Positions 1 to 64,000 of a DNA stretch of 64,000 nucleotides are shown here, piece by piece. Source of the stretch: Chitinophagaceae bacterium (GTDB lineage Bacteria > Bacteroidota > Bacteroidia > Chitinophagales > Chitinophagaceae). Both the position numbers and the translations under genes were made by a program. The notes beneath the pieces are model-generated. The model searched no databases. It was not told the DNA's origin and saw only the letters and a program-made list of their open reading frames with translations. The stretch spans positions 3,990 through 67,989 of the forward strand of contig JBPCSZ010000038.1 of assembly GCA_051006655.1 (NCBI GenBank), read 5' to 3'. Each line of letters opens with the position of its first letter. The stretch's first letter is position 1.

Positions 1-1886
1 ACGGTTTGTCCAATTTGATACACTTTCTTCGTTCTGCGTCCAACCAACGCATATTCATCTTCCACAAATTCAAATTGGTCGCGGTCTTGTAAATGAAACA
101 CCGATACAAAGCCTTCGCAACGTTGTAAGGACGTAGTAGCCCAGAAGCCAAAGGCGGCAACCCCACTAATCACAGCATCAAATTCTTCGCCAATATGCTT
201 GCGCATGAATTCCACTTGTTTGTATTTATTGCCTTCGCGTTCGGCTTCCATGGCCTTGCGTTCACGCTCACTGCAATGACGGCATTTTTCATCCATGTTC
301 GAATCCGCTTCGGCATGTCCGGCCAAACACTGCGCCAAAATACGGTGCACCATCACATCGGGGTAACGACGAATGGGCGAGGTAAAATGGCAATAATGTT
401 CGAAGGCTAAACCGTAGTGTCCAATATTATCGCTTTGATAAACCGCCTTGGCCATGGTGCGAATACCGAGCGTATGCAAAATAGCATCGCCGGGATGCGT
501 TCCTGTTTTGGCAATCATGGCATTAAAGGAAGCCGATATTTTTTGAGGCGATGAGAAATCAAATCGATGTCCAAAGTGTGCCGCAAATTGCGCAAACTGT
601 TTCAGCTTATCAATATCGGGCGTATCGTGAACACGGTAGGGGAAGGGGATATGTTCCTTGCCAATACGCACCTTGCTTACATCGAGCGCCACCATGCGGT
701 TGGCCAATAACATCAGTTCTTCAATGAGTTGATGCGAGGCATTGTTTTCCTTAATCATCACATCGGTGGGCACCCCATATTCATCGAGTACAAAGCGCGA
801 TTCTTCGGAACTAAAATTAATAGCCCCTGCTTTGAATTTACGTTCACGCAATTGTTGCGATAAACCGTGCAAGGTTAATATGGTATCGCGGTGTTCGTGT
901 TCACCACCTTCTATAATGGCTTGCGCTTCTTCGTAAGCAAATCGATGATTGGAATGAATTACGGTACGGCCCATCCAATACGATTGTACTTCGGCCTTGG
1001 TATTCATTTCAACTACTACCGAAAACGTAAACTTGTCTTCGAGTGGGCGTAACGAACATAATCCATTCGAAATTTTTTCGGGCAACATCGGCAAAACCCG
1101 ATCGGGCAAATACACCGAGGTGGCACGTTGATACGCTTCGCGGTCGAGGGCCGAACCCGGCTTTACATAATAACTCACATCCGCAATATGAATGCCTATT
1201 TCATAATGCCCGTTCGGCAAGGTCTTCAACGAAATGGCATCATCGAAATCTTTGGCATCGTGCGGGTCAATGGTAATGGTTAAGGTATCGCGCATATCGC
1301 GACGACGCGCAATTTCTTCTTCGGGTAATACATCGGGAATCGCTTCCGATTCGGCAATTACATCGGCCGGGAATTCCAAGTTAAATCCTTGTTGCAATAA
1401 AATTTCCTTCATGGCAATTTCATTGCTGCGTTCTTCGGTTAAAATATCCGTGACTTGTCCATCCGGATTTTTCATTTTTTCATTCCAACGCACAATACGC
1501 ACAATCACACGGTCGCCATCTTTCACTTTGGCGGCTTCGGCTTCGCCTAAAAATACATCCCGATTAAAGGAAGGATTATCGGGAATCACAAACGCAATGA
1601 GTTTGTTTTTTTGCACCGTACCAATCAACTCGCTTTGTCCACGTTTTACCACTTTCACAATCACGCCTTCGGCGCGACGGGTACGGTGACTCACATTGTA
1701 AATGCTCACTTCCACGGTATCGCCTTGCATGGCATTTTTCAAATTCTCGCGACGAACTATAATGTCTTGCGTCATACCCGTTACACTTACGTAGCCGAGT
1801 CCCGAACGGGCAATATCGAGCACGCCGGTTACGGCCGGGCTATACGCTTGTTTTTTGGCGGTTTGTCTTTTTTTACTTTTAGGCAT
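1..1886 (-). CDS. rnr: Ribonuclease R, N-terminal ~628 codons; the C-terminus runs off the left edge of the window
   Basis: It is absent from the ORF track because it has no stop codon inside the window. The reverse complement from the ATG at 1886 reads MPKSKKRQTAKKQAYSPAVTGVLDIARSGLGYVSVTGMTQDIIVRRENLKNAMQGDTVEVSI..., a typical RNase R N-terminus. The same frame is still open at nt 3 (...DEYALVGRRTKKVYQIGQT). The + strand ORFs at 195-1967 are low-complexity antisense artefacts. Confidence 0.85.
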   Translation of the reverse strand, partial: MPKSKKRQTAKKQAYSPAVTGVLDIARSGLGYVSVTGMTQDIIVRRENLKNAMQGDTVEVSIYNVSHRTRRAEGVIVKVVKRGQSELIGTVQKNKLIAFVIPDNPSFNRDVFLGEAEAAKVKDGDRVIVRIVRWNEKMKNPDGQVTDILTEERSNEIAMKEILLQQGFNLEFPADVIAESEAIPDVLPEEEIARRRDMRDTLTITIDPHDAKDFDDAISLKTLPNGHYEIGIHIADVSYYVKPGSALDREAYQRATSVYLPDRVLPMLPEKISNGLCSLRPLEDKFTFSVVVEMNTKAEVQSYWMGRTVIHSNHRFAYEEAQAIIEGGEHEHRDTILTLHGLSQQLRERKFKAGAINFSSEESRFVLDEYGVPTDVMIKENNASHQLIEELMLLANRMVALDVSKVRIGKEHIPFPYRVHDTPDIDKLKQFAQFAAHFGHRFDFSSPQKISASFNAMIAKTGTHPGDAILHTLGIRTMAKAVYQSDNIGHYGLAFEHYCHFTSPIRRYPDVMVHRILAQCLAGHAEADSNMDEKCRHCSERERKAMEAEREGNKYKQVEFMRKHIGEEFDAVISGVAAFGFWATTSLQRCEGFVSVFHLQDRDQFEFVEDEYALVGRRTKKVYQIGQT

Positions 1887-1891
1887 AGGTA

Positions 1892-3022
1892 TTATAAAAT
1901 TTCCGGATCAATAATGGTGTTTATAGTCGAATCGGTTTCTGCTTCGACTTCGGTTTCAATAAAATAGGGACTTAAAAAATCGTGCACTACTTGTTGAAAT
2001 TCGCTTTCTTGATTGAATAAAATGTCAACCCCAATGGCTTGTACATAAATGGGCCAGCCCATGGGCTCCAATAAATCGCGAATAAGATGCAAGCGTGAGG
2101 CATCTTTTTCGGTGGTTAAAATGAATTTATTTTTCCCCGGCATACTGTCGAAGGCGGCCTTCATTTCTTCCACATCATCGCGTGTAAAATAATGATGGTC
2201 TTTATACGCCAAGTGATGCACAAACGCATAGTGCGAACGTGCCAGTGCCAACAAGGGTTCCGGTTGGGCAATGCCGGTAAGCAATAACACCGAACAGGGT
2301 TCTTCTAAATTGGCGCTTTGCTGTCCCAACGGATAACAACGCGTATAAGCCATTCGGCTAAAAAAGACTTGTTGATGGGGGAGGGGCGCAATTTCCTGCA
2401 ATAAGGCATCGCGTTCGGTTTCGCTTAAGGCTTCCGGACATTTACTCACCACAATCACATCGGCTCGTTGTGCGGCTTTTCGGCTTTCGCGTAAAAGTCC
2501 AAAGGGCATTATATAATCGCGGGTATACATGCGGTTATAATCGCTCAATAAAATATTCAATCCGGGTTTTACACTGCGGTGTTGAAAGGCATCGTCGAGT
2601 AAAATGAGTTGAATATTGGGTTGGCGTTGCAAGAGCTGCGGAATGGCCGTCATGCGTTCTTCCGCCACACAAACCCGCAATTTTGGAAACTTGGCATGGT
2701 ACTGAAAAGGCTCGTCGCCAATATCGTGGGCATCACTTTGTTCGTTGGCCAATAAAAAACCGCGGGTTCTGCGCCGGTAGCCTCGGCTTAAAGTAGCCAC
2801 GCGGTATTGCGGTAATAATAATTCAATCAGGTATTCTATATGCGGGGTTTTGCCCGTGCCGCCTACCGTTAAATTGCCCACACTAATTACAGGTAAACTG
2901 AATTTAATCGAGGAACTTAATCCCCAATCGTACAATTTATTCCGCAACCAAACTATGATTCCGTAAAGCAAAGCCAAGGGCAAGGTGGCATACCGTAAAA
3001 CGTTCAGTAAAAATGTTTTCAT
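1892..3022 (-). CDS. lpxK: Tetraacyldisaccharide 4'-kinase
   Basis: 376 aa with an N-terminal TM segment and the P-loop VISVGNLTVGGTGKTP characteristic of LpxK. Its stop lies 5 nt upstream of the rnr start, which suggests an operon. Confidence 0.9.
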   Translation of the reverse strand: MKTFLLNVLRYATLPLALLYGIIVWLRNKLYDWGLSSSIKFSLPVISVGNLTVGGTGKTPHIEYLIELLLPQYRVATLSRGYRRRTRGFLLANEQSDAHDIGDEPFQYHAKFPKLRVCVAEERMTAIPQLLQRQPNIQLILLDDAFQHRSVKPGLNILLSDYNRMYTRDYIMPFGLLRESRKAAQRADVIVVSKCPEALSETERDALLQEIAPLPHQQVFFSRMAYTRCYPLGQQSANLEEPCSVLLLTGIAQPEPLLALARSHYAFVHHLAYKDHHYFTRDDVEEMKAAFDSMPGKNKFILTTEKDASRLHLIRDLLEPMGWPIYVQAIGVDILFNQESEFQQVVHDFLSPYFIETEVEAETDSTINTIIDPEIL

Positions 3023-3148
3023 GCAAGAAATTAAAACAATCCTAAAATAGGATTCACCAAGGCCTTTTGAAAGGAATTAAACACGCTTAAAAGTACGCAA
3101 ACATTTTATTCAATGTATATTTACGCACTTCTTTAAGGTTTAATTATC

Positions 3149-3691
3149 ATGCTCGAAACCCTCGTTGAAATTTTAAAATATACCATTCCCGGCTTGGTGG
3201 TATTGATTGCCGTTGTTTTAATTGTCAATAAGTTTCTCATCAAAGAAACGGAAATGAAACGCATGGCCATTTTTAGTAACCAATCCGACACCGCATTGCG
3301 CTTACGCCTACAAGCCTACGAACGCTTAACCCTCTGTGTGGAACGCATGCATCCGCGCAGTTTAATTGCGCGCTTGTATCAACAAGAATTCAGCGTGCAA
3401 GATTTGCAATTGCAAATGATTCAAACCATTCGCGCTGAACTGGAATACAATTTGTCGCAACAACTGTATGTATCGCACGAAGTTTGGCAAACCATTCGCG
3501 CGGTGGCCGAACAAGAAATTGCCATGATTAACCGCGCGGCCAGCACGTGTGCCATGGGCGAACCCGCGAATGTGTTGGTTAAAAAAATCACGGAACATAT
3601 TTTAACGTCCGAAACCACCATGCCCACCGATATCGCCTTGGAAGCCCTCAACCGCGAAGCCAAATTCGCCATCTTCCCGCCACAACCTTAA
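3149..3691 (+). CDS. Hypothetical membrane-anchored protein
   Basis: 180-aa ORF with one N-terminal hydrophobic helix (IPGLVVLIAVVLIV). I recognise no family motif. The antisense ORFs inside it are shorter. Confidence 0.55.
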   Translation: MLETLVEILKYTIPGLVVLIAVVLIVNKFLIKETEMKRMAIFSNQSDTALRLRLQAYERLTLCVERMHPRSLIARLYQQEFSVQDLQLQMIQTIRAELEYNLSQQLYVSHEVWQTIRAVAEQEIAMINRAASTCAMGEPANVLVKKITEHILTSETTMPTDIALEALNREAKFAIFPPQP

Positions 3692-3704
3692 TTTGGATTA
3701 GCGC

Positions 3705-5090
3705 ATGGATTTACTGCAATATCAACACGTATTTTTTATTGGCGTTGCCGGGGCCGGTATGAGCGCCATAGCCCAATACATGGCCGGCATCGGAAAATCG
3801 GTGAGCGGCAGCGACCGTTTATTTACCGCATCGCCCCACGATACAACGCGTTTTAAACTCGAAGCCGAAGGCATTCATTGCTTCAATCAAGATGGTTCGG
3901 GTATCGACGAAAATACCCAAATGGTGGTAATTTCTACCGCCATCGAAGAAACGAATCCTGAAATAATCAAAGCCCGAGCCCTGCATATTCCCTTGGTATT
4001 ACGGGCCGATTTATTGGCCGCTATCTGCGCCTCACGCAAAACCATTGCCGTGGCCGGTACCTCCGGAAAATCAACCGTTACCGGTATGCTTTTTCATGTG
4101 ATGCAAGCTTGCGGATGGAGCCCCTCCTTCATTAGTGGCGCCGGTTTGGTAAGCCTGCAACAACAAGGTAAAATTGGAAACGCCCACGTAGGAAAAAGCG
4201 ATTGGCTCATTATTGAAGCCGATGAAAGCGACGGCACCTTGGTGAAATACCATCCTTATATCGGGCTCCTCCTTAGCATCGATAAAGACCATAAAGAAAT
4301 TGCCGAACTCAACGAATTGTTTCGCTTGTTTCAAGCCCATACCGAAGGTCCCTTTATTGTGAATGCCTCGCACCCCTTGGCCGCCGCGCTTTCGGTGAAT
4401 AAGCAATATGATTTTGGACAAGGCACGGCCTTACAAGGAACCCATTTTCAACAAGAGGGATTTTCCATTCAATTTCAAATTGAACCCGATGGGGAAGCTT
4501 ATACCGTAAGCGTTCCCACCCTTGGCGAACACAATATGGAAAACGCCTTGGCCTGTTTGGCTGTAGCCCGTTGCATTGGTATGCCTATGCCCGATGCCGT
4601 TCAAGCCTTATCGAATTATGCCGGTATTTACCGTCGGCATCAATTGTTGGGACAAGCCAAGGGCATTACCGTGATCGACGATTATGCCCATAATCCCGCT
4701 AAAATTGCGGCTTCCATCAAAGCCTGTCAACCCATTGCCCCTAAATTAGTGGCCTGGTTTCAACCCCATGGCTACGGACCAACCCGCTTTATTCGCAAAG
4801 AATTAGTAGAAGAAATTGCCAATACCCTTCGTGCCAACGATGAAATTTGGATGAGCGAAATTTATTATGCCGGAGGTACCGCCGTGAAAGATATTTCTGC
4901 CGCCGATTTAATTCACGACCTGCAAGCGAAAGGCATCAAGGCCCATTTCGTGGCCAATCGCACCGAACTCTTCACCGAACTCGTGCCGCAATTAGAAAAC
5001 AATACCGTATTACTGTTAATGGGCGCTCGCGATCCGGGCTTGGAAGCCTTCACCGCCAAGGTGTACAACATGGTAACGCAACGGACTTAG
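3705..5090 (+). CDS. Mur ligase family protein, MurC-like (UDP-N-acetylmuramate--L-alanine ligase type)
   Basis: 461 aa. It has the N-terminal Rossmann motif [20 protein letters not shown], the ATP-binding loop [18 protein letters not shown], and a C-terminal Mur ligase region. It is not in a dcw-type context, so whether it is the primary murC or a paralog cannot be decided here. Confidence 0.75.
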
Positions 5091-5488
5091 TGCCGTTTGA
5101 TGTGTTGCTTGATATAGTCGGCAATTTCGGTAGTTGGTGTACCCGGGCTAAACAATTCGCCCACACCCATGGCTTTCAAGGCCGCCCGATCATCTTCGGG
5201 AATAATACCACCACCGGTCAACAAAATATGGTCTAAGTGATTGGCCTTTAAACGTTCCACCAAGGCCGGAAAAACCGTCATGTGCGCACCCGATAAAATG
5301 CTTACGCCAATGGCATCCACATCTTCTTGCAAGGCCGCCTGCACCACCATATCGGGCGTCTGCCGAAGTCCGGTATAAATCACCTCCATGCCGGCATCTT
5401 TCAAGGCCGCCGCAATCACTTTCGCCCCGCGGTCATGTCCGTCTAAACCTACTTTGGCAATCAATACCCGAATTGGACCATCACTCAT
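5087..5488 (-). CDS. Cobalamin (B12)-binding domain protein, methylmalonyl-CoA mutase C-terminal domain type
   Basis: 133 aa. [34 protein letters not shown] matches the DxHxxG B12-binding signature of MCM-like small subunits. It converges on the Mur ligase gene with a 4-nt overlap. Confidence 0.85.
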
Positions 5489-5570
5489 GTTGTTCTATTT
5501 TCGAAGCACAAACTTAATCCAATTTTCGGAATCCTAAGCGTGTAGGCCTGCTCCGTAAGTGTTTTCTTTT

Positions 5571-5730
5571 GGCAGCGCATCGGGGTGGGGACTTCATCTG
5601 CTTCCCGTGTTCCGCTCATAGTCCCTCGGCATCACGGCCCCGCGCCCAACGCTTCGCTCGGCGCGTGCCCGCTCACCTTCGGGCGCTAACCGCTGCACCC
5701 GGGGCTGTCCGCCCGAGGCGGATCATCGCC
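5571..5730. repeat. GC-rich intergenic element, a diverged member of the family seen at 14521, 42504, 21535 and 55131
   Basis: About 160 bp of strongly GC-rich sequence. It starts GGCAGCGCATCGGGGTGGGGAC (compare GGCTGCGGGATACAAAGGGGAAGAC at 14521) and ends GGGGCTGTCCGCCCGAGGCGGATCATCG. It lies between a terminator and the start of the B12-domain gene. Confidence 0.5.
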
Positions 5731-5762
5731 TTCTTCTTTTTTCATCATCGAAAACAGCCCAT

Positions 5763-5788
5763 AAAAAAAGGCTGTCCATTAGACAGCC
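5763..5788 (-). terminator. Rho-independent terminator of the DUF1573 gene pair
   Basis: GGCTGTC-cauua-GACAGCC hairpin flanked by an A-run and a T-run, 24 nt downstream of the stop at 5812. Confidence 0.6.
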
Positions 5789-5811
5789 TTTTCACGATAT
5801 AAACATCGAAA

Positions 5812-6267
5812 TTATTTCGCGGGTCCGTTTTGAATATTCGGATTCAGCTTAATACTATTGTCGGTATTGGTTTCCGAAATTACATTCCCTTTGATGTAAA
5901 TCTCGTAACGCTCTTTGTCGCCACGGGCATTGGAAGCAATGTAAACGGTTTTGTTGAATGAACCAACACGGCCTTTGGTATCGTACTTCACGGTAATTTT
6001 CCCTTTTTGTCCGGGCATAATTGGATCTTTCGTCCAATTTGGCGTGGTACAACCACACGAAGCCGAGCAATTTTGAATAATTAAGGGCTCCTTACCGCCG
6101 TTCACAAATACGAAATCAACCTGTGCTTGTGGTCCTTCTTTGATATTCCCAAAATCGTGGGTTTCTTCTAAAAACTTGAAAATGGGTCCGTTTGGATTAT
6201 TGTTTTGGGCCTGAACGGTAAACACCGCTAAGCATAACAATACCGCGAGAGATAGTATTTTTTTCAT
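5812..6267 (-). CDS. DUF1573 domain-containing secreted protein
   Basis: 151 aa with a signal peptide and the motif CSASCGCTTPNWTKDPIMPGQKGKITVKYDT, typical of DUF1573. Confidence 0.8.
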   Translation of the reverse strand: MKKILSLAVLLCLAVFTVQAQNNNPNGPIFKFLEETHDFGNIKEGPQAQVDFVFVNGGKEPLIIQNCSASCGCTTPNWTKDPIMPGQKGKITVKYDTKGRVGSFNKTVYIASNARGDKERYEIYIKGNVISETNTDNSIKLNPNIQNGPAK

Positions 6268-6289
6268 AGTGGAAAACGAGAATTAAAAA

Positions 6290-6817
6290 TTAATGTTTCA
6301 TGATAGAACCATTGTCGGCAGGTACCGAAGACGTAGGGGCTTTTTCTACATTCCCCGAAATCTTAATCACCTTAGTACCTACATTCGAATTAACCGTGAT
6401 GGTTTTTACGAAATTACCCGGGCGACCTTGTGTGCTATACGTAGCGGTAATTTTTCCTTTTTTACCGGGCATAACGGGTTCTTTTGTCCAAGTAGGGGTT
6501 GTACAACCGCAAGAGGCTTGAACACCACTTAATACGATAGGTTCTTTCCCAATATTGGTGAATTCGAAATCGGTGCTTACCGATGGACCTTCCGGAACGG
6601 TACCGAAATTATGTTCTTCGGTGCTGAACTTCATGGCCGCATCCGGATTTTGATTATTGGTTGTACCTAACTGAGGTTGAGCAGCCGCGGGAACCGGAGC
6701 AACTTGTGCAGCAGGAACGGCTTTGTCGGCAGCCGGTTTAGCGGCATTCTTCTTTTGAGCTTGCGTAGAAACAGCGAAAAGACTGATGGCAGTGAACAAG
6801 AGAATCGTTTTCTTCAT
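6290..6817 (-). CDS. DUF1573 domain-containing secreted protein (tandem paralog)
   Basis: 175 aa with a signal peptide, an Ala/Pro-rich linker and the motif QASCGCTTPTWTKEPVMPGKKGKITATYST. Confidence 0.8.
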   Translation of the reverse strand: MKKTILLFTAISLFAVSTQAQKKNAAKPAADKAVPAAQVAPVPAAAQPQLGTTNNQNPDAAMKFSTEEHNFGTVPEGPSVSTDFEFTNIGKEPIVLSGVQASCGCTTPTWTKEPVMPGKKGKITATYSTQGRPGNFVKTITVNSNVGTKVIKISGNVEKAPTSSVPADNGSIMKH

Positions 6818-7114
6818 TTTGTTTAATTTTTATGTTACCAAAAATACCGACAATTTTAATTGCGTGTTTCCTAGGGTGGTTAAGTCAAGGTTAAGTGGAA
6901 CGGCTTTAACACACCCTTTTAATTTCTAAATTTTTCGTAAACACCATTTTTAAATTCATATCCTGTTCCAATTTCCCAATGCGGTCTCCCAAATGGGGTG
7001 CTTATTGTTCAAACTACCCGCTTACCCTGAAAAAATAGGCGTGTTATTCAGGCTTTCCCGCTTCGCCGTCGACGAATTATATTGTAATATTGTAGGTTGA
7101 AAACCACATACATT

Positions 7115-9502
7115 ATGAAGGGGGCCAGCGCAATGCAAACCGAAGAAAAACTTTCGTTCGACGATTTTAAAGAACAAGTGCTCAACGATTACCGCACGGC
7201 ATTAGAAAGCCGCGAAGCCAGTTTATTGGGCCGCAAAGAAGTATTGACAGGCAAAGCTAAATTCGGCATTTTTGGTGATGGCAAAGAATTAGCCCAGTTG
7301 GCCATGGCCAAAGTGTTTAAAGAAGGCGATATCCGTTCGGGCTATTACCGCGATCAAACCTTTATGTTCGCCTCGGGCATGAGTAATTTAGAACAATTCT
7401 TTTCTCAATTATATGCCAATCCCGATGTTGATGCCGAACCCAGCAGTGCCGGCCGTCAAATGAATGGACATTATGCTACCCGCTGGCTCGATGAATCCGG
7501 CAACTGGAAATCGCTCACGGAAGGCAAGAATTCCTCGGCCGATATTTCACCCACCGCCGGACAAATGGTGCGTGGTTTAGGCTTGGCCTTCGCATCGAAA
7601 TTATACCGTAAACAAGAAAACTTACACGCATTCACCGAGTTCTCGAATAAAGGGAATGAAGTATGTTTCGCTACCATCGGCGACGCTTCGACCAGTGAAG
7701 GCTTGTTTTGGGAAACCCTCAATGCCGCCGGGGTTATGAAAGTGCCTTTAGCGGTATTTTGTTGGGACGATGGTTATGGCATTTCGGTTCCCCGCAAATA
7801 CCAAACCACCAAAAATTCAATTTCAAAAGCCCTGAGTGGCTTCCAACACGACGAAGAAACCGGCGGCGTGGATATCTACACGGTAAAAGGTTGGGATTAT
7901 GCTTCCTTGCTGGAAACTTTTGAACGCGGAATTGCCCGCGTGCGCGAAACCCATATCCCGGCCTTGTTTCATGTGCAAGAAATTACCCAACCCCAAGGTC
8001 ATTCCACCTCGGGTTCCCACGAACGGTATAAAACCAAAGAACGCTTGGCTTGGGAAAAAGAAATGGATTGCATTTTAATGATGCGCCGTTTTATTTTAGA
8101 GAATACCATTGCCCAAGAAGAGGAATTGCTAGCCATTGAAAATGAAGCCCGTGAAACGGTATTGGCCGCTAAAAAATCGGCTTGGGATAAGTTCATTGCC
8201 CCCATTAAAAACCAAATCAGCGAAGCCGAAACCTTAATTCAAGCCCTCATTTATGAAGGCGGGGAGCATAGCCAAACCATAGCCGCTCAATTACAAGAAT
8301 TAAAAAGCATTCGCGAACCGCTTCGTCGCGATGTATTGCGCACCGTTGCCCGTGTATTGAACCGGGCCGGAAATACACCGGCCGCCGAGGCCTTGAAAGC
8401 CTTACAAACTCGCTTGAAAAACGATGCCGCCGAAAAGTATAATGCGCAATTGTATTCGCGTTCCAATCAAAGCATTGCCCAAATTCCGGAAGTAAAACCC
8501 GAATTTGCCAACGATACCCACTTGAATGGTTTTGAAATTTTGAACCAATATTTCGATCATGTATTAGCTACCAACCCCAAAGTATTTGCCTTTGGCGAAG
8601 ATGTTGGACATATTGGCGATGTAAACCAAGGCTTTGCCGGTTTGCAAGAAAAACATGGCAAATGGCGTGTATTCGATACCGGTATTCGCGAAGCCACCAT
8701 CATGGGGCAGGGAATAGGCATGGCCATGCGCGGCTTGCGCCCCATTGCCGAAATTCAATACCTCGATTATTTATTGTACGGACTCCAACCCCTCAGCGAT
8801 GATGTGGCTACCTTGCAATACCGAACTAAAGGTGGACAAAAATGCCCGCTCATTGTGCGTACCCGTGGCCACCGCTTAGAAGGTGTTTGGCATAGTGGTT
8901 CGCCCATGGGAATGATTGTTCACGCCCTCCGTGGCATGCATGTTTGCGTACCGCGTAATATGGTGCAAGCAGCGGGTATGTACAATACTTTATTGCAATC
9001 GGATGAACCCGGTTTGGTGGTAGAATGTTTGAACGGTTATCGCCTCAAAGAACGTGTTCCTTCAAATTTGTACGACATGACGGTGCCATTGGGTGTTCCC
9101 GATATTATTCAAGAAGGTACCGATATTACCGTGGTTTCCTATGGTTCTACCTTGCGGGTTATTCAAGAAGCTATCAAAGAATACCTTGAACCGGCCGGTG
9201 TTTCGGTGGAATTGGTGGATGTGCAAACCCTCTTGCCTTTCGATATCAATCACCGCATTTTAGAATCCTTGAAGAAAACCAGTCGCATTATTTTCATCGA
9301 TGAAGATGTGCCCGGAGGTGCTTCGGCCTATATGTATCAGCAAGTAATGGAAGTACAAGGTGGTTTCCGTTGGCTCGATGCCACCCCACGTACCATGAGC
9401 GCCCAACCGCATCGCCCTGCCTATGGTAGCGATGGCGATTACTTCTCGAAACCCAATGCCGAAGATATTGCCGAAGCCATTATGCAAGTGGTGGCCGAAT
9501 AA
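7115..9502 (+). CDS. Fused alpha/beta E1 component of a 2-oxoacid (branched-chain type) dehydrogenase
   Basis: About 795 aa. The N-terminal half has a TPP-binding E1-alpha fold (FATIGDASTSEGLFWE). The C-terminal half is E1-beta/transketolase-like (FGEDVG..GGVF, IAEIQYLDY). The track starts at TTG 7097; ATG 7115 or 7133 is the more likely start. Confidence 0.85.
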   Translation: MKGASAMQTEEKLSFDDFKEQVLNDYRTALESREASLLGRKEVLTGKAKFGIFGDGKELAQLAMAKVFKEGDIRSGYYRDQTFMFASGMSNLEQFFSQLYANPDVDAEPSSAGRQMNGHYATRWLDESGNWKSLTEGKNSSADISPTAGQMVRGLGLAFASKLYRKQENLHAFTEFSNKGNEVCFATIGDASTSEGLFWETLNAAGVMKVPLAVFCWDDGYGISVPRKYQTTKNSISKALSGFQHDEETGGVDIYTVKGWDYASLLETFERGIARVRETHIPALFHVQEITQPQGHSTSGSHERYKTKERLAWEKEMDCILMMRRFILENTIAQEEELLAIENEARETVLAAKKSAWDKFIAPIKNQISEAETLIQALIYEGGEHSQTIAAQLQELKSIREPLRRDVLRTVARVLNRAGNTPAAEALKALQTRLKNDAAEKYNAQLYSRSNQSIAQIPEVKPEFANDTHLNGFEILNQYFDHVLATNPKVFAFGEDVGHIGDVNQGFAGLQEKHGKWRVFDTGIREATIMGQGIGMAMRGLRPIAEIQYLDYLLYGLQPLSDDVATLQYRTKGGQKCPLIVRTRGHRLEGVWHSGSPMGMIVHALRGMHVCVPRNMVQAAGMYNTLLQSDEPGLVVECLNGYRLKERVPSNLYDMTVPLGVPDIIQEGTDITVVSYGSTLRVIQEAIKEYLEPAGVSVELVDVQTLLPFDINHRILESLKKTSRIIFIDEDVPGGASAYMYQQVMEVQGGFRWLDATPRTMSAQPHRPAYGSDGDYFSKPNAEDIAEAIMQVVAE

Positions 9503-9505
9503 AAC

Positions 9506-9850
9506 ATGCGTATGAAATGGCTCAATGGTTTATTGGTCTTGGCATTATGGAGCATGGTACAAGCCTGTTCCCCTTCGCCTAAAAAAATGATTATTGGCAA
9601 ATGGCAATGCGAGCAAGATTGGTTTCAATTTCATGAAGACAATACCTACGATGGTGGAAAGGCCATTATTACCTTATTGAATAAGGCCCGTTACACCCTC
9701 GATGAAGAACAACATACCTTGACCTTATACACCGACAACGAAAAATCGACCTTTTATTTAGATTATGAGTTTCGGGGAAAGGACACCTTATTATTGCATA
9801 ACAAACTCAATGCCGAACACATTCAAGCCATATATGTTCGGCAACCTTAG
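9506..9850 (+). CDS. Hypothetical lipoprotein
   Basis: 114 aa with signal peptide plus lipobox LWSMVQAC. No recognisable family. Confidence 0.5.
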   Translation: MRMKWLNGLLVLALWSMVQACSPSPKKMIIGKWQCEQDWFQFHEDNTYDGGKAIITLLNKARYTLDEEQHTLTLYTDNEKSTFYLDYEFRGKDTLLLHNKLNAEHIQAIYVRQP

Positions 9851-9867
9851 ACCGCGAAGATGACAAT

Positions 9868-10536
9868 ATGATTTTACAGCAACAAGATACCCCAAGGCAT
9901 AAAGGCATGCGGGAAAGACTGATTGGCGAATTACGCGAAAAAGGCATCAAAGATGAAGGGGTTTTGCGTGCCATGCAGAAAATACCGCGTCACTTTTTTC
10001 TCGATTCCGCCTTCGATAATATTGCCTACGAAGACCGAGCCTTTCCCATTGAAGCCGATCAAACCATTTCGCAACCCTATACCGTAGCCTATCAAAGTGC
10101 CTTGTTGGAAATTAAACCCTTGGAAAAAGTATTGGAAATTGGAACGGGTTCGGCCTATCAAGCCACGGTATTAGCCGAATTGGGGGCCTTTGTATTTACC
10201 ATTGAACGCATCAAAACCTTGTTTATGGTGCGCGAAAAACGGTATCCCTTCGCGTCGCAATACAAAGTGAAAATTAAATTCTTTTACGGCGATGGCTTCG
10301 AAGGCTTACCGCAATTCGCGCCCTTCGATAAAATATTAATTACCGCGGCTGCCCCTGAAATTCCACCGAAATTATTGGCGCAATTAAAGCCCGGTGGACT
10401 CATGGTATTGCCCCTCGATAAACCGGAGGGGAACAAGCAAGTGATGTTGCGCATTCGGAAAATAAACGATACTGAATACGAAACCGAAACCTTCGAAGAT
10501 TTTAGTTTCGTGCCTATGTTGAAAGGACGCGATTAG
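9868..10536 (+). CDS. pcm: Protein-L-isoaspartate O-methyltransferase
   Basis: 222 aa. It has a QTISQPYTVA motif and the SAM-binding motif VLEIGTGSAYQA. Confidence 0.9.
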   Translation: MILQQQDTPRHKGMRERLIGELREKGIKDEGVLRAMQKIPRHFFLDSAFDNIAYEDRAFPIEADQTISQPYTVAYQSALLEIKPLEKVLEIGTGSAYQATVLAELGAFVFTIERIKTLFMVREKRYPFASQYKVKIKFFYGDGFEGLPQFAPFDKILITAAAPEIPPKLLAQLKPGGLMVLPLDKPEGNKQVMLRIRKINDTEYETETFEDFSFVPMLKGRD

Positions 10537-10537
10537 A

Positions 10538-11581
10538 TTATTGATTCAACTCGCGCAAATCGGGGCGTAAACGATGCCTCGATTTATTGAAAATCAAATT
10601 GCTTTTATCGAGTCCTTTGCGCATTTCTTTGCGGGTTTCGTCGGGTAAAGCATGCACTTCTTTACACGGTTCACTACAACAATTATCCATTTGCGCTTTG
10701 CAGGCATCGCATTGAATGAATAATAGGTGGCAGGCCTCGTTGGCGCAATTGGTATGGGTATCGCAAGGCTTGCCGCATTGATGGCATTCCGAAATTACTT
10801 CCTCCGAAATACGTTCGCCCATGCGGTCGTCGAATACAAAATTCTTTCCTTTGAAACGAATGGGTAAGCCTTGTTCTTTGGCGGTGCGGGCATAATGAAT
10901 AATACCGCCTTCCACATGATACACATTTTTAAAACCATTGTGTAACATATAAGCACTGGCTTTTTCGCAACGAATACCGCCGGTGCAATACATAATCATT
11001 GGCTTGTCTTTCTGCTCTTTGAACATATCGACCGCCATGGGTAATTGTTCACGGAAAGTATCGGAAGGCACTTCAATGGCGCGCTCGAAATGCCCCACTT
11101 CATATTCATAATGATTGCGCATGTCCACCACAATCACCTCCGGATTGTCGAGCATGGCATTCAATTCTTCGGCTTTCAAATATTGTCCTGTTTTAGCCGG
11201 ATCGAATTCCATATCGCTAATGCCGTCGGCTACAATCTTCTCGCGCACCTTCACTTTCAACACAAAGAAGGATTTCCCGTCATCGTCTACCGCAATGTTC
11301 AAGCGAACCTGATTCAAGGCTTCGATGCTGTACAAATAGGTTTTGAGGGCTTCGAAATTAGAAGCAGGCACACTAATTTGGGCGTTGATTCCTTCATGGG
11401 CCAAATAAATACGGCCAAATACCTTGAGTTTATTCAGTTCAATATACAAGGTATCCCGAAAGGCATTCGGGTCTTCAATTTTGAAATACTTGTAAAACGA
11501 AATGGTGGTGCGGGGTTCGGTTTCTTGTAATAAACGCTCCCGTAATTCGGCGTGCGAAATGCGATTGACTAACTGTGGCAT
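10538..11581 (-). CDS. trhO: Rhodanese-domain tRNA U34 hydroxylase (UPF0176/TrhO family)
   Basis: 347 aa. It has an N-terminal UPF0176 domain, the rhodanese active-site loop [13 protein letters not shown] and a Cys-rich C-terminal tail. Confidence 0.8.
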
Positions 11582-11743
11582 AGTGTTTTAGTTTAGCTTG
11601 TTTGCAGAACAAGCAACGATGAACAGAGCAAAGTTAGGGTTTGTGGACTTTTCTTTCGACTGATTTACATCATGTTTTGGCAATAATTCAGGTTAAACGC
11701 CGTTTGTTACGGGTATAAACCTAAAATGTTCTATTTTTAAAGC

Positions 11744-12898
11744 ATGTTCGAAGCATACCTGAATCGGCGAAACTTATTGGTTTTGTTGGCCCTCCTCATT
11801 GCCGGTGGTGCTTTGTTTTTTGCCAATCATTTAACCCGACGTTTGGCCGAAGAAGAAAAGAAGAAAGTGGAATTGATTCGGCAAGCCTTGGAAGTTGTGG
11901 TAAAAGAAACCGACGATTTTCCGTTGTTGGCCTTTACCGTGATTCATTCCAATACCACTATTCCCTTAATTAATACCGATGCGGAAGACCATATTATTAG
12001 TTATAACAATATTGATACCAGTGGTATTGGCAACCTCCAAGAACGCGATGTTTATTTGAATGAACAATTACGGCGCTTAAAGGCCATGCATAAACCTGTT
12101 GAAATTCGAATTGATGAACAGAACAAGCAATATGTGTATTATGGCGAATCGGCGTTGCTGAAGCAATTGCGCTACTTTCCGTATGCCTTATTGCTCATTT
12201 TGTTTGTGTTCTTGGTGATGGTGGTGGTGTATGTAAGCTCTTCGAACCGACGCATTCAAGATCGGGTATGGGTGGGTATGAGCAAGGAAACGGCCCATCA
12301 ATTAGGGACACCCTTGAATTCGTTGGTAGCCTGGTTGGAACTTTTAAAAGCCGAACAAGGCGAATCGGCTATATTAGATGAAATGCATAAAGACGTCAAT
12401 CGTTTGCAATTGATTGCCGATCGTTTTTCGAAAATTGGAAGTCAACCCCAATTGCACCCCGAAGACATTACAATCCACTTGCGTGATATTGTAACGTATA
12501 TGGAAAAACGCGCTTCGAGTCAAGTGGTATTTGATTTGCAAGTGCCTAGCCAAGCGGTTTTGGCCCCCATTTCAGGTCCTTTATTCGATTGGGTGATGGA
12601 GAATTTATTGCGCAATGCCCTCGATGCGATGTCGGGCAAGGGACAAATTACAGTGGTATTGTCTGAAGCCGGCGATTGGCTTCATATTGATGTCAGCGAT
12701 ACCGGCAAGGGCATATTGCCGGCCCATGTGAACAAGGTATTTAATCCGGGTTTTTCTACCAAGAAACGTGGCTGGGGCTTGGGTTTGTCCTTATCTAAAC
12801 GGATTATACACGAGTATCACCATGGACAAATTGCGGTGAAAAAATCGGTGCCGGGCAAGGGCACTACCTTCCGTATTCAGTTGCGCCGTACGGTATAG
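11744..12898 (+). CDS. Sensor histidine kinase
   Basis: 384 aa with two TM segments, the H-box ETAHQLGTPLNSL and the HATPase motifs NALDA, DTGKGI and GWGLGLSL. Confidence 0.8.
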   Translation: MFEAYLNRRNLLVLLALLIAGGALFFANHLTRRLAEEEKKKVELIRQALEVVVKETDDFPLLAFTVIHSNTTIPLINTDAEDHIISYNNIDTSGIGNLQERDVYLNEQLRRLKAMHKPVEIRIDEQNKQYVYYGESALLKQLRYFPYALLLILFVFLVMVVVYVSSSNRRIQDRVWVGMSKETAHQLGTPLNSLVAWLELLKAEQGESAILDEMHKDVNRLQLIADRFSKIGSQPQLHPEDITIHLRDIVTYMEKRASSQVVFDLQVPSQAVLAPISGPLFDWVMENLLRNALDAMSGKGQITVVLSEAGDWLHIDVSDTGKGILPAHVNKVFNPGFSTKKRGWGLGLSLSKRIIHEYHHGQIAVKKSVPGKGTTFRIQLRRTV

Positions 12899-12963
12899 GT
12901 GGGTGATAATTTTAGAAACGGCATTGAAAATACCTTTACATTTGCCCTTCAAAATTTTACAGC

Positions 12964-14496
12964 TTGGCAATACTAGGCAGTTTAATCAGTCGCTCACTCC
13001 GCATTCGCGAATCGTTTACCATTAAAACCGGCACCCCGCGTTCGTATCAAATACAAGTGTTGAATCGTTTATTGAAAACGGCTCGGAATACGCAATTTGG
13101 TAAACATTACGACTTTAACGGGTTATTGCAAAACAAGCATATGCTCGATGAGTTTCGTGCTCGTGTGCCATACCACAATTACAATCAGATGTATAACCGT
13201 TGGTGGAAGTTTTGCCACGAAGGGGAATCGGATATTTGTTGGCCGGGTAAGGTGAAATATTTTGCGTTGAGTTCGGGAACATCGGAAAGTGCCAGTAAGC
13301 ATATTCCGGTTACGAAGGATATGATTAAATCGGTGAAGCGTGCCGGCTTCAAACAATTTTACTCCATGCAAAATTTCGATTTACCGGAATCGGTTTTCGA
13401 AAAAGGAGTTTTGATGCTGGGCGGTACCACCTCCTTGTTTGAGCATGGCGATTATTACGAAGGCGATATGAGTGGCATTAGTGCCAAGAACATGCCGAAG
13501 TGGTTATCGTTTTTATTTTACAAGCCGGGTATTAGTATTTCGAAACGCAGGCGCTGGGAAGACCGTATTCGCTTGATTGTGCGCAAAGCCCCCCAATGGA
13601 ATGTGGGCACCGTTTGCGGTGTTCCGGCTTGGGTTCAAATTGTATTTGAAGAAATTATCAAGTACCACAAACTGAAATCGATTCATGATATTTGGCCCAA
13701 CTTGGCCTTGTATATTCATGGTGGGGTATCGTTTGAACCCTACCGCGAAAATTTTAAAAACTTATTGGGGAAACCCATTACCTATATTGAAACCTATATG
13801 GCCTCGGAAGGTTCGTTTGGGTTTCAGGCCCGTCCGAATACACCGGGGATTCGCTTCATTTTAAACAATGGTATTTTTTACGAATTTGTACCTTTCAATG
13901 AAGACTCATTTACCGAAGACGGAGAAGTGAAGCAAGGGGCGAAATCGTATTTGATTCATGAGGTGGTGGAAGACAAAGAGTATGCCGTGGTTTTATCGAC
14001 CGTATCGGGGGCATGGCGTTATTTGATTGGTGATGTGGTGAAGTTTACTTCGGTGAAAGACAGTGAATTCATTATTGTTGGGCGAACCAAACAATTTATG
14101 AGTTTATGTGGCGAACATCTTAGCATCGATAACATGAACAAAGCCATCGATGAAATGCAACGCAAGTTGAACATTACGGTGAAGGAATTCACTTTGGCCG
14201 GTTATATGGAAGATGGCCATTTTGCCCACCGTTGGTATATTGGTTGCGACGATTCGAGTGTTTCGCCCGAGGCCATGTTGCAATCGATTGATGAAACCTT
14301 GTGTCGCGTAAACGACGATTATGCCGTGGAGCGTACATCGGCTTTACCGAATGTGTATGTGACCGTTTTACCCACGCATCGCTTCATTGATTTTTTACAT
14401 GCCACCGGTAAGTTTGGCGCCATGAATAAATTTCCGCGTGTGCTGAAAAACAAGCAGTTGGCGGAATGGCAAGATTTTTTAAATCAAACCAAATAG
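12964..14496 (+). CDS. GH3 auxin-responsive promoter family protein
   Basis: 510 aa. The N-terminus QVLNRLLKTARNTQFGKHYDF and ALSSGTSESASKHIPV match the bacterial GH3 (acyl-adenylate-forming) family. A TAcaTTTG box lies about 25 nt upstream. Confidence 0.8.
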   Translation: MAILGSLISRSLRIRESFTIKTGTPRSYQIQVLNRLLKTARNTQFGKHYDFNGLLQNKHMLDEFRARVPYHNYNQMYNRWWKFCHEGESDICWPGKVKYFALSSGTSESASKHIPVTKDMIKSVKRAGFKQFYSMQNFDLPESVFEKGVLMLGGTTSLFEHGDYYEGDMSGISAKNMPKWLSFLFYKPGISISKRRRWEDRIRLIVRKAPQWNVGTVCGVPAWVQIVFEEIIKYHKLKSIHDIWPNLALYIHGGVSFEPYRENFKNLLGKPITYIETYMASEGSFGFQARPNTPGIRFILNNGIFYEFVPFNEDSFTEDGEVKQGAKSYLIHEVVEDKEYAVVLSTVSGAWRYLIGDVVKFTSVKDSEFIIVGRTKQFMSLCGEHLSIDNMNKAIDEMQRKLNITVKEFTLAGYMEDGHFAHRWYIGCDDSSVSPEAMLQSIDETLCRVNDDYAVERTSALPNVYVTVLPTHRFIDFLHATGKFGAMNKFPRVLKNKQLAEWQDFLNQTK

Positions 14497-14520
14497 TTGA
14501 TAAAAGTGCTGCTGCTGAAA

Positions 14521-14659
14521 GGCTGCGGGATACAAAGGGGAAGACGCGCTCGCTCACGCGAACGCGAAAGCGTGTGGCGGGAAGCGAGTGCGGCCGTAGC
14601 GAAGCGAAGCCCGGAGTAGCCCGATAGTAGATGATGGGCTTGCTTCGACGAGAGCCCCA
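14521..14659. repeat. GC-rich intergenic element (family member A)
   Basis: GGCTGCGGGATACAAAGGGGAAGAC at 14521-14545 matches 42504-42528 at 24 of 25 positions. The copies share an internal GCGAGTGCG and a 3' block GAAGCGAAGCCCGGAGTAGCCCGA. A potential hairpin is GAAGCGAAGCCC...GGGCTTGCTTC. Confidence 0.6.
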
Positions 14660-14741
14660 CTGAATTCTGCTCGATTTATGCACACGCTTTCTTAATATTT
14701 TAACGTCTACCACCTACCCATAAACCCCTATATTTGTCGCT

Positions 14742-15923
14742 ATGGGGTCAACACTGCGCAAATGGCTTTTTTTGCTTGCCGTATTGGTGAGCGGGGGTTC
14801 GTGCACCCTAAATGGGAAGGCACCCAACCCCCTCGAGGATGGACCTCGTTTTGGAAAAATTACCTTACAATATACCGATACCACGAAGCCCGACATTCGG
14901 GATATGATATACCGACTCGATACGTTTTACCGACGCGAAATTGCGGCCGGGTTTAATGGGAGCGTATTGGTGGGTTATAAAGGGAAAATTCTATACGAGC
15001 GTTATTATGGATTTAGCGATAAGGAATTGGGGGCGAAGTGGGCACCCGAAACGCAAAGTCAATTAGCCTCAACGTCGAAAACTTTAACCTCGGGAGCGGT
15101 TTTATTGTTGTACGATAAAGGCTTACTGAAGCTCGATGAAAAGGTGAAAACGTATATTCCAGAATTTCCGTACGAGGTAATTACGGTGCGGATGTTATTG
15201 AATCATCGGAGCGGTTTGCCCGATTATATTCACTTTGCACCGAAGCCAAAAAACAAACCGTTTTTGAACAATGAAGACTTGGTGCAACTGTTTGCGAAAA
15301 TGAAACCCAAGTTGTTGTTCACGCCCAACACGCATTTCAAATATTCGAATTCGAACTTTGCTTTATTGGCCACCATCATTGAACGCGTGAGCGGTTACAA
15401 GTACGATTATTTCATGCGTCGTTTTATTTTCACGCCACTTGGTATGGACTGCACCTTTGTGCACGACCCCGAAAAAGAAGTGGCTTGTACTAAGGCATTT
15501 TGTTACCGTAGTTCGTGGTTGAAAGAACCCGACATGCACCACGATGGGGTATGGGGCGATAAAGGCATTTACAGTTCGGTGCGCGATTTGTATAAGTGGG
15601 ATCAAGCCTTGTATGCCGGCAAATTAATTAAGCCGGAAACCTTGGAAGAAGCCTTCAAGCCTTACAGTTTTGAAATGGCAGGTGTGAAGAATTATGGCTT
15701 GGGATGGCGTATGTTGAATTATCCCGACGGCGTGAAAATTGTGTACCACAATGGTTGGTGGCACGGGAATAACACGTGTTTTTATCGCTTCATTCAAGAC
15801 AATTTTACCATCATTATTTTGGGGAATAAATTCAACAAGAATATTTACCGACAGCCGCAAAAAATATTCGGCATTATGATGAATAATGGCGATTCGGGCT
15901 TCGATGATTCCGGTGAAGATTAA
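14742..15923 (+). CDS. Serine hydrolase, beta-lactamase/PBP4* family
   Basis: 393 aa with a lipoprotein-type signal, the SxxK motif ASTSKTLTS and a YSN motif. Confidence 0.85.
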   Translation: MGSTLRKWLFLLAVLVSGGSCTLNGKAPNPLEDGPRFGKITLQYTDTTKPDIRDMIYRLDTFYRREIAAGFNGSVLVGYKGKILYERYYGFSDKELGAKWAPETQSQLASTSKTLTSGAVLLLYDKGLLKLDEKVKTYIPEFPYEVITVRMLLNHRSGLPDYIHFAPKPKNKPFLNNEDLVQLFAKMKPKLLFTPNTHFKYSNSNFALLATIIERVSGYKYDYFMRRFIFTPLGMDCTFVHDPEKEVACTKAFCYRSSWLKEPDMHHDGVWGDKGIYSSVRDLYKWDQALYAGKLIKPETLEEAFKPYSFEMAGVKNYGLGWRMLNYPDGVKIVYHNGWWHGNNTCFYRFIQDNFTIIILGNKFNKNIYRQPQKIFGIMMNNGDSGFDDSGED

Positions 15924-15926
15924 TAC

Positions 15927-16544
15927 TTAATCGCTTTCGGGCAATGCCTTGAGTGTGAGTCCACGAAGCTCTTGCAAGCGTGGCCACACCGCCTCGTACA
16001 TATTGAATGGAATGGCAATGCGTTGGGTGCAAAACAAGCCCATGTTTTGTTCCAATACCGTTACGTTGAAGGGTTTTAAACAACGCATCACCTCGTTCAT
16101 AAGGGTATAATCGAATTCGAGTTCGGCGATATGGCAACGGTCGAATGCTTGTATACCGGCTTCTTGAAGGGCTTGTGTAGCGGCCGTTTTATACGCTGAA
16201 ATTAAACCGGGTACGCCCAATTTCGAACCGCCGAAATAACGCACCACCACCACCAGCACCCGGGTTAAATTCAAACTATCAATTTGTCCCAAAATGGGTT
16301 TACCGGCACTGCCACTGGGTTCGCCGTCGTCGTTGGCGCGGTACAAGGTTTTATTATACCCCAAACGCCAGGCATAGCAATAGTGGGTAGCGCGGGGAAA
16401 CTCCGTTTTAATTTGTTCCAAAGCAGTTTTAATATCGGCTTGTTGGGTAATGGGTAATGCAATACCAATAAAGCGACTGCCACGGTCTTTGAATTCCGAA
16501 ACGGCCCGATGGGTTAAGGATAAATAAGTGGCTTGTTCTGACAA
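15927..16544 (-). CDS. YigZ/IMPACT family protein (UPF0029)
   Basis: 205 aa. GSRFIG, HYCYAWRLG and DDGEPSGSAGKPIL are the characteristic motifs. Confidence 0.8.
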   Translation of the reverse strand: MSEQATYLSLTHRAVSEFKDRGSRFIGIALPITQQADIKTALEQIKTEFPRATHYCYAWRLGYNKTLYRANDDGEPSGSAGKPILGQIDSLNLTRVLVVVVRYFGGSKLGVPGLISAYKTAATQALQEAGIQAFDRCHIAELEFDYTLMNEVMRCLKPFNVTVLEQNMGLFCTQRIAIPFNMYEAVWPRLQELRGLTLKALPESD

Positions 16545-16555
16545 TGAAAACGAAT

Positions 16556-17443
16556 TTATTTAGCCATGAAAATAAGTAAGATGGCCCCCAAAGCCAAGGC
16601 CAATCCCAGGTAATTAAGTCCGCGTAATTTTTCTTTAAACATAAAAATACCGCATAAACTCACCACCAATAAAATGCCAATATTGTTGATGGGAATTATG
16701 GCCGAACTATTTAAACTCGGGTGTTCGAGGGCTTTGATAAGAAAGTAAATGGAGAAATAATTGGGTACGCCTAAAACAATACCGCCTATTAGGTGTTTCC
16801 AAGCAAAGGTTTTTGTTCCTCGAGCGTATTGAATACCCAATACCAAGGAACCCCACAAGGCAGCCGCGCTGAAACCTGCAATTAAATAAGCATTGGCAAT
16901 GGCTTCGGTGTGAATATAACGGCGTTGCACATAGGTGGTTAAGGCATCAATGAATCCGCTGTTTAAAAATAGCAATACCGGCAGGAAGGCGGCTAAGCCT
17001 ATACCGGTGGTATTGCCGGCTTCGCTTTTGTTTTGTGGGTTATACGACATTAAAATAACGGCGGCGAGTGCCAAAATAATTCCTACAATTTTTAAGGGCA
17101 ATATGGCTTCGCCGTAGGCCCAAAATGAAATGATAACGGGAATGACCAACGATAATTTATTGGCGGTTTGCGTTACCGTAACACCCACTTGCACCGATGA
17201 ACGCGCAATTAAATTGAAGGTGGCAATGAACATAGAGCCCATCACAAACGACCATATCATCCACGGTTCTTGTAAGGTATTTGGTTGCAAGGGGAAGCCA
17301 CCTGAATAAATAGAACCGGTAATGACACACGTGAAATAATTAAACACAATGGCTTGAAAGGCATCCACCCCAAAGCGTTTAAAGAAGGTGAAGATGATGC
17401 CTAAATAGGCGCTGAATAATATGGAGAGAATAAGGAATAGCAT
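16556..17443 (-). CDS. EamA/DMT superfamily transporter
   Basis: 295 aa with about 10 predicted TM helices in two similar halves. Confidence 0.7.
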   Translation of the reverse strand: MLFLILSILFSAYLGIIFTFFKRFGVDAFQAIVFNYFTCVITGSIYSGGFPLQPNTLQEPWMIWSFVMGSMFIATFNLIARSSVQVGVTVTQTANKLSLVIPVIISFWAYGEAILPLKIVGIILALAAVILMSYNPQNKSEAGNTTGIGLAAFLPVLLFLNSGFIDALTTYVQRRYIHTEAIANAYLIAGFSAAALWGSLVLGIQYARGTKTFAWKHLIGGIVLGVPNYFSIYFLIKALEHPSLNSSAIIPINNIGILLVVSLCGIFMFKEKLRGLNYLGLALALGAILLIFMAK

Positions 17444-17446
17444 GGC

Positions 17447-18478
17447 TTATAAGGCGTTGAAACAGGCGAGGGTATCTTGGCCCATCTTCAAGGTAGATAC
17501 GTGTTGTAGTGATGGTGGTAAGGTGGGGGCGGGGACACCTTGGTGTAATAAAATGGGACTTTGAATACGCCAAAGTGTATCGAACAAGCCTTGTTGTATG
17601 AGGGTTTGTAATAACTGTGGACCGCCTTCTACCATCAGGGTTTGAATGTGTTGTTGGTATAAGTAGTGAACAATTTTTTCTTCAATGGAATCTGTACCAA
17701 TGGCAATGAAACGGCGTTGACCGATTTCGGCATTGAGGTCTTGCGTGAAAATCCAAGCCGGCATATCATCTTGAAAATATTGCGCTTCGTTCGGGTCTTG
17801 AAGTTGTCGGTCGTATGTAATTCGAATGGGTGAAGGTCCGGGAAGCAAGCGATTGTTTAATTGGGGTTGATCGATTAAAACCGTATTCATACCCACCCAA
17901 ATGGCTTGGTGTTGGCGCCGTAAATCGTGCACCCAAAATTGTGTACTGGGCCCACTAATGGGCGTGCGCTCACCGGAACGGGCTACAAAACCATCGGCCG
18001 ATTCCGCCCATTTGAGGGTGATATGCGGACGATGCTTTTCGTGGTACGTAAAGAAACCGGGATTTAAATCGCGGGCTTCTTTTTCCATAATGCCAATATC
18101 AACATGAATACCCGCTTCGCGAAGCAAGGCAACACCACGACCATTTACTTTTTCCGAAGGGTCTTGACAAGCTATTAAGACATGTGGAATTTTTTCTTGC
18201 ACAATCCGATTCGCACAGGGCGGTGTTTTGCCCGTATGCGAACAAGGTTCGAGGGTAACATATAAAGTCGATGCCTGAATGAAGGGCTTATCGGCTTCGC
18301 ACACGCTATTCAAACAATTCACTTCCGCATGGGCTTGTCCAAATTGCGCATGCCACCCCTCGCCAATCACGCGACCTTGATGCACCAATACTGCACCCAC
18401 CAAGGGATTGGGACGTGCAAACGGAATCCCGTTGCGGGCCAAGTCTATACTGCGTTGCATGTAAAGGTCGTGCGTCAT
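17447..18478 (-). CDS. ribD: Bifunctional riboflavin biosynthesis protein RibD (pyrimidine deaminase / uracil reductase)
   Basis: It has the deaminase zinc motifs HAEVN and TLEPCSHTGKTPPC and a C-terminal reductase domain. The track ORF starts at 18568, but MTHDLYMQRSIDLA (ATG 18478) matches the usual N-terminus. Confidence 0.88.
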   Translation of the reverse strand: MTHDLYMQRSIDLARNGIPFARPNPLVGAVLVHQGRVIGEGWHAQFGQAHAEVNCLNSVCEADKPFIQASTLYVTLEPCSHTGKTPPCANRIVQEKIPHVLIACQDPSEKVNGRGVALLREAGIHVDIGIMEKEARDLNPGFFTYHEKHRPHITLKWAESADGFVARSGERTPISGPSTQFWVHDLRRQHQAIWVGMNTVLIDQPQLNNRLLPGPSPIRITYDRQLQDPNEAQYFQDDMPAWIFTQDLNAEIGQRRFIAIGTDSIEEKIVHYLYQQHIQTLMVEGGPQLLQTLIQQGLFDTLWRIQSPILLHQGVPAPTLPPSLQHVSTLKMGQDTLACFNAL

Positions 18479-18548
18479 TGCGGCTACAAAAGTACACGTT
18501 TCAGTGTGAGGCGCGCGGTTGTGTTGTAACTTTGCCAAAAAAATAGGT

Positions 18549-19001
18549 ATGCGTTTATTCTGCTTCATTGGCTGTTTGATCTTAGGCCTCGCTTCGTGTA
18601 AACCGCCACAAGCCTCCGATGCACCCGATGCCGAAGTTTTATTAGATTCTATTTCTATATTGAATATCCGTTTAGATTCATTGGCTAAAACTGAGGTGCA
18701 GGGTGGCGATTTAGAGTATTGGACGCAATACAGTCAAACCTTAAATCAGTTAAAAGAACAAGGCATCGAAGATCCTAAAACCTATGTGGCCAATGCCTTG
18801 AGTGAACGTCCCGAATTAATTCCCATGAAAGCGGTCTTGGGGGGCAAAATGTTGTTCACGCGCATCATGCTCATGGGCGATCATTGGGCCATTGCCGAAT
18901 TTGAAGACGGCCACGTAGGCGGCGAAATGTTATTGTCGTACACCGTCGATGCCAAAAATAATATCAGCTGGAAATCCATTCAATCGCATCAAGTCGATTA
19001 A
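18549..19001 (+). CDS. Hypothetical lipoprotein
   Basis: MRLFCFIGCLILGLASC gives a signal peptide plus lipobox. No recognised family. Confidence 0.5.
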   Translation: MRLFCFIGCLILGLASCKPPQASDAPDAEVLLDSISILNIRLDSLAKTEVQGGDLEYWTQYSQTLNQLKEQGIEDPKTYVANALSERPELIPMKAVLGGKMLFTRIMLMGDHWAIAEFEDGHVGGEMLLSYTVDAKNNISWKSIQSHQVD

Positions 19002-20293
19002 GGCGTTAAGGCTAATTTATACGTTTTTAAACAACGTTCGCGGGCCATGGCATGATCAACCATCGGGGCAGGGTATTGGCTTGTTCCCCATTCGGGAATC
19101 CATTGTTTAATATACCGATGTTGTGGATCGAACTTTTGGGTTTGCAAGCTTGGATTGAACACCCTGAAATAAGGCGCGGCATCAACCCCGCAACCCGCTG
19201 CCCATTGCCATCCGCCATTGTTCGAAGCCAATTCAAAATCGAGGAGTTTCTGGGCAAAGTAAGCCTCGCCCCAACGCCAATCAATCAACAAGTGTTTGGT
19301 TAAAAACGAAGCCACCACCATACGCACGCGGTTATGCATCCATCCCGTTTCGTTGAGTTGACGCATCCCGGCATCCACCAAGGGATAACCGGTTTTGCCG
19401 TCGCACCAAGCTTGAAATTCCGCTTGATTATTACGCCATTGAATTTTGTCGTATTGCTCCTTAAACGCCGTATTCACCACCCGCGGAAAATGCCACATAA
19501 TTTGTTGGTAGAATTCCCGCCAAATCAATTCGTTTAAAAATTTTTCATTTTGCTCCATGGCATACCGCACCAATTTTCGGTAACTCAAGGTGCCAAAGCG
19601 CAAATGAATGCCCAATTGTGTAGTGCCATGAATAGCAGGAATATCGCGGGTTTCATGGTATTGCTGAATAATGGAGCGCACTTCGGGTGGTTCCGGTGCG
19701 GGACAAACCACAGCCTCGAAACCCAAATCGTTTAAGGTAGGAAGGGTAAATTCCGCTTTCGCCAGTTTATGCATCAAGGGCGCCGTATCGAAAATTTGTA
19801 AACGTTCGGGGGCATTAGCCAAGGCTTGTTTCCATCGTTTACTGTAAGGCGTGTAAACCACATAAGGCTGTCCATCGTCTTTCACCACCTCGTTTTCTTC
19901 AAACAGCACATGGTCGCGAAACCGATGGAAGGCAATGTTTTTGGCCGCCAAAAAAGTGGCTATTTTTTCATCGCGTGCCGTGGCATAAGGCTCATAATCG
20001 CGGTGCGTGAAAACGGCCGAAATGGAATCGGGTAGGGTATTGAAAAATTCTTCCGGACGAATATGCAGCACTTGCAAGGAAGCGCCCTGCTCGGCAAGTT
20101 GTTGTTGCAGTTTGGTCAAACACCCATGAATAAAGGCTACACGGGCATCAGCTCGGGGTAGGGTGTCTAAAATATGCGGGTCGAACAAAAACACACATTG
20201 CACCGCTTCGTAGGCGCTCAAGGCCTCATACAAAGCGCGATGATCGTGCAAGCGCAAGTCGCGGCGAAGCCAAACCAAGGCGGTTTTTTTCAT
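18998..20293 (-). CDS. Deoxyribodipyrimidine photolyase (class I CPD photolyase/cryptochrome family)
   Basis: 431 aa. It has the N-terminal motif LVWLRRDLRLHDH and the FAD-binding region TGYPLVDAGMRQLNETGWMHNRVRMVVASFL. Confidence 0.9.
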   Translation of the reverse strand: MKKTALVWLRRDLRLHDHRALYEALSAYEAVQCVFLFDPHILDTLPRADARVAFIHGCLTKLQQQLAEQGASLQVLHIRPEEFFNTLPDSISAVFTHRDYEPYATARDEKIATFLAAKNIAFHRFRDHVLFEENEVVKDDGQPYVVYTPYSKRWKQALANAPERLQIFDTAPLMHKLAKAEFTLPTLNDLGFEAVVCPAPEPPEVRSIIQQYHETRDIPAIHGTTQLGIHLRFGTLSYRKLVRYAMEQNEKFLNELIWREFYQQIMWHFPRVVNTAFKEQYDKIQWRNNQAEFQAWCDGKTGYPLVDAGMRQLNETGWMHNRVRMVVASFLTKHLLIDWRWGEAYFAQKLLDFELASNNGGWQWAAGCGVDAAPYFRVFNPSLQTQKFDPQHRYIKQWIPEWGTSQYPAPMVDHAMARERCLKTYKLALTP

Positions 20294-20398
20294 GGCACAA
20301 GATTACTCAATTCCCCCTAAAGCCCACTAACCCCTTTCCAATAGGGTATAAAATGCGATTTTCGGCACTTAAAAAACGCATTCGGGCCTTTTTTGACG

Positions 20399-20406
20399 TA
20401 CATTTG
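20399..20406 (+). promoter_or_regulatory. Bacteroidota-type -7 box (TAcaTTTG) of queA
   Basis: TACATTTG lies 20 nt upstream of ATG 20426. It falls inside the longer track ORF (TTG 20393), which argues for the shorter start. Confidence 0.45.
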
Positions 20407-20425
20407 CACCCCTAATTACCTGTCC

Positions 20426-21475
20426 ATGAAGTTATCGCAATACGTTTACGATTTACCCCAAAACTTAATTGCCCAATCGCCGGCTAAGAACCGCGAAGAC
20501 AGTAAGCTAATGGTTTTTCACAAAGACAGTGGTAAAATTGAACACAAACACTTTCGCGACATCCTCGAATATTTCGACGATAAAGACGTGATGGTGGTGA
20601 ACAATACCAAAGTTTTCAACGCCCGTTTATATGGCCGTAAGGAAAAAACAGGTGCTAAAATTGAAGTGTTCTTATTGCGCGAACTCAACAAACAAAACCG
20701 TTTGTGGGATGTGGTGGTTGAACCCGCCCGCAAAATTCGTGTAGGTAATAAATTGTATTTCGGCGACGATAATTCCTTGGTAGCCGAAGTGGTAGACAAT
20801 ACCACCTCGCGCGGTCGTACCATTCGTTTCTTATTCGAAGGTTCGCACCAAGAATTGAAAACCATCCTCGATAATATGGGCGAAACACCGTTGCCCCGTT
20901 ATATCAAACGCAAACCCGATGCGTCGGACAAAGACCGTTACCAAACCGTATATGCCAAGCACGAAGGTGCGGTGGCAGCCCCTTCGGCCGGCTTGCATTT
21001 CAGTCGTGAATTGGTAAAACGTTGCGAAATTAAAGGCATTCGCTTCGCCGAAATCACCTTGCACACCGGTTTGAGCACTTTCCGCCCCATTGAAGTAGAA
21101 GATATCAGCAAACACAAAATGGATGCCGAATATTATTCTGTCGATGAAATGGCTTGCAAAGTGGTGAACCGCGCCAAAGAAGAAGGCCGTCGCATTTGCG
21201 CCGTAGGCACCTCGTCCATCCGCGCCATGGAATCGTCGGTAACTACTACGGGCATGTTGAAACCCAGCACCGGTTGGACGAACATCTTCATTGCACCGCC
21301 TTACGATTTCTCCTTGAACAATTCTTTAATTACCAGTTTCCATTTACCCAAAACCAGCTTGCTCATCATGACGGCCGCCTTTATGGGCTACGAACAAGCC
21401 ATGGAAGCCTATAAAGTGGCCATTAAAAATAAATACCGCTTCTTCAGCTACGGCGATGCGTTATTGGTAATCTAA
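20426..21475 (+). CDS. queA: S-adenosylmethionine:tRNA ribosyltransferase-isomerase
   Basis: [30 protein letters not shown] and the C-terminal [12 protein letters not shown] are the canonical QueA ends. Confidence 0.9.
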
Positions 21476-21496
21476 GTCATTCAATTTCTATTCAAA

Positions 21497-21521
21497 AGGC
21501 GGAATTTTTTCCGCCTTTTTT
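21497..21521 (+). terminator. Rho-independent terminator of queA
   Basis: GGCGGA-auuuuu-UCCGCC hairpin followed by T7. Confidence 0.7.
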
Positions 21522-21534
21522 TATGTTATCAATA

Positions 21535-21607
21535 TTCTCGCTCGCACTCGCACTGACTTTCCGGCCCTCCTGCGGACGGGCTAAACCCTGCTTATCCCTC
21601 ACGCACC
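21535..21607. repeat. GC-rich intergenic element (short family member)
   Basis: TTCTCGCTCGCACTCGCACTGACTTTCCGGCCCTCCTGCGGACGGG...CCCTCACGCACCC. Its reverse complement shares AGTGCGAGTGCGAG and GTGAGGGA words with 55190-55225 and 42555-42575. Confidence 0.45.
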
Positions 21608-21674
21608 CAAACCTTGATGTATTTTCAACCATACTCATGCCTACATTGAAAAACAAACTTGAATTCCCCCAAAC

Positions 21675-21965
21675 ATCAGTATCTGCTTGGCCCGAGAAAA
21701 ATAGCGTGAAGAAAATGACGATTTTTATCGAAGAAATAAAAACACAATTCATCCGCTAAATAAAGTTCCTCCCTTGGGTTCTATCTAATTAAGTTGAATA
21801 ATGCGATGCCGATGCATAGCTTTTTTATTTCCGATCAAAATTGTCATTTTTAGCTATTTTTCGAAAGCCTTGAATTTTTGCTACTTTTTTTTCAAGAAAA
21901 AAGTAGAACGAAAAACTCTAAAGAATCTTGTTGGTGAAAAACACCAACAAGGGCTTCTCTAAAAC
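21675..21965 (+). repeat. Dispersed intergenic module, copy 1 (long repeat plus two hairpins), immediately upstream of the helicase-nuclease gene
   Basis: 21696-21884 aligns with 63809-64000 at roughly 88% identity by eye. Hairpin 1 is CTACTTTTTT-N6-AAAAAAGTAG (21881-21906). Hairpin 2 is CTTGTTGGTG-N5-CACCAACAAG followed by GGCTTCTCTAAA (21927-21963). Confidence 0.8.
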
Positions 21966-22033
21966 CCCATGTTTTTTCCGCGGGCGGCCATTCATTTTTT
22001 GTCCATTCCTAAACAATAACCTACATTTAATTT

Positions 22034-25000
22034 ATGACACTCAACAGAACCTTTCTCAGCATATTAAAAAAGAAACTCAGCTACGGCAGTACCCGCTCGG
22101 TATTATTAAATTGTATTCCCGGCCGACTCATCAGTCGCCTAGCTCTCAACGATTTTGACATAGCCCAAACCGGTTCAGCCCAAACCTTCCTCGATACCCT
22201 ATTGAACGAAAAGTCCTTTACGTTTACCCTCCCTATTGCATTTAATACCATCACCGAAACCATGAGCGAGGCCGAACAAGAAGCCCTCGTAAAAGCCAAT
22301 GGCGAAAAAACAAAACTCGAAAAACGCCTTGCGTCCCTGCAATACGACCACGATGATTTCGAAAAAGAATACGGTGTTCAAACGTTTGGTTTTGGCTTCC
22401 CACTCATCGTACGTCGCAATCCGAACGATTTAACAAAGATGATTGTGGCGCCCTTGTTTATATGGCCCCTTCAAATTAAAAAAAGTTATACCCGTAATCG
22501 GGAATGGCAAATTATTCGCGACCCCGAACAACCCATTCGCGTGAATGAAGCCTTGCGCGCTTATTTAAAAACAGAACAACATTTAGAACTTCCCGTACCG
22601 GCCGATGACGTGCTCGATGACGGCTTATTGAATGCCGATGAATTAAATGCCTTCATGCAACGTTTGCAATCGCTTTGGCCCGAAATGCAATGGCCTATAG
22701 CGGGTTGGCAAATCACGCCCTTGCCTGCTAGCATGGATGTTCAAAAAGAATCGGCCACATCACCCCGCATTATTGCAGAAGGCGTATTTGCCTTGTACAA
22801 AAACTTGAAACAAAGTTTAATTCAAGATGTTGAAATATTGCTGAGCGAAGAAGCCAATCAATTAGAAACCGATCCGCTCGATGCTTGGTTTCATAAAAGT
22901 AGTCCCGTGAATGTCGATCCCAGTCAACACGCGGTTTTACGTTCCTTAGCCAAAGAAAATCGCGTTGTTATTCAAGGTCCGCCCGGCACCGGGAAAAGCC
23001 AAACCCTTACTGCCATCATTGCCACCGCCCTCACCAATCAAAAAAAGATATTGGTGGTGTGCGAAAAACGAACGGCCTTGGAAGTGATTTATAATAACCT
23101 CATAAAACGCTTTCCCTTCTTACAACCCGCCATTGCATTTGTAGAAGATGTAAGTAGCGACCGACAAACCATTGTGAAGCAATTTCGTGAACGCGAATCG
23201 GGTAGCCTCCTCACGATGTCCGATACCATCACCGAAACCGCCAAACAAGAATCCGACGAATTTGAAACATTAATTGAATCGCTGGAACAACATTATGGCA
23301 CGCTTCGTTTAAAAATAAAAGACAATAAACGTTGGGCCGACTGGGTGGCTGAATGGTTAGCGGCCCGTGTACCCACAGCCCAAATGCCGGCCTATGCCTT
23401 ATTGGCCAAATCGGTTTCAGCCCCTTCGGCCGGTGCCGGTATGGCGCAAGCGGTGTCTTGGTTGAAAAAAGCCCAACAAGCCTATCAAGCAGCAGCGCAA
23501 GAAGGCTTCACCATGAAGCGCTATTTTCAACCCAACTATGCAAACAATGCCGTCGATATTATTCGGCAATTACGCAATGCCCAATTTGAACTCAACAATT
23601 TATTGAAAGTTTGGGAAGGGCGTGTTGGACAAGTTGAAGCGACTGCGAAAGCAAAGTCGAATGAAGCACGTGCCACTTGGGAGCATGACTTGCAACAATG
23701 GCAAATGGCATTACAAAGTACTTCCGGACAACTCAGCGACCCATATTCAATTTCGTTTGTTGAAAGTATGCGTTTGTTGTTTGGTGGCTCTGCCATCAAA
23801 GAAGCCGTTCGCCAAGCCAATCATTACCGTCAATCTTTCTTCGATTTATGTACGCGTTTAAATACTCCACCTTTAGATCATATCGACGCCGTTCGCAATC
23901 ATTTAAATGAACTTCAAGCGGCGTTTGTACAAACCGAAGTACAACGTGCTACACAAGCGCAAAGCGATTTAAACGCTGAACAAGCCCGCATTGAACGTGC
24001 TTTGTCGTCCATCGAACCAAACCTGCAAGCCATGTTGATTATCCCATCGTGGCAAGGTTCTTTATTGAGCAAAATGCAGGCTATGCAAGGACTATTGCAC
24101 GAATTATTATTGAACGAAAATGGCATCACCTTGTATTGGCAATGGCGCGAATTAGAGTTGGCACCCGATGCTTCGGTGAAATCCATTTTGCCTTTATTGC
24201 AAGAACATACATTTCCCGATTGGGCCGACGCTTATCGTTTAGCCCAAGTATACACCTTGTTGGATGCATACCAACAAAAAAATACCTTGTTGCGCGATGA
24301 AACTGCTTTAGATACTGTTCGAAGTGTGATGCAACAACTGGCAGGCGTTCAAGAACAAGCCATGGAAAAGTATATTCACGATGCCTTTCAAACGGGGTTA
24401 CGCCATATTGCCGCGCGTGGCTTCGAACCCAAAAAATTATACAACCTCAAAGGCAGTGCCGGTACCACGCGAAATTCCTTGCGTAAAATAGTTCAGTTTT
24501 CGCCCGAATCCTTTTTGCAAATTCATCCCTTGGTATTGGCCAATCCTTCTACCTGTAGTTCCTTATTCCCCATGGAATCAGGCTTTTTCGATTTAGTGAT
24601 TTTCGATGAAGCGAGTCAACTCCGCATTGAAGATACCTATATGGCTTTGTTGCGTGGTAAAGCTGTGGTGGTTTCGGGCGATAGCCAACAAATGCCACCC
24701 TCTTCGTATTTCGAATCGAATAATTTATTGCTCGACGATTCCGATTTAAGCGATGATGTAGACAGTTTATCGGATCAAGAAAGAATGTTAGAAGAATCGA
24801 ATTTAGAAATGGCCGGCAAAGAATCCTTATTGGAATGGGCCATTGAAGAAGGATACTGCGAAACCAGTTTGGATATGCACTATCGTTCTCGTCATCCCGA
24901 TTTAATTGAGTTTTCCAATGCCTGTTTCTACCGTTCGCGTTTAGTGCCCATGCCCGAAACGGAGTTCGATATACCCATTCGCTTCTATCAAGTGGATGGT

Positions 25001-25912
25001 GTGTACGATAAACGCGTGAATGAAAAAGAAGCCGATGAGGTGATTCGTTTATTGCGCGATGAAATTCCTAATACGGTATCTGTTGGGGTGGCCACGTTTA
25101 ACCTCACGCAACGGAATTTAATTCTCGATAAAATCAGCGAAGCCCGTACCGCCGATCCGGATTTTCATGCCAAAATGGGCGCCCTCGATCAACTGGGTTT
25201 CTTCGTGAAAAATTTAGAAAATATTCAAGGCGATGAACGCGATGTACTGATTCTCAGCACCACCTTCGGGGTTAGGCCCGACGGCAAATTCATCATGAAC
25301 TTTGGTCCGTTAACGCAACGGCATGGACACCGCTTGTTGAATGTAATCATCACTCGAGCCCGTTCTACCGTGCATGTGTTAACGTCAATTCCTGTAAACC
25401 GACAAACAGAATATCGACAAGGTATTGAAGCGGAAGGGCGGGTGAGTGGTAAATCGGGACTCTTAGCCTATTTGCAATATGCGCGTTTTGTGAGTGAAGG
25501 CAATAACGAAGCCAAAAACGAATTGTTGCAATTCATTCAAATGCAAGTCTCCAAATCGAATTTAGAACGAAGTGCTATGGCCGGTTTAACGGAATCGCCC
25601 TTCGAAGAAGAAGTGTATGATTATTTAGTGCAAGCAATAGGTAAAGACCGCATTGTGCCTCAATACCGTTGCGGTGGATTCCGTATCGATTTGGTGGTTA
25701 CACTGCCCGGACAAGAACGTAAAATTGCCATTGAATGCGATGGGGCGGCTTATCACAGCGATGAACTTACCTGGCATCACGATATTTACCGTCAACAACA
25801 ATTGGAAGCACAAGGTTTTGTCTTTCACCGCATATGGTCTACCCGCTGGTGGGAAAACCAAGTGGCTGAGGAAATGCGCTTAATTGAATTCATTCGTTCT
25901 TACGAAGCGTAA
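22034..25912 (+). CDS. DUF4011-like / Upf1-like SF1 helicase fused to a C-terminal Vsr/DUF559-like (PD-(D/E)xK) endonuclease domain
   Basis: 1292 aa. N-terminal FGFGFPLIVRR..IVAPLFIWPLQI is DUF4011-like. The helicase motifs are Walker A GPPGTGKS (about aa 315), motif II VIFDEASQ (about aa 855), GDSQQMPP, HYRSRH, IQGDERDVLILS and RLLNVIITRAR. The C-terminus FRIDLVV..KIAIECDGAAYHS..HRIWSTRWW is DUF559/REase-like. Confidence 0.85.
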   Translation: MTLNRTFLSILKKKLSYGSTRSVLLNCIPGRLISRLALNDFDIAQTGSAQTFLDTLLNEKSFTFTLPIAFNTITETMSEAEQEALVKANGEKTKLEKRLASLQYDHDDFEKEYGVQTFGFGFPLIVRRNPNDLTKMIVAPLFIWPLQIKKSYTRNREWQIIRDPEQPIRVNEALRAYLKTEQHLELPVPADDVLDDGLLNADELNAFMQRLQSLWPEMQWPIAGWQITPLPASMDVQKESATSPRIIAEGVFALYKNLKQSLIQDVEILLSEEANQLETDPLDAWFHKSSPVNVDPSQHAVLRSLAKENRVVIQGPPGTGKSQTLTAIIATALTNQKKILVVCEKRTALEVIYNNLIKRFPFLQPAIAFVEDVSSDRQTIVKQFRERESGSLLTMSDTITETAKQESDEFETLIESLEQHYGTLRLKIKDNKRWADWVAEWLAARVPTAQMPAYALLAKSVSAPSAGAGMAQAVSWLKKAQQAYQAAAQEGFTMKRYFQPNYANNAVDIIRQLRNAQFELNNLLKVWEGRVGQVEATAKAKSNEARATWEHDLQQWQMALQSTSGQLSDPYSISFVESMRLLFGGSAIKEAVRQANHYRQSFFDLCTRLNTPPLDHIDAVRNHLNELQAAFVQTEVQRATQAQSDLNAEQARIERALSSIEPNLQAMLIIPSWQGSLLSKMQAMQGLLHELLLNENGITLYWQWRELELAPDASVKSILPLLQEHTFPDWADAYRLAQVYTLLDAYQQKNTLLRDETALDTVRSVMQQLAGVQEQAMEKYIHDAFQTGLRHIAARGFEPKKLYNLKGSAGTTRNSLRKIVQFSPESFLQIHPLVLANPSTCSSLFPMESGFFDLVIFDEASQLRIEDTYMALLRGKAVVVSGDSQQMPPSSYFESNNLLLDDSDLSDDVDSLSDQERMLEESNLEMAGKESLLEWAIEEGYCETSLDMHYRSRHPDLIEFSNACFYRSRLVPMPETEFDIPIRFYQVDGVYDKRVNEKEADEVIRLLRDEIPNTVSVGVATFNLTQRNLILDKISEARTADPDFHAKMGALDQLGFFVKNLENIQGDERDVLILSTTFGVRPDGKFIMNFGPLTQRHGHRLLNVIITRARSTVHVLTSIPVNRQTEYRQGIEAEGRVSGKSGLLAYLQYARFVSEGNNEAKNELLQFIQMQVSKSNLERSAMAGLTESPFEEEVYDYLVQAIGKDRIVPQYRCGGFRIDLVVTLPGQERKIAIECDGAAYHSDELTWHHDIYRQQQLEAQGFVFHRIWSTRWWENQVAEEMRLIEFIRSYEA

Positions 25913-25973
25913 TAGATGTTACATACATTCGAATAATTTTATAGCATCTTTGCCGTTTAACGCATTCTTCATT

Positions 25974-26783
25974 ATGGAAATTATTGCATTTATATTGGCC
26001 GCTTTGGTAGGGGTTTCGCTTGGACTCATTGGGAGCGGGGGCTCTATTCTTACCGTGCCGATTTTGGTGTATATCTTAGGTGTGAATCCGGTATTGGCCA
26101 CCGCGTATTCCTTGTTTATTGTGGGCTCAACCGCCTTGGTGGGTGGCATTCAGAATGCCATGAATAAATTAGTAGATTTTAAAACCTTATTCATTTTTGG
26201 TATTCCTTCCATTATTGCGGTGTACGCTACGCGTTCATTCATTATGCCTATCATTCCCGAAACGGTTTTAACCATAGGCGGATTTACCTTGAACAAACCT
26301 ATGGCCTTAATGCTATTGTTTGCTGTCATCATGATATTGGCTTCCTTGTCGATGATTCGAACCCCTAAAACACAAAATACCGCTGTCGATGAAAATGCCC
26401 CTTTACAGTATAATTATCCCATGATTTTGTTGGAAGGTACTGTGGTGGGCGTATTAACCGGATTGGTAGGTGCCGGTGGTGGATTCTTAATTATTCCGGC
26501 CTTGGTATTATTGGCCAAAATGCCCATGAAAAAAGCCGTAGGTACTTCCTTGTTTATCATCGCGGCTAAATCCCTTATCGGCTTCATTGGCGATTTACAA
26601 GGGAATGAAGTGATCGATTGGATGTTGCTGGGTGGATTCACCTTTTTTGCCGTATTAGGCATTTTTATTGGTATTTATTTATCGAAGCGCGTGCCTTCTG
26701 CCGGACTTAAAAAAGGCTTCGGTTGGTTTGTATTGGTGATGGGGATTTATATCATCATTAAAGAAACTTTATTGAAGAAATAA
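25974..26783 (+). CDS. TauE/SafE (TSUP) family sulfite/organosulfonate exporter
   Basis: About 270 aa with 7-8 TM helices and the duplicated G-rich motifs GLIGSGGSILTVPILVY and GLVGAGGGFLIIPALV. The start is taken at ATG 25974 (MEIIAFILAAL) rather than the track start 25884, which overlaps the helicase gene. Confidence 0.8.
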   Translation: MEIIAFILAALVGVSLGLIGSGGSILTVPILVYILGVNPVLATAYSLFIVGSTALVGGIQNAMNKLVDFKTLFIFGIPSIIAVYATRSFIMPIIPETVLTIGGFTLNKPMALMLLFAVIMILASLSMIRTPKTQNTAVDENAPLQYNYPMILLEGTVVGVLTGLVGAGGGFLIIPALVLLAKMPMKKAVGTSLFIIAAKSLIGFIGDLQGNEVIDWMLLGGFTFFAVLGIFIGIYLSKRVPSAGLKKGFGWFVLVMGIYIIIKETLLKK

Positions 26784-26820
26784 TAGGGTATTGACAATCT
26801 CTATTGTGGGTGTATTTTTA

Positions 26821-26836
26821 TGTGACAAATGTCACG
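26821..26836. promoter_or_regulatory. CRP/FNR-type palindrome TGTGA-N6-TCACG
   Basis: TGTGACAAATGTCACG matches the TGTGAnnnnnnTCACA consensus at 9 of 10 positions (core GTGACA-NN-TGTCAC). Its centre lies about 30 nt upstream of the TAAATTTG -7 box. Confidence 0.4.
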
Positions 26837-26857
26837 AAAACCCTCCACTTGGTCATT

Positions 26858-26865
26858 TAAATTTG
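26858..26865 (+). promoter_or_regulatory. Bacteroidota-type -7 box (TAaaTTTG) of the persulfide dioxygenase gene
   Basis: TAAATTTG lies 18 nt upstream of ATG 26883. Confidence 0.45.
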
Positions 26866-26882
26866 CTTAAAATTTTTCAATT

Positions 26883-28298
26883 ATGCACATAGAACAAATT
26901 TACACCGGTTGTTTAGCCCAAGGCGCTTACTACATTACTAGCAACGGGGAAGCTGCCATCATCGATCCCCTTCGTGAAATAAAACCTTATCTCGATCGCA
27001 TTCAACGCGATGGGGTGGTTTTAAAATATATTTTTGAAACCCATTTTCATGCCGATTTCGTTTCCGGGCATGTCGACTTAAGTAAACAAACCGGAGCGCC
27101 TATTGTTTACGGTCCAACAGCCAAACCTGAATTCGAGGCCTTGGTAGCGACCGATGAACAAATATTTTCAATTGGAAATATTAAAATTAAAGTGTTGCAT
27201 ACACCGGGGCATACCATGGAAAGCACCACGTATTTACTCATCGATGAAGAAGGAAAAAATCATGCCATCTTCACCGGCGATACCTTGTTTTTAGGTGATG
27301 TTGGTCGCCCCGATTTAGCTCAAAAAGCCGCTAGCCTCACGCAAGAAGAATTGGCCGGTTTATTGTACGATAGTTTGATGACTAAAATTATGCCTTTAGC
27401 CGATGACGTAATTGTTTACCCTGCCCATGGCGCCGGTAGTGCTTGTGGGAAGAATATGATGAAGGAAACTGTTGATACCTTAGGGCATCAAAAAGAAATG
27501 AACTATGCCTTGAATCAACCAAACAGAGAAGCTTTCATTCAAGCCGTAACGGATGGCTTAACGCCACCTCCCGGTTATTTTGGTATGAATGTGGCTATGA
27601 ATAAAAAAGGATATGCTTCTTTCAACGAAGTATTGAATCACGGCATGCGTGCATTGTCGCCGGCCGAATTTGAAGCCGCGGCTGAAGAAACAGAAGCTTT
27701 GATTTTGGACACTCGTTCGGCCGATGACTTTTCAAAAGGATTTATTCCACAATCGATTAATATTGGTTTAGGAGGCGATTTTGCACCTTGGGTAGGGGCT
27801 TTGATTGTAGATGTGAAACAACCTTTGTTGTTGATTACCGAACCCGGTCGTGAAGAAGAGGCCATTACCCGTTTGAGTCGCGTTGGCTTCGATCATATTT
27901 TAGGTCATTTACAAGGTGGCTTTGCTTCATGGCAAGCTGAAAATAAAGAAGTGGATACCGTGAACCGAATCACTCCGGAAACTTTTGCCGAACAAGTGGA
28001 CGTGAATAAGGACATGATTATAGATGTGCGCAAAGAAGGCGAATATTCCGCTGAACACGTTGAAAATGCTTACAGCAAACCCTTGGCTTATATCAACGAA
28101 TGGATTAAAGATATTCAACCCGATACCCATTTCTTTTTACATTGTGCCGGAGGCTATCGCAGTATGATGGCAGCGTCTATTTTACAAGCCCGCGGATATC
28201 GTAATTTCAGTGAAGTGGCCGGCGGTTTTAATGCTATTGCTAAAACAACCGTACCTAAAACCGATTATGTTTGTCCCTCGAAAATGATTAAACTCTAA
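26883..28298 (+). CDS. MBL-fold persulfide dioxygenase fused to two rhodanese domains (CstB-like)
   Basis: 471 aa. The metal motif is ETHFHADFVSGH with a GDTLFLGDVGRPD block. The first rhodanese-like domain has no active-site Cys. The second carries the catalytic loop HCAGGYRS. Confidence 0.85.
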   Translation: MHIEQIYTGCLAQGAYYITSNGEAAIIDPLREIKPYLDRIQRDGVVLKYIFETHFHADFVSGHVDLSKQTGAPIVYGPTAKPEFEALVATDEQIFSIGNIKIKVLHTPGHTMESTTYLLIDEEGKNHAIFTGDTLFLGDVGRPDLAQKAASLTQEELAGLLYDSLMTKIMPLADDVIVYPAHGAGSACGKNMMKETVDTLGHQKEMNYALNQPNREAFIQAVTDGLTPPPGYFGMNVAMNKKGYASFNEVLNHGMRALSPAEFEAAAEETEALILDTRSADDFSKGFIPQSINIGLGGDFAPWVGALIVDVKQPLLLITEPGREEEAITRLSRVGFDHILGHLQGGFASWQAENKEVDTVNRITPETFAEQVDVNKDMIIDVRKEGEYSAEHVENAYSKPLAYINEWIKDIQPDTHFFLHCAGGYRSMMAASILQARGYRNFSEVAGGFNAIAKTTVPKTDYVCPSKMIKL

Positions 28299-28311
28299 TT
28301 GAATTTTATGG

Positions 28312-28344
28312 AGCCCGGAATGTATTTGGCATTCCGGGCTTTTT
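28312..28344 (+). terminator. Rho-independent terminator or attenuator after the dioxygenase gene
   Basis: AGCCCGGAAT-N9-ATTCCGGGCT, a 10-bp perfect stem followed by TTTT. Confidence 0.6.
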
Positions 28345-28372
28345 ATGTCACCTCAAAAATTAATATCACAAT

Positions 28373-28942
28373 ATGCAATTGCTTAATCTTTTAACTGACC
28401 CATGGCCCTGGTATGTAGCAGGCCCACTTATTGGCTTGATGGTACCATTATTATTACTTATTGGAAATAAATCGTTTGGTATCTCTTCTTCTTTGCGTCA
28501 TGTTTGTGCCGCCTGTATACCCACTAAAATCAAATTCTTTCAATACGATTGGAAAAAAGAAAAATGGAATTTGTTTTTTGTTGCCGGCATTTTGGTTGGA
28601 GGAGCAGTAGCTATGCAACTTTTATCTTCTTCAAACCCAGTTACGGTACATCCTAAATTAGCCGAGGAATTAGCCCAATATGGTATTACCAATTATGACG
28701 GATTAGTGCCGGTTGAATTATTCAATTGGACGACCTTGTTTTCCTTGAAAGGATTTTTAATGATGGTCGTAGGTGGTTTCTTAGTAGGCTTCGGAACACG
28801 ATATGCCGGAGGCTGTACTAGTGGACATGCCATCATGGGCTTATCAACCTTACAATGGCCTTCCTTAGTAGCCACCATTTGCTTTATGGTAGGTGGTATT
28901 GCCATGGCCCAATTTGTTTTACCATTTATTTTATCCTTATAA
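28373..28942 (+). CDS. YeeE/YedE family sulfur-compound transporter, half-size subunit 1
   Basis: 189 aa with 4-5 TM helices and the conserved GGCTSGH motif (RYAGGCTSGHAIMG). Confidence 0.8.
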   Translation: MQLLNLLTDPWPWYVAGPLIGLMVPLLLLIGNKSFGISSSLRHVCAACIPTKIKFFQYDWKKEKWNLFFVAGILVGGAVAMQLLSSSNPVTVHPKLAEELAQYGITNYDGLVPVELFNWTTLFSLKGFLMMVVGGFLVGFGTRYAGGCTSGHAIMGLSTLQWPSLVATICFMVGGIAMAQFVLPFILSL

Positions 28943-28952
28943 TCTTTTGAAC

Positions 28953-29447
28953 ATGGAAAAAATACCTCAAACAGAATTTGAACGTCGCGCGCAAGATGCG
29001 ATGTGTGTAAACGAAAGTCAATTAGAACACCGTTGGTACCATCAATTAAAATATGCCTTAGCGGGTATTTTATTCGGCATCATTTTTATAAAAGCTGAAA
29101 TTATTTCATGGTTTCGTATTCAAGAAATGTTCCGTTTCCAATCCTTTCACATGTATGGTGTAATTGGAAGTGCCGTTGTAGTAGGTGTCATCTCGGTATG
29201 GTTAATCAAGAAGTTCAACATTAAAACCATCTATGGAGAAACTGTTACGTTTCATCCGAAAGAATTCAATAAAGGGAATATTTACGGTGGCTTATTGTTT
29301 GGTTTTGGTTGGGCCATGACGGGTGCTTGTCCGGGACCCTTATACGCTCAAATTGGTAGCGGTGCCTTGGTGATTATCGTAACCTTATTAAGTGCCATTG
29401 CCGGAACCTTTGTGTACGGGTTCTTGCGCGATCGTTTACCGCATTAA
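28953..29447 (+). CDS. YeeE/YedE family sulfur-compound transporter, half-size subunit 2
   Basis: About 164 aa from ATG 28953 (MEKIPQTEF), with TM helices and the motif GFGWAMTGACPGP. Confidence 0.8.
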   Translation: MEKIPQTEFERRAQDAMCVNESQLEHRWYHQLKYALAGILFGIIFIKAEIISWFRIQEMFRFQSFHMYGVIGSAVVVGVISVWLIKKFNIKTIYGETVTFHPKEFNKGNIYGGLLFGFGWAMTGACPGPLYAQIGSGALVIIVTLLSAIAGTFVYGFLRDRLPH

Positions 29448-29457
29448 TTAAAACAAG

Positions 29458-30528
29458 GTGAAAAAGGATTTCTCGAACGAATCACTATTGCGTGTTATAC
29501 ACTATCTCACTGTGTTGGTATTTGTACTTATTGCAACTATTGTTTTAATTCCGATTTTGATTTGGAAGGGCGATGCAATTGTTTCCTTCTTCACCCCTAA
29601 ACCTAAATTACAAATTGTAGTGGCTTCCACCGACGTGTTGCCCGATACCTTTTGGCATGCCCGCGATATCGCACTCGAAACGGATACCCAACAAAAGGCT
29701 TTGATTTCTTACGGGAAAGAATTGATTGCCCATACAGCGTATTATTTAGGACCAAAAGGCTCCGTGATGCCAATAAGTAATGGCATGAATTGTCAAAACT
29801 GTCATTTAGATGCCGGCACACGAGTATATGGTAATAACTACGGTTCTGTATTTAGTCAATACCCCAAATTTCGGGCACGCAGTGGTTCCGAAGAAACTAT
29901 GTTCAAACGCATCAACGATTGTTTGGAACGAAGCTTAAATGGAAAATCGCTCGATTCGAACGGACGAGAATTAAAAGCCATGAAAGCCTATATTGCCTTT
30001 ATTGGTTCGAATGTTCCAAAAGGAAAAAAAGGGGCGGGGAGTGGATTAAAAGAAATGGATTATTTAACACGCCCCGCGAATCCAATAGCCGGTAAAGCCG
30101 TGTATGCCACACATTGTGCTTCTTGCCATGGGGCTAATGGGGAAGGACAAAAAACACCCGATGGCATGGAGTATAGTTACCCGCCCATGTGGGGTCCCCA
30201 TAGTTTCAACGATGCTGCCGGTTTATACCGCATCAGCAATTTCGCGCGTTATGTAAAATACAATATGCCTTTGGGGGTTACTCACCAGAATCCTACATTA
30301 AGTGATGAAGAAGCATGGGATGTAGCGGCTTTTGTTATTGCACAAGCTCGTCCGCATAAAGACGTACCGGCCGATTGGCCCGATATCAGCAAGAAACCCA
30401 TCGACCATCCACGTGGACCTTATGTAGATTCCTTTTCAGAACAGCAACATAAGTTCGGTCCATTCAAACCCATTCAAACTTTTTATAAAACGTATGCTTC
30501 GGCAACAAAGTCAACTAAAAAATCGTAA
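29458..30528 (+). CDS. Membrane-anchored dihaem c-type cytochrome, TsdA-like (thiosulfate dehydrogenase family)
   Basis: 356 aa with an N-terminal TM anchor. Haem 1 is CQNCH, with a conserved Cys 39 residues later in RINDCLERSLNG (His/Cys ligation pattern of TsdA/SoxA). Haem 2 is CASCH, followed by YPPMWG. Confidence 0.6.
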   Translation: MKKDFSNESLLRVIHYLTVLVFVLIATIVLIPILIWKGDAIVSFFTPKPKLQIVVASTDVLPDTFWHARDIALETDTQQKALISYGKELIAHTAYYLGPKGSVMPISNGMNCQNCHLDAGTRVYGNNYGSVFSQYPKFRARSGSEETMFKRINDCLERSLNGKSLDSNGRELKAMKAYIAFIGSNVPKGKKGAGSGLKEMDYLTRPANPIAGKAVYATHCASCHGANGEGQKTPDGMEYSYPPMWGPHSFNDAAGLYRISNFARYVKYNMPLGVTHQNPTLSDEEAWDVAAFVIAQARPHKDVPADWPDISKKPIDHPRGPYVDSFSEQQHKFGPFKPIQTFYKTYASATKSTKKS

Positions 30529-30531
30529 ATT

Positions 30532-30948
30532 ATGAAACCTGTATTCTTTATTGCTTTTCTTTTATTTTTATTGCCGGCTAGCATGATGGGTCAAGGACAA
30601 CGTCATCGTATTGTTTTTCAATTCACGAATGCCCAAGATACTTTGCAACAAAAAGCCTTCATTAAACAATTGCAAAATTTAAAAGCCCATTGGCCCGATG
30701 CCACGTTTGAAGTGGTTTTATACAATCAAGGCTTGGAATTATTATTGCCCAATAAGGGCATTCAAATTTCGGCAGTAAAAGCTCTTCACGATGAGGGCAT
30801 TGATTTTTTAATTTGCGAAAACACCTTGAAGAATCGTCAAATGTCCAAAGAACAATTTCCGGCATGGGTCAACTATATTCCGGCAGGAATAGCCCATATG
30901 GTTGAACGTCAGGAAGAAGGATGGTCCTATATCAAAGGAGGCTTTTAA
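30532..30948 (+). CDS. DsrE/DsrF-like family protein (COG1416 type) with a signal peptide
   Basis: 138 aa. It has the cleavable-looking N-terminus MKPVFFIAFLLFLLPASMMG, then IVFQFTN, a FEVVLYNQGLELL block, IDFLICENTL and GWSYIKGGF. Confidence 0.65.
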   Translation: MKPVFFIAFLLFLLPASMMGQGQRHRIVFQFTNAQDTLQQKAFIKQLQNLKAHWPDATFEVVLYNQGLELLLPNKGIQISAVKALHDEGIDFLICENTLKNRQMSKEQFPAWVNYIPAGIAHMVERQEEGWSYIKGGF

Positions 30949-30949
30949 T

Positions 30950-32647
30950 ATGAAACAGCAGCATAACTCACGACGCGATTTTTTACGCAAAGCCGGTTTG
31001 ACTTTAGGGGCCGGTGTACTTGCGCCATTAAGCCATATGGCGGCTTCTTTCAATAAAGAAACAAAACCCAACGAAGAAGAAAGCCCCATTAAAAAAACGC
31101 GGGTAACTTTATTTCAAACTACCGATGTTCATTGTCAATTGCATCCGCACGATGAATTGTATTGGGAAAATGGACAAGCCGTATTTCGCGAAGCAGGTGG
31201 GTATGCCACCATTTCGGCCATGTTTCAATCACTTCGAAAGAAAAATCCAAACGCCCTGTTCATCGACACCGGCGATATGTTTCAAGGAAGTCAACTCAGT
31301 GTGAAAACTACCGGAGATGCCTTTGTTCCTATTTTAAATGCTTGCGAATACGATTTGTTTTTGCCGGGCAATTGGGAAGTGATTTATGGTAAGAAACGGA
31401 TGCAAGAACTCATGGGGCAATTGGAGGCGCCCACGATTTGCACCAATATGTTTCACGATTTAGGGAACAAGCAAAAAGGCGATTTTATTTTTAAACCTTA
31501 TGCCGTACAAGCTTTCGAAGATGTTCGCATTGGCTTTTTAGGTTATACCGATCCCTTGGTGCCAATTCGCCAAAGTCCGAATTACAGCAAAGGCATTTTA
31601 TACACCGCCCCCGAAGAAAACTTAGCCGAATACGTACATTATTTACGGGAGACCGAAAAATGCGATGCGATTATTGTATTAGCTCATTTAGGACTCTCGC
31701 AACAAATTGCCTTATCGAATCATCCGGCTTGCGAAGGGGTGAATTATATTTTAGGTGGCGATACCCACGAACGGGTACGTGTGCCATTGCAAGGTAAATA
31801 TGCCAAGGTGGTAGAACCCGGTGCGTTTGGTTCATTTATTGGACAATTGGATTTGTATTTTGAAAACAAACATTTGGTGCATGATGCCTATCAATTACTC
31901 GATGTTTCTCCCGATGAGCATGTGGCTAATCCTAAAATGAATCGATTGATTGAAAAAGCAGAAACCGCTTGGGAAAATGATATTTATTCGGTTATTGGTT
32001 ACAGCACCATTCCCTTATATCGATATTTCGTAATTGAAAACCCCATTGATACCTTGGTGCTGAATGCCTTGCATGATCATTTCCCCGATACCGATATCGT
32101 CCTTTCAAATGGCTTCCGTTTTTGTCCACCACGAACTACCCCCAATGAAAACGGTTTAATTCCCATCACCAATGGCTATGTGGTGGATATGTTACCGGTA
32201 GATAGTACCGTGCGAAAAGGCAAGGTGAGCGGTAAACAATTATTGGAATGGTTAGAAAAGGAATTGAATAATGTATTTGCGGCCGATGCATCGAAACGTT
32301 TTGGCGGATGGGTGGTGAAGTTCAAAGGCATGAAGCTTAAGTTTTATGCGTTTAAGCCGATGGGACAACGCATTGAATCGGTAGAAGTACGTGGTGTACC
32401 TCTAGATGAAACTAAAACCTATTCCATTTTAGCTTGCGAACGCGATGGTGACCCGGCCGATATGTTGTGCCGAATCAAAGGGGTTAAAGAAGCTGAGAAT
32501 ACGCCTTATTCATTGCACGGTGTTTTAGGGAGTTATATTCAAAAACATTCGCCGGTAACGCCAACGCCCGAAAAAAATGCCATTGCTTTAGATGCTCCTG
32601 AAACACTACTTTCGCAAGTGCATGGTGTTCCTTACACGTTTCAATAA
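30950..32647 (+). CDS. Tat-exported dimetal phosphoesterase of the 5'-nucleotidase/SoxB family (SoxB-like)
   Basis: It starts at ATG 30950 with the twin-arginine signal SRRDFLRKAGLTLGAG. Metallophosphatase motifs are TTDVHCQ and DTGDMFQGS. It has GNWEVIYG (SoxB-type WE..YG) in place of the GNHEF of true nucleotidases. A C-terminal 5'-nucleotidase-C-like domain is present. Confidence 0.65.
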   Translation: MKQQHNSRRDFLRKAGLTLGAGVLAPLSHMAASFNKETKPNEEESPIKKTRVTLFQTTDVHCQLHPHDELYWENGQAVFREAGGYATISAMFQSLRKKNPNALFIDTGDMFQGSQLSVKTTGDAFVPILNACEYDLFLPGNWEVIYGKKRMQELMGQLEAPTICTNMFHDLGNKQKGDFIFKPYAVQAFEDVRIGFLGYTDPLVPIRQSPNYSKGILYTAPEENLAEYVHYLRETEKCDAIIVLAHLGLSQQIALSNHPACEGVNYILGGDTHERVRVPLQGKYAKVVEPGAFGSFIGQLDLYFENKHLVHDAYQLLDVSPDEHVANPKMNRLIEKAETAWENDIYSVIGYSTIPLYRYFVIENPIDTLVLNALHDHFPDTDIVLSNGFRFCPPRTTPNENGLIPITNGYVVDMLPVDSTVRKGKVSGKQLLEWLEKELNNVFAADASKRFGGWVVKFKGMKLKFYAFKPMGQRIESVEVRGVPLDETKTYSILACERDGDPADMLCRIKGVKEAENTPYSLHGVLGSYIQKHSPVTPTPEKNAIALDAPETLLSQVHGVPYTFQ

Positions 32648-34081
32648 ATGAAGAAGAATTTGCTCGAAAGAAGAATCCTATTTTTATTCCTAATTAACCT
32701 GTTGCCTTCATTGGCCAAAGCGCAACATCAAGCCCTCGACGAAAAACCGGCCATTTGGAAATCCGATACGGCAAAGGCGCCCGATGATGGGATTCAAGCC
32801 TTGTTTAAAAAAGCCAATTTCAGTGGGCATTTCCGTTATATGTTCATGGCTACCGACAATGCCAAAGGGTTGAGCGATTATTATGCGAATGCCCTTGGGG
32901 GAGGTTTACGCATGGAAACACAAGCTTGGCATGGCTTTCGATTGGCCGTGAGTGGATTTTATAGTTTTAATATTGGGTCGAGTAATTTAGTAAAAGCAGA
33001 TTCGCTCAGCGGACAAAAAAATCGCTACGAAGTTGGACTGTTCGATATCACCGATCCTTCCAACAAAAAGAATATTGATCGCTTAGAGGAACTTTATTTG
33101 CGCTACGACAGAAAAACGTGGAAGTTAGTATTGGGAAAACAACTGATTAATACCCCATTTATCAACTTACAAGATGGTCGGATGCGTCCAACCGGTGTGA
33201 ACGGATTGTATGCCGAAAAACAGATTACGTCTAAGTCGCGTTTGGAAGGTTTTTTGCTTTATGGTATTTCACCGCGAAGCACAACGAAATGGTATAGTAT
33301 AGGGGAGTCGGTAGGTTTATATGCACAAGGCGTAAACCTTAACGGTTCCAAATCGAATTATGCGCAACATATTTCGGCGAAATATATTGGTATGTTGGCA
33401 TGGCATCAATCGTTCAAACATCGTTGGCAAACACAATGGTGGCATTTGTATGCCGACCGTTTAATGTATACCAGTCTCTTTCAGGTCGATAAAAAATGGG
33501 AATGGCTCAATGGACAATGGCAGGGGAGTGCCCAGGTAATTCATCAACAATCGCTTTCACAATTCGATCCGCTACCACAGGCAGGGCAATATTACATGGA
33601 ACCTCATGCAAAAGCTACAAGCTTTGGTTTTCAAGCCATTTATAAAAAGAAACAACACCAATTCTATTTACAGTATAATCGAATAACAGCCCAAGGTCGT
33701 TATTTAATGCCACGGGAATGGGGGCGAGATCCTTTCTTCACGTTCATGCCTCGAGAACGTAATGAAGGCTTAGGCAATATGCAAGCATGGGTAATTCGTT
33801 ATCATTGGCTGAAACCATCAAAAGCCTGGCAATGGCAATTGGCCGGCGGTATTTATCAATTACCCTCACCGGATAATTATCGCTTAAATAAATATGGTAT
33901 GCCTTCCTACGCACAAGCCATGCTCGATTGGCGCTATCGATTTAGCGGACGATTAAATGGCTTAGAATGTCAGGCTTTATTCACTGCCAAATGGGCCTTG
34001 AAAACACCCGAAAAGTCGAGTAATATCATCAACAAAGTCAATATGTTGCATACCACAATATCGGCCAATTACCGGTTTTGA
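32648..34081 (+). CDS. Putative outer-membrane beta-barrel porin
   Basis: 477 aa with a signal peptide, alternating aromatic/polar beta-strand pattern, and the C-terminal ...ISANYRF typical of OMPs. Its ATG directly follows the stop codon of the SoxB-like gene. Confidence 0.55.
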   Translation: MKKNLLERRILFLFLINLLPSLAKAQHQALDEKPAIWKSDTAKAPDDGIQALFKKANFSGHFRYMFMATDNAKGLSDYYANALGGGLRMETQAWHGFRLAVSGFYSFNIGSSNLVKADSLSGQKNRYEVGLFDITDPSNKKNIDRLEELYLRYDRKTWKLVLGKQLINTPFINLQDGRMRPTGVNGLYAEKQITSKSRLEGFLLYGISPRSTTKWYSIGESVGLYAQGVNLNGSKSNYAQHISAKYIGMLAWHQSFKHRWQTQWWHLYADRLMYTSLFQVDKKWEWLNGQWQGSAQVIHQQSLSQFDPLPQAGQYYMEPHAKATSFGFQAIYKKKQHQFYLQYNRITAQGRYLMPREWGRDPFFTFMPRERNEGLGNMQAWVIRYHWLKPSKAWQWQLAGGIYQLPSPDNYRLNKYGMPSYAQAMLDWRYRFSGRLNGLECQALFTAKWALKTPEKSSNIINKVNMLHTTISANYRF

Positions 34082-34160
34082 TATAGATTTTGCTTATGAC
34101 CTAATTAAAATTACATGCATTTTTGATACAAAACCTGAATTCTGCGTTTAACTTTGCGCA

Positions 34161-34736
34161 GTGGAATTGCAGATTTTGACCTTCTTTAAGTTGTTAGACC
34201 CCACGAACGCGCTTAACCAAGCTGAACGAGACTTGGTTTTGAGCACGGCTCGATTAGTATCTATCAAAAAAAATGCCTTGTTACAGCATATTGGACAAAC
34301 CTGCAGAACCATTTATTTTATACAAAAAGGGTGTACGCGTGTTTATTACATGCACAACGAAATTGAAGTAACAGAATGTTTTAATTTCGAAGGGGATCTC
34401 ACCGTTCGGTTTGAAAGTTTATTGGCCGGAGTGCCTAGTAAACGAGCTATACAAGCCATCGAACCTACTCAATTAATTGCCCTCGATTTAGCCAAGTTGG
34501 AGCCTATTTTTACTGTTTTTCCTCGTATTGAAGTTGTTTTCCGTCGACTGTTTCATACCTACCATATTCAAACGCTTCAACGCATGGAAAATATGCAGTT
34601 TAATTCGGCCGAAGAACGGTATCAAATTTTAATGGAAACCCAATCAGAAGTTATTAAACGAATACCACTCAAATTCATTGCGTCTTATTTAGGTATAACT
34701 GCCGTTAGTTTGAGTCGAATTCGGGGCAAAAAATAA
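34161..34736 (+). CDS. Crp/Fnr family transcriptional regulator
   Basis: About 190 aa with a cNMP-binding-like beta-roll (YFIQKGCTRVYY) and the C-terminal HTH IASYLGITAVSLSRIR. The start is uncertain: GTG 34161 is only 5 nt after a TAACTTTG box, so TTG codons at 34167-34191 are alternatives. Confidence 0.75.
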   Translation: MELQILTFFKLLDPTNALNQAERDLVLSTARLVSIKKNALLQHIGQTCRTIYFIQKGCTRVYYMHNEIEVTECFNFEGDLTVRFESLLAGVPSKRAIQAIEPTQLIALDLAKLEPIFTVFPRIEVVFRRLFHTYHIQTLQRMENMQFNSAEERYQILMETQSEVIKRIPLKFIASYLGITAVSLSRIRGKK

Positions 34737-34788
34737 CGACAAATTAAACAACCCGGTAATTATTTCGGTTTAAAAAAGCACAAAAAAA

Positions 34789-34805
34789 ATGCCTGTTAAA
34801 GGCAT
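34789..34805. terminator. Bidirectional hairpin between the crp-like gene and tRNA-Ser
   Basis: ATGCCT-guuaa-AGGCAT flanked by A8 and T-rich runs. Confidence 0.5.
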
Positions 34806-34819
34806 TTAATTTTTGGAGG

Positions 34820-34906
34820 CGGTGAGAGAGGGATTCGAACCCCCGGTAAAGTTGCCCCTACTTCGCATTTCGAGTGCGACCCATTCGACCTCTCTGGCAT
34901 CTCACC
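34820..34906 (-). tRNA. tRNA-Ser (anticodon CGA)
   Basis: The reverse complement is GGTGAGATGCCAGAGAGGTCGAATGGGTCGCACTCGAAATGCGAAGTAGGGGCAACTTTACCGGGGGTTCGAATCCCTCTCTCACCG. It has a 7-bp acceptor stem, anticodon loop CT-CGA-AA, a long variable arm and a GTTCGAATC T-loop. CCA is not encoded. Confidence 0.9.
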
Positions 34907-35069
34907 GCGGCGAAGGTAATAAAATTGTTTATTGTAACCAAGTGATGTTGTTCGGGTTCTTTTTAATCAACAATTTTAATTAATGCAATAGCTTCAAAGC
35001 ATATGAAGCAAACAACTATTTATCATTTGTAAATTACCTCCATGGTAAACAAGGGGAACTTTGCTTATT

Positions 35070-36590
35070 ATGAATGAGCGCAACGTTGTAAAACAAGGCC
35101 TTAAACAAAATTGGCTTCAGTTTGTCATTTTAGTGGGTGTTAATGCCTTGGTAGGGGCCATGTTGGGAATGGAAAGAAGCATCTTACCCCGATTCGCTGA
35201 ATCCGAATTTCATATCGCATCTCACTCGGCACTACTAACTTTCATTGTTGCTTTTGGTATTTCAAAAGCATTGGCCAATTTTTTGTCGGGGCATTATTCG
35301 AATGCACTTGGACGTAAAAATTGGTTATTGTTGGGTTGGCTATTAGCCATTCCTATTCCGTGGATATTTATTTATGCGAATCATTGGAATTGGATTGTTT
35401 TAGCTAATATACTCATGGGCTTAAGTCAAGGTTTTGCGTGGAGCAGTACCGTGGTTATGAAAATTGATTTGGTGGGTGAAAAGAATCGGGGCTTAGCCAT
35501 GGGACTCAATGAGTTTGCCGGTTATTTAAGTTTAGGAATTAGTGCATACCTCACGGCGAACTTGGCGGAACATTATGCTTATCGACCTTATCCATTTTAC
35601 TTAGGCGTGTTTTTTTCTATCATTGGTTTCTTAGTCACCTTGCTCAGCGTTAACGATACCCGAAGTATGCTACAAGCAGAACAAGGTAAAAGCATGATGC
35701 CTAAAATGAAACGTGTTTTTATTGAAACCAGTTTCACCAATAAAACGTTGAGTGCTGTTACGCAGGCTGGCATGGTGAATAATTTGAACGATGGCATGTT
35801 ATGGGGATTACTGCCCATTTTATTGCATCAGCTATTTTTTAATCAAGAAGAAATTGGCATTGTATCGGCTATATATCCGGCAGTTTGGGGACTTGGACAA
35901 TTGTTTACCGGACCTTTATCCGATAAATGGTCCATAAAACGATTATTGGTTTTTGGCATGTTGGCGCAGGGGGTGATATTATTGCTATTGCCTCTTTGGC
36001 GTGGGAACATGGCGTTTATGTTGTCGGCCGGTTTATTAGGAATTGCTACGGCTATGGTTTATCCTACCTTTATGGTGGCCATTGCCAAGGGGTGTCATCC
36101 GGAACAACGGGCTGCCGGTATAGGCGTTTTTCGTTTGTGGCGCGATTTGGGTTATGCCTTCGGGGCCATTATATCCGGTATTATTGCCGATGCGTTCGGT
36201 ATCGAAATGGCTATATGGTTTGTAGGAGGTATTACGGTTTTATCGGGTATTATGGTTTATTGGCGCATGCCCAAACAAATACCGGTACCTGTACAATGCA
36301 TAAAACCCGAAATCGTTCGTTCCCTGTTGCAGCAAAAAAATAATATTCAAATTATTGATGTTCGGAATTACGAGGAATATACCCATTCGCATATTCCATT
36401 GGCAAGGCATATACCGCTCAATGAAATATCGTCGGAAATAAAACGAATTGATAAAGAAAACTTTATTGTGGTTACTTGCGGAAAGGGTGGTGGTCGCTCT
36501 GCCTTTGCCACCAAATGGTTATTGCAAGAAGGCTATAATGCCCAATGGCTTTGTGGCGGCGTTGAACAATGGCATCAATCGATGGCTTAA
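35070..36590 (+). CDS. MFS transporter with a C-terminal rhodanese domain
   Basis: About 12 TM helices followed by about 100 aa of rhodanese (IQIIDVRNYEEYTHSHIP, catalytic loop TCGKGGGRS). ATG 35070 is preferred over TTG 35061. Confidence 0.8.
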   Translation: MNERNVVKQGLKQNWLQFVILVGVNALVGAMLGMERSILPRFAESEFHIASHSALLTFIVAFGISKALANFLSGHYSNALGRKNWLLLGWLLAIPIPWIFIYANHWNWIVLANILMGLSQGFAWSSTVVMKIDLVGEKNRGLAMGLNEFAGYLSLGISAYLTANLAEHYAYRPYPFYLGVFFSIIGFLVTLLSVNDTRSMLQAEQGKSMMPKMKRVFIETSFTNKTLSAVTQAGMVNNLNDGMLWGLLPILLHQLFFNQEEIGIVSAIYPAVWGLGQLFTGPLSDKWSIKRLLVFGMLAQGVILLLLPLWRGNMAFMLSAGLLGIATAMVYPTFMVAIAKGCHPEQRAAGIGVFRLWRDLGYAFGAIISGIIADAFGIEMAIWFVGGITVLSGIMVYWRMPKQIPVPVQCIKPEIVRSLLQQKNNIQIIDVRNYEEYTHSHIPLARHIPLNEISSEIKRIDKENFIVVTCGKGGGRSAFATKWLLQEGYNAQWLCGGVEQWHQSMA

Positions 36591-37513
36591 TTAAATGCTT
36601 CGTACCATTTGAATTTCGTTTCAATAATATGTTCTTTTTCTTTTCGTAAGTAAGTTAAAAAGGCTTGACTCAAGGGCGATAAGGGTTTGTTCTTAAGCCA
36701 AATTAAATACCACGTGGAACGAATGGGGAATTCTTTCACCGGAATGATGTGCAATTGTTTGGCTATTAATTCATTTTTCAAACCAATAAGGGGCATAATA
36801 CTATAACCTAAGCCCGACATCACCGCTTGTTTCACTTGCTCATTGCTCGTAAGGGTCATCTTCATAGTAACGGGTAATTTATTCTTTCGAATAAATTGTT
36901 CCATAATTTGTCGGGTACCCGATCCCGGCTCTCGATAAATTAGCGGAATAGAATTGAAAAAATCGTAGGAGGTTTGTTGTTTATTGACAGGAAGCATTTG
37001 GCTTCCTACCAAGTATAGTTTCTGTTCTAATAATTCCATTTTTTGAATGGGAATATCCTTGGGTAGAATGGTTACAAAGGCAAAATCGATGGCGTTTTCG
37101 GCCAAGTCGGAAAACACTTGAGCCTTGTTCGAAACATCCATTTTCAATTCAATTCCCGGATGCCCTTGCATAAAATCGCTAATGAAATAGGGGGCTATAT
37201 ATTTAGCGGTTGACACTAACCCGATTTTCAATTTCCCGCTTAATAGTCCTTTATACGATTGGGTGGTTTGGTCAATCCGATGCACTTCCTCCAACATATT
37301 TTCAGCCGAACGTGCAATTGATTTTCCAAAATCGGTAATACGAATTTTTTTATTGATTATCTCAATCAAGGGAATGTCGAATTGGGCTGAAAAGTTCTTC
37401 AGTTGAATTGAAACCGCCGGTTGTGTTAAATTCAGTTCTCGGGCGGCTTTCGTAATACTGCCCAGTCGAACAACTGTGGCATAAATTCGAAGTTGGTTCA
37501 AGGTGTAGTTCAT
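36587..37513 (-). CDS. LysR family transcriptional regulator
   Basis: 308 aa with the N-terminal wHTH LNQLRIYATVVRLGSITKAARELNLTQPAVSIQLK and a C-terminal substrate-binding domain. Confidence 0.9.
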   Translation of the reverse strand: MNYTLNQLRIYATVVRLGSITKAARELNLTQPAVSIQLKNFSAQFDIPLIEIINKKIRITDFGKSIARSAENMLEEVHRIDQTTQSYKGLLSGKLKIGLVSTAKYIAPYFISDFMQGHPGIELKMDVSNKAQVFSDLAENAIDFAFVTILPKDIPIQKMELLEQKLYLVGSQMLPVNKQQTSYDFFNSIPLIYREPGSGTRQIMEQFIRKNKLPVTMKMTLTSNEQVKQAVMSGLGYSIMPLIGLKNELIAKQLHIIPVKEFPIRSTWYLIWLKNKPLSPLSQAFLTYLRKEKEHIIETKFKWYEAFN

Positions 37514-37596
37514 AAATAAACGTTATGATAAACATATCAAATATAAATGAATTTATATAATAAAATGCCATCAATTTTGTCATCAAATTCAATACC

Positions 37597-37773
37597 ATGA
37601 AAAAGGTAATATTATTCATTATGTTTTTGTTGGCCTGTATTTCACTCATCGGAATTTGGCAATTTAAACAAGATCCGGTATTGTCGAACTTATTTAAGGC
37701 AGCGGCTTTAATTTTCATGTTGTTGATTCCGGCGCAATGGGCACAAGCGGGGAAGCCTAAAACATGGCCTTGA
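37597..37773 (+). CDS. Possible small membrane protein (58 aa), divergent from the LysR gene
   Basis: It is below the track's size cut-off. ATG 37597 gives MKKVILFIMFLLACISLIGIWQFKQDPVLSNLFKAAALIFMLLIPAQWAQAGKPKTWP, with two hydrophobic segments. The only supports are the open frame and its position 83 nt from lysR. Confidence 0.25.
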   Translation: MKKVILFIMFLLACISLIGIWQFKQDPVLSNLFKAAALIFMLLIPAQWAQAGKPKTWP

Positions 37774-38017
37774 AGCGCAACAGCATAACTATATGAAACA
37801 CCCGTCCCGTCTTCCGCGGTGCATGGCACCTTGCTGCAGCCGGGGCTATTTTTCATCGTCCAATTCTTTGTTCCTCTTTTCCTATCGATTGGTGTCCTGA
37901 GACAACCCGTTTGTGAAATGAAATTTTCCTATCGGTCGATGTTCCCACAGACCGAAATACCATTTACGTTGGACATTTATAGGTAAATAAATCATACTTA
38001 TAAAAATAATGAACAAT

Positions 38018-38215
38018 TCAAGTTAAATAATTTCTTCTATCGGCTTTGGAGGTTTTGGCAAGTCCCTCTGCGATATTGAGTACAATACTAAATGAAGCTC
38101 GACCCATTTTGTCAATTACATACTTCTCTGGTTTGTGTTCTTTTAATATCGTTTTACATGCTAAGTGAAACAATCTGGATTTCTTGTATACGTCGAGGTT
38201 TTGGAAGTTGAACAT
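38018..38215 (-). pseudogene. Truncated four-helix-bundle (23S rRNA IVS / Avd-like family) gene
   Basis: MFNFQNLDVYKKSRLFHLACKTILKEHKPEKYVIDKMGRASFSIVLNIAEGLAKTSKADRRNYLT* is the first 64 of the 115 residues encoded by the intact copy at 40581-40928. The deletion junction shows microhomology AAAT(A/T)ATTTCTT. Confidence 0.75.
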
Positions 38216-38229
38216 GGGGAGAGGTTTTA

Positions 38230-38283
38230 AGAGTAGGAGTAGGAGTAGGAGTAGGAGTAAGAGAAGGAGTAGGAGTAGGAGAA
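38230..38283. repeat. Hexanucleotide microsatellite (GGAGTA)n, 9 units
   Basis: The units are AGAGTA, (GGAGTA)x4, AGAGAA, (GGAGTA)x2, GGAGAA, lying 15 nt upstream (in the gene's sense) of the truncated four-helix-bundle ATG. The paralogous locus has 6 units. Confidence 0.9.
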
Positions 38284-38571
38284 ACAAGAAGAGTAGGAAT
38301 AAGCGGTGATTTTCTTACGCTTACTCCTACTCTTTATCTTACTGTTCAGCGGAGAGAGAGGTCTATGAACCTAAACTCCTAAGTATGTGATTTTCAATGA
38401 TTTACGTCTATCTTTAGCCAAAGGAGTCACCATTAGGAAACCAAGTCAAAAAAGTTGGGGGACTTGACTCTCTGCTTAGCCAGCCTTTGGATAATTCAAA
38501 TATAATGAACCCTTCGGAGAATCCCTAAAGATTTATCCACCAAATAAGCGTTCCTTTCAAGCTGAATCCAA

Positions 38572-40134
38572 TCAATCGAAAAGAGTTGCATAGGTAGATT
38601 CGATATTCTTGACTTCTCTGTCTGTCAACATGACGAACTCCTTTTCTCTGGCTCGTTTTGACAATACGCCCTGGTTTTGTTCTAGGACCCGAACTAATGT
38701 TGATACCATCTTATCTGGCATTTCATATTCCTCTTCCATGTACTTTTTGAACGAATCATAATTAGCCAAGAACTTAATTTCCTGTGGCACGATATTCTTT
38801 ATAGTATCCTCCACACAATCAAAAAGAAATTCAGCCTGACGGGTTGCATCAAAGAAACGATAATAGTCTAAAGTCTGGTTGATTACTTTTACGTTGTGAT
38901 CTGGCGTTTCTTCCCATTCAATAAAATCCAACAATGGTTTAGAATATAATTCCAAAACTTTTTGATAATCTTGGATATGATTCAAAATGGATGACGACAC
39001 CGGAAAAATAATGCCCTGATCCGTAAACCCTTTTTTGGCCAATAGGTGATGAATCAAATAACGGTGAATTCTTCCATTCCCATCTTCAAATGGATGAATA
39101 AAAACAAATCCGAATGCGACCATAGCAGCAGCAACAATAGCATGTATGTCATCCTTGATGAGCATTTGATTAGTATAAATCAAACCGTCAATTAGATCTT
39201 CTAAATCTTCATGCCTAGCTGAAATATGGTCAGGGATTGGCTCACCCGTAGAACGATCATGTTCGCCAACGAAGCCTCCTTTTTCCCTGAAGCCCATATC
39301 AACAAATCGGCTATTTTCTATAACCAGTTGCTGCAAGCGGATTAATTCGTCCTTGGTTAAGTCGTTTAGACCTGCCTGTCCGATTGCAGTACCCCACCGA
39401 GCGGCTCTCTTACTCTTGGGGCTTTCCCCCTCTATAGTAAAGGATGCCTTTGAATCTTTTAGCAATAAGAAAGCTGAAGCTCTTTGAATAATATCTTTTC
39501 GGATACCTGCAATTTGCATCCTGTTTAATTCAATGTAATCTTTTGCTAAGTGCGTTTCGATTTTTTTCGTTTTGCGCACCAGCGCACAAAACCTCCTTGT
39601 GCCAGGCAAGTTGTTCAACACTAAATGTCTGGGTGACTTTATTCCTGTTATTCCAAATTGCAATTTTTCGTCTATTACAGGTATATAGCTCTTTTTGGAT
39701 AGGTCGTTTTTGCCATTAATTAGACTTCCCGATACCCATTCCAAAAGAAACCATATCCTTCTAGAATACTGACCCAATGGTTCGATATTCACGAGCTCCA
39801 GCAACTCTGTATTGTTTAATTTCTCTTGCAACTTTGCGAAAAGCAATAAATCAACCCCCTCATATTTGAGCGCAAAAACCAAATGGTTAAATAGTGCTTC
39901 AACCCGGGTAAGCCCCATATGGTCTTGAGGCAAATAGGCATAGGGTAAGACTATCCATTCGTCTGTTTTTACTTGATGAGTCCTTTCTGATACCATGGCT
40001 TTCAGCAATGGTAGTGGCATCTCCAATTTAAACTTCTCAATAATTGCGGCATACCCAACTAACCAACCAGTGAATGGTTTCGCTTCTCCCTGAATTATGG
40101 GCGCAATGTTTGAAAAATGGGCGCTATCATTCAT
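38572..40134 (-). CDS. Fic/DOC family protein (AMPylase-type), 520 aa
   Basis: The Fic core motif HPFEDGNGRIHRYL is at aa 347-360. An inhibitory-helix-like motif SFTIEG ([ST]xxxE[GN]) is at aa 231-236. The roughly 220-aa N-terminal and 130-aa C-terminal regions have no family I can name. Confidence 0.9.
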   Translation of the reverse strand: MNDSAHFSNIAPIIQGEAKPFTGWLVGYAAIIEKFKLEMPLPLLKAMVSERTHQVKTDEWIVLPYAYLPQDHMGLTRVEALFNHLVFALKYEGVDLLLFAKLQEKLNNTELLELVNIEPLGQYSRRIWFLLEWVSGSLINGKNDLSKKSYIPVIDEKLQFGITGIKSPRHLVLNNLPGTRRFCALVRKTKKIETHLAKDYIELNRMQIAGIRKDIIQRASAFLLLKDSKASFTIEGESPKSKRAARWGTAIGQAGLNDLTKDELIRLQQLVIENSRFVDMGFREKGGFVGEHDRSTGEPIPDHISARHEDLEDLIDGLIYTNQMLIKDDIHAIVAAAMVAFGFVFIHPFEDGNGRIHRYLIHHLLAKKGFTDQGIIFPVSSSILNHIQDYQKVLELYSKPLLDFIEWEETPDHNVKVINQTLDYYRFFDATRQAEFLFDCVEDTIKNIVPQEIKFLANYDSFKKYMEEEYEMPDKMVSTLVRVLEQNQGVLSKRAREKEFVMLTDREVKNIESTYATLFD

Positions 40135-40227
40135 GTTTTGATATATATGGGCGCAAGATAGGGAAATTTTAGGCGCAAAAAAATATAAATGGGCGCAAAA
40201 CGTAATTGGAAATTAAAATCGAGCGCA
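40097..40227. repeat. Iteron-like array: six copies of (A/T)ATGGGCGCAA straddling the Fic start codon
   Basis: ATGGGCGCA is at 40097, ATGGGCGCT at 40117, ATGGGCGCA at 40147, TAGGCGCA at 40170, ATGGGCGCA at 40189 and CGAGCGCA at about 40220. Spacings are about 20, 30, 22, 20 and 30 nt, and all copies share one orientation. Confidence 0.75.
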
Positions 40228-40274
40228 ATCTTTTATGTGTCAACGTACAAAGTCCACGAATTGAATTTTTCCTA

Positions 40275-40401
40275 TCGGTCGGTGTCCCGAAGCTGACCGA
40301 GAACAAATTTAATCTCATTGAGAATTGCGTAAATGCAATTTTGTTTCCAATACCTATCCGAGAAGGCAATCATTCTCGGTCAGCCTCTCCCCACCGACCG
40401 A
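40275..40401 (-). other. Nested inverted-repeat element (possible structured RNA or MITE-like insert) between the four-helix-bundle and Fic genes
   Basis: The outer stem is TCGGTCGGTG (40275-84) with CACCGACCGA (40392-401). The inner stem is GCTGACCGAGAA (40292-303) with TTCTCGGTCAGC (40373-84). A competing partner CCGAGAA lies at about 40358-64. An internal AATTGC-N6-GCAATT is also present. The left repeat copy keeps only TCGGTC-N12-GACCGA (37932-55). Confidence 0.6.
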
Positions 40402-40580
40402 AATACCATTTACGTTGGACATTTATAGGTAAATAAATCATACTAATAAAAATAATGAACAATTCAGGTTAAATTATTTCTTTTTTTGACAAATAGTAAA
40501 TATAGTTTTGATGTTTGAATTTTGCATTGTTGAAATGAAAGGGATGTTAACTCTACAGAGGAGCTACTCTCAAAGGGGTA

Positions 40581-40928
40581 TTACTTACTTAAATTCTGTA
40601 TCATGATGTACAACATTCTCGATATTTCATCGGCTAACCCAAGATTTGTTTGATATTGTTCATCACTTAAACGATGTTCATCGTTTAATAGGTCCAATAC
40701 AGCTACGCATTCAAAAACAGAACCACGAGCAACGGTAAAATAATTTCTTCTATCGGCATTGGAGGTTTTGGCAAGTCCCTCTGCGATATTGAGTACAATA
40801 CTAAATGAAGCTCGACCCATTTGGTCAATTACATACTTCTCCGCTTTGTGTTCTTTTAATATCGTTTTACATGCTAAGTGAAACAATCTGGATTTCTTGT
40901 ATACGTCGAGGTTTTGGAAGTTGAACAT
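40581..40928 (-). CDS. Four-helix-bundle protein (23S rRNA intervening-sequence protein / DGR Avd-like family)
   Basis: 115 aa from ATG 40928: MFNFQNLDVYKKSRLFHLACKTILK...NIAEGLAKTSNADRRNYFTVARGSVFECVAVLDLL. These are family-typical motifs. The track's poly-Leu N-terminal extension is just the translated microsatellite. Confidence 0.85.
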   Translation of the reverse strand: MFNFQNLDVYKKSRLFHLACKTILKEHKAEKYVIDQMGRASFSIVLNIAEGLAKTSNADRRNYFTVARGSVFECVAVLDLLNDEHRLSDEQYQTNLGLADEISRMLYIMIQNLSK

Positions 40929-40942
40929 GGGGAGAGGTTTTA

Positions 40943-40978
40943 GGAGTAGGAGTAGGAGTAGGAGTAGGAGTAGGAGAA
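40943..40978. repeat. Hexanucleotide microsatellite (GGAGTA)n, 6 units
   Basis: (GGAGTA)x5 plus GGAGAA, 15 nt upstream of the four-helix-bundle ATG in the gene's sense. Confidence 0.9.
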
Positions 40979-40985
40979 ACAAGAA

Positions 40986-41027
40986 GAGTAGGAATAAGCG
41001 GTGATATTCTTACGCTTACTCCTACTC
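40986..41027 (-). terminator. Hairpin downstream of tRNA-Ser(UGA), probably a terminator
   Basis: GAGTAGGAATAAGCG-N12-CGCTTACTCCTACTC pairs at 14 of 15 positions. On the transcribed strand it is followed by TTCTTGTTTC. A copy is present in the left repeat. Confidence 0.45.
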
Positions 41028-41044
41028 TTTATCTTACAGTTCAG

Positions 41045-41129
41045 CGGAGAGAGAGGGATTCGAACCCCCGGACCTGTTACAGTCAACGGTTTTCAAGACC
41101 GTCGCAATCGACCACTCTGCCATCTCTCC
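41045..41129 (-). tRNA. tRNA-Ser (anticodon UGA)
   Basis: The reverse complement is GGAGAGATGGCAGAGTGGTCGATTGCGACGGTCTTGAAAACCGTTGACTGTAACAGGTCCGGGGGTTCGAATCCCTCTCTCTCCG. It shows a cloverleaf with anticodon loop CT-TGA-AA and a long variable arm. Confidence 0.9.
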
Positions 41130-41264
41130 GCGGCAAATATAAGGGCTTCCTTCATTTTACGAACACTTCAGGCTTAATTTATTTTCTCAACTCCACGAAC
41201 TGATATTCATCGTGTTTTTATCGAACACAATCGCTTAATTTTACCCCTTATCAATGCCCCAATT

Positions 41265-42281
41265 ATGAAGCCTGTTTATTACAGTGAGTACCTCCAACTC
41301 GATAAAATTTTAAATGCTCAAGACGAAGAAAGTAAAAAGAATGGCGTGCGCGCCGACGATGAAATGCTCTTCATCATCATCCATCAATCCTACGAACTCT
41401 GGTTTAAACAAATGCTCCACGAAGTGGGCATCGTTCGCGAAATTTTCGAAAAACAAACCATCGAAGATAATTCCGCCGATATGGCCAATGCCTTGCACCG
41501 CCTCGCTCGCGTTGGAAAAATTCTCGAAATGCTGGTGGGTAAACTCGGTATCCTCGAAACCATGACGCCCCTCGATTTCCTTGATTTTCGCGATTTCCTT
41601 CGCCCCGCCTCAGGCTTCCAAAGTATTCAATTTAAAATACTTGAGGCCTTGCTCGGACTCCCATTCGATAGGCGTTTTGGACAACAATACTACCTCTCGC
41701 AACTCAATTCAAGCGATGTGGAACGTGTGAAACACGCCGAACAACAAGTCTCCCTGTTTGTACTGGTCAGTCAATGGCTCGAACGCATGCCTTTCCTCAA
41801 AGCCAATGCCACTTGGGGCGAACACACTTCGTTTATGTCGGCCTACCGCGCCGCTTACGATGCGTCCTTACTGGAAAATGAAAAAGGCAATTTAAAATTA
41901 TTCGATATGCTGTTGGGCGAAGCCGGCGAGGAGGTTGCTCATCTCCGACTCAGCGCAGACGCCCGTCGCGCTGCCTTGTTCATTATGTTGTACCGCGATT
42001 ATCCCTTGCTCAATACGCCGTATCAAATTTTAAATGCCTTGCTCGATATCGACGAACTCTTGGCCCAATGGCGCTACCGCCACATGAACATGGTGCAACG
42101 CATGATTGGACGCCGCATTGGAACCGGTGGCTCAACCGGCGCCGATTACCTCAAAGCCGCCGCCGATTCGCACTATGTGTTCAAAGAATTTGCCGATTTA
42201 ACGTCATTACTCATTCCTCGCCACAAACTCCCGGCCATGCCCGCCGCCATCCTCAATTCCTTGTGTTACGGAAAAGGATAA
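41265..42281 (+). CDS. kynA: Tryptophan 2,3-dioxygenase
   Basis: 338 aa. YSEYLQLDKILNAQ, DEMLFIIIHQSYELWFKQ and the C-terminal GTGGSTGADYL are typical of bacterial TDO. Confidence 0.88.
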   Translation: MKPVYYSEYLQLDKILNAQDEESKKNGVRADDEMLFIIIHQSYELWFKQMLHEVGIVREIFEKQTIEDNSADMANALHRLARVGKILEMLVGKLGILETMTPLDFLDFRDFLRPASGFQSIQFKILEALLGLPFDRRFGQQYYLSQLNSSDVERVKHAEQQVSLFVLVSQWLERMPFLKANATWGEHTSFMSAYRAAYDASLLENEKGNLKLFDMLLGEAGEEVAHLRLSADARRAALFIMLYRDYPLLNTPYQILNALLDIDELLAQWRYRHMNMVQRMIGRRIGTGGSTGADYLKAAADSHYVFKEFADLTSLLIPRHKLPAMPAAILNSLCYGKG

Positions 42282-42346
42282 GGGCTTTTTTTTAGAAGCG
42301 CATCCATATTTCTTTATTCAACACCCGTCGTGTTTTTCGCTGCAAG

Positions 42347-42390
42347 GTTGGTATGTAGAGCCAGGGCATGCCCTGGCTCTACATACCAAC
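42347..42390. repeat. 44-bp perfect palindrome
   Basis: GTTGGTATGTAGAGCCAGGGCA|TGCCCTGGCTCTACATACCAAC has 22-nt arms with no spacer and no mismatch. It lies 66 nt downstream of kynA and is not followed by a T-run. Confidence 0.9.
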
Positions 42391-42503
42391 GCTTTCCGCT
42401 ACAACCACGGCTATCGCTCATCGTCTGAAGCCTTGTTCCGCTTTTTTCAACAGCCGGCATCTCTGAAATTGTCTAACAGCCGATAGATGTACTTCGGCTA
42501 GGG

Positions 42504-42634
42504 GGCTGCGGGATACGAAGGGGAAGACACACGCGCTAACGCGCGCGCATGAGCGTGAGCGACAGCGAGTGCGAGGGCGCGCGTGGGAGCGTGTGTGGCC
42601 GAAGCGGAGCGGAGCCCGAAGAAGCCCGACAATG
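42504..42634. repeat. GC-rich intergenic element (family member B)
   Basis: It starts GGCTGCGGGATACGAAGGGGAAGAC (24 of 25 identical to 14521-14545), has an internal GCGAGTGCGAGGG, and ends GGAGCGGAGCCCGAAGAAGCCCGACAATGG (compare 14601-14630). Confidence 0.6.
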
Positions 42635-42679
42635 GCTGAATGATATTTCTTCGCACACAGCCCCAAAGCAAAAAAAGAC

Positions 42680-42710
42680 AAAAAAAAGCCGGCTGAATCA
42701 TCAACCGGCT
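42680..42710 (-). terminator. Rho-independent terminator of the EGF-like lipoprotein gene
   Basis: AGCCGG-N12-CCGGCT hairpin with an A-run on the + strand, which is a U-run on the transcribed strand. It lies 20 nt beyond the stop at 42730. Confidence 0.6.
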
Positions 42711-42729
42711 TTTGTATTTAAGTTTAAAA

Positions 42730-43278
42730 TTATTTGCTCCAAACCGATGGTAAGGCACCACCACTACCGTATTCGTTTACTTGGCTGGTAGCCAAATTGG
42801 TTACTTTGTAGTACACCGAAACAATAGCGTGTTGGTAATAATGTTGGTTCAATGGATTGGTATCGGTAATGTAAGCCCAACCTTCTACACTGCGGGTATC
42901 GTTGGCGAAGTTTTGCAACGGAATCCATAACGTGTCTTTATAAACAGTTCCGGTTACTACGCTTTCCTGCAATAAGTTTTGGAAGTTTTTAATGAGGACT
43001 TGATTGATTTTTGGACCGTCTTCGATGCTTACCGTGTATTGGGCGGCACCACTCAAGGTTCCGTTTTCGTTCACATTGTAAATGCCTTTGAATTTAGCAC
43101 GAGTAACAGTTTCGCAATGTTCTCCTTCATAGCCGGTTTGGCAACTGCAAGCACCATCTAAACAAACGCCGCCGTAAGCGCAACTTACTTGTTTGCATTT
43201 GTCGGGTTTGCAAGATTCTACCACCACAGCAGTGAACAACGTGAAAGTAGCTAAAGCGGTAAAAATGATTCCTTTCAT
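42730..43278 (-). CDS. Lipoprotein with an EGF-like cysteine module
   Basis: 182 aa with a signal/lipobox (..VVVESC) followed by CKPDKCKQVSCAYGGVCLDGACSCQTGYEGEHCE, an EGF-type six-Cys pattern with a G-Y-x-G-x-x-C ending. Confidence 0.6.
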   Translation of the reverse strand: MKGIIFTALATFTLFTAVVVESCKPDKCKQVSCAYGGVCLDGACSCQTGYEGEHCETVTRAKFKGIYNVNENGTLSGAAQYTVSIEDGPKINQVLIKNFQNLLQESVVTGTVYKDTLWIPLQNFANDTRSVEGWAYITDTNPLNQHYYQHAIVSVYYKVTNLATSQVNEYGSGGALPSVWSK

Positions 43279-43391
43279 GTATGAATAATTTTTGTGTTAG
43301 ACGATTGGGGCTTGCTACGAGTTGGAAATGGAAGCCTGCACCGCTCGAATGTTTAACAAGGTAAATATAATGCGATTTTTGAGAATCGCAA

Positions 43392-45818
43392 TTATTTTGT
43401 TTGAATTCTCTTGAGCAAACTAATAAAAAAGCCCAAAATCATGAGGACTGTCCCCAACCACAAGAGGTTGATATACGGGAATATCATGGCTTTCATGATG
43501 ATATAATCTTCCATGGCATTGGGTTGCTTATAGTCGATGAGGGCGGCATTATCGGCCGGAATAACCTTGCTGAGTCGCGTGTACAAATTGAATTGCGACA
43601 CCGTATCTAAACAAAATTGTTCTTGCTGATTGCGTACAATATAAGTTGGACGTGCTTTGAGGGCGGTGCCGTGTAAATCGTAAATATCCAATTGGGCCGC
43701 CACAGCAATATCGCCGGTTTCGGGTTTATAACTCGGTGCCAAGGTATCGGTGCTGAACCCGCGGAATACCATAAAACCACGCGAGAAGAATATGGAATCG
43801 CCGGGTTTAACTTGCTTGGTGGTGAAGGCCGTGGTATCGCCTCGCTTCGTTTTATCGACGGTGGAGGTGACATAGGTAAATACGTCGTGGGTCCAATAGT
43901 GGCGCGTATCCGGACTCGATATCAAGCCCATTTTCGGATTGATTTGGGCATTGGGTTCCAATACAAATTGTTCTATCACTTTGCCGGTATCGCCTTCAAA
44001 CTTTTGATATTGAACACGGTAGTAATGGTTGGGTTCAGCCACGGTATCACCCATATACGTAAGGGTATAGCCCCCCATGGTTACGGGCACATTCCGAAAC
44101 AATAATACATTCTCCCTGCTTTCCTTTTTGTTTTCGGCTTCGGTTTCTTTGCCCATATTGAAATCAACGCCCAAGCGATTGATGGAAATCACTTCTTTAT
44201 TGTAACCGGACAGTATAATACCAACAATCATGAGTCCAAAGCCCAAATGCGCCGTGGTGCCGCCCCATTTAATCACCTTGCCTTTAATGACCGTGATGAG
44301 GTAATACAAGTTCGCATAAAAGGCCAAGCAAGCTGATATCATTAATAGGGCAATGGGCCAGGCATGCAAGTCTTGAGAATAAATAATGGCACCGGCCGTA
44401 ACGGCACTCAATCCAATGGGAATGCTGAGTTTGCGGAGGACATCGCGCCAGTTACTGGTTTTAAATTTGAGGTAATACACCAAGGCCGTTAATAGCAAAA
44501 TCAAAAGGGTAATCCACAATTGAATTTTGTTGTAATGGGTTATGGGGTCGGTTACGGTTAACGAGGTGCCGAAGATTTTGTTCCATACGGGCATGGAGGT
44601 GGTATAGGTAATTTGTACCACGGATATCATGAGAATCAAAGCCCCAATGAACATCCAAAATTCGCGCGAACTGAGGGCTTCTTCGTCTTTCTTTACATCG
44701 GGAATTTGTTTGTAACGGTAGAAGAACAAGGCCAAGGCGGGCAATAACATCCCGAACATGAACACCAATAAATGGAATTTTAAGGAATCGCCTTCGCCGG
44801 TAAAGGCATGCACGCTGGTGTCGCCTAAAATGCCGGTACGGGTTAAAAAGGTGGAGTATAAAACCAATACAAACGAGAAGATGAAGAACAACAAGGTTGA
44901 TTTCAACGAATAGCCGGTGGCTTTGTAAATCATGGTAGTATGTAAACCGGCCAACATCACGAGCCAAGGCACCAAGGAGGCATTCTCTACCGGATCCCAA
45001 GCCCAATACCCCCCGAAGTTTAAACTTTCGTAAGCCCAAGCGCCTCCCATCATAATACCGGTTCCTAATACCATGCCACTCAATAACGACCAACGCAATA
45101 AGGGTTGCAATAAGGTGTCGTATTGTTGTTTCCACAAACCGGCCACGGCATAAGCGAAGGGATATAAGGTAGCCGCAAAACCCAAGAATAAAATAGGGGG
45201 GTGAATCACCATCCAATAGTTCTGAAGCAAGGGATTTAAGCCGTTCCCGTCTTCAATCATGCTTAAATAATTGGGTTGGGCAAAAATGGGGGCACCTGCC
45301 ATGTGGTCGCGTAATAATTCGAAGGGGGTAGTGCCAATGCTGAACTCGCCAAAATGCAAGCCCAACAACATACTGCTAATGAAAATTTGCACCACGCTTA
45401 CCACCGTCATCACGGGGGCTTCCCAGGTATTGGCCCGGCGCATCACGAAGAAACTCAATACACAATGCCAAATGCTCCACAGCAAGAAACTCCCTTCTTG
45501 TCCTTCCCAAAAGCACGACAATAAATACTTGAAGGGCAAACTTTTGCTGGAGTGGGCCCATACATAATGGTACTCGAAATAGTGATTGAAAATGAGGTAA
45601 AACAAAATGCCGAAAATGCTGAACACACTGAGGCTGTGGACATAAAAGCTTGAACGACCAATGAGTTTCCATTTATTGGCTTCGGTTTCAAGGGTACTTT
45701 GGGCGCCCGAGAAATAAGCAAAGGCCGATACCATGGCCGCCACGAACGATAAAATCACAAAAAACTGCCCAATTTGTCCGGGCAATAAATGTTCATTAAG
45801 AAATTGAGTAGTTTCCAA
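43392..45818 (-). CDS. ccmF: Cytochrome c-type biogenesis haem lyase CcmF (long form)
   Basis: 808 aa, polytopic. The W-rich motif NFGGYWAWDPVENASLVPWL matches CcmF WGGxWxWDPVEN. It lies directly downstream of ccmE. Confidence 0.85.
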   Translation of the reverse strand: METTQFLNEHLLPGQIGQFFVILSFVAAMVSAFAYFSGAQSTLETEANKWKLIGRSSFYVHSLSVFSIFGILFYLIFNHYFEYHYVWAHSSKSLPFKYLLSCFWEGQEGSFLLWSIWHCVLSFFVMRRANTWEAPVMTVVSVVQIFISSMLLGLHFGEFSIGTTPFELLRDHMAGAPIFAQPNYLSMIEDGNGLNPLLQNYWMVIHPPILFLGFAATLYPFAYAVAGLWKQQYDTLLQPLLRWSLLSGMVLGTGIMMGGAWAYESLNFGGYWAWDPVENASLVPWLVMLAGLHTTMIYKATGYSLKSTLLFFIFSFVLVLYSTFLTRTGILGDTSVHAFTGEGDSLKFHLLVFMFGMLLPALALFFYRYKQIPDVKKDEEALSSREFWMFIGALILMISVVQITYTTSMPVWNKIFGTSLTVTDPITHYNKIQLWITLLILLLTALVYYLKFKTSNWRDVLRKLSIPIGLSAVTAGAIIYSQDLHAWPIALLMISACLAFYANLYYLITVIKGKVIKWGGTTAHLGFGLMIVGIILSGYNKEVISINRLGVDFNMGKETEAENKKESRENVLLFRNVPVTMGGYTLTYMGDTVAEPNHYYRVQYQKFEGDTGKVIEQFVLEPNAQINPKMGLISSPDTRHYWTHDVFTYVTSTVDKTKRGDTTAFTTKQVKPGDSIFFSRGFMVFRGFSTDTLAPSYKPETGDIAVAAQLDIYDLHGTALKARPTYIVRNQQEQFCLDTVSQFNLYTRLSKVIPADNAALIDYKQPNAMEDYIIMKAMIFPYINLLWLGTVLMILGFFISLLKRIQTK

Positions 45819-45869
45819 GGGAGGGTGTTTTATGATTCAGCAATATTCAGCAAAAGGGATGGGGCGTGT

Positions 45870-46268
45870 TTAGCTCGGTTGCCCAACCGCTACCTGATCG
45901 GTATTGTATTTCGAGGGGCACTTCATTAAAATTTTCGAGCATTTGAATTCGCCGTTTTCCATACGTCCCGTCATGGTGAGGCGCTCACTCCGCTCAAAGT
46001 CTTGGGGTTTGGTACCATTGAACACCACTTTTTTTGTAGCGCCCGATTCATCGGTGGCGTAAAACACAAAGCGATTGGGGTCTTTCACGGGGTCGTATTC
46101 CATACCGTGATTGAGGGTGTCGAGGGTAGCAATAATTTGCAAGGTTTTACCGGCTTTTTTTTCAGCACTTTCAAAGGTTTGATAACTGCTGAAATCGCCC
46201 ACCATGCTTAATATGCCGGCCAAGGCGGCGGCAATAACCACTAATCCGATTATACTTGATTTTTTCAT
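45870..46268 (-). CDS. ccmE: Cytochrome c maturation haem chaperone CcmE (CxxxY variant)
   Basis: 132 aa from ATG 46268 (MKKSSIIGLVVIAAAL). It has a TM anchor plus an OB fold. FERSERLTMTGRMENGEFKCSKILMKCPSKY aligns with E. coli [32 protein letters not shown]. Confidence 0.8.
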   Translation of the reverse strand: MKKSSIIGLVVIAAALAGILSMVGDFSSYQTFESAEKKAGKTLQIIATLDTLNHGMEYDPVKDPNRFVFYATDESGATKKVVFNGTKPQDFERSERLTMTGRMENGEFKCSKILMKCPSKYNTDQVAVGQPS

Positions 46269-46374
46269 AAAAAAAAGCTCGCGCAAAAGTACACCCGAAA
46301 CATGGGCTTGCCTAATGCAAAGCATGAATAATACTTGTTAAAAAACCTATAGTTGATAGGTAAATTGAGGCCGC

Positions 46375-46860
46375 TTACAAGGCTTCGAAATACCCTGTTT
46401 CTTTGTTTTTACGCACGGCATTGGCGGGATAAAAACGACCATTCATGGCCAAATAAACGCCATGGGGTAAGGTTTGCACGAAAGCCATGGCACTGCCCAT
46501 GTTAAAAAGTCCATCGCTGGAACCAAAGGTATAGGGAATCATAGCCCCCGTAATGACGATGGTTTTGTTTAATTTTTCATTCAACAAGGCTTTCCCGGTT
46601 TCTACCATGGTATCGGTACCGTGGGTAATGATAATGTGGTTTTGTGGACAGTCTTTGCAAGCCTTGACGATTTGTTGGCGTTCATGTTCACCCATGTCCA
46701 AACTATCCATCATCATCAGTTGGGTTACCTCAACATCGGTGGTATTACGGCCACGTTGTAAAATTTCTTCCACGTGCGAATTCGTAAAATAGAGTTTGCC
46801 GTTAATTAAATCGTACTCTTTATCGAAGGTGCCACCGGTGATGAATAATTGAATTTGCAT
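46375..46860 (-). CDS. Asparaginase N-terminal-domain protein
   Basis: About 161 aa from ATG 46860 with the motifs ITGGTFDK and THGTDTM of the L-asparaginase/GatD N-domain. There is no C-terminal domain. Confidence 0.65.
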   Translation of the reverse strand: MQIQLFITGGTFDKEYDLINGKLYFTNSHVEEILQRGRNTTDVEVTQLMMMDSLDMGEHERQQIVKACKDCPQNHIIITHGTDTMVETGKALLNEKLNKTIVITGAMIPYTFGSSDGLFNMGSAMAFVQTLPHGVYLAMNGRFYPANAVRKNKETGYFEAL

Positions 46861-46905
46861 GTTGAAATTTGAAAACAAAAATAAGGGAGAAAATAGTGGT
46901 GTTTG

Positions 46906-47496
46906 TTATCGACCTAATTCGCGGAAACGGGCGATGTACTTACCCAAAACATCGAATTCCAAGTTCACGCGTTGCCCAACTTGCATGGCTTTAAAACTGG
47001 TATGTTCGTACGTATAAGGAATAATGGTGACTTCGAAAGAATCAGCGCCCACATGAAAACAAGTTAAGCTAACGCCATTGATGCATACCGATCCTTTTTC
47101 GATGAGTAAATGCGCAAACTCGGGTGCAAATTGAAATACAAAGCGCCAAGCGCCGGCTTCATCGATGCGTTTTATACAAGTGCCTACGGTATCAACATGG
47201 CCTTGCACAATGTGGCCATCCAAACGTCCATTCATGAGCATGCACCGTTCCAAATTAATTTTTCGTCCGGCGGTCCATGAACCAATACTGGTTTTTTGAA
47301 TGGTTTCGGGCACGGCACAAACGGTGTGCGTATCGCCCTCAATATGCGTAACGGTTAAACAAATGCCTTCGTGCGCTAGCGATTGGTCTATTTTCAATTC
47401 AGGGGCTAAGGCACTGCTAACTTGTAAATACACATTGCCGTTCTCGGTTCGAACATCCTTCAATTCGCCTAAGGTTTCTATAATTCCTGTAAACAT
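46906..47496 (-). CDS. ribE: Riboflavin synthase
   Basis: 196 aa. MFTGIIETLG and the duplicated lumazine-binding repeats (GDSIAVNG-like: GSVCINGVSLT) are present. Confidence 0.9.
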   Translation of the reverse strand: MFTGIIETLGELKDVRTENGNVYLQVSSALAPELKIDQSLAHEGICLTVTHIEGDTHTVCAVPETIQKTSIGSWTAGRKINLERCMLMNGRLDGHIVQGHVDTVGTCIKRIDEAGAWRFVFQFAPEFAHLLIEKGSVCINGVSLTCFHVGADSFEVTIIPYTYEHTSFKAMQVGQRVNLEFDVLGKYIARFRELGR

Positions 47497-47502
47497 CGTT
47501 TC

Positions 47503-48042
47503 TTATTGTTTGTTGGCTCGGCCTTTGTGGTAAACCATCCCGGTATCGGTATACAAAATGTATTCAATGTCGAAGCCGGAAGTATCGAATAAATTGGTTT
47601 TGGTGCCTATCACTTGCAAGGTGTCTTTCCCGGCACAATACGATTGTCCTAATCCAATAAGGGTGTCGGTGGTGAAGCGTAAGAAGCGATTGGCACGAGC
47701 ACTATGCTTGGCCGTATCGCAAAAACCGAGTAATTGCATGCGAACGGTATCGAGGGCTACGACTTGTAAGGGAAAGGCTTGGGTTTGCAATACCACTTGG
47801 TTGGGCCCCCAAACGGTATCGTACACTAAAAAGTTACCTTCAAAAACAGCACTGGGGTAAATGCAAACTGAATTATCGGGCTTGCCGGGGAAACCCCAAT
47901 TGTAATTGACCGCTGAAGGATCGTTGCAATACGGGTTATTAATCCGGTCGTCGCTGATGGGGTCGGGGTCGGTATATCGTTTACACCCAAGTATTAAAAT
48001 AAGTCCGAAAAAGGCTAAAATCCATTGTCGCATACGAAACAC
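47503..48042 (-). CDS. Hypothetical lipoprotein
   Basis: 179 aa with signal plus lipobox LILILGC. No recognisable family. Confidence 0.5.
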   Translation of the reverse strand: MFRMRQWILAFFGLILILGCKRYTDPDPISDDRINNPYCNDPSAVNYNWGFPGKPDNSVCIYPSAVFEGNFLVYDTVWGPNQVVLQTQAFPLQVVALDTVRMQLLGFCDTAKHSARANRFLRFTTDTLIGLGQSYCAGKDTLQVIGTKTNLFDTSGFDIEYILYTDTGMVYHKGRANKQ

Positions 48043-48138
48043 GAAAGTAAGTATATTTGGTCGAATAGCCTTTTCTACGCACTAAAAGCCCTGTACATGT
48101 TACGTTGTGTATAAATTTCCGCTTTTTTTTAGAAAAAT

Positions 48139-48170
48139 ATTTGCTTGGTTTACAGAAAAGGGTATCTTTG
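48139..48170 (+). promoter_or_regulatory. Bacteroidota sigma-A promoter of rpsU (-33 TTTG, -7 TAtcTTTG)
   Basis: TTTG at 48139-42 and TATCTTTG at 48163-70 have 20-nt spacing and lie 23 nt upstream of ATG 48193. Confidence 0.5.
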
Positions 48171-48192
48171 CACCCCTAAACAAGAAATTTGT

Positions 48193-48396
48193 ATGTTGAT
48201 TATCGACTCTAAAGATTGCGAAAGCATCGACAAGGCGCTCAAAAAGTATAAGAAGAAATTTGAGAAGGCCCACATCCTTCCTCAACTCCGCGAGCGTCAG
48301 TCGTTCACCAAAAAGTCGGTGGTTCGTCGTACCCAGGTACTGAAGGCCATCTACAAGCAAGAGATTGCTGCCGGTGTTCGCGAAGCGAGCAAGTAA
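48193..48396 (+). CDS. rpsU: 30S ribosomal protein S21
   Basis: 67 aa, MLIIDSKDCESIDKALKKYKKKFEKAHILPQLRERQSFTKKSVVRR..., the canonical S21. The track start at 48145 lies upstream of the -7 box. Confidence 0.9.
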   Translation: MLIIDSKDCESIDKALKKYKKKFEKAHILPQLRERQSFTKKSVVRRTQVLKAIYKQEIAAGVREASK

Positions 48397-48412
48397 ACCG
48401 TATATTTGGGAT

Positions 48413-49306
48413 ATGGAAAATCCCTCAAATGCTTTTCTGCATTACCTGCAGTTTGAAAAGCGATATTCCTTATTAACTGTTCAAGCGTATCAAAACGACC
48501 TTGAACAGTTTTTTTTATACCTACAAGCTCAGTATGAACATCAAGATGCCTTTGCCGTTACGGCCTCGCAAGCGCGGTCTTGGTTGGCCGAATTGAGTGA
48601 GCAAGGACTCAAGGCCCGTTCCATGCAACGCAAATTATCGGCCCTGAAATCGTTTTATGCTTGGATGCGGAAGCAAGATTTGATGACAAATAACCCGCTC
48701 AAACAAGTGGTTTCGCCCAAACAAGCGTCTCGATTGCCGGTATGGGCCACCGAACAAGCGATGGTACCGCTCTTGGAATCGAATGTATTTCCCGATTCAT
48801 TTCGAGGACGAACCGAGCAATTGGCCATGGAATTATTGTACCAAACAGGCATGCGTCGCGCCGAATTATTGCATCTTACCCTTCCTCGTATCGACTTAGC
48901 CCAAGCGCAAATTCGGGTAATTGGGAAGGGGAATAAAGAGCGCATAATTCCAATTGCCGGGCCTTTGATTGATTTAATTCAAGGGTATTTAGGAGAGCGA
49001 GAAACCCTTTGTTCAAGTGAAGAAAACCGATTGTTGATTCTTGAGAATGGCAAACCGATTTACGAAAAATGGCTTTACCTCACCGTGAATCACTATTTGC
49101 AATATTGCCCCACCTTGAGTAAAAAGAGTCCGCACGTATTGCGCCACACCTTTGCTACCCACCTGCTGAACCAAGGGGCCGAATTGAATGCGGTTAAAGA
49201 ATTGTTGGGACATGCCAACTTGAGCGCCACCCAAATTTATACCCACAACAGCATTGAAAAATTAAAGGCGGTGTATCGGAAAGCCCACCCGCGTTCGAAT
49301 GCATAA
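48413..49306 (+). CDS. Tyrosine recombinase XerC/XerD family
   Basis: About 297 aa. It has an N-terminal SAM-like domain (FLHYLQFEKRYSLLTVQAYQNDL) and the catalytic signature ..RHTFATHLL..LGHANLSATQIYTH. The rpsU-xer pairing is a conserved housekeeping arrangement in Bacteroidota. Confidence 0.85.
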   Translation: MENPSNAFLHYLQFEKRYSLLTVQAYQNDLEQFFLYLQAQYEHQDAFAVTASQARSWLAELSEQGLKARSMQRKLSALKSFYAWMRKQDLMTNNPLKQVVSPKQASRLPVWATEQAMVPLLESNVFPDSFRGRTEQLAMELLYQTGMRRAELLHLTLPRIDLAQAQIRVIGKGNKERIIPIAGPLIDLIQGYLGERETLCSSEENRLLILENGKPIYEKWLYLTVNHYLQYCPTLSKKSPHVLRHTFATHLLNQGAELNAVKELLGHANLSATQIYTHNSIEKLKAVYRKAHPRSNA

Positions 49307-49337
49307 ACCCGCCCTTTTGTTGTAATTTCGCCTCCTC

Positions 49338-50111
49338 ATGTCGACCCTACGCGTTACGTTTTTAGGAACAGGAACCTCCCAAGGTGTTCCCATTATTGGC
49401 TGTCCTTGCGCTGTTTGTCAATCGAACGATGAGCGGGATAAACGCTTACGCACCTCCATATTGGTTGAAAGCGAAACCACCCATGTGGTGATTGATAGCG
49501 GTCCCGATTTTCGCCAACAAATGCTGCGAGCCGGGGTAAAAAAATTGGATGGTTTAATCTTCACCCATTCGCATAAAGACCATGTGGCCGGTATGGACGA
49601 TATTCGGGCGTATAATTACTTGCATCAAAAGCCTGTTGATGTCTATGCTAATTTGGCTACCCAAAAAGTATTAGCACGCGAATTTGAATATGTCTTCAAT
49701 GGCGATAAATACCCCGGTATTCCAGAAGTGAATATGCACCAAATTGAAGCCGGACAAACCTTCGCCATTGGCGATATTACCTTCGAAGCCATCGAGGTGA
49801 TGCATTATAAAATGCCGGTTTTGGGGTTTCGAATTGGTCGCTTCACGTATATAACCGATGCCAATTTTATTTCCGAATCGTCCATGCAACAATTGATGGG
49901 AACGGAGGTACTTGTCCTCAATGCCTTACGTCGGGAAAAACATGTATCGCATTTTTCCTTGTCGGAAGCCATACAAAAAGCCGAAGAAATTGGGGCTCGG
50001 CAAACCTATTTTACCCATGCCAGTCACCAATTGGGTAAACACCACGATGTATCGAATGAATTACCTGAAGGGATTGCCTTAGCCTATGATGGGTTAGTGC
50101 TTGACATATAA
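49338..50111 (+). CDS. MBL-fold metallo-hydrolase (PhnP/GPP-like)
   Basis: 257 aa with the motifs FLGTGTSQGVP and FTHSHKDHVAGMDD (HxHxDH). Confidence 0.8.
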   Translation: MSTLRVTFLGTGTSQGVPIIGCPCAVCQSNDERDKRLRTSILVESETTHVVIDSGPDFRQQMLRAGVKKLDGLIFTHSHKDHVAGMDDIRAYNYLHQKPVDVYANLATQKVLAREFEYVFNGDKYPGIPEVNMHQIEAGQTFAIGDITFEAIEVMHYKMPVLGFRIGRFTYITDANFISESSMQQLMGTEVLVLNALRREKHVSHFSLSEAIQKAEEIGARQTYFTHASHQLGKHHDVSNELPEGIALAYDGLVLDI

Positions 50112-50150
50112 ACGCGAAAGCCTATCTTTACACCGCAAGTATTTTGCGCC

Positions 50151-51371
50151 ATGGCTACGCAACAAAAACCACACGTCAACGTCTCCTTTTCTTATAATCC
50201 CTTAGAGGAAACTTTGGCTTACGCCCGAAAAAAAAATAATTTATTCATTGGCATTCCAAAGGAAAGTTCCTTTCAAGAAAACCGAATTGCGCTTACACCG
50301 CAAGCGGTTATGGTGTTAGTGAGTAATGGACACGATGTGGTGGTGGAGCATCAAGCCGGTTTAGCGGCCTCGTTTACCGACCAGGATTATTCGGAAGCCG
50401 GCGCACAAATTGCCTACGATAAGGCATCAGTATTCAAAGCCGGTATTATTGTAAAAACCGCGCCTATTAGTCAAGAGGAACTCGATTTATTGCAAGAAGA
50501 CCAACTCATATTTGCCCCGGTTCATTTGCCTTCGATGGATGTGAACATGTTGCAACGTTGTTTGAATAAAAAAATAATTGCGGTAGCCTTGGGCAATATT
50601 AAAGATGCCGCCGGTACTTTTCCCATTGTGCGTTCCATGAGCCAAATTGCCGGTATTCATGCGGTAGAAATTGCGGCCAAATATTTAAGCAATCAACACG
50701 GTGGCCGTGGAATTTTATTGGGTGGCATTGCGGGGGTTCCTCCAGCCAACGTAGTGATTATTGGAGCCGGTATGGTGGGCGAATATGCCGCACGGACGGC
50801 CTTGGGTTGCGGGGCTCAAGTGAAAGTGTTCGATAATTCCATTTACCGTTTAATGCGTTTGCAACGTACGGTTGGGCAATCGGTGTTTACTTCGGTACTT
50901 GAACCTACTGAATTGACCCGAGCCTTGCAGGAAGCCGATGTGGCGATTGGCGCACTTCGCCCGCAGGGTGGACTTGCACCGATGGTAGTAACTGAATCGA
51001 TGGTCATGAAAATGCGTGCCGGTTCGGTGATTCTCGATGTGAGTATCGATAATGGCGGATGTTTTGAAACGTCGGAAATAACCACGCACGAAGATCCTGT
51101 TTTCATCAAACACGATATTATTCATTATTGTGTACCGAATATCGCCTCGGCGGTTTCGCGCACGGCCTCAACGGCCATCAGCAATGTGATGATGCCTATT
51201 TTATTGTCGTGTTCCGATACTATTGGTCATGCCGATTCGATTATAGAACACAAGCCGGGCTTGCTCGATGCTACGTATTTGTACAAAGGGAAACTGACCA
51301 GTAAGGTATTAGCACAAAAGTTTAACTTAAAGTACACAGACCTTCAGCTTATCTTGCCCCCCAATTTATAA
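50151..51371 (+). CDS. Alanine dehydrogenase / PNT-alpha family NAD-binding protein
   Basis: 406 aa with the AlaDH N-domain (IGIPKESSFQENRIALTP) and the Rossmann motif VVIIGAGMVG. Confidence 0.75.
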   Translation: MATQQKPHVNVSFSYNPLEETLAYARKKNNLFIGIPKESSFQENRIALTPQAVMVLVSNGHDVVVEHQAGLAASFTDQDYSEAGAQIAYDKASVFKAGIIVKTAPISQEELDLLQEDQLIFAPVHLPSMDVNMLQRCLNKKIIAVALGNIKDAAGTFPIVRSMSQIAGIHAVEIAAKYLSNQHGGRGILLGGIAGVPPANVVIIGAGMVGEYAARTALGCGAQVKVFDNSIYRLMRLQRTVGQSVFTSVLEPTELTRALQEADVAIGALRPQGGLAPMVVTESMVMKMRAGSVILDVSIDNGGCFETSEITTHEDPVFIKHDIIHYCVPNIASAVSRTASTAISNVMMPILLSCSDTIGHADSIIEHKPGLLDATYLYKGKLTSKVLAQKFNLKYTDLQLILPPNL

Positions 51372-51743
51372 TTGGACATTATGACAAACACACGAATGAA
51401 TAAGCCGATGGCAGGCTATCATATGCTTATGATATTATCGGCGGTTGATTTTAAGTTTCACCCTGAAGAAGACCGAGTAATACGCACCTTTTTAACTGAA
51501 GAATTTCCTTTCCCTGTGAACCTCGATCGTGAAATGGATATCATTAGTCAATTGAAACCCGAGGAATGGAAAGCCCATTTTACGGCTTGTTTATACGATT
51601 TTGAAGAAGATACCACCCCACAAGAACGTACGCGGTTTTTACAATTTGCCATGAATTTAGTGAAAGCGGACAATCATATTCATGACAGCGAAAATGAATA
51701 CCTCATGCAATTGTTCAATGCCTGGGATTTTCATGTGGAATAG
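51372..51743 (+). CDS. Hypothetical protein, TerB-like helical fold suspected
   Basis: 123 aa. LMILSAVDFKFHPEEDRVIRTFL...AMNLVKADNHIHDSENEYL resembles TerB/DjlA-N repeats. This is a weak call. Confidence 0.4.
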   Translation: MDIMTNTRMNKPMAGYHMLMILSAVDFKFHPEEDRVIRTFLTEEFPFPVNLDREMDIISQLKPEEWKAHFTACLYDFEEDTTPQERTRFLQFAMNLVKADNHIHDSENEYLMQLFNAWDFHVE

Positions 51744-51879
51744 TAGATTTAATTTGAGTGCTGTATCAAGTTGATTATGGGTTGATATTACCGGTAAGCA
51801 ATCTTGTATATTGTGCTCCGCCAGAGGGGAATTCTGTTTTTTTTAAATGAAAAAACGATGAAATCTATTGATTCTGAAT

Positions 51880-52317
51880 TTACTTTTCTGAAAAGATTTC
51901 CTCATATACCGCTTCCACCTCTTCTTCTGTTTTTCCTTGCACGGCTTTACCCATATATACATGAATCTTGCCGGCATCGTCTTGCGCATAAATATAATCG
52001 TCCGATTCGCCGAAGAGGGTAGCGGCAGCAATGGCATTGCTTGGAATTTTTAATTCGGCCCAATCGGATGAGGGCAGTTCGCCTAAGCCGGAGGAAATAC
52101 TATCGCTGATGACTAAATGTTTATCGTGCCAATGCAAACACAAGGCTGCCTTGGTCATGGAATCGTTGATGCGGGTTTGATTCTTCAAGTAGAAATTACC
52201 CATTAACACTTGTGGGTTATTCTCTTGCGTAGGTGAATTGTTATTGGAACAAGAGTACCCCAACACGACCAAACTCAGTATGCCCATTAACCATGGCATT
52301 GATTTCATGCTATACAT
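51880..52317 (-). CDS. Hypothetical lipoprotein
   Basis: 145 aa with signal plus lipobox VVLGYSC. Confidence 0.5.
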   Translation of the reverse strand: MYSMKSMPWLMGILSLVVLGYSCSNNNSPTQENNPQVLMGNFYLKNQTRINDSMTKAALCLHWHDKHLVISDSISSGLGELPSSDWAELKIPSNAIAAATLFGESDDYIYAQDDAGKIHVYMGKAVQGKTEEEVEAVYEEIFSEK

Positions 52318-52526
52318 ATTTCGTGCAAGTTAATGTTACCCAAGAATTTGTAGGGCATAAGAGTATCCACATTTTAGCGAATAAAAAAAGCCACTCACGG
52401 GGAGCGACTCTTTTATGTTTGGGTAGGGAAAGTTCGAATTGGGTGGTTGAATTAATTCAGTCGAATAAAACTCAACAGCACAAATGTATTCGGAGTTTTT
52501 AAATAAGTGTGTAGAATTAATTCATG

Positions 52527-52551
52527 CAAAAAAGCCTCCCCGAGGGGAGGC
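52527..52551 (-). terminator. Rho-independent terminator of pckA
   Basis: GCCTCCCC/GGGGAGGC stem followed by a T-run on the transcribed strand. Confidence 0.7.
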
Positions 52552-52572
52552 TTTCAATGGATTAATTTGGAA

Positions 52573-54177
52573 TTAAGCTAATTTCGGCGCAGCGGCTAAG
52601 ATTTCTTCATTGGCTTGAGAAGCATACTTCTCGAAGTTCTTCACAAACATAGCGGCTAATTCGTAAGCCTTTTTCATGTACTCGTCTTTATCGGCCCATG
52701 TATTGGCAGGAATCAACATTTCGCTGGGTACGTTTGGACAGCTGGTAGGCATATTGAATCCGAATACCGGATGGGCTTCGTAAGCTACATCGTTCAATTC
52801 GCCATTCATAGCGGCTGTAATCATAGCACGGGTATAGCTTAATTTCATGCGGTTACCAATGCCATAAGGACCACCGCTCCAACCGGTGTTCACCAACCAT
52901 ACGTTTACGTTAGGGTGTTGTTCTAATTTCTTACCTAATAATTCAGCATATTTGGTAGGGTGCAAGGGCAAGAAGGCACGACCGAAGCAAGCACTGAATG
53001 TTGCTTGTGGTTCCGTTACACCCACTTCAGTACCGGCCACTTTGGCGGTATAACCGCTAATGAAGCTGTACATGGCTTGACCTTTACTTAATTTCGAAAT
53101 AGGAGGAAGAATACCATAGGCATCGCAAGTAAGGAAGAAGATATTCTTCGGATCGCCACCAATGCTTGGTTCTTTCGCATTATCGATATGCATAATAGGG
53201 TAGGCAACACGGGTATTTTCGGTGATGCTACCATCGGCAAAGTTTACGGTATTGGTACCATCTAAATAGGTGGTGTTTTCCACTAAGGCATTTGGCTTGA
53301 TGGCCGCATAAATTTGTGGTTCTTTTTCTTCGGTTAAATCAATGCATTTCGCGTAGCAACCACCTTCGAAATTGAATACGGAACCTTCATCCCAGCCGTG
53401 TTCGTCATCGCCAATCAATTGACGGTTCGGATCGGCACTGAGGGTGGTTTTACCGGTACCGCTCAATCCGAAGAAGAGGGCTACATCGCCATCTTTACCT
53501 TCGTTAGCAGAGCAATGCATGCTCAATACACCTTTTTGGTGAGGCAATACATAGTTCAATACACCGAAGATACCTTTCTTCATTTCGCCGGTATAGGCAC
53601 TACCACCAATTAAAATCATTTTCTTGGTGAAGTTTACCACGGTGAAGTTGGCTTGGCGTGTACCATGCACAGAAGGGTCGGCCAAAAAGCCGGGGGCTTG
53701 TAAAATAATCCATTCCGGCGTTTGGGTACTTACTTCGGCTTCGGTTGGACGTAAGAACAAATCGTAGCAGAACAAGTTAGCCCATGGGGTTTCATTGATT
53801 ACACGGATGTTCAAACGGTGTTTAGGATCGGCGCAAGCATAGGCATCGCGAACCCATAATTCCTTCCCTTGGAGGTAGGCCGTCATATCGTTATAAATGG
53901 CATCAAAATGCTCGGGCGACAAGGCAATGTTGATATCGCTCCAATCTACACTGTTTTCAGTGATGGCATCTTTCACGGTAAATTTGTCTTTAGGAGAACG
54001 ACCGGTGAATTTCCCGGTGTTAACGGCCAAGGCGCCCATATCGGTGATTGTTCCTTGTCCAAGCGCTACGGTCTGCTTCGTCAATTCTTCAGGGGCTAAA
54101 TTCCAATTCACCACAGAAGGGTTGATCCCTAAGTCAGCTAAATTAGCCGAAGGATTTTTGAGTCCTATTTCTTGCAT
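52573..54177 (-). CDS. pckA: Phosphoenolpyruvate carboxykinase (ATP)
   Basis: About 534 aa with the kinase-1a loop FFGLSGTGKTTLS and IGDDEHGW. Conservation spans the full length. ATG 54177 (MQEIGLKNPS) is preferred over the track start 54198. Confidence 0.92.
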   Translation of the reverse strand: MQEIGLKNPSANLADLGINPSVVNWNLAPEELTKQTVALGQGTITDMGALAVNTGKFTGRSPKDKFTVKDAITENSVDWSDINIALSPEHFDAIYNDMTAYLQGKELWVRDAYACADPKHRLNIRVINETPWANLFCYDLFLRPTEAEVSTQTPEWIILQAPGFLADPSVHGTRQANFTVVNFTKKMILIGGSAYTGEMKKGIFGVLNYVLPHQKGVLSMHCSANEGKDGDVALFFGLSGTGKTTLSADPNRQLIGDDEHGWDEGSVFNFEGGCYAKCIDLTEEKEPQIYAAIKPNALVENTTYLDGTNTVNFADGSITENTRVAYPIMHIDNAKEPSIGGDPKNIFFLTCDAYGILPPISKLSKGQAMYSFISGYTAKVAGTEVGVTEPQATFSACFGRAFLPLHPTKYAELLGKKLEQHPNVNVWLVNTGWSGGPYGIGNRMKLSYTRAMITAAMNGELNDVAYEAHPVFGFNMPTSCPNVPSEMLIPANTWADKDEYMKKAYELAAMFVKNFEKYASQANEEILAAAPKLA

Positions 54178-54303
54178 GCTTAAAATTTTAGGGTGCAAAG
54201 ATACAACGACCTCACCGCACCCTCGGTGATTTTTGTAGCCTATTTTGTTAACATATTTAACGTAGATTTAAAGATTTGGATGTTGCAACATATAAATTTT
54301 TTC

Positions 54304-54311
54304 TATCTTTG
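54304..54311 (+). promoter_or_regulatory. Bacteroidota-type -7 box (TAtcTTTG) of the yceI-like gene
   Basis: TATCTTTG lies 21 nt upstream of ATG 54332, with TTG 18 nt further upstream. Confidence 0.45.
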
Positions 54312-54331
54312 CACTCTAATTATATCAAATA

Positions 54332-54970
54332 ATGAAAAAAGTAATTTTATCCTTGACCGCTTTGGCTTTCTTTGCCGCTTGTCAAAATGCTCCTGAAGGA
54401 GAAAACGCACAAACAGCCGACACGCAAACGGTAGCTACCGATTCGAACGGAACTGTTTACAACATCGATTTAGCTACGAGTACAGTAGGATTCTTAGGTT
54501 CTAAGCCGGTAGGAACTCACGCCGGTGAATTCAAATTAACTGAAGGTAGTTTGACTGTTGCCAATGGTAATATCACGGCCGGTAACTTTACTATCGATGT
54601 GAATTCGATGGTGATTAAAGATGCCGATACCAATGGTGCTTACAAATTAGTAGGCCATTTATTATCGCCCGATTTCTTCGATGCCGCTAAGTTTGGTACA
54701 GCGAAGTTTGCTGTAACAGCTTGTGAAGCGGTTACCGGCGACAGCACCGCTACGCACAAAATCAGCGGTAATTTAACGTTGAAAGATAGCACCAAGAACG
54801 TTAGCTTCCCGGCTAAAGTATCGGTAAGTGATGCCGGCGTAACTGCTACAGCCTCATTTAATATCGATCGTACTCAATGGGGATTGTTCTATGGTAACGA
54901 TAAATCGCTCGGTGATAAATTCATTTATCCTGAAGTAAAAATCAGTCTTAATATTGCAGCCAATAAATAA
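54332..54970 (+). CDS. YceI family periplasmic lipoprotein
   Basis: 212 aa with lipobox FFAAC. STVGFLGSKPVGTHAGEFK and ...HLLSPDFFDA.KF are typical YceI beta-barrel motifs. Confidence 0.85.
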   Translation: MKKVILSLTALAFFAACQNAPEGENAQTADTQTVATDSNGTVYNIDLATSTVGFLGSKPVGTHAGEFKLTEGSLTVANGNITAGNFTIDVNSMVIKDADTNGAYKLVGHLLSPDFFDAAKFGTAKFAVTACEAVTGDSTATHKISGNLTLKDSTKNVSFPAKVSVSDAGVTATASFNIDRTQWGLFYGNDKSLGDKFIYPEVKISLNIAANK

Positions 54971-55002
54971 TTTCATGTTTGGTAGGTTTTAGTTAGAAAG
55001 AG

Positions 55003-55026
55003 GCCGTCCGCAAGGACGGCTTTTTT
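55003..55026 (+). terminator. Rho-independent terminator of the yceI-like gene
   Basis: GCCGTCC-gcaa-GGACGGC hairpin followed by T6. Confidence 0.7.
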
Positions 55027-55054
55027 CTTGCACGGATGTTCAGGAGCAGAAGTG

Positions 55055-55122
55055 AAGAAACAGGATTGGCAGAATGAACAGGATTGTAAAGAAACAGGAT
55101 TGACAGAATGAACAGGATTATA
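55055..55122. repeat. Tandem repeat, 2 x 34 bp (equivalently 4 x ~17 bp carrying AACAGGATT)
   Basis: AAGAAACAGGATTGGCAGAATGAACAGGATTGTA is followed by AAGAAACAGGATTGACAGAATGAACAGGATTATA, with 2 mismatches. Confidence 0.9.
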
Positions 55123-55130
55123 ATTGCAAG

Positions 55131-55238
55131 AGCGAGAATTCTGCCTGAGGCAGACGGAAGCGAAGTTTACGGGTGGCACGCACAAATCCCGCAAGTGCAG
55201 GAGTGCGAGTGTGAGGGAACAGTGAGCAGGGCAGGGCG
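55131..55238. repeat. GC-rich intergenic element (family member)
   Basis: CTGCCTGAGGCAG hairpin, then GGAAGCGAAG, then GGAGTGCGAGTGTGAGGGAACAGTGAGCAGGGCAGGGCG. It shares the AGTGCGAG and GAAGCGAAG words with the other members. Confidence 0.5.
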
Positions 55239-55326
55239 TATAAGTTTAGGGGGAAATTAACGTTGATATATACTATCAAGCAAGCTTATTCGTTTCCTTT
55301 GCAACACGAATTACTTTTACATCCTC

Positions 55327-56247
55327 ATGGCTACAGCCCCTGCGATTTCGTTCGAACAAGTCACCAAACAATTTGGTGCATTTACTGCGGTTAACCAATT
55401 GTCGTTTGAGGTCCCACAAGGGGCCCTTTTTGGTTTTTTAGGTCCCAATGGCTCGGGGAAAAGTACGAGTTTACGGATGATACTCGACTTGATTCGTCCT
55501 ACCGATGGGCGTATTCAATTGTTTGGTGAATCCTTGAGTCAACAGCGTTCGCGCTTGATGATGCGGGTGGGCAGTATGATTGAGAAGCCCGATTTCTATA
55601 CCTATTTACCGGCCCATACGAATTTAGAATTGGCGGCCAGGGCTTTTGGCATTAATTATTCCAAAGCCCAATATGAAGCCTTGTATAAAAAAGTGGGTTT
55701 GTGGGGGCGACAGCAAGATAAAGTGAAAACGTATTCGCATGGTATGAAACAACGTTTGGGGATTGCCCAGGCTTTGTTGCATAATCCGGATATGATTATT
55801 CTCGATGAACCCAATACGGGTTTAGATCCGCAAGGCATTATTGATTTGCGGCATTTGATGTTGCAATTGAATCGGGAGGAAGGAAAAACCATTGTGTTTT
55901 CTTCGCATATTTTGTCGGAAGTGCAGGCTATTTGTACTGATTTGGTGGTGATTCATCGTGGACAAAAAAAGGTGGAAGGCAAGGTGAGCGAATTGCTTTC
56001 GAACGAACAAGTGTTGGTGCATGTGGAATTGAACGATTCGCCGGAACAACATCGGTTGTTTGCCGAAACCACTTGGTACGAAAAACAAGTGCAACGCGAA
56101 GCCGATACGTATGCGCTGAATTTACCGAAAGAGGCTATTCCCTTGATGTTGAACGATTTGGGGCAACGTGGCATTACGGTTTATCGGGTGGATTATAGAA
56201 ACCCCTTGGAAGATTATTTTTTAAAACTCACCGGAGGAAATTTATGA
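55327..56247 (+). CDS. ABC transporter ATP-binding protein
   Basis: 306 aa with Walker A GPNGSGKST, signature YSHGMKQRL and Walker B MIILDEP. Confidence 0.9.
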   Translation: MATAPAISFEQVTKQFGAFTAVNQLSFEVPQGALFGFLGPNGSGKSTSLRMILDLIRPTDGRIQLFGESLSQQRSRLMMRVGSMIEKPDFYTYLPAHTNLELAARAFGINYSKAQYEALYKKVGLWGRQQDKVKTYSHGMKQRLGIAQALLHNPDMIILDEPNTGLDPQGIIDLRHLMLQLNREEGKTIVFSSHILSEVQAICTDLVVIHRGQKKVEGKVSELLSNEQVLVHVELNDSPEQHRLFAETTWYEKQVQREADTYALNLPKEAIPLMLNDLGQRGITVYRVDYRNPLEDYFLKLTGGNL

Positions 56248-57095
56248 GTGTAGGATTTTGGGCCTTGGTGCACAATGAATTAATTAAAACCATTCGTAGA
56301 CCGCGGAGTTTTATTGGCTTTGCGGTGATATTATTTGTTTGTGGTTTATTGCAAGCCGCTTTTTTTCGCGATGGGAAAGAAATTTTAGGATTTGTAACCC
56401 AGCAGGTTGATAATTTATTCGATGTGCAAGGCAAGGCCATCAATGGAAATTTGATTTGCTTTATTATTTTACAATCTTTGATTGTGCAAATGCCCTTGTT
56501 GGTGGCTTTGGTGACGGGCGATTTGATTTCGGGTGAAACTGCTACGGGAACAGCTCGTTTTTTGTTGACGCGCCCCGGTGCCCGTTGGCAAATTGTATTG
56601 GCCAAATGGTTGGCCGGTATGTTTTATACCTTCTTGTTGTTGGTATTTTTGGGCGTATTGGCCTTGTTTGGATCGCGCCTCATTTTTGGCGATGGCGATT
56701 TGATGTATTTGAATAGTGAAGCCTTGACTGTAATTCGTGCCCACGATATGAGTTGGCGTTGGATGGGAGCCTTTGGCATTGCCTTTTTATCGCTCAGTGT
56801 GGTGGCCAGTTTGGGTACTATGTTTAGTGCTTGGCTTGATAATTCCATTACCCCCATTGTGAGTGTGATGGCGATTATTGTGATTTTCACCATCATTGGG
56901 ATGTTCGATTTACCCACCTTCGACCCCATAAAACCTTTTTTATTTACCACCCATATGATTGCGTGGCGCAGTTTTTTTGAAGACCCGGTTCCGATGAGCG
57001 ATATTATTTTTTCGGCGGTGGTGCTTATAGCGCATATCGTGATTTTCTTGGGAGTATCGATGATTCATTATCAACGTAAAGACATAACAGCATGA
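56244..57095 (+). CDS. ABC-2 type transporter permease
   Basis: 283 aa with 6 TM helices. An ATGA overlap links it to the ATPase gene. Confidence 0.7.
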   Translation: MSVGFWALVHNELIKTIRRPRSFIGFAVILFVCGLLQAAFFRDGKEILGFVTQQVDNLFDVQGKAINGNLICFIILQSLIVQMPLLVALVTGDLISGETATGTARFLLTRPGARWQIVLAKWLAGMFYTFLLLVFLGVLALFGSRLIFGDGDLMYLNSEALTVIRAHDMSWRWMGAFGIAFLSLSVVASLGTMFSAWLDNSITPIVSVMAIIVIFTIIGMFDLPTFDPIKPFLFTTHMIAWRSFFEDPVPMSDIIFSAVVLIAHIVIFLGVSMIHYQRKDITA

Positions 57096-57799
57096 TGCGA
57101 CGTATTTTATTCAGCAGTATTTTTTTATTGGTAGCGCAAACCCTCATGGCCACCGACGATTCGCAAGCCTTAATTCGCGCGGTGAACCGAAAGTTGGCCC
57201 GCGTGAACGATTATAAAGCGGCTGTAGCCATGCAGTTTCAGTTGCCGGGTGTGAAGATGGATAATTTAAGTGGACAGGTGTATTTCAAGCGTCCCGATAA
57301 ATTTCGCATCAGAGCCAAAGGCTTGTTTTTTATGCCGAAGCAAAACCCCATGCAACAAGTGGGTAAACTCTTACTCGATACAACGTCGTATACTGCCGTG
57401 ATATCGGGTTATGAAACCGTGCAAGGAAAACGTTGTGCCATGGTGAACGTGATTCCGTTGAAGCAAGATATGGATTTGGTATTGGGTAAATTTTGGATTG
57501 ATGTACAAGACCCATTGATTTACAAATCGCAAATTACCACCAAGAATAATGGGACTATTGAATCGGAAAGCCGTTATGGGAATATGTCGGCTTATGCGTT
57601 GCCATCCGATATGACGATTCGTTTGGAGATGCAGAAAATTAAAATGCCAAAAATGATGGCGGCCGATTTGAACAAAAAGTCTTCGTCCAAACCGGCCGCC
57701 ACCGGAAAAGAAAAGGGCAGTATTACGATGCGCTTTTCGAATTATGTGTTGAACTCCCGTTTTCCCGATCAGGTATTTACGGAAGCCGAGAAAGAATAA
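57092..57799 (+). CDS. LolA-like / outer-membrane lipoprotein-sorting-like protein
   Basis: 235 aa with a signal peptide. An ATGA overlap suggests translational coupling to the permease gene. The beta-rich composition is the only basis for the fold guess. Confidence 0.4.
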   Translation: MMRRILFSSIFLLVAQTLMATDDSQALIRAVNRKLARVNDYKAAVAMQFQLPGVKMDNLSGQVYFKRPDKFRIRAKGLFFMPKQNPMQQVGKLLLDTTSYTAVISGYETVQGKRCAMVNVIPLKQDMDLVLGKFWIDVQDPLIYKSQITTKNNGTIESESRYGNMSAYALPSDMTIRLEMQKIKMPKMMAADLNKKSSSKPAATGKEKGSITMRFSNYVLNSRFPDQVFTEAEKE

Positions 57800-60634
57800 T
57801 TACTTTCTATTTCCATCGGCATCGAGTTCAATGAGGGTATAACCCATTTTTTCGAGTCCGGGAGCAATTACCTTTTTATCGCCCGCTAACACAATTTGCA
57901 TGTTATTGGGGTTGAGCCATTTTTTGGCTAAGGCATTCAGGTCTTCGGCTTGTGTGCGTTCGAGTACTTTGTTTTGATCGCGTACATAATCGAAGGGCAA
58001 ATTATAATCGAGGATAGTGCCTAAGAATCCGGCTTTTTGTCCACCGGTTTCATATTTACGCGCATCACTTTGTCCAATGGAATTCTTCATGAAATTCACT
58101 TCTTCCGCGGTAATGCCGTTGTTGATGAATTGATTGATTTCGTTCATGACTTCGTACAAAGCGCTATCGGTAGCCGGGGTTTTAATTCCCGATGAGAATA
58201 AATAGGTTCCCGTGTATTTATTGGCATTGAAGCCGGCACGAGCACCATAAGTCCAACCTTTATCTTCGCGTAAGTTTAAATTAATACGGCAATTGAAGGC
58301 ACCGCCTAAAGGGAAGTTCATTAAACCACAACGGTAATATTCTTCGGTGGGGTTGTACGTTAAATTGGTTACATACCCTACACGGAATTCAGTTTGTGCG
58401 GCTTTGGGAATATCCACTACATAAATGGTTTTATTATTCGGTGCGGCATTGGTAGCAGGAAGGCTAGGTAAATTCACCGGCGTTGCGGGTAATTTTTTCA
58501 AACGGGCCAAAATGCTTTTCGCATCATCGGTGGTAACATCGCCTACCACAACCACTTTCACGCCGTTGCGGGTCATGTAATTTTTGTAATAATCTTCAAT
58601 GTCTGCCAAGGTAATATTTTGTACACTTTCTAAGGTTCCACCGCTAGGCAAACCTAAAATATTTTGATTACCGTAAACTACTTTATTGAAGGCGCTTGAA
58701 GCCACGGTGGCAGCACGGGTTTTTGAGTTCTTGATACTTTCCAATTGTTGATTTTTCAAGCGGTCGAAGGCGTCTTGGGTGAATTTCGGTTCCAATAAAC
58801 GTTCTTCGAGGATGTCGAGAGTAGCTTGTAAATTCTTCTTCAAGCAACGTACACTAATGCCTGTTTCATCGAGCCCGGAGCCAATGGAAATACTACTGCC
58901 CAATTTATCGAGCATGATGCTGATGTCTTGGTCGGTGTGGCGTTTGGTGTCTTCTTCCATCATGGCGGTGAACAAGTTGGCGATACCTACTTTATTCAAT
59001 TGATTTTGTTCGGGTAAGCGACCACCGGGGATGGAGATATTGATATTCACTACGGGTAATTCATCGCTGTACGACATCAACAAACGCATATTATCGTCGT
59101 TCATGGCTTGAATGGTGGGCACTTTAATGCTTGGGTTAGCACCGGCGGCGGGTACTTTACTGCGGTCGAAATTGTCTTTGGCTTTATTGTATTTCAAGCC
59201 ATTATAGCCATAATCGGGGGCTTTATACCCTTCTGTGGCCACGGTGTAATTGTCGTTAGCGGCCTTCATATTTTCAGTGCCTTTGGTGAGTACACTTAAA
59301 ATTACCATCGGTTTGTTTTTGATGTATTGATTGTATACACGCAAAACATCTTGCTTGGTGAGGGCTTTGAGTTGGGCTTGTTCTTTTACAATGTAGTTGG
59401 CATCGTTTAAGAAGGTGAAGTTAGAAGCCAACTTGCTTACTTTTCCGCTCACGCTTTCCAAACCATAAATGGTGGCGGCTTCGCGCGATAATTTGAACTT
59501 GGCTATATCGTCGTCGCTTACGCCACGGGTTTCAAATTCTTGAATGGCTTCGCGAAGTGCTTTTTCCATATCGGCCAAGGAAGTACCGGGTTTTGGCATG
59601 ATGGTATATTGCATGGTACCGGCTAATTCGTCGGTAGGGTGCGAGGCCGAAGCTTGTAAAGCTTTTTGTGTTTTAATTAAATTCTTGTATAGAATGGAAG
59701 TATTGCCACCACCAATAATTTCGGCTAAGCAATCGAGGGCCATTTCATCGCGATGATGGGCAGGAACTGTTGGCATAGCACAAGCCAACATGGGCAACTT
59801 CGCATAGTTATCGGTTAAGCTGGCATAACGGTCGCTTTTTAATACCACCGACGGTAAAATGGTTTTGTCTACTTTCGGTCCACGAGGAATACTGCCAAAA
59901 TATTTTTCAACCAATTTCACCACGTCGGCGGCATTCACATCGCCCCCAACGGTTACCACGGCATTGTTCGGGCCATACCAACGCATGAAGAAATTCTTCA
60001 AATCTTGTACGTTGACACGGTTCAAATCTTCAATATATCCAATGGTTAACCACGAATAGGGGTGACCATAAGGGTATAAATTCTTGGCCAAGGTTTCTTG
60101 CACTAAGCCGTAAGGACGGTTATCGTAGTTTTGTCCGCGTTCGTTTTTCACCGTAGCGCGTTGTACTTCAAATTTTTGTTGGGTAACGGCATCGAGTAAA
60201 AAGCCCATACGATCGGCTTCGAGCCACAACATTTTTTCCAATTGGTTGCTGGGCACGGTTTCGAAGTAATTGGTGCGGTCGCGGTTGGTGGTTCCGTTCA
60301 AGGTACCTCCCGCTTCGGTAATGAGTTTAAAATGTTGTTCATCGGCAACGTTATCGCTTCCTTGGAACATCATATGTTCGAAGAAGTGGGCGAAACCCGA
60401 TTTGCCAATTTCTTCGCGGGCTGAACCTACGTGATAGGTTACATCCACGTGCACTACCGGGTCGCTATGGTCTTCGTGCACCAAAATGGTGAGTCCGTTG
60501 GGTAATACAAATTGTTGGTAAGGAATCACCACTTGGGTGCCGGTTTTCTTCACCTCTTGAACTTTTTTGGCTTGGGCATCTGCCGGGGCCGACCAAAGAA
60601 AGAGGGCGAAAAAAGGAATAATCAATTTCTTCAT
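57800..60634 (-). CDS. M16 family zinc peptidase, fused active and inactive halves
   Basis: 944 aa with a signal peptide, the inverted zincin motif HFFEHMMFQG (HxxEH) and a second M16-like half. Confidence 0.88.
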   Translation of the reverse strand: MKKLIIPFFALFLWSAPADAQAKKVQEVKKTGTQVVIPYQQFVLPNGLTILVHEDHSDPVVHVDVTYHVGSAREEIGKSGFAHFFEHMMFQGSDNVADEQHFKLITEAGGTLNGTTNRDRTNYFETVPSNQLEKMLWLEADRMGFLLDAVTQQKFEVQRATVKNERGQNYDNRPYGLVQETLAKNLYPYGHPYSWLTIGYIEDLNRVNVQDLKNFFMRWYGPNNAVVTVGGDVNAADVVKLVEKYFGSIPRGPKVDKTILPSVVLKSDRYASLTDNYAKLPMLACAMPTVPAHHRDEMALDCLAEIIGGGNTSILYKNLIKTQKALQASASHPTDELAGTMQYTIMPKPGTSLADMEKALREAIQEFETRGVSDDDIAKFKLSREAATIYGLESVSGKVSKLASNFTFLNDANYIVKEQAQLKALTKQDVLRVYNQYIKNKPMVILSVLTKGTENMKAANDNYTVATEGYKAPDYGYNGLKYNKAKDNFDRSKVPAAGANPSIKVPTIQAMNDDNMRLLMSYSDELPVVNINISIPGGRLPEQNQLNKVGIANLFTAMMEEDTKRHTDQDISIMLDKLGSSISIGSGLDETGISVRCLKKNLQATLDILEERLLEPKFTQDAFDRLKNQQLESIKNSKTRAATVASSAFNKVVYGNQNILGLPSGGTLESVQNITLADIEDYYKNYMTRNGVKVVVVGDVTTDDAKSILARLKKLPATPVNLPSLPATNAAPNNKTIYVVDIPKAAQTEFRVGYVTNLTYNPTEEYYRCGLMNFPLGGAFNCRINLNLREDKGWTYGARAGFNANKYTGTYLFSSGIKTPATDSALYEVMNEINQFINNGITAEEVNFMKNSIGQSDARKYETGGQKAGFLGTILDYNLPFDYVRDQNKVLERTQAEDLNALAKKWLNPNNMQIVLAGDKKVIAPGLEKMGYTLIELDADGNRK

Positions 60635-60845
60635 AATGCAAAGTTGAGTTGCTAAAATAGGAAGTTTATGTGAGATGCTATCGAAGGATTTTTAAACTCC
60701 AAAAACAGACATTTTGTAGAATTTTTTGTTATTAATTGTTAGTGTTTAAGATAACTTCTACAGTACGCTAAAAATGTGAGTATACAAATTTTCTGAAACC
60801 CTTAAGTTTGTTGCTAATAATCAACATTTTTCGTTTTAAATCAAT

Positions 60846-61727
60846 ATGTTCAACATGTTACTAACAAGAAGAAATCGATTGTGCTTGGGACTATCCTTAT
60901 TGATAGGCTGTGCCGTTTGGAGTCAACCGGCCCAAGCGCGTTTGCCCAAAGAACATTATTTGCAAATTGGCTTACACAGCAATCGAAGTGCCATGCGCGA
61001 TTGGGCTACTTCCCCTTTATGGTATAAAGGTTCGCCCATGTCGATTGGATTGGCTTACGAAGCGCTGAATGCCAACAAGGATATTGAAACCGGTTTGGTA
61101 TATCGTTTTGGCAATTACAAAGCCAACGATGCAGAACCATTAACTAGCAGTAATGTGAAAAGTGGCAATTTCTTTCATAGTCGCCTTTACTCGATTTCAA
61201 AGCTATCGAAAAGCAAAATCAGTGTTGAACTCGGCGGTATGGCGCAAGTGTTTGGTAATTTCCGTATGAACCCCTCTTTGCAAAACAATGCGGTGGGTAT
61301 TGAAGCCATTACCTCAGTTTTGGGTTCTGTTCGTTTGGGCTATCGTTGGGAACGAACTCAAGAAGAAAGAAAAAAAATTGGGTTTATTAAATTAAATATG
61401 CACCCGGCTCAACGTTCTATTCGTTTACGAGCCAATGTGGGCTTATTGAATTTCCCCTTGCGCAATGGTTATATTTATTCCATTCATTCGGGGGTACTTA
61501 ATACCTTCAATCCGTTTACCGGCTATACCGTAAGTGCCGGTGGAACCAATTTATCAACGGCCTTGGAATATACCATTCAACGCCCGGGCCGTAACGGCTA
61601 TCGGTTTGCGTATGTTTGGGAAGCTTATCAAACATCTAAGAAATTCGATCATTTAGACATGGTCACGAATTCATTCCGTTTCACATTATTGTTTAACACT
61701 AACCGCGTTTCTACCTATGCGAAATAA
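60846..61727 (+). CDS. Hypothetical outer-membrane beta-barrel-like protein
   Basis: 293 aa with a signal peptide and alternating-strand composition. No family is recognised. Confidence 0.45.
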   Translation: MFNMLLTRRNRLCLGLSLLIGCAVWSQPAQARLPKEHYLQIGLHSNRSAMRDWATSPLWYKGSPMSIGLAYEALNANKDIETGLVYRFGNYKANDAEPLTSSNVKSGNFFHSRLYSISKLSKSKISVELGGMAQVFGNFRMNPSLQNNAVGIEAITSVLGSVRLGYRWERTQEERKKIGFIKLNMHPAQRSIRLRANVGLLNFPLRNGYIYSIHSGVLNTFNPFTGYTVSAGGTNLSTALEYTIQRPGRNGYRFAYVWEAYQTSKKFDHLDMVTNSFRFTLLFNTNRVSTYAK

Positions 61728-62727
61728 ATTATTATTACCCCTCTTATGCTTGGGTTTATCCTTTTCGTCGTGCAATAAAATTATGTTTGAAAAAGATCAA
61801 GCATCGAAAGACCCGCAAGAAAATTTCGATTATCTCTGGAATGAGTGTAATCGTAAATATGCTTACTTCGATTTAAAAGGCATCGATTGGAATCAAATTA
61901 AAGCAACGTATCAAGCCAAGTTGTATACCGGCATGAGCGACGATTCTTTGTTTCATGTGATGGCCAATATGTTGAATGAGTTGAAAGACGATCATACCAA
62001 TTTAATTTCAGGCTTTAATATTTCGGGCTATGGCGTTCGCTTTTTAGGTCCCGATAATTTCGATTGGCGCGTGGTGGAAGAACATTACTTAAACAAGCAA
62101 TTCCAAACCTCGGGGCCATTCAATCACGATTTTTTAGACAGTGGTCGCGTAGGGTATATTCGTTTCAATGCCTTCACCGGTACAGTCAGCGATTATAACA
62201 TGGATTATATCATCCAACGTTATCAAAACACCAAAGGCTTAATTCTCGATTTGCGCGAAAACGGTGGCGGTGCTGCGGTTGATATCTTCAATATCTTAAA
62301 TCGCTTTGTAGATGAAAAAACCTTGCTCTATTATTCGCGCATTAAAAACGGCGAAGGCAAAAACGATTTCACCGACCCAACGCCTGTTTATGTTACCCCT
62401 TACAAAGGACAGCGTTATACGGGTAAGAAAATCATGGTATTAACCGACCGTGGTACTTATAGCGCCGGCTCCTTTACATCTTTGGCTACCAAGGCTTTGC
62501 CGAATATGATTATGGTGGGTGATACCACGGGTGGTGGATTGGGGTTGCCCAACGGCGGACAATTACCCAATGGTTGGACTTACCGATTCTCGGTATCGCA
62601 AGCCATGAATTTAGATAAAGACCCTTCGTGGGAACAAGGCGTTCCGCCCGATATTTTTGTTCGTTTCAATTGGAACAACATGACACGCGATGAAGTGCTT
62701 GACCGCGCTTTGACGGAGTTGAAATAA
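61717..62727 (+). CDS. S41 family (tail-specific/C-terminal processing type) peptidase lipoprotein
   Basis: 336 aa with lipobox SFSSC, LILDLRENGGG and the catalytic-region motif TYSAGS. Confidence 0.85.
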   Translation: MRNKLLLPLLCLGLSFSSCNKIMFEKDQASKDPQENFDYLWNECNRKYAYFDLKGIDWNQIKATYQAKLYTGMSDDSLFHVMANMLNELKDDHTNLISGFNISGYGVRFLGPDNFDWRVVEEHYLNKQFQTSGPFNHDFLDSGRVGYIRFNAFTGTVSDYNMDYIIQRYQNTKGLILDLRENGGGAAVDIFNILNRFVDEKTLLYYSRIKNGEGKNDFTDPTPVYVTPYKGQRYTGKKIMVLTDRGTYSAGSFTSLATKALPNMIMVGDTTGGGLGLPNGGQLPNGWTYRFSVSQAMNLDKDPSWEQGVPPDIFVRFNWNNMTRDEVLDRALTELK

Positions 62728-62745
62728 GTTCATTTCTCTTTTTTG

Positions 62746-62785
62746 AATATGACCATACGATGACCGTATGGTCATATTTTTTTGA
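62746..62785 (+). terminator. Rho-independent terminator of the S41 peptidase gene
   Basis: AATATGACCATACG-augac-CGTATGGTCATATT, a 14-bp perfect stem followed by a T-run. Confidence 0.75.
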
Positions 62786-62852
62786 TGCGTTCTGCGTTAT
62801 TATGGAAAATCGAACACCATGAATCACGGCTACAATTTTAAACCCTTGTACC

Positions 62853-63656
62853 ATGAACGCACATCCTTCTTATCTCGACATTCTGTTCGAAAACCGTAAT
62901 CAATTATATGGCGCTTATAAACTTCGCCAAGAATACGGACACCGAGCCCGCCAAGCTTTTTTATTCAGTGCTGCCTTGTTTTGGTTGGCCGTTTTGATTC
63001 CCTTTTTGTATGGCATTTATCATCATGGACCCATACCGGTAAAACCTCCAATTAGTCCATATGTATTAAGTCAAGTGGATTTACCCAATATCAATCCGGT
63101 TGCCCCTGTTAGTCCACCACCGCCTGCCGCTCCCAAACCCAATCCCGATGTATTTCGCATTGTGCCCGACGATATCGTTTTGCCTATCATTCCACCCGTA
63201 GGACCCAAACCGCCGGAAGGCGCAGTAGGGGGCGATGGCCCAGGAGGGAATATTGGTGGTAGTCCGGGAGGCAGTGGCCCCGGTGGTGGCCCAGGCGGTG
63301 GTGGCCCAGGCAATATCATTCCACCGGTAGAAAACAAAGTGTACGATATGTTGAGCATTGCTCAATATCCGGAATACCCCGGGGGAGAAGAAGCTTTAAT
63401 GCGCTTTTTACAACAAAACATCAAATACCCCGATATGGCCCGCAAACAAGATGTACAAGGCCGTGTAGTGATTCGCTTTATTGTAGATGCTAATGGCAAT
63501 ATCAATGAAGTGAAACTGTTCCGAGGTATTGGTTTTGGTTGCGACGAAGAAGCCGTGCGTGTGGTGAAGATGATGCCCGCTTGGAAACCAGGAAGAAACG
63601 ACGGCAAACCCGTATCTGTTTATTTCGATTTGCCGATACATTTTAGTTTAGAATAA
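62853..63656 (+). CDS. tonB: Energy transducer TonB
   Basis: 267 aa with an N-terminal TM helix, a Pro-rich and Gly-rich spacer, and the C-terminal TonB domain (YPEYPGGEEALMRFL...GRVVIRFIVDANGNI..). Confidence 0.85.
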   Translation: MNAHPSYLDILFENRNQLYGAYKLRQEYGHRARQAFLFSAALFWLAVLIPFLYGIYHHGPIPVKPPISPYVLSQVDLPNINPVAPVSPPPPAAPKPNPDVFRIVPDDIVLPIIPPVGPKPPEGAVGGDGPGGNIGGSPGGSGPGGGPGGGGPGNIIPPVENKVYDMLSIAQYPEYPGGEEALMRFLQQNIKYPDMARKQDVQGRVVIRFIVDANGNINEVKLFRGIGFGCDEEAVRVVKMMPAWKPGRNDGKPVSVYFDLPIHFSLE

Positions 63657-63725
63657 ATGCTTTTAAAACCCATCTCTTTCTCGCTGAGGTCTCCTGCAAG
63701 GGACTCAGCGAAATCGGAGGAAATT

Positions 63726-64000
63726 GAATCTTGTTGGTGATAACACCAACAAGGGCTTCTCTAAACACAAATTTGTATTCCACAATCATCAATCTCGGCT
63801 CGGCCTTAGAAAAATAGCGTGAAGAAAATGACGATTTTTATCGCAGAAATAAAAACACAATTAAACCGATGAATTAAGTTCAATCGTTGGGTTCTATCTA
63901 ATGAAGTTGAATTTAACGATGCCGATGCATAGCTTTTTTATTTCCGATAAAAATTGGCATTTTTAGCTATTTTTCGGAAGCCGAAGTTTTTTGCTCCACT
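63726..64000 (+). repeat. Dispersed intergenic module, copy 2 (truncated by the window edge)
   Basis: The hairpin CTTGTTGGTG-N4-CACCAACAAG followed by GGCTTCTCTAAA is at 63730-63765. The long repeat 63809-64000 is about 88% identical to 21696-21884. Here the hairpin precedes the long repeat instead of following it. Confidence 0.8.

Follow-up and report, generated by a model that had tools for sequence, protein, structure and literature searches.

A compact relative of the Prometheus and Hhe helicase-nucleases in a Chitinophagaceae bacterium

Introduction

What role might a large helicase-nuclease play when its gene stands alone on a bacterial chromosome? This question is raised by the window analysed here, a 64,000-nucleotide stretch of a Chitinophagaceae bacterium contig (JBPCSZ010000038.1, assembly GCA_051006655.1). 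A single intact open reading frame (22034..25912, forward strand, as are all of its domains) runs from an ATG start, with no internal stops, to encode a protein of 1292 residues (P0001), present as a single copy in the genome. It is solitary, with queA (20393-21475) upstream, TauE downstream and no partner gene, exactly as the first-pass annotation of this DNA had described. That annotation proposed a DUF4011-like N-terminus, a split Upf1-like helicase and a Vsr/DUF559-type nuclease, and read the gene as a candidate single-gene defence protein.

Domain architecture

All of the motifs on which this proposal was built were located in the 1292-residue protein, and the domain assignment proved correct in Pfam, where matches were counted when above the gathering score. 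The N-terminal domain (aa 1-275, 22034..22858) contains DUF4011 (PF13195; aa 43-178, nt 22160-22567; 36.5 bits against a cut-off of 22.2) and includes the motifs FGFGFPLIVRR (aa 118-128) and IVAPLFIWPLQI (aa 137-148). Many of its residues are invariant among 35 homologues. Its AlphaFold2 model (pLDDT 84.8, pTM 0.78) found no match in a PDB fold search (best E 0.29), and a BFVD search returned one, a 440-residue 'AAA domain protein' from a Myoviridae contig (E 3.7e-5).

The helicase follows in two parts. The first part of domain 1A (aa 295-400, 22916..23233; Pfam AAA_11, 59.7 bits) carries a Q-like motif, DPSQ (aa 295-298), motif I or Walker A, GPPGTGKS (aa 315-322), and motif Ia, CEKRTALE (aa 343-350). 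The second part, together with domain 2A (aa 800-1120, 24431..25393; Pfam AAA_12, 52.6 bits), carries motif II, DEASQ (aa 858-862), motif III, GDSQQMPP (aa 882-889), motif IV, HYRSRH (aa 949-954), motif V, QGDERD (aa 1065-1070), and motif VI, ITRAR (aa 1106-1110). All seven SF1B motifs (I, Ia, II, III, IV, V and VI) are invariant across the 35 homologues (alignment A1), and the two parts evolve under dN/dS ratios of 0.02 and 0.03, respectively. The predicted structure (pLDDT 86.6) features a two-RecA core matching Upf1, IGHMBP2, Sen1 and Dna2; Foldseek detected Upf1, IGHMBP2, SETX/Sen1, Dna2, nsp13 and ZNFX1 at E 2e-10 to 1e-6 (2e-10 to 6e-5 for the eukaryotic set including SLFN11; Foldseek probability 1.0), and phmmer against the PDB found IGHMBP2 at 2e-9. 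On these motifs and this modeled fold we confidently assign the protein to the Upf1-like SF1B helicases. Upf1, IGHMBP2, Sen1/SETX, Dna2, ZNFX1 and SLFN11 share the fold and all motifs, but at an identity of merely 15-22%. By analogy to characterized SF1B family members, the motor would translocate 5'->3' on single-stranded RNA or DNA.

Walker A and motif II are separated by 536 residues, in close agreement with the earlier estimate of about 535, and the spacer is indeed rich in alanine, leucine and glutamine (13.2%, 11.7% and 9.7% of aa 400-800). Most of it is a predicted all-α insertion of approximately 400 residues within domain 1A (aa ~398-794, 23225..24415), modeled as long helices only, one of them 58 residues in length. 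Neither this insertion nor the DUF4011 domain has a counterpart in solved structures, as judged by fold searches.

The C-terminus is a PD-(D/E)xK nuclease (aa 1190-1287, 25601..25894) that matches Pfam MTES_1575 (PF18741) at 93.6 bits (E 8.3e-27), covering profile positions 1-96 of 96, and comprises the motifs FRIDLVV (aa 1216-1222), IAIECDGAAYHS (aa 1231-1242) and HRIWSTRWW (aa 1265-1273). Candidate catalytic residues are conserved among the homologues (D1236 in 35/35, H1241 in 34/35, D1219 in 32/35 and E1234 in 30/35), and the predicted topology is α-β-β-β-α-β. Profile, acidic and histidine residues and modeled core topology together place the domain in the Vsr/DUF559/MTES_1575 branch of the PD-(D/E)xK fold, where the activity of family members suggests that it may cleave DNA. 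A motor coupled to a PD-(D/E)xK nuclease is reminiscent of Dna2; in Dna2, however, the nuclease is N-terminal and Cas4/RecB-like, whereas our protein carries a Vsr/MTES_1575-type nuclease at its C-terminus. Two further models named by the first-pass annotation fared less well than DUF4011, AAA_11, AAA_12 and MTES_1575: DUF559 scored below threshold (17.4 bits against 20.6), and DUF3320 gave no Pfam match at E <= 0.1 in the 1292-residue protein. DUF3320 is missing because the protein stops five residues past the nuclease domain.

Relationship to Prometheus and Hhe

The PADLOC check that the first-pass annotation had proposed sets the protein beside two known defence systems (PDC-S37 at 1.5e-142 and Hhe at 1.4e-71), and the top NCBIfam matches are ProA (457.8 bits) and Hhe (310.4 bits). 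Three sister species encode true ProA proteins, which served as a positive control for the ProA model and scored 1982-2106 bits (e.g. 2105.8 in G018 and 1981.5 in G020); since a true ProA from one sister species matches PDC-S37 from end to end, PDC-S37 and ProA are the same family. The curated equivalog cut-offs are at least 1500 bits for ProA (NF058533, 'anti-phage protein ProA') and at least 2000 bits for Hhe (NF042953), and the protein misses both by more than three-fold. Membership in Prometheus/ProA was thus rejected, at 458 bits against 1500 and with DUF3320 lacking. Membership in Hhe was likewise rejected, at 310 bits against 2000, with just aa 811-1284 aligning to profile positions 1241-1677 of 1797.

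The resemblance to ProA is nonetheless extensive. Both are one polypeptide with an N-terminal DUF4011, a DNA2/Upf1-like SF1B helicase whose first RecA domain houses a large insertion, and an MTES_1575-type nuclease after the helicase, and both have an accessory distribution. The NCBIfam ProA profile aligns even through the insertion (aa 399-1289 against positions 845-1705 of 1903). ProA is, however, approximately 1900 residues long against 1292 here, with some 450 of the missing residues at the N-terminus, and ends in DUF3320 as a fourth, C-terminal domain; our protein aligns with neither ProA profile positions 1706-1903 nor PDC-S37 positions 1341-1550. Moreover, the tree branch joining ProA measures 4.2 substitutions per site, and the DUF2130 gene directly upstream of ProA, conserved in the sister species, has no equivalent beside the compact gene. 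PMC13700489, which takes Prometheus from Van den Berg et al. 2024 (Cell Host Microbe 32:1427), describes an experimentally validated anti-phage protein in which all four domains, DUF3320 included, are essential.

Hhe (HheA in DefenseFinder) is a single-gene helicase-nuclease defence from E. coli, and was reportedly first described by Vassallo and colleagues in 2022. It likewise combines DUF4011, an SF1 helicase and a Vsr-like nuclease within a single protein, but is longer (approximately 1800-1900 residues), and the alignment takes in just the nuclease and the latter half of the helicase (PADLOC Hhe model, 239 bits across aa 815-1276). Hhe has been used as a working single-gene helicase-nuclease defence, with T7 DNA-metabolism genes and Bas63 gp40 as candidate triggers (PMC11482910); such trigger and counter-defence information is not transferable to the compact protein. 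The earlier view that this domain order is functionally uncharacterized is outdated, as the same layout defines Hhe (PMC11482910) and Prometheus/ProA (PMC13700489). Its comparisons with Nhi and Mokosh have little weight: the PADLOC match to Nhi (E 4.3e-4) is confined to the P-loop region (aa 302-347), and MkoA (98 bits) and MkoC (81 bits) match the helicase part alone, with neither a PLD domain nor a partner gene present.

Profile comparisons thus indicate that the protein is a compact, three-module relative of Prometheus (ProA = PDC-S37) and Hhe, a well-founded annotation rather than the discovery of a novel type of system. Our literature search returned no functional test of the compact ~1300-residue family.

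Distribution and genomic context

Relatives occur in 469 species genomes, chiefly of Bacteroidota and Ignavibacteria, the phylogenetic range to which the compact family also mainly belongs, and sporadically in Gammaproteobacteria, Spirochaetia, Patescibacteria and Mollicutes. Within the genus an orthologue is present in just two of 25 species, three others instead encoding canonical ProA, and the gene is missing from 23 of the 25, most of which are at least 90% complete. It is also missing from 13 of the 17 genera sampled within the order. Although queA and a photolyase gene are found genus-wide, the helicase follows queA solely here and in G008. By inheritance, the gene has passed stably with its neighbors through three related genomes and has co-diverged with the adjacent sulfur genes. 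Across the whole gene, dN/dS against an 82%-identical orthologue is 0.10, indicating purifying selection everywhere but the hypervariable part of the insertion.

Such constraint, together with co-divergence with chromosomal neighbors and a GC content equal to that of the surroundings, is what would be expected of a housekeeping enzyme, a Sen1/SETX- or Dna2-like factor that clears R-loops, flaps and stalled transcription or replication intermediates from its own chromosome and has no immune role. The core fold is nearest to Upf1, IGHMBP2, SETX/Sen1 and Dna2, PMC13700489 relates Prometheus itself to eukaryotic R-loop-acting enzymes, and the core genome of P. aeruginosa includes a large DUF4011 gene (PMC10250203). 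Many homologues also stand alone among housekeeping genes: most families in a neighbor census of 51 homologous loci are housekeeping, at least two of seven individually inspected contexts are purely so, and one such context is common to three Ignavibacteria species. However, a housekeeping role should not be so dispensable as to be absent from 23 of 25 species and 13 of 17 genera. Synteny is not conserved past close relatives, and both of the nearest named families are anti-phage.

The neighbors of homologues also argue against genome maintenance. Restriction-modification (RM), GmrSD, Gabija, Hachiman, Avs or integrase genes recur within two genes of the homologue at approximately one-fifth of the 51 loci, including Avs4, HamB, GajA/GajB, Old, type I RM and mad5. 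One homologue has type I RM on one side, GmrSD on the other and an integrase close by, and that of Polluticoccus soli has an integrase upstream and type I RM downstream. PADLOC models returned 231 family matches for 89 neighbor proteins and 291 for 100, against six for 55 other ORFs of the window, a crude enrichment given that the models are redundant and the control was drawn from this window and not from matched random genes. No conserved partner gene was found among the homologous loci. Proximity to defence or integrase genes is thus a feature of a minority of loci, and here the gene lies outside any defence island, between queA and a sulfur-oxidation cluster. Taken together, we consider housekeeping genome maintenance unlikely.

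Integrases beside several homologous loci raise a further alternative, that the gene is cargo serving a mobile element, by competitor exclusion or addiction, and was left behind on the chromosome once that element had decayed. Toxin-antitoxin genes also adjoin homologues (an MNT/HEPN-type pair upstream of the 82%-identical orthologue, and HicB beside another), the Myoviridae protein has a similar N-terminal fold, and synteny breaks at this gene, other species of the genus having their sulfur cluster on different contigs. Against this, the locus holds no integrase, transposase or tRNA, nor flanking direct repeats beyond chance, and the stable inheritance across three genomes also speaks against it. 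We regard this origin as improbable, though in practice it overlaps with a defence role and is hard to separate from it.

The immediate surroundings might instead hold the explanation, either through an upstream regulatory or guide element or through joint expression and a common function with the sulfur cluster downstream. The first-pass annotation was right that a repeated non-coding module precedes the gene; it is a dispersed repeat of ~225-290 bp (~21672-21963) that BLAST matched 63 times within the genome, in 31 cases over at least 200 nt. On the other side, the start of TauE (likely true ATG 25977; listed ORF start 25884) follows the stop codon after 64 nt, with no terminator-like site in between, and helicase-TauE adjacency is retained in two related genomes (G008 and L045). 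However, the repeat is absent from the orthologous intergenic regions upstream of both orthologues, and its link to the gene was rejected. Moreover, every other species of the genus has the sulfur cluster but no helicase, and more distant homologues have unrelated neighbors. A functional tie to the local neighbors is thus largely refuted and, in our estimation, extremely improbable.

Proposed function and the hypervariable insertion

The placement by PADLOC and NCBIfam, the accessory distribution within the genus and the defence, toxin-antitoxin or integrase neighbors at some loci uphold the reading of a candidate single-gene defence protein. Against it stand the shortfall at both equivalog cut-offs, the missing DUF3320 and the housekeeping surroundings in this genome. 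We suggest that the gene probably encodes an accessory enzyme working on its own in defence or nucleic-acid surveillance, with ProA and Hhe as the precedents for a possible anti-phage role. In such a mechanism, the Upf1/Dna2-type motor would load onto a single-stranded 5' tail, flap or R-loop-like intermediate of an invading replicon and move 5'->3' with ATP, a polarity and substrate modeled on characterized SF1B helicases. The motor would thereby deliver the C-terminal Vsr-like endonuclease to the duplex, which would be nicked or cut, while the DUF4011 domain and the fast-evolving helical insertion may serve as a sensor or autoinhibitory surface that gates this activity or directs it to its target.

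Both Prometheus and Hhe have been validated as single-gene defences, and the compact family would represent a naturally minimized form of them, some 600 residues shorter, lacking DUF3320 and featuring one clearly bounded hypervariable segment. If active, it would be a handy system for separating sensing modules from killing modules and a structural route to the DUF4011 fold, and would help to annotate the defensomes of Bacteroidota and Ignavibacteria, in which the compact family escapes current equivalog models.

The segment in question forms the core of the insertion (aa 441-720, nt 23354-24193). Identity across the insertion falls to 8-21% family-wide, with almost no indels, and to 33-72% against the 82%-identical orthologue. 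A tentative and rather unlikely extension of the defence reading is that the compact clade constitutes a separate, minimal branch of Prometheus/Hhe that dispenses with DUF3320 and uses aa 441-720 as its specificity module. Were this so, the insertion surface would be diversifying under pressure from phage triggers or inhibitors, and an exchange of insertions among orthologues would change what the defence targets. The insertion as a whole has a dN/dS of 0.24, which rises to 0.92 at aa 601-640, though dS is saturated.

Domain organization, conservation and predicted fold

The helicase gene is an uninterrupted ORF of 1,292 codons (window 22034-25912, + strand). Its product carries DUF4011 at aa 43-178 (36.5 bits against a Pfam cut-off of 22.2), AAA_11 at aa 296-382 and in a second stretch (59.7 bits), AAA_12 at aa 929-1117 (52.6 bits) and MTES_1575, matched over the whole profile, at aa 1190-1287 (93.6 bits), the last three likewise above their gathering scores; the protein terminates five residues past this nuclease domain. 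The DUF4011, helicase and MTES_1575 models named in the first-pass annotation were thus recovered, but the DUF559 match fell below threshold and the same Pfam scan gave no match to DUF3320. All of the motifs quoted there lie where they had been placed, including Walker A (GPPGTGKS, aa 315-322) and motif II (DEASQ, aa 858-862), and the large intervening stretch rich in A, L and Q was confirmed, at a spacing of 536 residues.

In an alignment of 35 compact homologs, the ~1300-aa relatives of the window protein (38-82% identical), all seven SF1B motifs are invariant, and the candidate nuclease residues are kept at D1236 in 35/35, H1241 in 34/35, D1219 in 32/35 and E1234 in 30/35. Glycine stands in place of D1219 in three of the 35 and alanine in place of E1234 in three; judged from these substitutions, such homologs may be nuclease-inactivated variants. 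AlphaFold2 modeled aa 1-300 with a pLDDT of 84.8 and a pTM of 0.78, and aa 281-1292 with a pLDDT of 86.6 and a pTM of 0.73. The latter model comprises two RecA domains, a helical linker and an alpha-beta-beta-beta-alpha-beta nuclease core, with an all-α insertion at aa ~398-794 whose helices reach at most 58 residues. Its fold matches are Upf1, IGHMBP2, SETX/Sen1, Aquarius, Dna2, nsp13, ZNFX1 and SLFN11 (E 2e-10 to 6e-5, probability 1.0). A PDB fold search found no counterpart of the N-terminal domain (best E 0.29), and its one BFVD match is a 440-aa 'AAA domain protein' from a Myoviridae contig (E 3.7e-5).

Conservation is strongly mosaic. Relative to the 82%-identical orthologue (locus L045), the helicase core is 93-100% identical and aa 441-720 are 33-72% identical, falling to 8-21% family-wide, with indels almost absent from this variable segment. 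In the same comparison dN/dS is 0.10 for the whole gene, 0.02-0.03 for the helicase core, 0.24 for aa 441-720 and 0.92 for aa 601-640; since dS is saturated (~1.3), relaxed constraint and diversifying selection are not separable here, and the raised values therefore indicate faster protein evolution in the insertion, leaving positive selection unproven.

Relationship to Prometheus and Hhe

By far the best PADLOC matches of the window protein are PDC-S37 (1.5e-142, 475 bits) and Hhe (1.4e-71). Matches to MkoA, MkoC, DpdJ, Nhi and GajB are confined to generic helicase or P-loop parts, so the comparison with Nhi and Mokosh that had been drawn initially holds for those parts and extends no further. 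The protein fails both NCBIfam equivalog models, scoring 457.8 bits for 'anti-phage protein ProA' against a curated cut-off of 1500, and 310.4 bits for 'Hhe' against a cut-off of 2000. Three congeneric sister species encode ORFs of 1720-1936 aa, and the two scored on the NCBIfam ProA model reach 2105.8 and 1981.5 bits. One sister-species ProA also matches PDC-S37 along virtually the entire profile (positions 7-1545 of 1550, 1185 bits), which makes PDC-S37 and ProA a single family and shows that these models are able to detect members in this lineage. For the window protein and five further compact members the score is only 465-495 bits, and the matched part is the latter half of the helicase plus the nuclease; the window protein is thus a relative of ProA and Hhe and a member of neither. 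In a tree built on the C-terminal 493 columns, it groups with strong support (SH-aLRT 99) among proteins of ~1300 aa, with forms of 1336-1600 aa set apart by a 99% branch; the branch leading to ProA, at 4.2 substitutions per site, is so long that the position of ProA in this tree carries no meaning.

Prometheus, whose single protein is ProA, is described as experimentally validated in PMC13700489, citing Van den Berg et al. 2024; the same paper relates it to eukaryotic R-loop-acting enzymes and reports every one of its domains to be essential. Hhe has been employed as a working single-gene helicase-nuclease defense (PMC11482910). These reports make the first-pass description of the architecture as functionally uncharacterized out of date: the domain architecture is already known and named, and the window protein is a compact three-module variant, differing from ProA in lacking DUF3320. 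Our literature searches returned no functional test of the compact family, and no match to the name PDC-S37.

Distribution and history of the locus

The source genome (2.76 Mb, 165 contigs, 94% complete), whose nearest named relatives are freshwater Chitinophagaceae MAGs, carries the helicase gene in single copy. Relatives were found in 469 of ~185,000 species genomes, mostly Bacteroidota or Ignavibacteria, with scattered representatives in Gammaproteobacteria, Spirochaetia, Patescibacteria and Mollicutes. Within the genus, one of the 24 other species (G008) encodes an orthologue, at 72% identity, three carry ProA instead, and the remainder have neither gene. queA and a divergent photolyase gene are present genus-wide; the order queA, then helicase and TauE sulfur cluster, occurs only in the source genome and G008. 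A marker of the sulfur cluster, an MBL-rhodanese gene, lies on other contigs in the other species or, in G011, the sole single-contig genome of this comparison, 117 kb away, which places the helicase gene at a synteny breakpoint.

At L045 the sulfur cluster again lies downstream of the helicase, and the sulfur genes flanking the helicase have diverged equally with it (69-86% amino acid identity, similar dS). Composition gives no sign of recent transfer (GC 0.44-0.47 for the helicase gene, as in its flanks). These data together mark the helicase gene as an old, stable resident of this small lineage and not as a recent insertion. A repeat search for insertion scars around the gene returned just short direct and inverted repeats at chance level, no tRNA lies within 9 kb, and no integrase or transposase was found near the gene in the window. 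Upstream of the helicase at L045, an MNT/HEPN-type pair (L045:386-1089) replaces queA; it consists of a nucleotidyltransferase-substrate-binding (HEPN-like) protein and a minimal nucleotidyltransferase, and resembles a type VII toxin-antitoxin.

The spacer upstream of the helicase gene in the window measures 558 bp and contains the queA terminator (21494-21519) and a dispersed MITE-like repeat of ~225-290 bp (~21672-21963), a second copy of which lies at ~63763-64000. The repeat has inverted arms of ~45 nt and a terminal 11-bp hairpin, and as RNA would fold into a long hairpin (-54.8 kcal/mol, z -5.0); an Rfam scan of window 21000-27000 gave nothing close to any gathering score. Genome-wide, BLAST gives 63 matches to it on 21 contigs; 31 reach at least 200 nt, and six lie within 300 nt of contig ends. 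The repeat is absent from the orthologous spacers of G008 (221 bp) and L045 (75 bp). The repeated non-coding module noticed earlier is thus real and dispersed, but its genome-wide copies and its absence from both orthologous spacers exclude it as a component of the helicase system and indicate that it landed here by chance.

Only 64 nt (25912-25977) separate the helicase stop from the likely TauE start, a terminator-like site is absent, and the adjacency is retained in both closest related genomes; read-through from the helicase into the sulfur-oxidation cluster is therefore possible. The TauE start as listed, a TTG at 25884, lies within the helicase ORF and is probably incorrect.

Neighborhoods of homologs and proposed function

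At two of the homologous loci the helicase lies between type I RM and GmrSD, and an integrase and a WYL regulator are close by; at another an integrase, the helicase and type I RM are found in that order, and at a further one HicB adjoins the helicase. A census of the two nearest ORFs per side at 51 loci yielded 189 proteins (batches of 89 and 100), containing 118 and 122 Pfam families per batch. No family recurred at more than 3-4 of the 51 loci, which rules out a conserved partner gene. PADLOC matched census neighbors to Avs4 (E 0), HamB (4e-245), GajA, GajB, Old and mad5, and to type I RM subunits at ~4 loci; the GmrSD matches came from Pfam. The neighbors gave 231 (for 89 proteins) and 291 (for 100) PADLOC family matches, numbers inflated by redundant RM models, against six for the remaining 55 window ORFs, three of them to one Fic protein, an unmatched control. 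Given this redundancy and control, we regard the enrichment of homolog neighborhoods in defense genes as qualitative only. By our tallies, a recognizable defense system or integrase lies within two genes at about 10 of the 51 loci; at other, individually inspected loci the neighbors are all housekeeping genes.

Such housekeeping neighborhoods, frequent among homologs, and the stable, island-free context of the gene here favor the main alternative, a Sen1/Dna2-like housekeeping enzyme of genome maintenance, as does the core status of a DUF4011 gene in Pseudomonas aeruginosa (PMC10250203). A core maintenance function sits poorly with the absence of the helicase gene from 23 of the 25 congeneric species, and we consider it unlikely. 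The best-supported reading, in which we place moderate confidence, is that the window protein is a stand-alone accessory defense or surveillance enzyme. The present analysis itself shows its domain integrity, fold, selection, distribution and genomic context; we infer its polarity, substrate, cleavage and immune role from characterized SF1B helicases, the Vsr/PD-(D/E)xK family, ProA and Hhe. By this analogy, the SF1B motor would load where an invading replicon exposes 5' single-stranded tails, flaps or R-loop-like intermediates and travel 5'->3', bringing the Vsr-like endonuclease to DNA, and the DUF4011 domain and fast-evolving helical insertion may gate or target the activity. The window protein is potentially a handy minimal model for the mechanism of Prometheus and Hhe.

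Other candidate defense genes

In the three ProA-carrying sister species, a conserved 421-aa DUF2130 gene (3e-87) lies 10-13 nt upstream of ProA (L141:2030-3295 in G018, L142:1505-2770 in G020 and L143:1621-2886 in G007), which suggests that Prometheus, although described as a one-protein system, is arranged here as two genes. DUF2130 was rejected as a partner of the compact family: it adjoins just one compact homolog (L087, Arenibacter), and the source genome has no such gene.

Elsewhere in the window, single proteins among the 55 remaining ORFs match the PADLOC models mad2 (1e-16), mad3 (2e-28) and mad8 (6e-11); these matches may be of generic ATPase or kinase type. A 520-aa Fic-domain protein (38572-40134, - strand; Pfam Fic) matches the PADLOC candidate PDC-S24 (4e-180) and SoFic (1e-21). 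Its gene, 12.6 kb downstream of the helicase gene, adjoins a tRNA-Ser (41044-41129), and on these profile matches the protein is a second candidate single-gene defense in the window.

Follow-up and report, generated by a model that had tools for sequence, protein, structure and literature searches.

Which pathway is encoded by the sulfur genes carried on a 64,000-nucleotide stretch of DNA (the window) from a bacterium of the family Chitinophagaceae? The initial annotation described these genes as a composite that was unusual for Bacteroidota and matched no characterised pathway. All the genes it named were found in place and their family assignments were upheld by profile searches, and the observation on gene content is confirmed. 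The cluster is, however, not an odd composite: the set is conserved in synteny, and it matches the TsdA/SoxB/Sdo pathway of Erythrobacter flavus 21-3 nearly gene for gene (PMC7608252). It is probably the Bacteroidota counterpart of this thiosulfate-oxidation pathway, known by genetics from a marine bacterium, and thus belongs to a known kind of system. Coordinates below refer to the window, and genes lie on the plus strand unless stated otherwise.

Distribution and genome context

The cluster was present in 18 of 401 sampled Bacteroidota species genomes (about 4.5%); the description as unusual therefore holds in the sense of a minority trait, but the genes stay together in conserved synteny in several orders. 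Of 80 related Bacteroidota loci, most encode a co-oriented set of a split YedE transporter, a membrane-anchored TsdA, an exported DsrE-like protein, a Tat-exported SoxB-like protein and a porin, with a persulfide dioxygenase (PDO)-rhodanese, TauE and an MFS transporter as nearby companions. The neighbours of the SoxB-like gene in these 80 loci include the YedE halves (60 loci), the DsrE-like gene (53), the porin (51) and a PDO orthologue (45 loci, with 60–87% identity); a co-oriented TsdA lies no more than 9 kb away in 66 and TauE is near in 28. A different cytochrome takes the place of TsdA in some related loci, and the neighbours are alike in a distant Bacteroidota subclade. The absence of SoxY and SQR, first noted for the window, extends to the whole genome of this organism (93.6% complete), in which neither SoxY (the Sox carrier protein covered by the search), SQR/FCSD, a molybdenum sulfite oxidase nor SoxC was found.

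The exported enzymes and the outer-membrane channel

The cytochrome gene (29458–30528), the only TsdA-type gene of the genome, encodes a membrane-anchored dihaem thiosulfate dehydrogenase (TsdA) homologue of 356 residues. Failure in profile searches had been named in advance as an outcome that could overturn the TsdA-like assignment; the protein instead proved to be a true TsdA homologue, scoring above the PF21342 cut-off and aligning with Allochromatium vinosum TsdA (4wqc; E 3.6e-44). The alignment pairs up CQNCH and RINDCLERSLNG, the motif of the Cys ligand, as well as CASCH and NMPLG. This enzyme would convert two thiosulfate molecules into tetrathionate, with the electrons passing toward a terminal oxidase. 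Its use could instead be reductive: like the Campylobacter jejuni enzyme, TsdA would then act chiefly as a tetrathionate reductase, and the cluster would serve tetrathionate respiration. The Met ligand of haem 2 is indeed preceded by Asn (KYNMPLG), rather than by the Lys of A. vinosum TsdA, and the Asn-Met arrangement of the C. jejuni enzyme is alike. The same Asn-Met pair (KANMPMG) is, however, present in the E. flavus-type TsdA, a tetrathionate former in vivo, and an oxygen-dependent dioxygenase is central to the cluster while a cbb3-type oxidase is encoded in the genome, making a reductive role very unlikely.

The SoxB-like gene (30950–32647), the start of which was corrected to the ATG at 30950, 1 nt past the stop codon of the DsrE-like gene, encodes a dimetal hydrolase of 565 residues with a Tat motif (18.5 bits versus a cut-off of 16.7). 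The SoxB model (TIGR04486) is the best family for this protein (E 3e-68), yet the score of 230 bits is below the 550-bit cut-off. Only Metallophos and 5_nucleotid_C domains are shown by Pfam, and NCBI names the relatives of this protein "bifunctional metallophosphatase/5'-nucleotidase", as would be expected of an ordinary periplasmic nucleotidase lying among sulfur genes by chance. We consider this explanation extremely improbable, because the catalytic His of the nucleotidase GNHE motif is replaced by Trp (GNWEV), the SoxB-like proteins cluster with SoxB and apart from nucleotidases with 99–100% support, the synteny with sulfur genes holds over several phyla, and the member of the same small clade in E. 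flavus has a sulfur phenotype (PMC7608252). The SoxB-like call thus withstood comparison with a plain nucleotidase. The metal ligands and Arg390 are conserved. The tree places the window protein and the E. flavus "SoxB" D0Y83_01365 in one clade of four rows (starred in the tree), which is a sister family of canonical SoxB and does not lie within it. Judging from the genetics and stoichiometry established in E. flavus, the enzyme would release a terminal sulfonate in the form of sulfate, and sulfane (zero-valent) sulfur would remain; no purified-enzyme assay of the SoxB-like enzyme was found in two E. flavus papers.

The SoxB-like gene is flanked by two further genes for proteins with a predicted location outside the cytoplasm. 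Upstream, the DsrE/COG1416-like gene (30532–30948), 1–3 nt from its neighbours, encodes 138 residues (PF02635, 29 bits, cut-off 22.7; MTH1491, 1l1s, E 2e-12) with an N-terminal hydrophobic leader, read directly from the residues rather than by a signal-peptide predictor; such leaders are present in all 31 sequences compared, and the single Cys, Cys95, is invariant in 31 of 31. Downstream, the porin gene (32648–34081) begins directly behind the SoxB-like stop codon. Its 477-residue product gave weak matches by sequence, but the AlphaFold model (pLDDT 84, pTM 0.81) is an 18-strand barrel, in agreement with the beta-barrel porin initially proposed, and its best Foldseek matches are OccK/OprD porins (E 6.5e-26, TM 0.80–0.83). 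This outer-membrane channel of the OprD/Occ fold may serve for the entry of thiosulfate (or tetrathionate).

Comparison with the E. flavus and Sox pathways

The cluster D0Y83_01340–01450 of E. flavus 21-3 is induced by thiosulfate and encodes TsdA, "SoxB" (D0Y83_01365) and SdoA/B (Zhang et al., ISME J 2020, PMC7608252). Deletion of tsdA abolishes tetrathionate formation, whereas tetrathionate accumulates, with no sulfur globules, on deletion of soxB (PMC7608252). An E. flavus-type cluster was found with the published tsdA primer, and the published deletion primers map to the same cluster, which contains genes for a SoxB-like protein, a DsrE-like protein, a porin, a TM-anchored TsdA, a split YedE and a PDO-rhodanese. 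Both clusters encode a membrane-anchored TsdA of about 340–356 residues with the Cys ligand and an Asn-Met pair at haem 2 (35% identity), SoxB-like hydrolases of one small clade (39% identity, E 1e-117), an exported DsrE-like protein whose gene adjoins the SoxB-like gene, an outer-membrane channel, a split YedE1/YedE2 and a PDO-rhodanese fusion, and SoxYZ is found in neither (for the window organism, by the genome-wide SoxY search). Identity to the characterised E. flavus proteins is only 35–39%, a point against the shared pathway. The two clusters differ in their regulator (Crp/Fnr-type in the window, ArsR-type in E. flavus), exporter (TauE versus SulP) and porin (OprD fold versus Alginate_exp family); cbb3 oxidase genes adjoin TsdA in E. 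flavus but not in the window, extra SoxB-like/nucleotidase paralogues and DsbD are present in E. flavus only, and the DsrE-like proteins are of different subtypes (27% identity over 64 residues).

The canonical Sox system (SoxXA, SoxYZ, SoxB, SoxCD) shares with the window its periplasmic site, a SoxA/TsdA-type Cys-ligated haem enzyme and a SoxB-lineage dimetal hydrolase with Trp for the nucleotidase His and a conserved Arg. The window hydrolase differs from canonical SoxB in its score, the lack of the N-terminal SoxB insertion and its sister-clade position. SoxY is missing from the genome, and the sole candidate thiol carrier is the DsrE-like protein. The likely function of the cluster is SoxYZ-independent thiosulfate oxidation, in a Bacteroidota version of the E. 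flavus 21-3 pathway.

This pathway may be refined, tentatively and with less than even confidence, by a model in which the exported DsrE-like protein replaces SoxYZ. Its Cys would react with TsdA-made tetrathionate to give a protein Cys-S-thiosulfonate, the SoxB-like enzyme would hydrolyse this adduct, and the persulfide would pass to YedE1E2; free tetrathionate would not be the true substrate of the hydrolase. Canonical SoxB hydrolyses SoxY-Cys-S-thiosulfonate. The model is consistent with the tight gene spacing in the window and with the DsrE-like gene directly adjoining the SoxB-like gene in 39 of the 80 loci, a pairing repeated in E. flavus-type, Armatimonadota and Myxococcus loci, and with two natural SoxB-like/DsrE fusions (P0384 and P0388; the window DsrE matches residues 542–645 of P0384, E 1.7e-13). 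The invariance of Cys95, the conserved Trp of the window hydrolase at a site at which two deposited T. thermophilus SoxB sequences differ (Trp/Cys), and the periplasmic thioredoxin or DsbD genes near many SoxB-like/DsrE-like clusters point in the same direction. Metallosphaera DsrE3A forms a Cys-S-thiosulfonate with tetrathionate (PMC4175335). The DsrE3A/TusA system of Metallosphaera cuprina resembles the window in having a DsrE-family protein with one Cys (reactive in DsrE3A), but it operates in the cytoplasm, where it supplies a heterodisulfide-reductase-like complex (PMC4175335), whereas the window protein is predicted to be exported, with a SoxB-like partner. Conversely, deletion of D0Y83_01360, identified by its primers as the DsrE-like gene of E. 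flavus, did not impair the formation of sulfur globules at 40 mM thiosulfate, and about one third of the related loci have no DsrE-like gene in reach, although many of these end at contig ends.

Direction of sulfur flow

The PDO gene (26883–28298) encodes a CstB-type fusion of 471 residues, with a Lactamase_B part (residues 14–181, motif HFHADF) followed by two rhodanese stretches, the first inactive; the Cys loop HCAGGYRS is present only in the last, as initially reported. Two half-size YeeE/YedE genes follow. The first (28373–28942) is of the PmpA/YedE type (C-terminal-half type; Sulf_transp profile positions 251–309), with a GGCTSGH motif conserved to 95% or more across 61 sequences; the second (28953–29447), beginning 10 nt further on, is of the PmpB/YedE type (N-terminal-half type; profile positions 10–103, DUF6691), with a conserved GACPGP motif. 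The PmpAB/YedE1E2 family has been described (PMC11582611, PMC10812762), and YedE1E2 supplies PDO with zero-valent sulfur, speeding up its import and not its export (PMC10812762). Upstream, TauE (25974–26783; 269 residues, PF01925, E 7e-42) belongs to the TauE/SafE anion exporters, and its likely substrate is sulfite or thiosulfate. An MFS transporter with a C-terminal rhodanese fusion and an intact Cys loop (35061–36590; MFS_1 E 5e-46, Rhodanese E 5e-16) lies beyond a tRNA-Ser(CGA) (34818–34906, minus strand); MFS orthologues occur within the cluster in 27 of the 80 loci, mostly unfused and with a small separate rhodanese nearby. A LysR-family regulator (36587–37513, minus strand; HTH_1 and LysR_substrate) follows, for which no orthologue was seen among the related loci.

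The initial reading placed thiosulfate or polythionate chemistry in the periplasm and combined it with transporters and with a persulfide dioxygenase in the cytoplasm. These elements are supported, but the outward order in which they were arranged is not. In that order, persulfides formed under sulfide stress would be converted by the CstB-like enzyme into sulfite or thiosulfate, leave through TauE, YedE or MFS, and then meet TsdA and the SoxB-like enzyme in the periplasm. CstB-type enzymes are familiar from sulfide detoxification, which counts against inward flow and leaves outward flow some standing, and CstB and TauE are paired on the same principle in the staphylococcal cst operon. The Staphylococcus aureus operon (CstB, TauE, SQR) has the same order of PDO, pseudo-rhodanese and active rhodanese, with TauE as a neighbour, and the yedE1-yedE2-pdo operons of Proteobacteria likewise have a half-size YedE pair beside PDO. 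Type II SQR genes adjoin the cluster in 9 of the 80 related loci, with an operator-like palindrome upstream of SQR in 3 of 8 cases, all from related genomes. The window differs from both kinds of operon in the absence of SQR and of a CstR/BigR-type repressor, and in the joining of this module to the exported TsdA/SoxB-like/DsrE-like/porin module. Outward detoxification is fairly unlikely, given that the genome lacks an SQR or FCSD by which sulfide would become persulfide, that YedE1E2 accelerates import, and that the outer-membrane channel and exported enzymes indicate an external substrate. Since SQR is absent, YedE1E2 would bring in sulfane sulfur formed in the periplasm to feed the dioxygenase, which would yield sulfite or thiosulfate for export by TauE and perhaps by the MFS-rhodanese protein.

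Regulation

Two palindromic operator-like sites precede the TauE and PDO genes. The first, CGTAATAGATGTTACA (25908–25923), is centred about 59 nt upstream of the TauE start codon and has one mismatch to the core TGTnA-N6-TnACA; the second, TGTGACAAATGTCACG (26821–26836), is centred about 54 nt upstream of the PDO start codon and is the sole window match to TGTGA-N6-TCACA at no more than one mismatch, a count that is not significant by itself. Among related, non-independent genomes, a palindrome was found upstream of PDO in 31 of 43 loci (72%), of TauE, at equal distance, in 17 of 26 (65%), of YedE in 53% and of the porin in 44%, versus 13% for unrelated genes. This common operator suggests Crp-type control, and the candidate binder is the Crp/Fnr-family regulator of 191 residues encoded at 34161–34736 (cNMP_binding, 26.7 bits, slightly below the 27.5 cut-off), which probably activates both TauE and the operon running from PDO to the porin. 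A Crp of the window type is also found downstream of the SoxB-like gene in loci L001, L011 and L041.

Organization of the cluster and its counterpart in Erythrobacter flavus

The cluster at 25974-37513 is already known in kind: it is the Bacteroidota counterpart of the thiosulfate pathway of Erythrobacter flavus 21-3 (D0Y83_01340-01450), with modest differences. In E. flavus, tetrathionate is formed by TsdA and converted to sulfate and zero-valent sulfur by a stand-alone 'SoxB' (D0Y83_01365), and this sulfur is oxidized by SdoA/B, which are persulfide dioxygenase (PDO)-rhodanese enzymes; Bacteroidetes were named among the carriers of the pathway (PMC7608252). Every gene listed in the initial annotation was recovered by ORF mapping and profile searches of the window, and its functional sketch was right in part, but its view that the set matches no characterized pathway is contradicted by this near one-to-one counterpart.

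The forward strand carries, in order, TauE (25974-26783, assigned by profile search), a PDO with a metallo-beta-lactamase fold and two rhodanese domains (26883-28298), two half-size YeeE/YedE proteins (28373-28942 and 28953-29447), a dihaem cytochrome homologous to TsdA that has a single membrane helix at its N terminus (29458-30528), a DsrE-family protein that begins with a hydrophobic leader (30532-30948), a twin-arginine SoxB-like hydrolase (30950-32647), a porin (32648-34081), a Crp/Fnr-like regulator (34161-34736) and an MFS-rhodanese fusion (35061-36590). A tRNA-Ser(CGA) lies on the opposite strand between the last two, and a LysR regulator on the reverse strand (36587-37513) ends the stretch. 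From the first YedE half through the porin, the intergenic gaps are 0-10 nt; the SoxB-like gene in fact starts at the ATG at 30950, 1 nt past the DsrE stop, and the porin gene starts at the base after the SoxB-like stop. In the nearest related locus (L001), no tRNA-Ser gene stands between the Crp and MFS genes. Where Flavobacterium loci were read closely, the MFS orthologue is unfused (402-409 aa), with a separate 105-aa rhodanese nearby.

The E. flavus-type locus was recovered by matching the published tsdA expression primer to metagenome contigs and then finding genomic copies of the exact TsdA and its upstream region; the soxB-flanking primer had no match in the metagenome contigs. The published deletion primers map to the recovered loci with 0-2 mismatches, so that D0Y83_01365 is identified as a SoxB-like gene (469 aa) and its neighbour D0Y83_01360 as the DsrE-like one. 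The recovered cluster comprises a PDO-rhodanese, SulP, split YedE1/YedE2, an MBL protein, a peroxiredoxin and an ArsR regulator, then DUF3422, an outer-membrane channel and the DsrE-like and SoxB-like genes, and finally cbb3-type oxidase genes and a TM-anchored TsdA. In both systems, DsrE-like and outer-membrane channel genes neighbour the SoxB-like gene. Control is probably Crp-type in the window cluster, whereas E. flavus has an ArsR-type regulator, and the TauE exporter, the OprD-fold channel and the MFS-rhodanese fusion are further points of difference. In two E. flavus-type loci (L121/L122, 6569-11023), tsdA closes a cbb3-like run (ccoN/ccoO/cytochrome c), with a 4-nt overlap with the gene before it, an arrangement that suggests a dedicated path for electrons from TsdA to an oxidase.

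The SoxB-like hydrolase

The best family for the hydrolase is SoxB, and the SoxB model is far ahead of every nucleotidase model. The protein nevertheless scores 230 bits against the SoxB equivalog TIGR04486, with a curated cut-off of 550; a canonical SoxB representative (P0058) scores 649 bits. The tree of representatives has three well-supported groups: nucleotidases (GNH), canonical SoxB (HWE) and a large SoxB-like clade (GNW[ED]). The window hydrolase falls in the last of these and Thermus thermophilus SoxB in the separate canonical clade. Membership of the canonical SoxB family, and with it of a Sox system, is rejected on this score and this placement, together with the lack of SoxY in the genome.

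A plain 5'-nucleotidase of the UshA/CD73 type would keep the catalytic histidine of the GNHE/D motif. The dimetal ligands are kept in the window protein (D59, H61, D109, N141, H246 and H273), as are W142 and the SoxB-type R390. In pairwise alignments, GNHEF corresponds to GNWEV in the window hydrolase and to SHWEW in Thermus SoxB: like SoxB, the window protein has Trp where nucleotidases have the catalytic His, a residue present in all 17 rows of the nucleotidase clade. This second alternative is therefore also rejected.

The hydrolase is 39% identical to the E. flavus-type SoxB over 432 residues (E 1e-117), and the two have in common a starred clade of four rows in the tree, so that the window cluster corresponds almost one to one to a genetically characterized system. 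As judged from sequence, the window protein is in the same clade as D0Y83_01365, and the E. flavus 'SoxB' is a member of a sister family of canonical SoxB. A paralogue of E. flavus (01405), which has no phenotype, is placed among the true nucleotidases. No purified-enzyme assay of the SoxB-like protein was found in the E. flavus literature searched. The sister-family status of the E. flavus protein, with its exported DsrE-like companion, clarifies what this protein is.

Two cysteines of the window hydrolase, Cys496 and Cys507 (ACERDGDPADMLCR), form a Cys-x10-Cys pair that is present in 20-21 of 34 GNW-clade rows and absent from canonical SoxB, in which the segment is deleted, and from nucleotidases. 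The pair could form a disulfide or serve in sulfur handling. Cys62 and Cys392 are at least 95% conserved among Bacteroidota relatives; in the wider set, few or no sequences have cysteine there.

TsdA, persulfide dioxygenase, transporters and porin

The assignments proposed for the cytochrome and the YeeE/YedE pair held in profile searches. The cytochrome matches Allochromatium vinosum TsdA (4wqc) over residues 93-304 (E 3.6e-44) and the SoxA/TsdA cytochrome domain PF21342 at 43.8 bits (cut-off 27). Haem 1 has a CQNCH motif, with a Cys-ligand stretch, RINDCLERSLNG, that aligns to RIGDCFERSLNG of the TsdA structure, and haem 2 has CASCH and an NMPLG that aligns to (K/N)MPLG. Both CxxCH motifs, the haem-1 Cys ligand and the haem-2 Met are kept in 67 family members, and by its motifs and profile matches the protein is a real TsdA homologue. 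Among the matches listed in a homologue search with this TsdA (at least 120), all were from Bacteroidota. A C-terminal extension past the A. vinosum enzyme (about residues 305-335) carries a conserved DWPD..KP.DHP.GPY..F...QHKFGPF.

The PDO has a Lactamase_B match at 14-181 and two rhodanese stretches with the Cys loop in the last only; this domain order is that of a CstB-type enzyme, in which an MBL dioxygenase is followed by a predicted inactive and then an active rhodanese. The first YedE half matches positions 251-309 of the Sulf_transp profile and the adjacent second one positions 10-103, so that the two fall in opposite halves of it; each has one conserved Cys (GGCTSGH and GACPGP). By these features they fit the YedE1E2/PmpAB half-size sulfur transporters, a family defined previously (PMC11582611). 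Sequence matches of the porin are weak (PF03573, OprD, 16.9 bits, below the cut-off of 25). The protein is modelled (pLDDT 84) as an 18-strand barrel, with OccK/OprD channels as the best Foldseek matches (E 6.5e-26, TM 0.80-0.83), and the modelled protein is thus an OprD/Occ-fold channel.

Direction of sulfur flow and the DsrE-like protein

The genome containing the window (2.76 Mb) is 93.6% complete. SoxY (PF13501) had no match across it, and it has no second SoxA/TsdA-type cytochrome, canonical SoxB, molybdenum sulfite oxidase/SoxC or SQR/FCSD, the Pyr_redox_2 proteins present being housekeeping enzymes only; a cbb3-type oxidase is present. Detoxification fed by SQR is rejected for this genome, which lacks SQR and FCSD. 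With no SQR, it is not obvious where in the cytoplasm the PDO would obtain persulfide. Half-size YedE1E2 speeds the import of zero-valent sulfur to PDO rather than its export (PMC10812762). Taken together, these points favour an inward flow over the outward one initially proposed, in an order of steps that we infer: sulfane sulfur made in the periplasm would move inward to the PDO, and sulfite or thiosulfate would then leave through TauE.

Canonical SoxB hydrolyses a Cys-S-thiosulfonate-type substrate on SoxY. The assignment of the window DsrE-like protein held (Pfam DsrE 29.2 bits, cut-off 22.7; COG1416 structure 1l1s, E 2e-12). Its single cysteine, Cys95, is invariant across 31 aligned relatives, and an N-terminal hydrophobic leader, read from sequence, is present in all 31, which is not the usual cytoplasmic setting of sulfur relay. 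The protein accompanies the SoxB-like hydrolase in Bacteroidota, E. flavus-type genomes, one Armatimonadota MAG and Myxococcus xanthus. The two are also fused naturally, with a C-terminal DsrE domain on SoxB-like relatives P0384 (646 aa) and P0388 (666 aa); these carry different DsrE subtypes, so the fusions are probably of independent origin. One fusion gene (6358-8298 in locus L109) directly follows a YedE1/YedE2 pair. A cytoplasmic DsrE relative has been found to form a Cys-S-thiosulfonate with tetrathionate (PMC4175335).

The pairing, the fusions and this thiosulfonate chemistry suggest a carrier role for the DsrE-like protein. It is conceivable, if somewhat doubtful, that the exported protein is a periplasmic thiol carrier replacing SoxYZ: its single Cys would react with tetrathionate made by TsdA to form an S-thiosulfonate, from which the SoxB-like enzyme would remove the sulfonate as sulfate, and the persulfide left on the Cys would be handed to the YedE1E2 importer. 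Sulfur globules were still made at 40 mM thiosulfate after deletion of D0Y83_01360 in E. flavus, which counts against an obligate role. If the carrier role is real, the SoxB-like/DsrE-like/YedE trio, which spans Bacteroidota to Myxococcus, would be a widespread, unrecognized 'mini-Sox' system. In M. xanthus (L108; CP068048.1, 5414320-5433918), TauE, a rhodanese and PDO are divergent from YedE1 and YedE2, which are followed by an ECF sigma/anti-sigma pair, a rhodanese, the SoxB-like gene, a YeiH-like membrane protein and DsrE-like and porin-like genes; this locus has no TsdA.

Regulation

In related loci, cluster genes have a palindrome (TGTnA-N6-TnACA) about 55-69 nt upstream of their start codons. 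It precedes PDO in 31 of 43 loci, TauE in 17 of 26, the first YedE gene in 32 of 60 and the porin in 22 of 50, compared with 13% of other genes in the same loci, all counts coming from related, non-independent genomes. Operator-like palindromes are found in the window before TauE (25908-25923) and PDO (26821-26836); the count of Crp-type palindromes (TGTGA-N6-TCACA) in the window (1, with 1.47 expected) is not above chance. The position of the palindrome and its conservation speak for a common regulon. The Crp/Fnr gene of the cluster, the product of which has a cNMP-binding-like domain at 26.7 bits (cut-off 27.5), is the obvious candidate regulator.

Conservation across Bacteroidota

The window SoxB-like protein has 186 confirmed relatives in a species-genome collection, and neighbours within 9 kb were counted for the best 80 of these, all from Bacteroidota. 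TsdA was found in 66 of the 80 loci, always co-oriented, YedE halves in 60, the DsrE-like gene in 53 (directly adjacent in 39), the porin in 51, PDO in 45, TauE in 28 and MFS in 27, many of the absences being contig ends. The same neighbours recur in a more distant subclade (42-49% identity). A chance composite of genes is rejected, given this recurrence over 80 loci. In an even sample of the phylum, a homologue of the SoxB-like protein was found in 18 of 401 species genomes and 12 of 180 genera. The cluster, initially described as unusual for Bacteroidota, is thus indeed a minority trait, yet it is a conserved unit.

The current NCBI names are nucleotidase for the hydrolase and "c-type cytochrome" for the cytochrome; a conserved but poorly annotated gene set is now tied to a pathway with genetic support. 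Carriers among freshwater and soil Flavobacterium, Chitinophagaceae and Saprospiraceae are likely to be heterotrophic thiosulfate oxidizers and would probably make sulfate and zero-valent sulfur without SoxYZ. The loci include those of F. xanthum DSM 3661, F. omnivorum and F. psychrolimnae.

The G+C content is 0.39-0.42 over the cluster and a neighbouring Fic islet (26000-42000), against 0.44-0.47 in the flanks, and the SoxB-like protein is 64% identical to Flavobacterium copies, against 45-47% for those of two genomes from its own family; together these suggest lateral spread within the phylum. In four loci from one genus (L093-L096, including L093 10922-11905 and L096 7935-8951), a SoxB-like protein (59-61% identical) lacks the customary sulfur genes around it; in the two loci read in detail, L093 and L096, it adjoins a non-TsdA membrane-anchored dihaem cytochrome c of 327-338 aa. 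Some Flavobacterium have two full copies of the cluster: F. caseinilyticum (L003/L006, about 30 kb apart on one contig), F. petrolei (L007/L021) and F. psychrolimnae (L010/L035). In one Flavobacterium copy type, the gene for a 426-aa outer-membrane protein of the FadL/TodX type (9 loci) separates the DsrE-like gene from the SoxB-like one.

What the first reader, a model, noticed from the sequence alone, without database searches (positions are those of the whole stretch)
37860..41129. Fic islet at tRNA-Ser(UGA), bounded by a long direct repeat that includes the last 12 nt of the tRNA
Seen directly: the 3'-terminal 12 nt of tRNA-Ser(UGA) (CGGAGAGAGAGG, 41045-41056) recur at 38350-38361. In both places they are followed by the same downstream sequence, in this order: a hairpin, a GGAGTA microsatellite, a four-helix-bundle gene and a TTTTCCTATCGGTCG motif. 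The shared blocks are about 97-98% identical by eye. The distal copy (37922-38361) is degraded. It lacks the 3' half of the four-helix-bundle gene (junction microhomology AAAT(A/T)ATTTCTT) and has lost about 100 bp of a nested inverted repeat. The 1.9 kb between the repeats (38362-40265) holds only the Fic gene and an iteron-like array. The repeat period is 2695 bp.

Inference: this looks like tandem accretion or site-specific insertion at a tRNA 3' end. It is atypical because the 'att' homology is hundreds of bp long and there is no integrase, excisionase or transposase in or next to it. That leaves three options: a trans-mobilised element, a decayed island, or a duplication by homologous recombination.
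Basis: partly seen in the sequence, partly recalled or inferred. Interest (0 to 1): 0.7.

Follow-up and report, generated by a model that had tools for sequence, protein, structure and literature searches.

The report
Integrase-less Fic defence islet at tRNA-Ser
A 2.7-kb insert carrying one candidate anti-phage Fic gene sits at the end of a serine tRNA gene, bounded by an old integration scar and a duplicated copy of the tRNA's downstream flank: a decayed, integrase-less variant of a familiar kind of genomic island.

Summary
The last 12 nt of tRNA-Ser(UGA) (41045-41056) recur at 38350-38361. The roughly 700 nt downstream recur too, at 97.5% identity (390/400) in the alignable blocks.

The unit between the repeats is a self-contained cassette:
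- a 520-aa Fic protein that matches PADLOC candidate defence family PDC-S24 (E 4e-180);
- six conserved TTGCGCCCAT boxes;
- a conserved ~130-nt 3' element (psi) that ends in the tRNA 12-mer.

The same cassette occurs in about 15 unrelated contexts. Seven of them carry a tRNA-Ser gene (UGA, CGA or GGA) or its 3'-end remnant.

The psi-end plus 12-mer (AGGTTCAYARACC-TCTCTCTCCGC) also occurs in Prevotella. There it overlaps the 3' end of a tyrosine integrase gene and forms an attR-type junction of an integrated element. So the distal 12-mer is an att scar, not chance.

The closest species (L007) has the site without Fic and with a single flank copy. No island integrase lies in the window.

Best reading: a defective derivative of a tRNA-Ser-specific integrative element captured the tRNA's flank and lost its integrase, much as lambda-dgal does. 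Re-insertion then duplicated the flank.

This is a new variant of a known kind, of moderate interest. The psi element is the unexplained part.

The parts
41044..41129 (-). tRNA-Ser(UGA), intact. Its last 12 nt (41045-41056, sense CCTCTCTCTCCG, called 'O' here) form the proximal, attL-like copy of the repeat core.
   Evidence: ARAGORN. Rfam tRNA, 59.3 bits. The 22-nt 3' end is identical in relatives L007-L011 and L014-L015.
40258..41043 (-). Proximal flank copy (P). It holds a long hairpin just after the tRNA (arms 40952-40982 / 41007-41037), (TAGGAG)6 at 40941-40976, the intact four-helix-bundle gene, the nested inverted repeat (40275-40303 / 40373-40401) and a TTTTCCTATCGG motif (40267-40278).
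40581..40928 (-). Intact four-helix-bundle gene, 115 aa from the ATG at 40928 (the longest ORF runs to 40982). Family: PF05635 23S_rRNA_IVP / TIGR02436.
   Evidence: Pfam E 6.6e-23. TIGR02436 E 4.4e-20. GC is 35.9%, against an ORF mean of 44.4 +/- 2.4%. Orthologues lie at the same tRNA in L007 (remnant) and L010.
40237..40257 (-). Left joint: about 21 nt of unassigned origin between the end of flank copy P and the first box of the Fic cassette. No O-like sequence is present here.
   Evidence: Homology to distal copy D stops at 40258 (family D9). Homology to other Fic cassettes starts at about 40232-40236.
40099..40228 (-). Six TTGCGCCCAT-type boxes (+ strand starts 40099, 40119, 40149, 40171, 40191, 40221). 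Four lie upstream of the ATG and two inside the first 45 nt of the CDS. Probably an operator/promoter array.
   Evidence: the boxes keep the same positions in all 14 other cassettes compared, although the promoter region is only about 70% identical to L092.
38572..40134 (-). Fic-domain protein, 520 aa. It has the canonical HPFEDGNGRIHR motif at residue 347 and an N-terminal inhibitory-helix motif, SFTIEG, at residue 231 (class II layout). It belongs to PADLOC candidate defence family PDC-S24.
   Evidence: Pfam Fic E 3.4e-14. PADLOC PDC-S24 E 4e-180 over residues 25-519, and SoFic E 1.3e-21 over 253-500. Distant PDB relatives are SoFic and 3EQX. Motifs found. GC 39.5%.
38362..38493 (-). psi: a conserved ~130-nt element 3' of Fic. 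It has a 5' compound hairpin (CCAAAGG...CCTTTGG enclosing CAAGTC...GACTTG), an A/U-rich linker and a 3' T-arm-like hairpin (AGGTT-CATA-GACCT) that runs into the tRNA 12-mer.
   Evidence: It is 87% identical to psi in L092, while the CDS is only 73% identical. It is present in L087, L092 and L095, and partly in L088. Shared fold. No Rfam family matches.
38350..38361 (-). Distal copy of the tRNA 3' 12-mer (O): an attR-type joint between psi and the second flank copy.
   Evidence: Exact 12-mer. In L087, L092 and L095 the same psi-O is followed by three other, unrelated flanks. The psi-end plus O matches integrase-associated att sequences in L130 and L181.
37877..38349 (-). Distal flank copy (D), decayed. 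It holds the hairpin (arms 38256-38287 / 38312-38343), a microsatellite of 8.5 units (38231-38281), a truncated four-helix-bundle gene (38018-38215, 65 aa) and TTTTCCTATCG motifs at 37924 and 37877. It lacks about 270 nt of the gene and about 100 nt of the nested inverted repeat.
   Evidence: (PF05635 E 4.4e-09, profile positions 1-62 only).
36587..37773 (.). Conserved left flank: LysR-family regulator (36587-37513, minus strand) and a 58-aa ORF (37597-37773, plus strand). L007 has the same order.
   Evidence: Pfam. Synteny with L007.
41265..42281 (+). Conserved right flank: tryptophan 2,3-dioxygenase (TDO). It neighbours tRNA-Ser(UGA) in related Chitinophagaceae.
   Evidence: Pfam E 5.1e-79..

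Best explanation
The islet is a decayed, integrase-less remnant of a tRNA-Ser-specific integrative element of Bacteroidota. Its surviving cargo is one autoregulated Fic-domain gene of candidate anti-phage family PDC-S24.

**Steps, each marked shown or inferred.**
1. *Shown.* The Fic cassette (boxes + gene + psi) is a portable unit found in many genomic contexts, and those contexts are enriched for tRNA-Ser loci.
2. *Shown by sequence comparison; function inferred.* The cassette's 3' end, psi-O, is an attR-type junction. A T-arm-like arm (AGGTTCAYARACC) is fused to the tRNA-Ser terminal block (TCTCTCTCCGC). The same 24-mer overlaps the 3' end of a Bacteroidota tyrosine integrase gene and forms an element/flank junction in Prevotella.
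3. *Inferred.* An ancestral element that encoded an integrase inserted at the 12-nt core of tRNA-Ser, as NBU2-type elements do. That produced tRNA-O-[int...Fic-psi]-O-flank.
4. *Inferred.* An aberrant, illegitimate excision followed, as in the formation of lambda-dgal. The circle took the host flank next to attR (terminator hairpin + four-helix-bundle gene) and left the integrase end behind. The result was a 2,695-bp circle: O-flank-joint-Fic-psi.
5. *Inferred.* That circle re-inserted next to an unoccupied tRNA-Ser(UGA) in the same species. It used either O x O recombination by an integrase supplied in trans, or Campbell-type homologous recombination through the flank. Either route gives exactly the observed order: tRNA-O-flank(P)-joint-Fic-psi-O-flank(D).
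6. *Shown.* The now redundant distal flank then decayed: two deletions, microsatellite drift and 2.5% substitutions.

Today the unit has both att-like cores but no recombinase. At most it could be mobilised in trans or in cis, like a CIME.
For: **Same locus in relatives.**
- The nearest species, L007 (TDO 81% aa), has LysR / small ORF / one decayed flank copy / tRNA-Ser / TDO. There is no Fic, and only 383 nt lie between the small ORF and the tRNA, against 3,270 nt here.

**Cassette mobility.**
- Homology to the window runs from about 40232-40236 to 38334-38349 in L087, L092 and L095. Completely different flanks follow.

**O is a recombination joint.**
- psi-O is followed by four unrelated sequences, each beginning with a hairpin (window, L087, L092, L095).

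**Link to tRNA-Ser.**
- A tRNA-Ser gene lies on the same strand within 3 kb upstream of Fic in the window (UGA), L109 (CGA) and L128 (GGA).
- Contig L092 starts with the tRNA 12-mer plus the flank of L109's tRNA-Ser(CGA).
- L087 and L095 carry psi-O. L088 carries tRNA-like ends.

**Accretion at one orthologous locus.**
- L095 reads Fic-psi-O / terminator / nitroreductase-KatG.
- L092 reads O-X1-Fic-psi1-O-X2-ORF392-psi2-decayed O / the same nitroreductase-KatG (81% nt).

**The same architecture arose independently.**
- In L092, Fic is bracketed by a 157-nt direct repeat (90% identity) that begins with the tRNA 12-mer but consists of a different local flank.

**att evidence.**
- In L130, the reverse complement of CCTCCGAAGGTTCACAAACCTCTCTCTCCGC lies inside the 3' end of a 431-aa integrase (Arm-DNA-bind_5 + SAM_5 + Phage_integrase).
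- The P. nigrescens homologue keeps GGTTCACAAACCTCTCTCTCC at the same place.
- Elsewhere in that record...ACCTCCGAAGGTTCACAAGCCTCTCTCTCCGC ends an arsenic-resistance element, and homology stops exactly at the end of O.
- Two of five pattern hits in viral contigs extend through the 5 unsearched nt TCCGC, which chance would give about 1 time in 1,000 per hit.

**Other support.**
- psi is more conserved than the gene: 87% against 73%.
- The islet is compositionally foreign: GC 38.2% against 43.8% for the window, and the four-helix-bundle gene lies below every one of 29 ORFs.
- CIMEs and accretion are defined in PMC5704250. A tRNA-Ser-linked MTn with attR next to tRNA-Ser is described in PMC13597742.
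Against: - No Bacteroidota-type integrase occurs in the window, or in any of the Chitinophagaceae loci fetched, about 1.6 Mb in all.
- The integrase-linked examples come from Prevotella, a distant order.
- No excision or empty-site polymorphism was seen. Three other samples carry the same two-copy arrangement with essentially the same SNPs.
- The left joint (40237-40257) has no recognisable att or O remnant, so step 4 rests only on architecture.
- Direct repeats of local sequence (49-400 nt, 81-91% identity) also bracket the Fic cassette in contexts with no tRNA-derived repeat (L089/L105, L090, L093, L128). This points to a general homology- or duplication-driven insertion route that needs no integrase.
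- L010 has three tandem flank units at this same tRNA with no cargo and only a 5-nt tRNA overlap. Flank capture by a Fic element does not explain that.
Confidence: 0.5

Rival explanations
1. In-situ duplication with no site-specific recombinase. A Fic-psi-O fragment arrived by transformation, or from a plasmid or ICE. It was joined by template switching during replication, or by homology-facilitated illegitimate recombination. The only homology between the incoming DNA and the chromosome is psi-O against the tRNA 3' end (18 of 22 nt, 12 of them contiguous). The return switch therefore always lands on O, while the other joint falls anywhere downstream. This duplicates the local flank in one event.
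For: - Direct repeats of purely local sequence and variable length bracket the cassette in at least seven context types, some with no tRNA-derived repeat.
- No integrase lies near any Chitinophagaceae copy.
- The left joint has no att-like sequence.
- L010 shows that cargo-free tandem duplication of the same flank happens at this tRNA.
- L004 carries the D-type base at a P-copy position (40445). That hints at exchange between the two copies.
Against: - Twelve contiguous nt is far below the length usually needed for RecA-dependent exchange (established knowledge).
- This model does not explain why psi is conserved above the level of the coding sequence.
- It does not explain why the same altered T-loop arm plus O sits beside integrases and at element ends in Prevotella.
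- It does not explain why units stack at tRNA-Ser with psi-O at each distal end (L092/L095).
Confidence: 0.27
2. An old segmental duplication of tRNA-Ser plus its flank. On this view psi is the decayed second tRNA copy, the flank copies have been kept similar by gene conversion, and the Fic gene inserted between them independently.
For: - psi retains tRNA-like traces: a T-arm-like hairpin, an acceptor 3' strand, and a TTGAAAA / TTCGAAA stretch at roughly anticodon-loop distance.
- psi is always followed by a hairpin, as a tRNA gene would be.
- A stand-alone psi-like copy with a strong terminator exists in L017.
Against: - psi here is 87% identical to the psi next to Fic at a different tRNA-Ser locus (CGA) in another lineage, where the flank is unrelated. 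So psi came with the cassette and not from this tRNA.
- The tRNA covariance model does not score psi at all, even at E <= 10.
- Identity drops from 97.5% to about 50% exactly at the 12-mer boundary. That is a breakpoint, not a decay gradient.
- L007 has no second copy.
Confidence: 0.08
3. A small replicon integrated by homologous recombination. On this view the box array is a set of iterons, the Fic-domain protein is the initiator, and the 2.7-kb unit is an integrated mini-plasmid.
For: - Six regularly spaced repeats lie next to the only gene.
- The unit has the size of a small circle.
- Homologues occur on plasmids.
Against: - The protein is a canonical Fic AMP-transferase with an inhibitory helix and a SoFic-like C-terminal region. 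It has no Rep domain.
- The boxes straddle the start codon and accompany the gene in every chromosomal context, as operators do.
- Plasmid homologues are only 47-52% identical. They sit on large plasmids of 140-830 kb and are annotated only as Fic family proteins.
- There were no hits in viral contigs.
Confidence: 0.03

Closest known systems
NBU2-type mobilizable transposons and related Bacteroidales MTn/CTn that integrate at the 3' end of tRNA-Ser (Wang et al. 2000, J Bacteriol 182:3559, cited in PMC7315117; MTnBf8, PMC13597742)
   Same: - The target is the 3' end of a tRNA-Ser gene in Bacteroidota.
- The att core is short (12-13 bp; the NBU2 figure is from my own knowledge).
- A direct repeat of that core bounds the insert.
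- The psi-end plus O 24-mer recurs beside Arm-DNA-bind_5/SAM_5 tyrosine integrases and at an element/flank junction in Prevotella.
   Different: - This unit has no integrase, mob gene or oriT, and is only 2.7 kb.
- The repeat extends about 700 nt beyond the core into duplicated host flank.
- The host is a freshwater-type Chitinophagaceae, not Bacteroidales.
CIMEs (cis-mobilizable elements) and tandem accretion at tRNA genes (Pavlovic 2004; Bellanger 2011; reviewed in PMC5704250). Also the ssrA-linked tandem islands of Dehalococcoides (PMC3146451; abstract seen only in the listing, paper not read).
   Same: [quoted passage not shown]
- It lies at the 3' end of a tRNA gene.
- Related loci show stacked units, each with a distal att copy (L092/L095).
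   Different: - attL and attR here share hundreds of bp of flank as well as the core.
- Mobilisation in cis or in trans has not been shown.
- The left internal joint is illegitimate rather than an att site.
Specialised-transducing derivatives such as lambda-dgal/dbio: aberrant excision that captures host flank and loses element genes (textbook knowledge)
   Same: - Host DNA from one side of the att site has been gained.
- Element genes from the other side, including int, have been lost.
- Re-insertion into a wild-type site duplicates the captured host segment as a long direct repeat.
   Different: - No phage is involved, and there is no packaging constraint.
- The analogy concerns the rearrangement logic only, and it is inferred from architecture.
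PADLOC PDC-S24 and SoFic single-gene Fic defence candidates
   Same: - Full-length HMM match to PDC-S24 (E 4e-180) and partial match to SoFic.
- Canonical Fic motif and a class II inhibitory motif.
- Neighbours elsewhere include SNF2 helicase, HipA, CHAT-nSTAND and HTH_3+Fic genes.
   Different: - No defence phenotype is known for this family. A literature search for 'PDC-S24' found nothing.
- The protein has an extra ~230-aa N-terminal region with no family assignment.
Integron gene-cassette arrays
   Same: - Single-gene units stack at a fixed chromosomal anchor.
- Each unit ends in a conserved, hairpin-forming ~130-nt element (psi), and newer units appear to lie next to the anchor (L092).
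   Different: - There is no IntI, attI or attC.
- Cassettes carry their own promoter.
- The anchor is a tRNA gene.
- Only two cargo types with psi ends have been seen so far.

Membership tests
tRNA-gene-targeting integrative element / genomic island | Inserted at the 3' end of a tRNA gene that remains intact | tested here: met
   The tRNA-Ser(UGA) at 41044-41129 is intact, and the insert starts immediately 3' of it.
tRNA-gene-targeting integrative element / genomic island | Bounded by a direct repeat of the tRNA 3' terminal segment (attL/attR core) | tested here: met
   The exact 12-mer lies at 41045-41056 and 38350-38361. The distal copy is joined to a non-tRNA arm (psi).
tRNA-gene-targeting integrative element / genomic island | Encodes its own site-specific recombinase | tested here: not met
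   The unit has no recombinase ORF. The only tyrosine recombinase in the window is XerC/D-like, at 48365-49306.
tRNA-gene-targeting integrative element / genomic island | Absent from the same site in related genomes | tested here: met
   L007 has the same synteny but no Fic and no second flank copy. L008, L009, L011 and L014-L016 also have tRNA-Ser beside TDO with no Fic hit.
CIME (cis-mobilizable element) | Retains attL and attR but lacks integration and transfer genes | tested here: met
   Both O copies are present. No int, mob or oriT candidates were found.
CIME (cis-mobilizable element) | Excises or transfers when a related integrase or ICE is supplied | not testable with these tools
   This needs read-level data or an experiment. 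The unitigs show only the integrated two-copy form.
NBU2-like mobilizable transposon | IntN2-type integrase plus mob/oriT, with a 13-bp core shared with the tRNA-Ser 3' end | tested here: not met
   A core of similar size and position is present, but integrase and mobilisation genes are absent.
Fic/DOC family, PADLOC PDC-S24 | Fic domain with an HxFx(D/E)GNGRxxR motif and a full-length match to the family profile | tested here: met
   PF02661 E 3.4e-14. PDC-S24 E 4e-180 over 25-519. HPFEDGNGRIHR at residue 347.
Fic/DOC family, PADLOC PDC-S24 | Confers protection against phage | not testable with these tools
   This is a candidate family only, and no paper was found.
Four-helix-bundle / 23S rRNA IVS protein family (PF05635, TIGR02436) | Profile match above the curated cut-off over the whole domain | tested here: met
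   Proximal copy: 81.4 bits (cut-off 33.8) and TIGR02436 71.9 bits (cut-off 24). Distal copy: profile positions 1-62 only.
Integron | IntI integrase, attI site and promoterless cassettes ending in attC | tested here: not met
   No IntI is present; the Xer-like protein scores far below the integron-integrase cut-offs. The cassette has its own box/promoter array.
Iteron-regulated replicon | Rep initiator gene next to iterons, with an extrachromosomal form | tested here: not met
   The only protein is a Fic enzyme. The boxes overlap the start codon and follow the gene in all chromosomal contexts.
Known structured RNA (Rfam) for psi | Covariance-model match at or near the gathering score | tested here: not met
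   Nothing at psi in the window at E <= 10. In L017 only terminator-driven sub-threshold matches appear.

The most novel reading that the evidence does not exclude
psi may not be a dead scar. It could be a functional, portable ~130-nt module: either a folded recombination site or a small tRNA-like RNA. Its job would be to let single-gene defence cassettes be captured and stacked at the 3' ends of tRNA-Ser genes (UGA, CGA, GGA) by a recombinase supplied in trans.

That would amount to a tRNA-anchored, integron-like cassette system in Chitinophagaceae and other Bacteroidota. Every insertion would also bring its own copy of the tRNA's terminator flank.

The evidence does not exclude this:
- psi is conserved above the coding sequence.
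- psi keeps a common fold, with one compensatory pair (T-A / T-G / C-G).
- psi ends units with different cargo (Fic, and ORF392 in L092).
- psi occurs alone with a strong terminator in L017.
Probability: 0.15. Interest if true: 0.7.

Novelty: new variant of a known kind. Interest (0 to 1): 0.42.

Why it matters
tRNA genes are the classic landing pads for genomic islands. How tiny single-gene defence islets without any recombinase arrive there and persist is seldom worked out.

This locus gives a concrete anatomy: an att scar fused to a defence cassette, a captured and duplicated host flank, and decay of the redundant copy. It also comes with independent replicas at other tRNA-Ser genes. It suggests that aberrant excision and re-insertion, or homology-driven circle insertion, can turn large integrative elements into minimal defence 'cassettes' that keep moving within populations.

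The work also flags two things that can be tested directly: an uncharacterised Fic family (PDC-S24) with a conserved operator array, and a conserved ~130-nt tRNA-like element.

Tried and rejected
- **Exact-protein look-ups.** I queried both four-helix-bundle ORFs, with three start choices, to find contigs bridging an empty or alternative allele. Nothing was on record.
- **Other strains of the same species.** Look-ups of TDO, Fic and LysR returned only short unitigs that break at the repeats. They confirm the arrangement but cannot show polymorphism.
- **Viral contigs.**
  - The Fic protein has no relatives there.
  - GTCAAGTCCCCCARCTTT gave one chance hit inside a phage gene.
  - TGGTGACYCCTTTGGC gave 46 hits, none of which extended under the psi HMM.
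- **psi as a tRNA or known RNA.** There was no Rfam hit, and ARAGORN calls nothing. Single-sequence folding is no better than shuffles (z from +0.7 to -1.1). With 4-5 sequences, RNAalifold finds only 3 pairs with changes on both sides. The question stays open.
- **psi as a small ORF.** Reading frames are not conserved between loci (read by eye), so I rejected this.
- **A general link between four-helix-bundle genes and tRNAs.** In 1.63 Mb of fetched loci, homologues of this gene occur only at this tRNA-Ser(UGA) locus. No general link could be tested.
- **Simple terminator scan.** It does not call the post-tRNA hairpins. 'Terminator-like' therefore rests on position and on direct reading.
- **Literature.** 'PDC-S24' gave no papers, and the NBU2 primary paper is not held.
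- **Covariance model of psi.** I did not build one. There were too few members, and no further collection scans remained.

Full report
**1. Observation.**
The window carries tRNA-Ser(UGA) on the minus strand at 41044-41129 (ARAGORN; Rfam tRNA 59.3 bits). Its terminal 12 nt (sense CCTCTCTCTCCG, called O below) recur exactly 2,695 bp away at 38350-38361.

A local alignment extends the match well beyond the tRNA:
- 38265-38361 ~ 40960-41056: 95/97
- 38240-38258 ~ 40941-40959: 19/19
- 38025-38227 ~ 40738-40940: 199/203
- 37940-38020 ~ 40386-40466: 77/81

Together this is 390/400 = 97.5%.

- a hexamer microsatellite;
- a truncated four-helix-bundle gene;
- a missing stretch of about 100 nt of a nested inverted repeat;
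- three TTTTCCTATCG motifs.

Unitigs from three other sequencing runs match the window (two exactly, one with a single mismatch). They stop where the two copies become indistinguishable over 31 nt. The arrangement is therefore real and shared.

**2. Anatomy, read in the direction of the tRNA.**
The order is:
1. the tRNA, ending in O;
2. flank copy P: a long hairpin, (CTCCTA)6, an intact 115-aa four-helix-bundle gene (PF05635/TIGR02436), a nested inverted repeat and the motif;
3. a 21-nt joint of unknown origin (40237-40257);
4. six TTGCGCCCAT boxes that straddle the start codon;
5. a 520-aa Fic gene;
6. a conserved ~130-nt element, called psi here (38362-38493);
7. the second O;
8. flank copy D, which is decayed;
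9. a 58-aa ORF and a LysR gene.

The Fic protein has a canonical HPFEDGNGRIHR active-site motif and an upstream SFTIEG inhibitory-helix motif. It matches the PADLOC candidate defence family PDC-S24 over its full length (E 4e-180) and SoFic in part.

The islet is AT-rich for this genome:
- islet 38.2%, against 43.8% for the window;
- Fic 39.5%;
- four-helix-bundle gene 35.9%;
- ORF mean 44.4 +/- 2.4%.

**3. The same locus in relatives.**
The organism is an uncultured-type Chitinophagaceae. tRNA-Ser(UGA) next to tryptophan 2,3-dioxygenase (TDO) is conserved in its relatives.
- **L007** is the closest species (TDO 81% aa). It has LysR, the small ORF, one decayed four-helix-bundle remnant, the hairpin, the tRNA and TDO. 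It has no Fic and no second copy.
- **L011 and L016** have only a terminator hairpin after the tRNA.
- **L010** has three tandem copies of hairpin + four-helix-bundle gene at 99-100% identity. One is full length and two are truncated. Each is joined to the next through the last 5 nt of the tRNA (CGGAG | TTCAAGTT). It carries no cargo.

This tRNA end is therefore a recurrent rearrangement point in the clade.

**4. The cassette elsewhere.**
Relatives of the Fic gene are very numerous, and most lie on 2-3-kb contigs. I recovered about 15 distinct contexts.

*Boundaries of homology to the window.*
- It always begins at the first box (~40232-40236).
- It ends at one of three points: just past the stop codon, about 60 nt later, or at psi-O (in L087, L092 and L095).
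- After psi-O the four loci continue with four unrelated sequences, each starting with a hairpin. O is therefore a recombination joint.

*psi is conserved.*
- psi is 87% identical between the window and L092.
- Over the same pair, the coding sequence is 73% identical and the promoter about 70%.

*Link to tRNA-Ser.*
- tRNA-Ser genes lie on the same strand within 3 kb upstream of Fic in the window (UGA), L109 (CGA) and L128 (GGA).
- Contig L092 begins with O followed by the very flank that follows L109's tRNA-Ser(CGA).
- In L092 the Fic cassette is again bracketed by a direct repeat that starts with O, but this repeat is made of that other flank (157 nt, 90%).
- L095 and L092 are orthologous loci, with 81% identity over nitroreductase-KatG. 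L095 reads Fic-psi-O | native flank. L092 reads O-X1-Fic-psi1-O-X2-ORF392-psi2-decayed O | the same native flank. That is tandem accretion, with a psi-O at the distal end of each unit.

**5. Evidence that psi-O is an att-type sequence.**
I scanned viral contigs for the psi-end (AGGTTCAYARACCTCTYTC). This gave five hits, about the number expected by chance. Two of them, however, continue through the five unsearched bases TCCGC.
- **L130.** The reverse complement of CCTCCGAAGGTTCACAAACCTCTCTCTCCGC lies inside the 3' end of a 431-aa tyrosine integrase with the Bacteroidota Arm-DNA-bind_5 / SAM_5 / Phage_integrase architecture.
- **Prevotella nigrescens.** The 84%-identical homologue keeps GGTTCACAAACCTCTCTCTCC at the same position.
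- **Elsewhere in that replicon.** ...ACCTCCGAAGGTTCACAAGCCTCTCTCTCCGC terminates an arsenic-resistance segment. Homology stops exactly at the end of O, a hairpin follows, and then the integrase of another element. This is an attR-type junction of the same design as psi-O | hairpin in the Chitinophagaceae loci.
- **L129.** The same 26-mer lies in a defence islet (AbiE-like pair, AAA ATPase), preceded by CGTTACA direct repeats.

Integration of Bacteroides mobilizable transposons at the 3' end of tRNA-Ser through a short core is established for NBU2 (Wang et al. 2000, cited in PMC7315117; the 13-bp figure is from my own knowledge). MTnBf8 has its attR beside a tRNA-Ser (PMC13597742).

**6. Mechanism.**
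*What is shown.*
- The cassette is portable.
- O is a joint.
- psi-O resembles integrase-linked att sequences.
- Units stack at tRNA-Ser.
- The extra homology here is duplicated local flank.
- The distal copy has decayed.

*What is inferred.*
- An integrase-bearing element once inserted at O.
- An aberrant excision then captured the flank next to attR and left the integrase end behind, as in lambda-dgal. This produced a 2,695-bp circle.
- Insertion of that circle beside an unoccupied tRNA-Ser of the same species produced tRNA-O-P-joint-Fic-psi-O-D. The insertion could have used O with an integrase in trans, or the flank by Campbell-type homologous recombination.

*What this accounts for.*
- The missing integrase.
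- The illegitimate left joint.
- The clean right joint.
- The species-specific nature of the duplicated flank in both the window and L092.

In present-day terms the unit matches the definition of a CIME (PMC5704250), with the unusual addition of captured flank.

**7. Rivals.**
- **Recombinase-free route (0.27).** The main rival is template switching, or homology-facilitated illegitimate recombination, anchored on the psi-O / tRNA match.
  - In its favour: direct repeats of local sequence (49-400 nt, 81-91%) bracket the cassette in contexts without tRNA-derived repeats (L089/L105, L090, L093, L128). L010 has a cargo-free tandem array. No integrase occurs in any Chitinophagaceae locus.
  - Against it: it does not explain the conservation of psi, the integrase association or the accretion pattern.
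- **Old duplication with psi as a decayed tRNA (0.08).** This is contradicted by psi being shared with a cassette at a different tRNA-Ser with an unrelated flank, and by the abrupt identity break at O.
- **Integrated mini-replicon (0.03).** This is contradicted by the nature of the protein and by the behaviour of the boxes.

**8. Unresolved.**
- psi has a shared predicted fold: a compound 5' hairpin, a linker and a 3' T-arm-like hairpin running into O. One pair varies T-A / T-G / C-G across loci.
- A stand-alone psi-like copy in L017 has a TAnnTTTG-like box upstream and a strong terminator downstream.
- With five sequences this cannot separate an RNA from a folded or protein-bound DNA site. 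Folding energies are not better than shuffles.
- Six LysR-side unitigs from six samples all end at window position 37826. That is 50 nt outside the repeat and next to a small hairpin. It may mark the edge of a population-variable segment, but I could not see the alternative branch.

**9. Verdict.**
The locus is a new variant of a known kind: a tRNA-linked island decayed to a cis/trans-mobilisable remnant with captured flank, carrying a candidate Fic defence gene. Interest is moderate, at 0.42. The more novel reading, in which psi is the recombination module of a tRNA-anchored cassette system, is not excluded, and I put it at about 0.15.

Noticed in passing
L010 8836-9804 (MAG Ejby_18-Q3-R6-50_BATAC.314): Three tandem units of hairpin + four-helix-bundle gene lie directly after tRNA-Ser(UGA), at 99-100% identity. 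Each is joined through the last 5 nt of the tRNA (CGGAG|TTCAAGTTATTTTAGA). There is no cargo gene. The middle unit has an internal deletion at a TCTAAA microhomology.
   Followed up: partly
L010 8673-8842: The oldest four-helix-bundle remnant seems to be split by an insertion of about 165 nt flanked by an AGAAT duplication, which looks like a MITE. This was read by eye only.
   Followed up: no
window 37826 (ends of L113-L118): Six unitigs from six different samples that carry the LysR gene all stop at exactly this base. It lies 50 nt outside the repeat and just before a small hairpin (37829-37845). This may be a branch point for an alternative allele in the population.
   Followed up: partly
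window 42347-42390 and 42295-42340 vs 37772-37817: A perfect 44-nt palindrome lies just after the TDO gene, and unitigs L001-L003 all end inside it (at 42376). The 46 nt before it resemble (72%) the stretch after the 58-aa ORF on the other side of the islet. This may be a small repeat family of a box plus a palindrome.
   Followed up: no
L017 240-357: A stand-alone psi-like element (nhmmer E 1.8e-05) has a TATATTTG box about 20 nt upstream and a strong intrinsic terminator right after ...CCTCTCTCTCCGC. It sits next to amidinotransferase-like and NOS-like genes, with no Fic nearby.
   Followed up: partly
L129 9956-13738: A defence-type islet (AbiEi/AbiEii-like pair, AAA ATPase, IS630- and IS1-type transposases; gene identities read from ORF translations, not profile-tested) contains CAAGGTTCACAGACCTCTCTCTCCGC. 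Two CGTTACA direct repeats lie just upstream, like arm-type sites.
   Followed up: partly
L109 3439-3516 and 12816-12894: A 9.4-kb island downstream of tRNA-Ser(CGA) holds SnoaL, AraC, Fic, a 601-aa protein and an SNF2 helicase. It is bracketed by an ~80-nt direct repeat (83-96%) that starts about 250 nt after the tRNA rather than in it.
   Followed up: no
L088 1-304 and 2320-2360: Two identical 177-nt tandem units each end in GGGAAGTCCGAGCGTAGCGAGGACAATCCCTCCCTCTCCGCAG. This is a second type of tRNA-Ser-like 3' end with a broken T-loop. A third copy of the 41-nt core lies after the Fic gene.
   Followed up: no
window 34818-34906: A second tRNA-Ser (CGA) lies 6.2 kb away. Its terminal 12-mer differs from O at one base (CCTCTCTCACCG), and nothing is inserted after it.
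   Followed up: partly
L004 position equivalent to window 40445: One sample has the D-copy base (T) at this P-copy position. This suggests gene conversion between the two flank copies, or a mixed assembly path.
   Followed up: no
window 48365-49306: A XerC/XerD-like tyrosine recombinase (TIGR02224, 298 bits, just under the equivalog cut-off) sits among housekeeping genes. It is the only recombinase in the window.
   Followed up: yes
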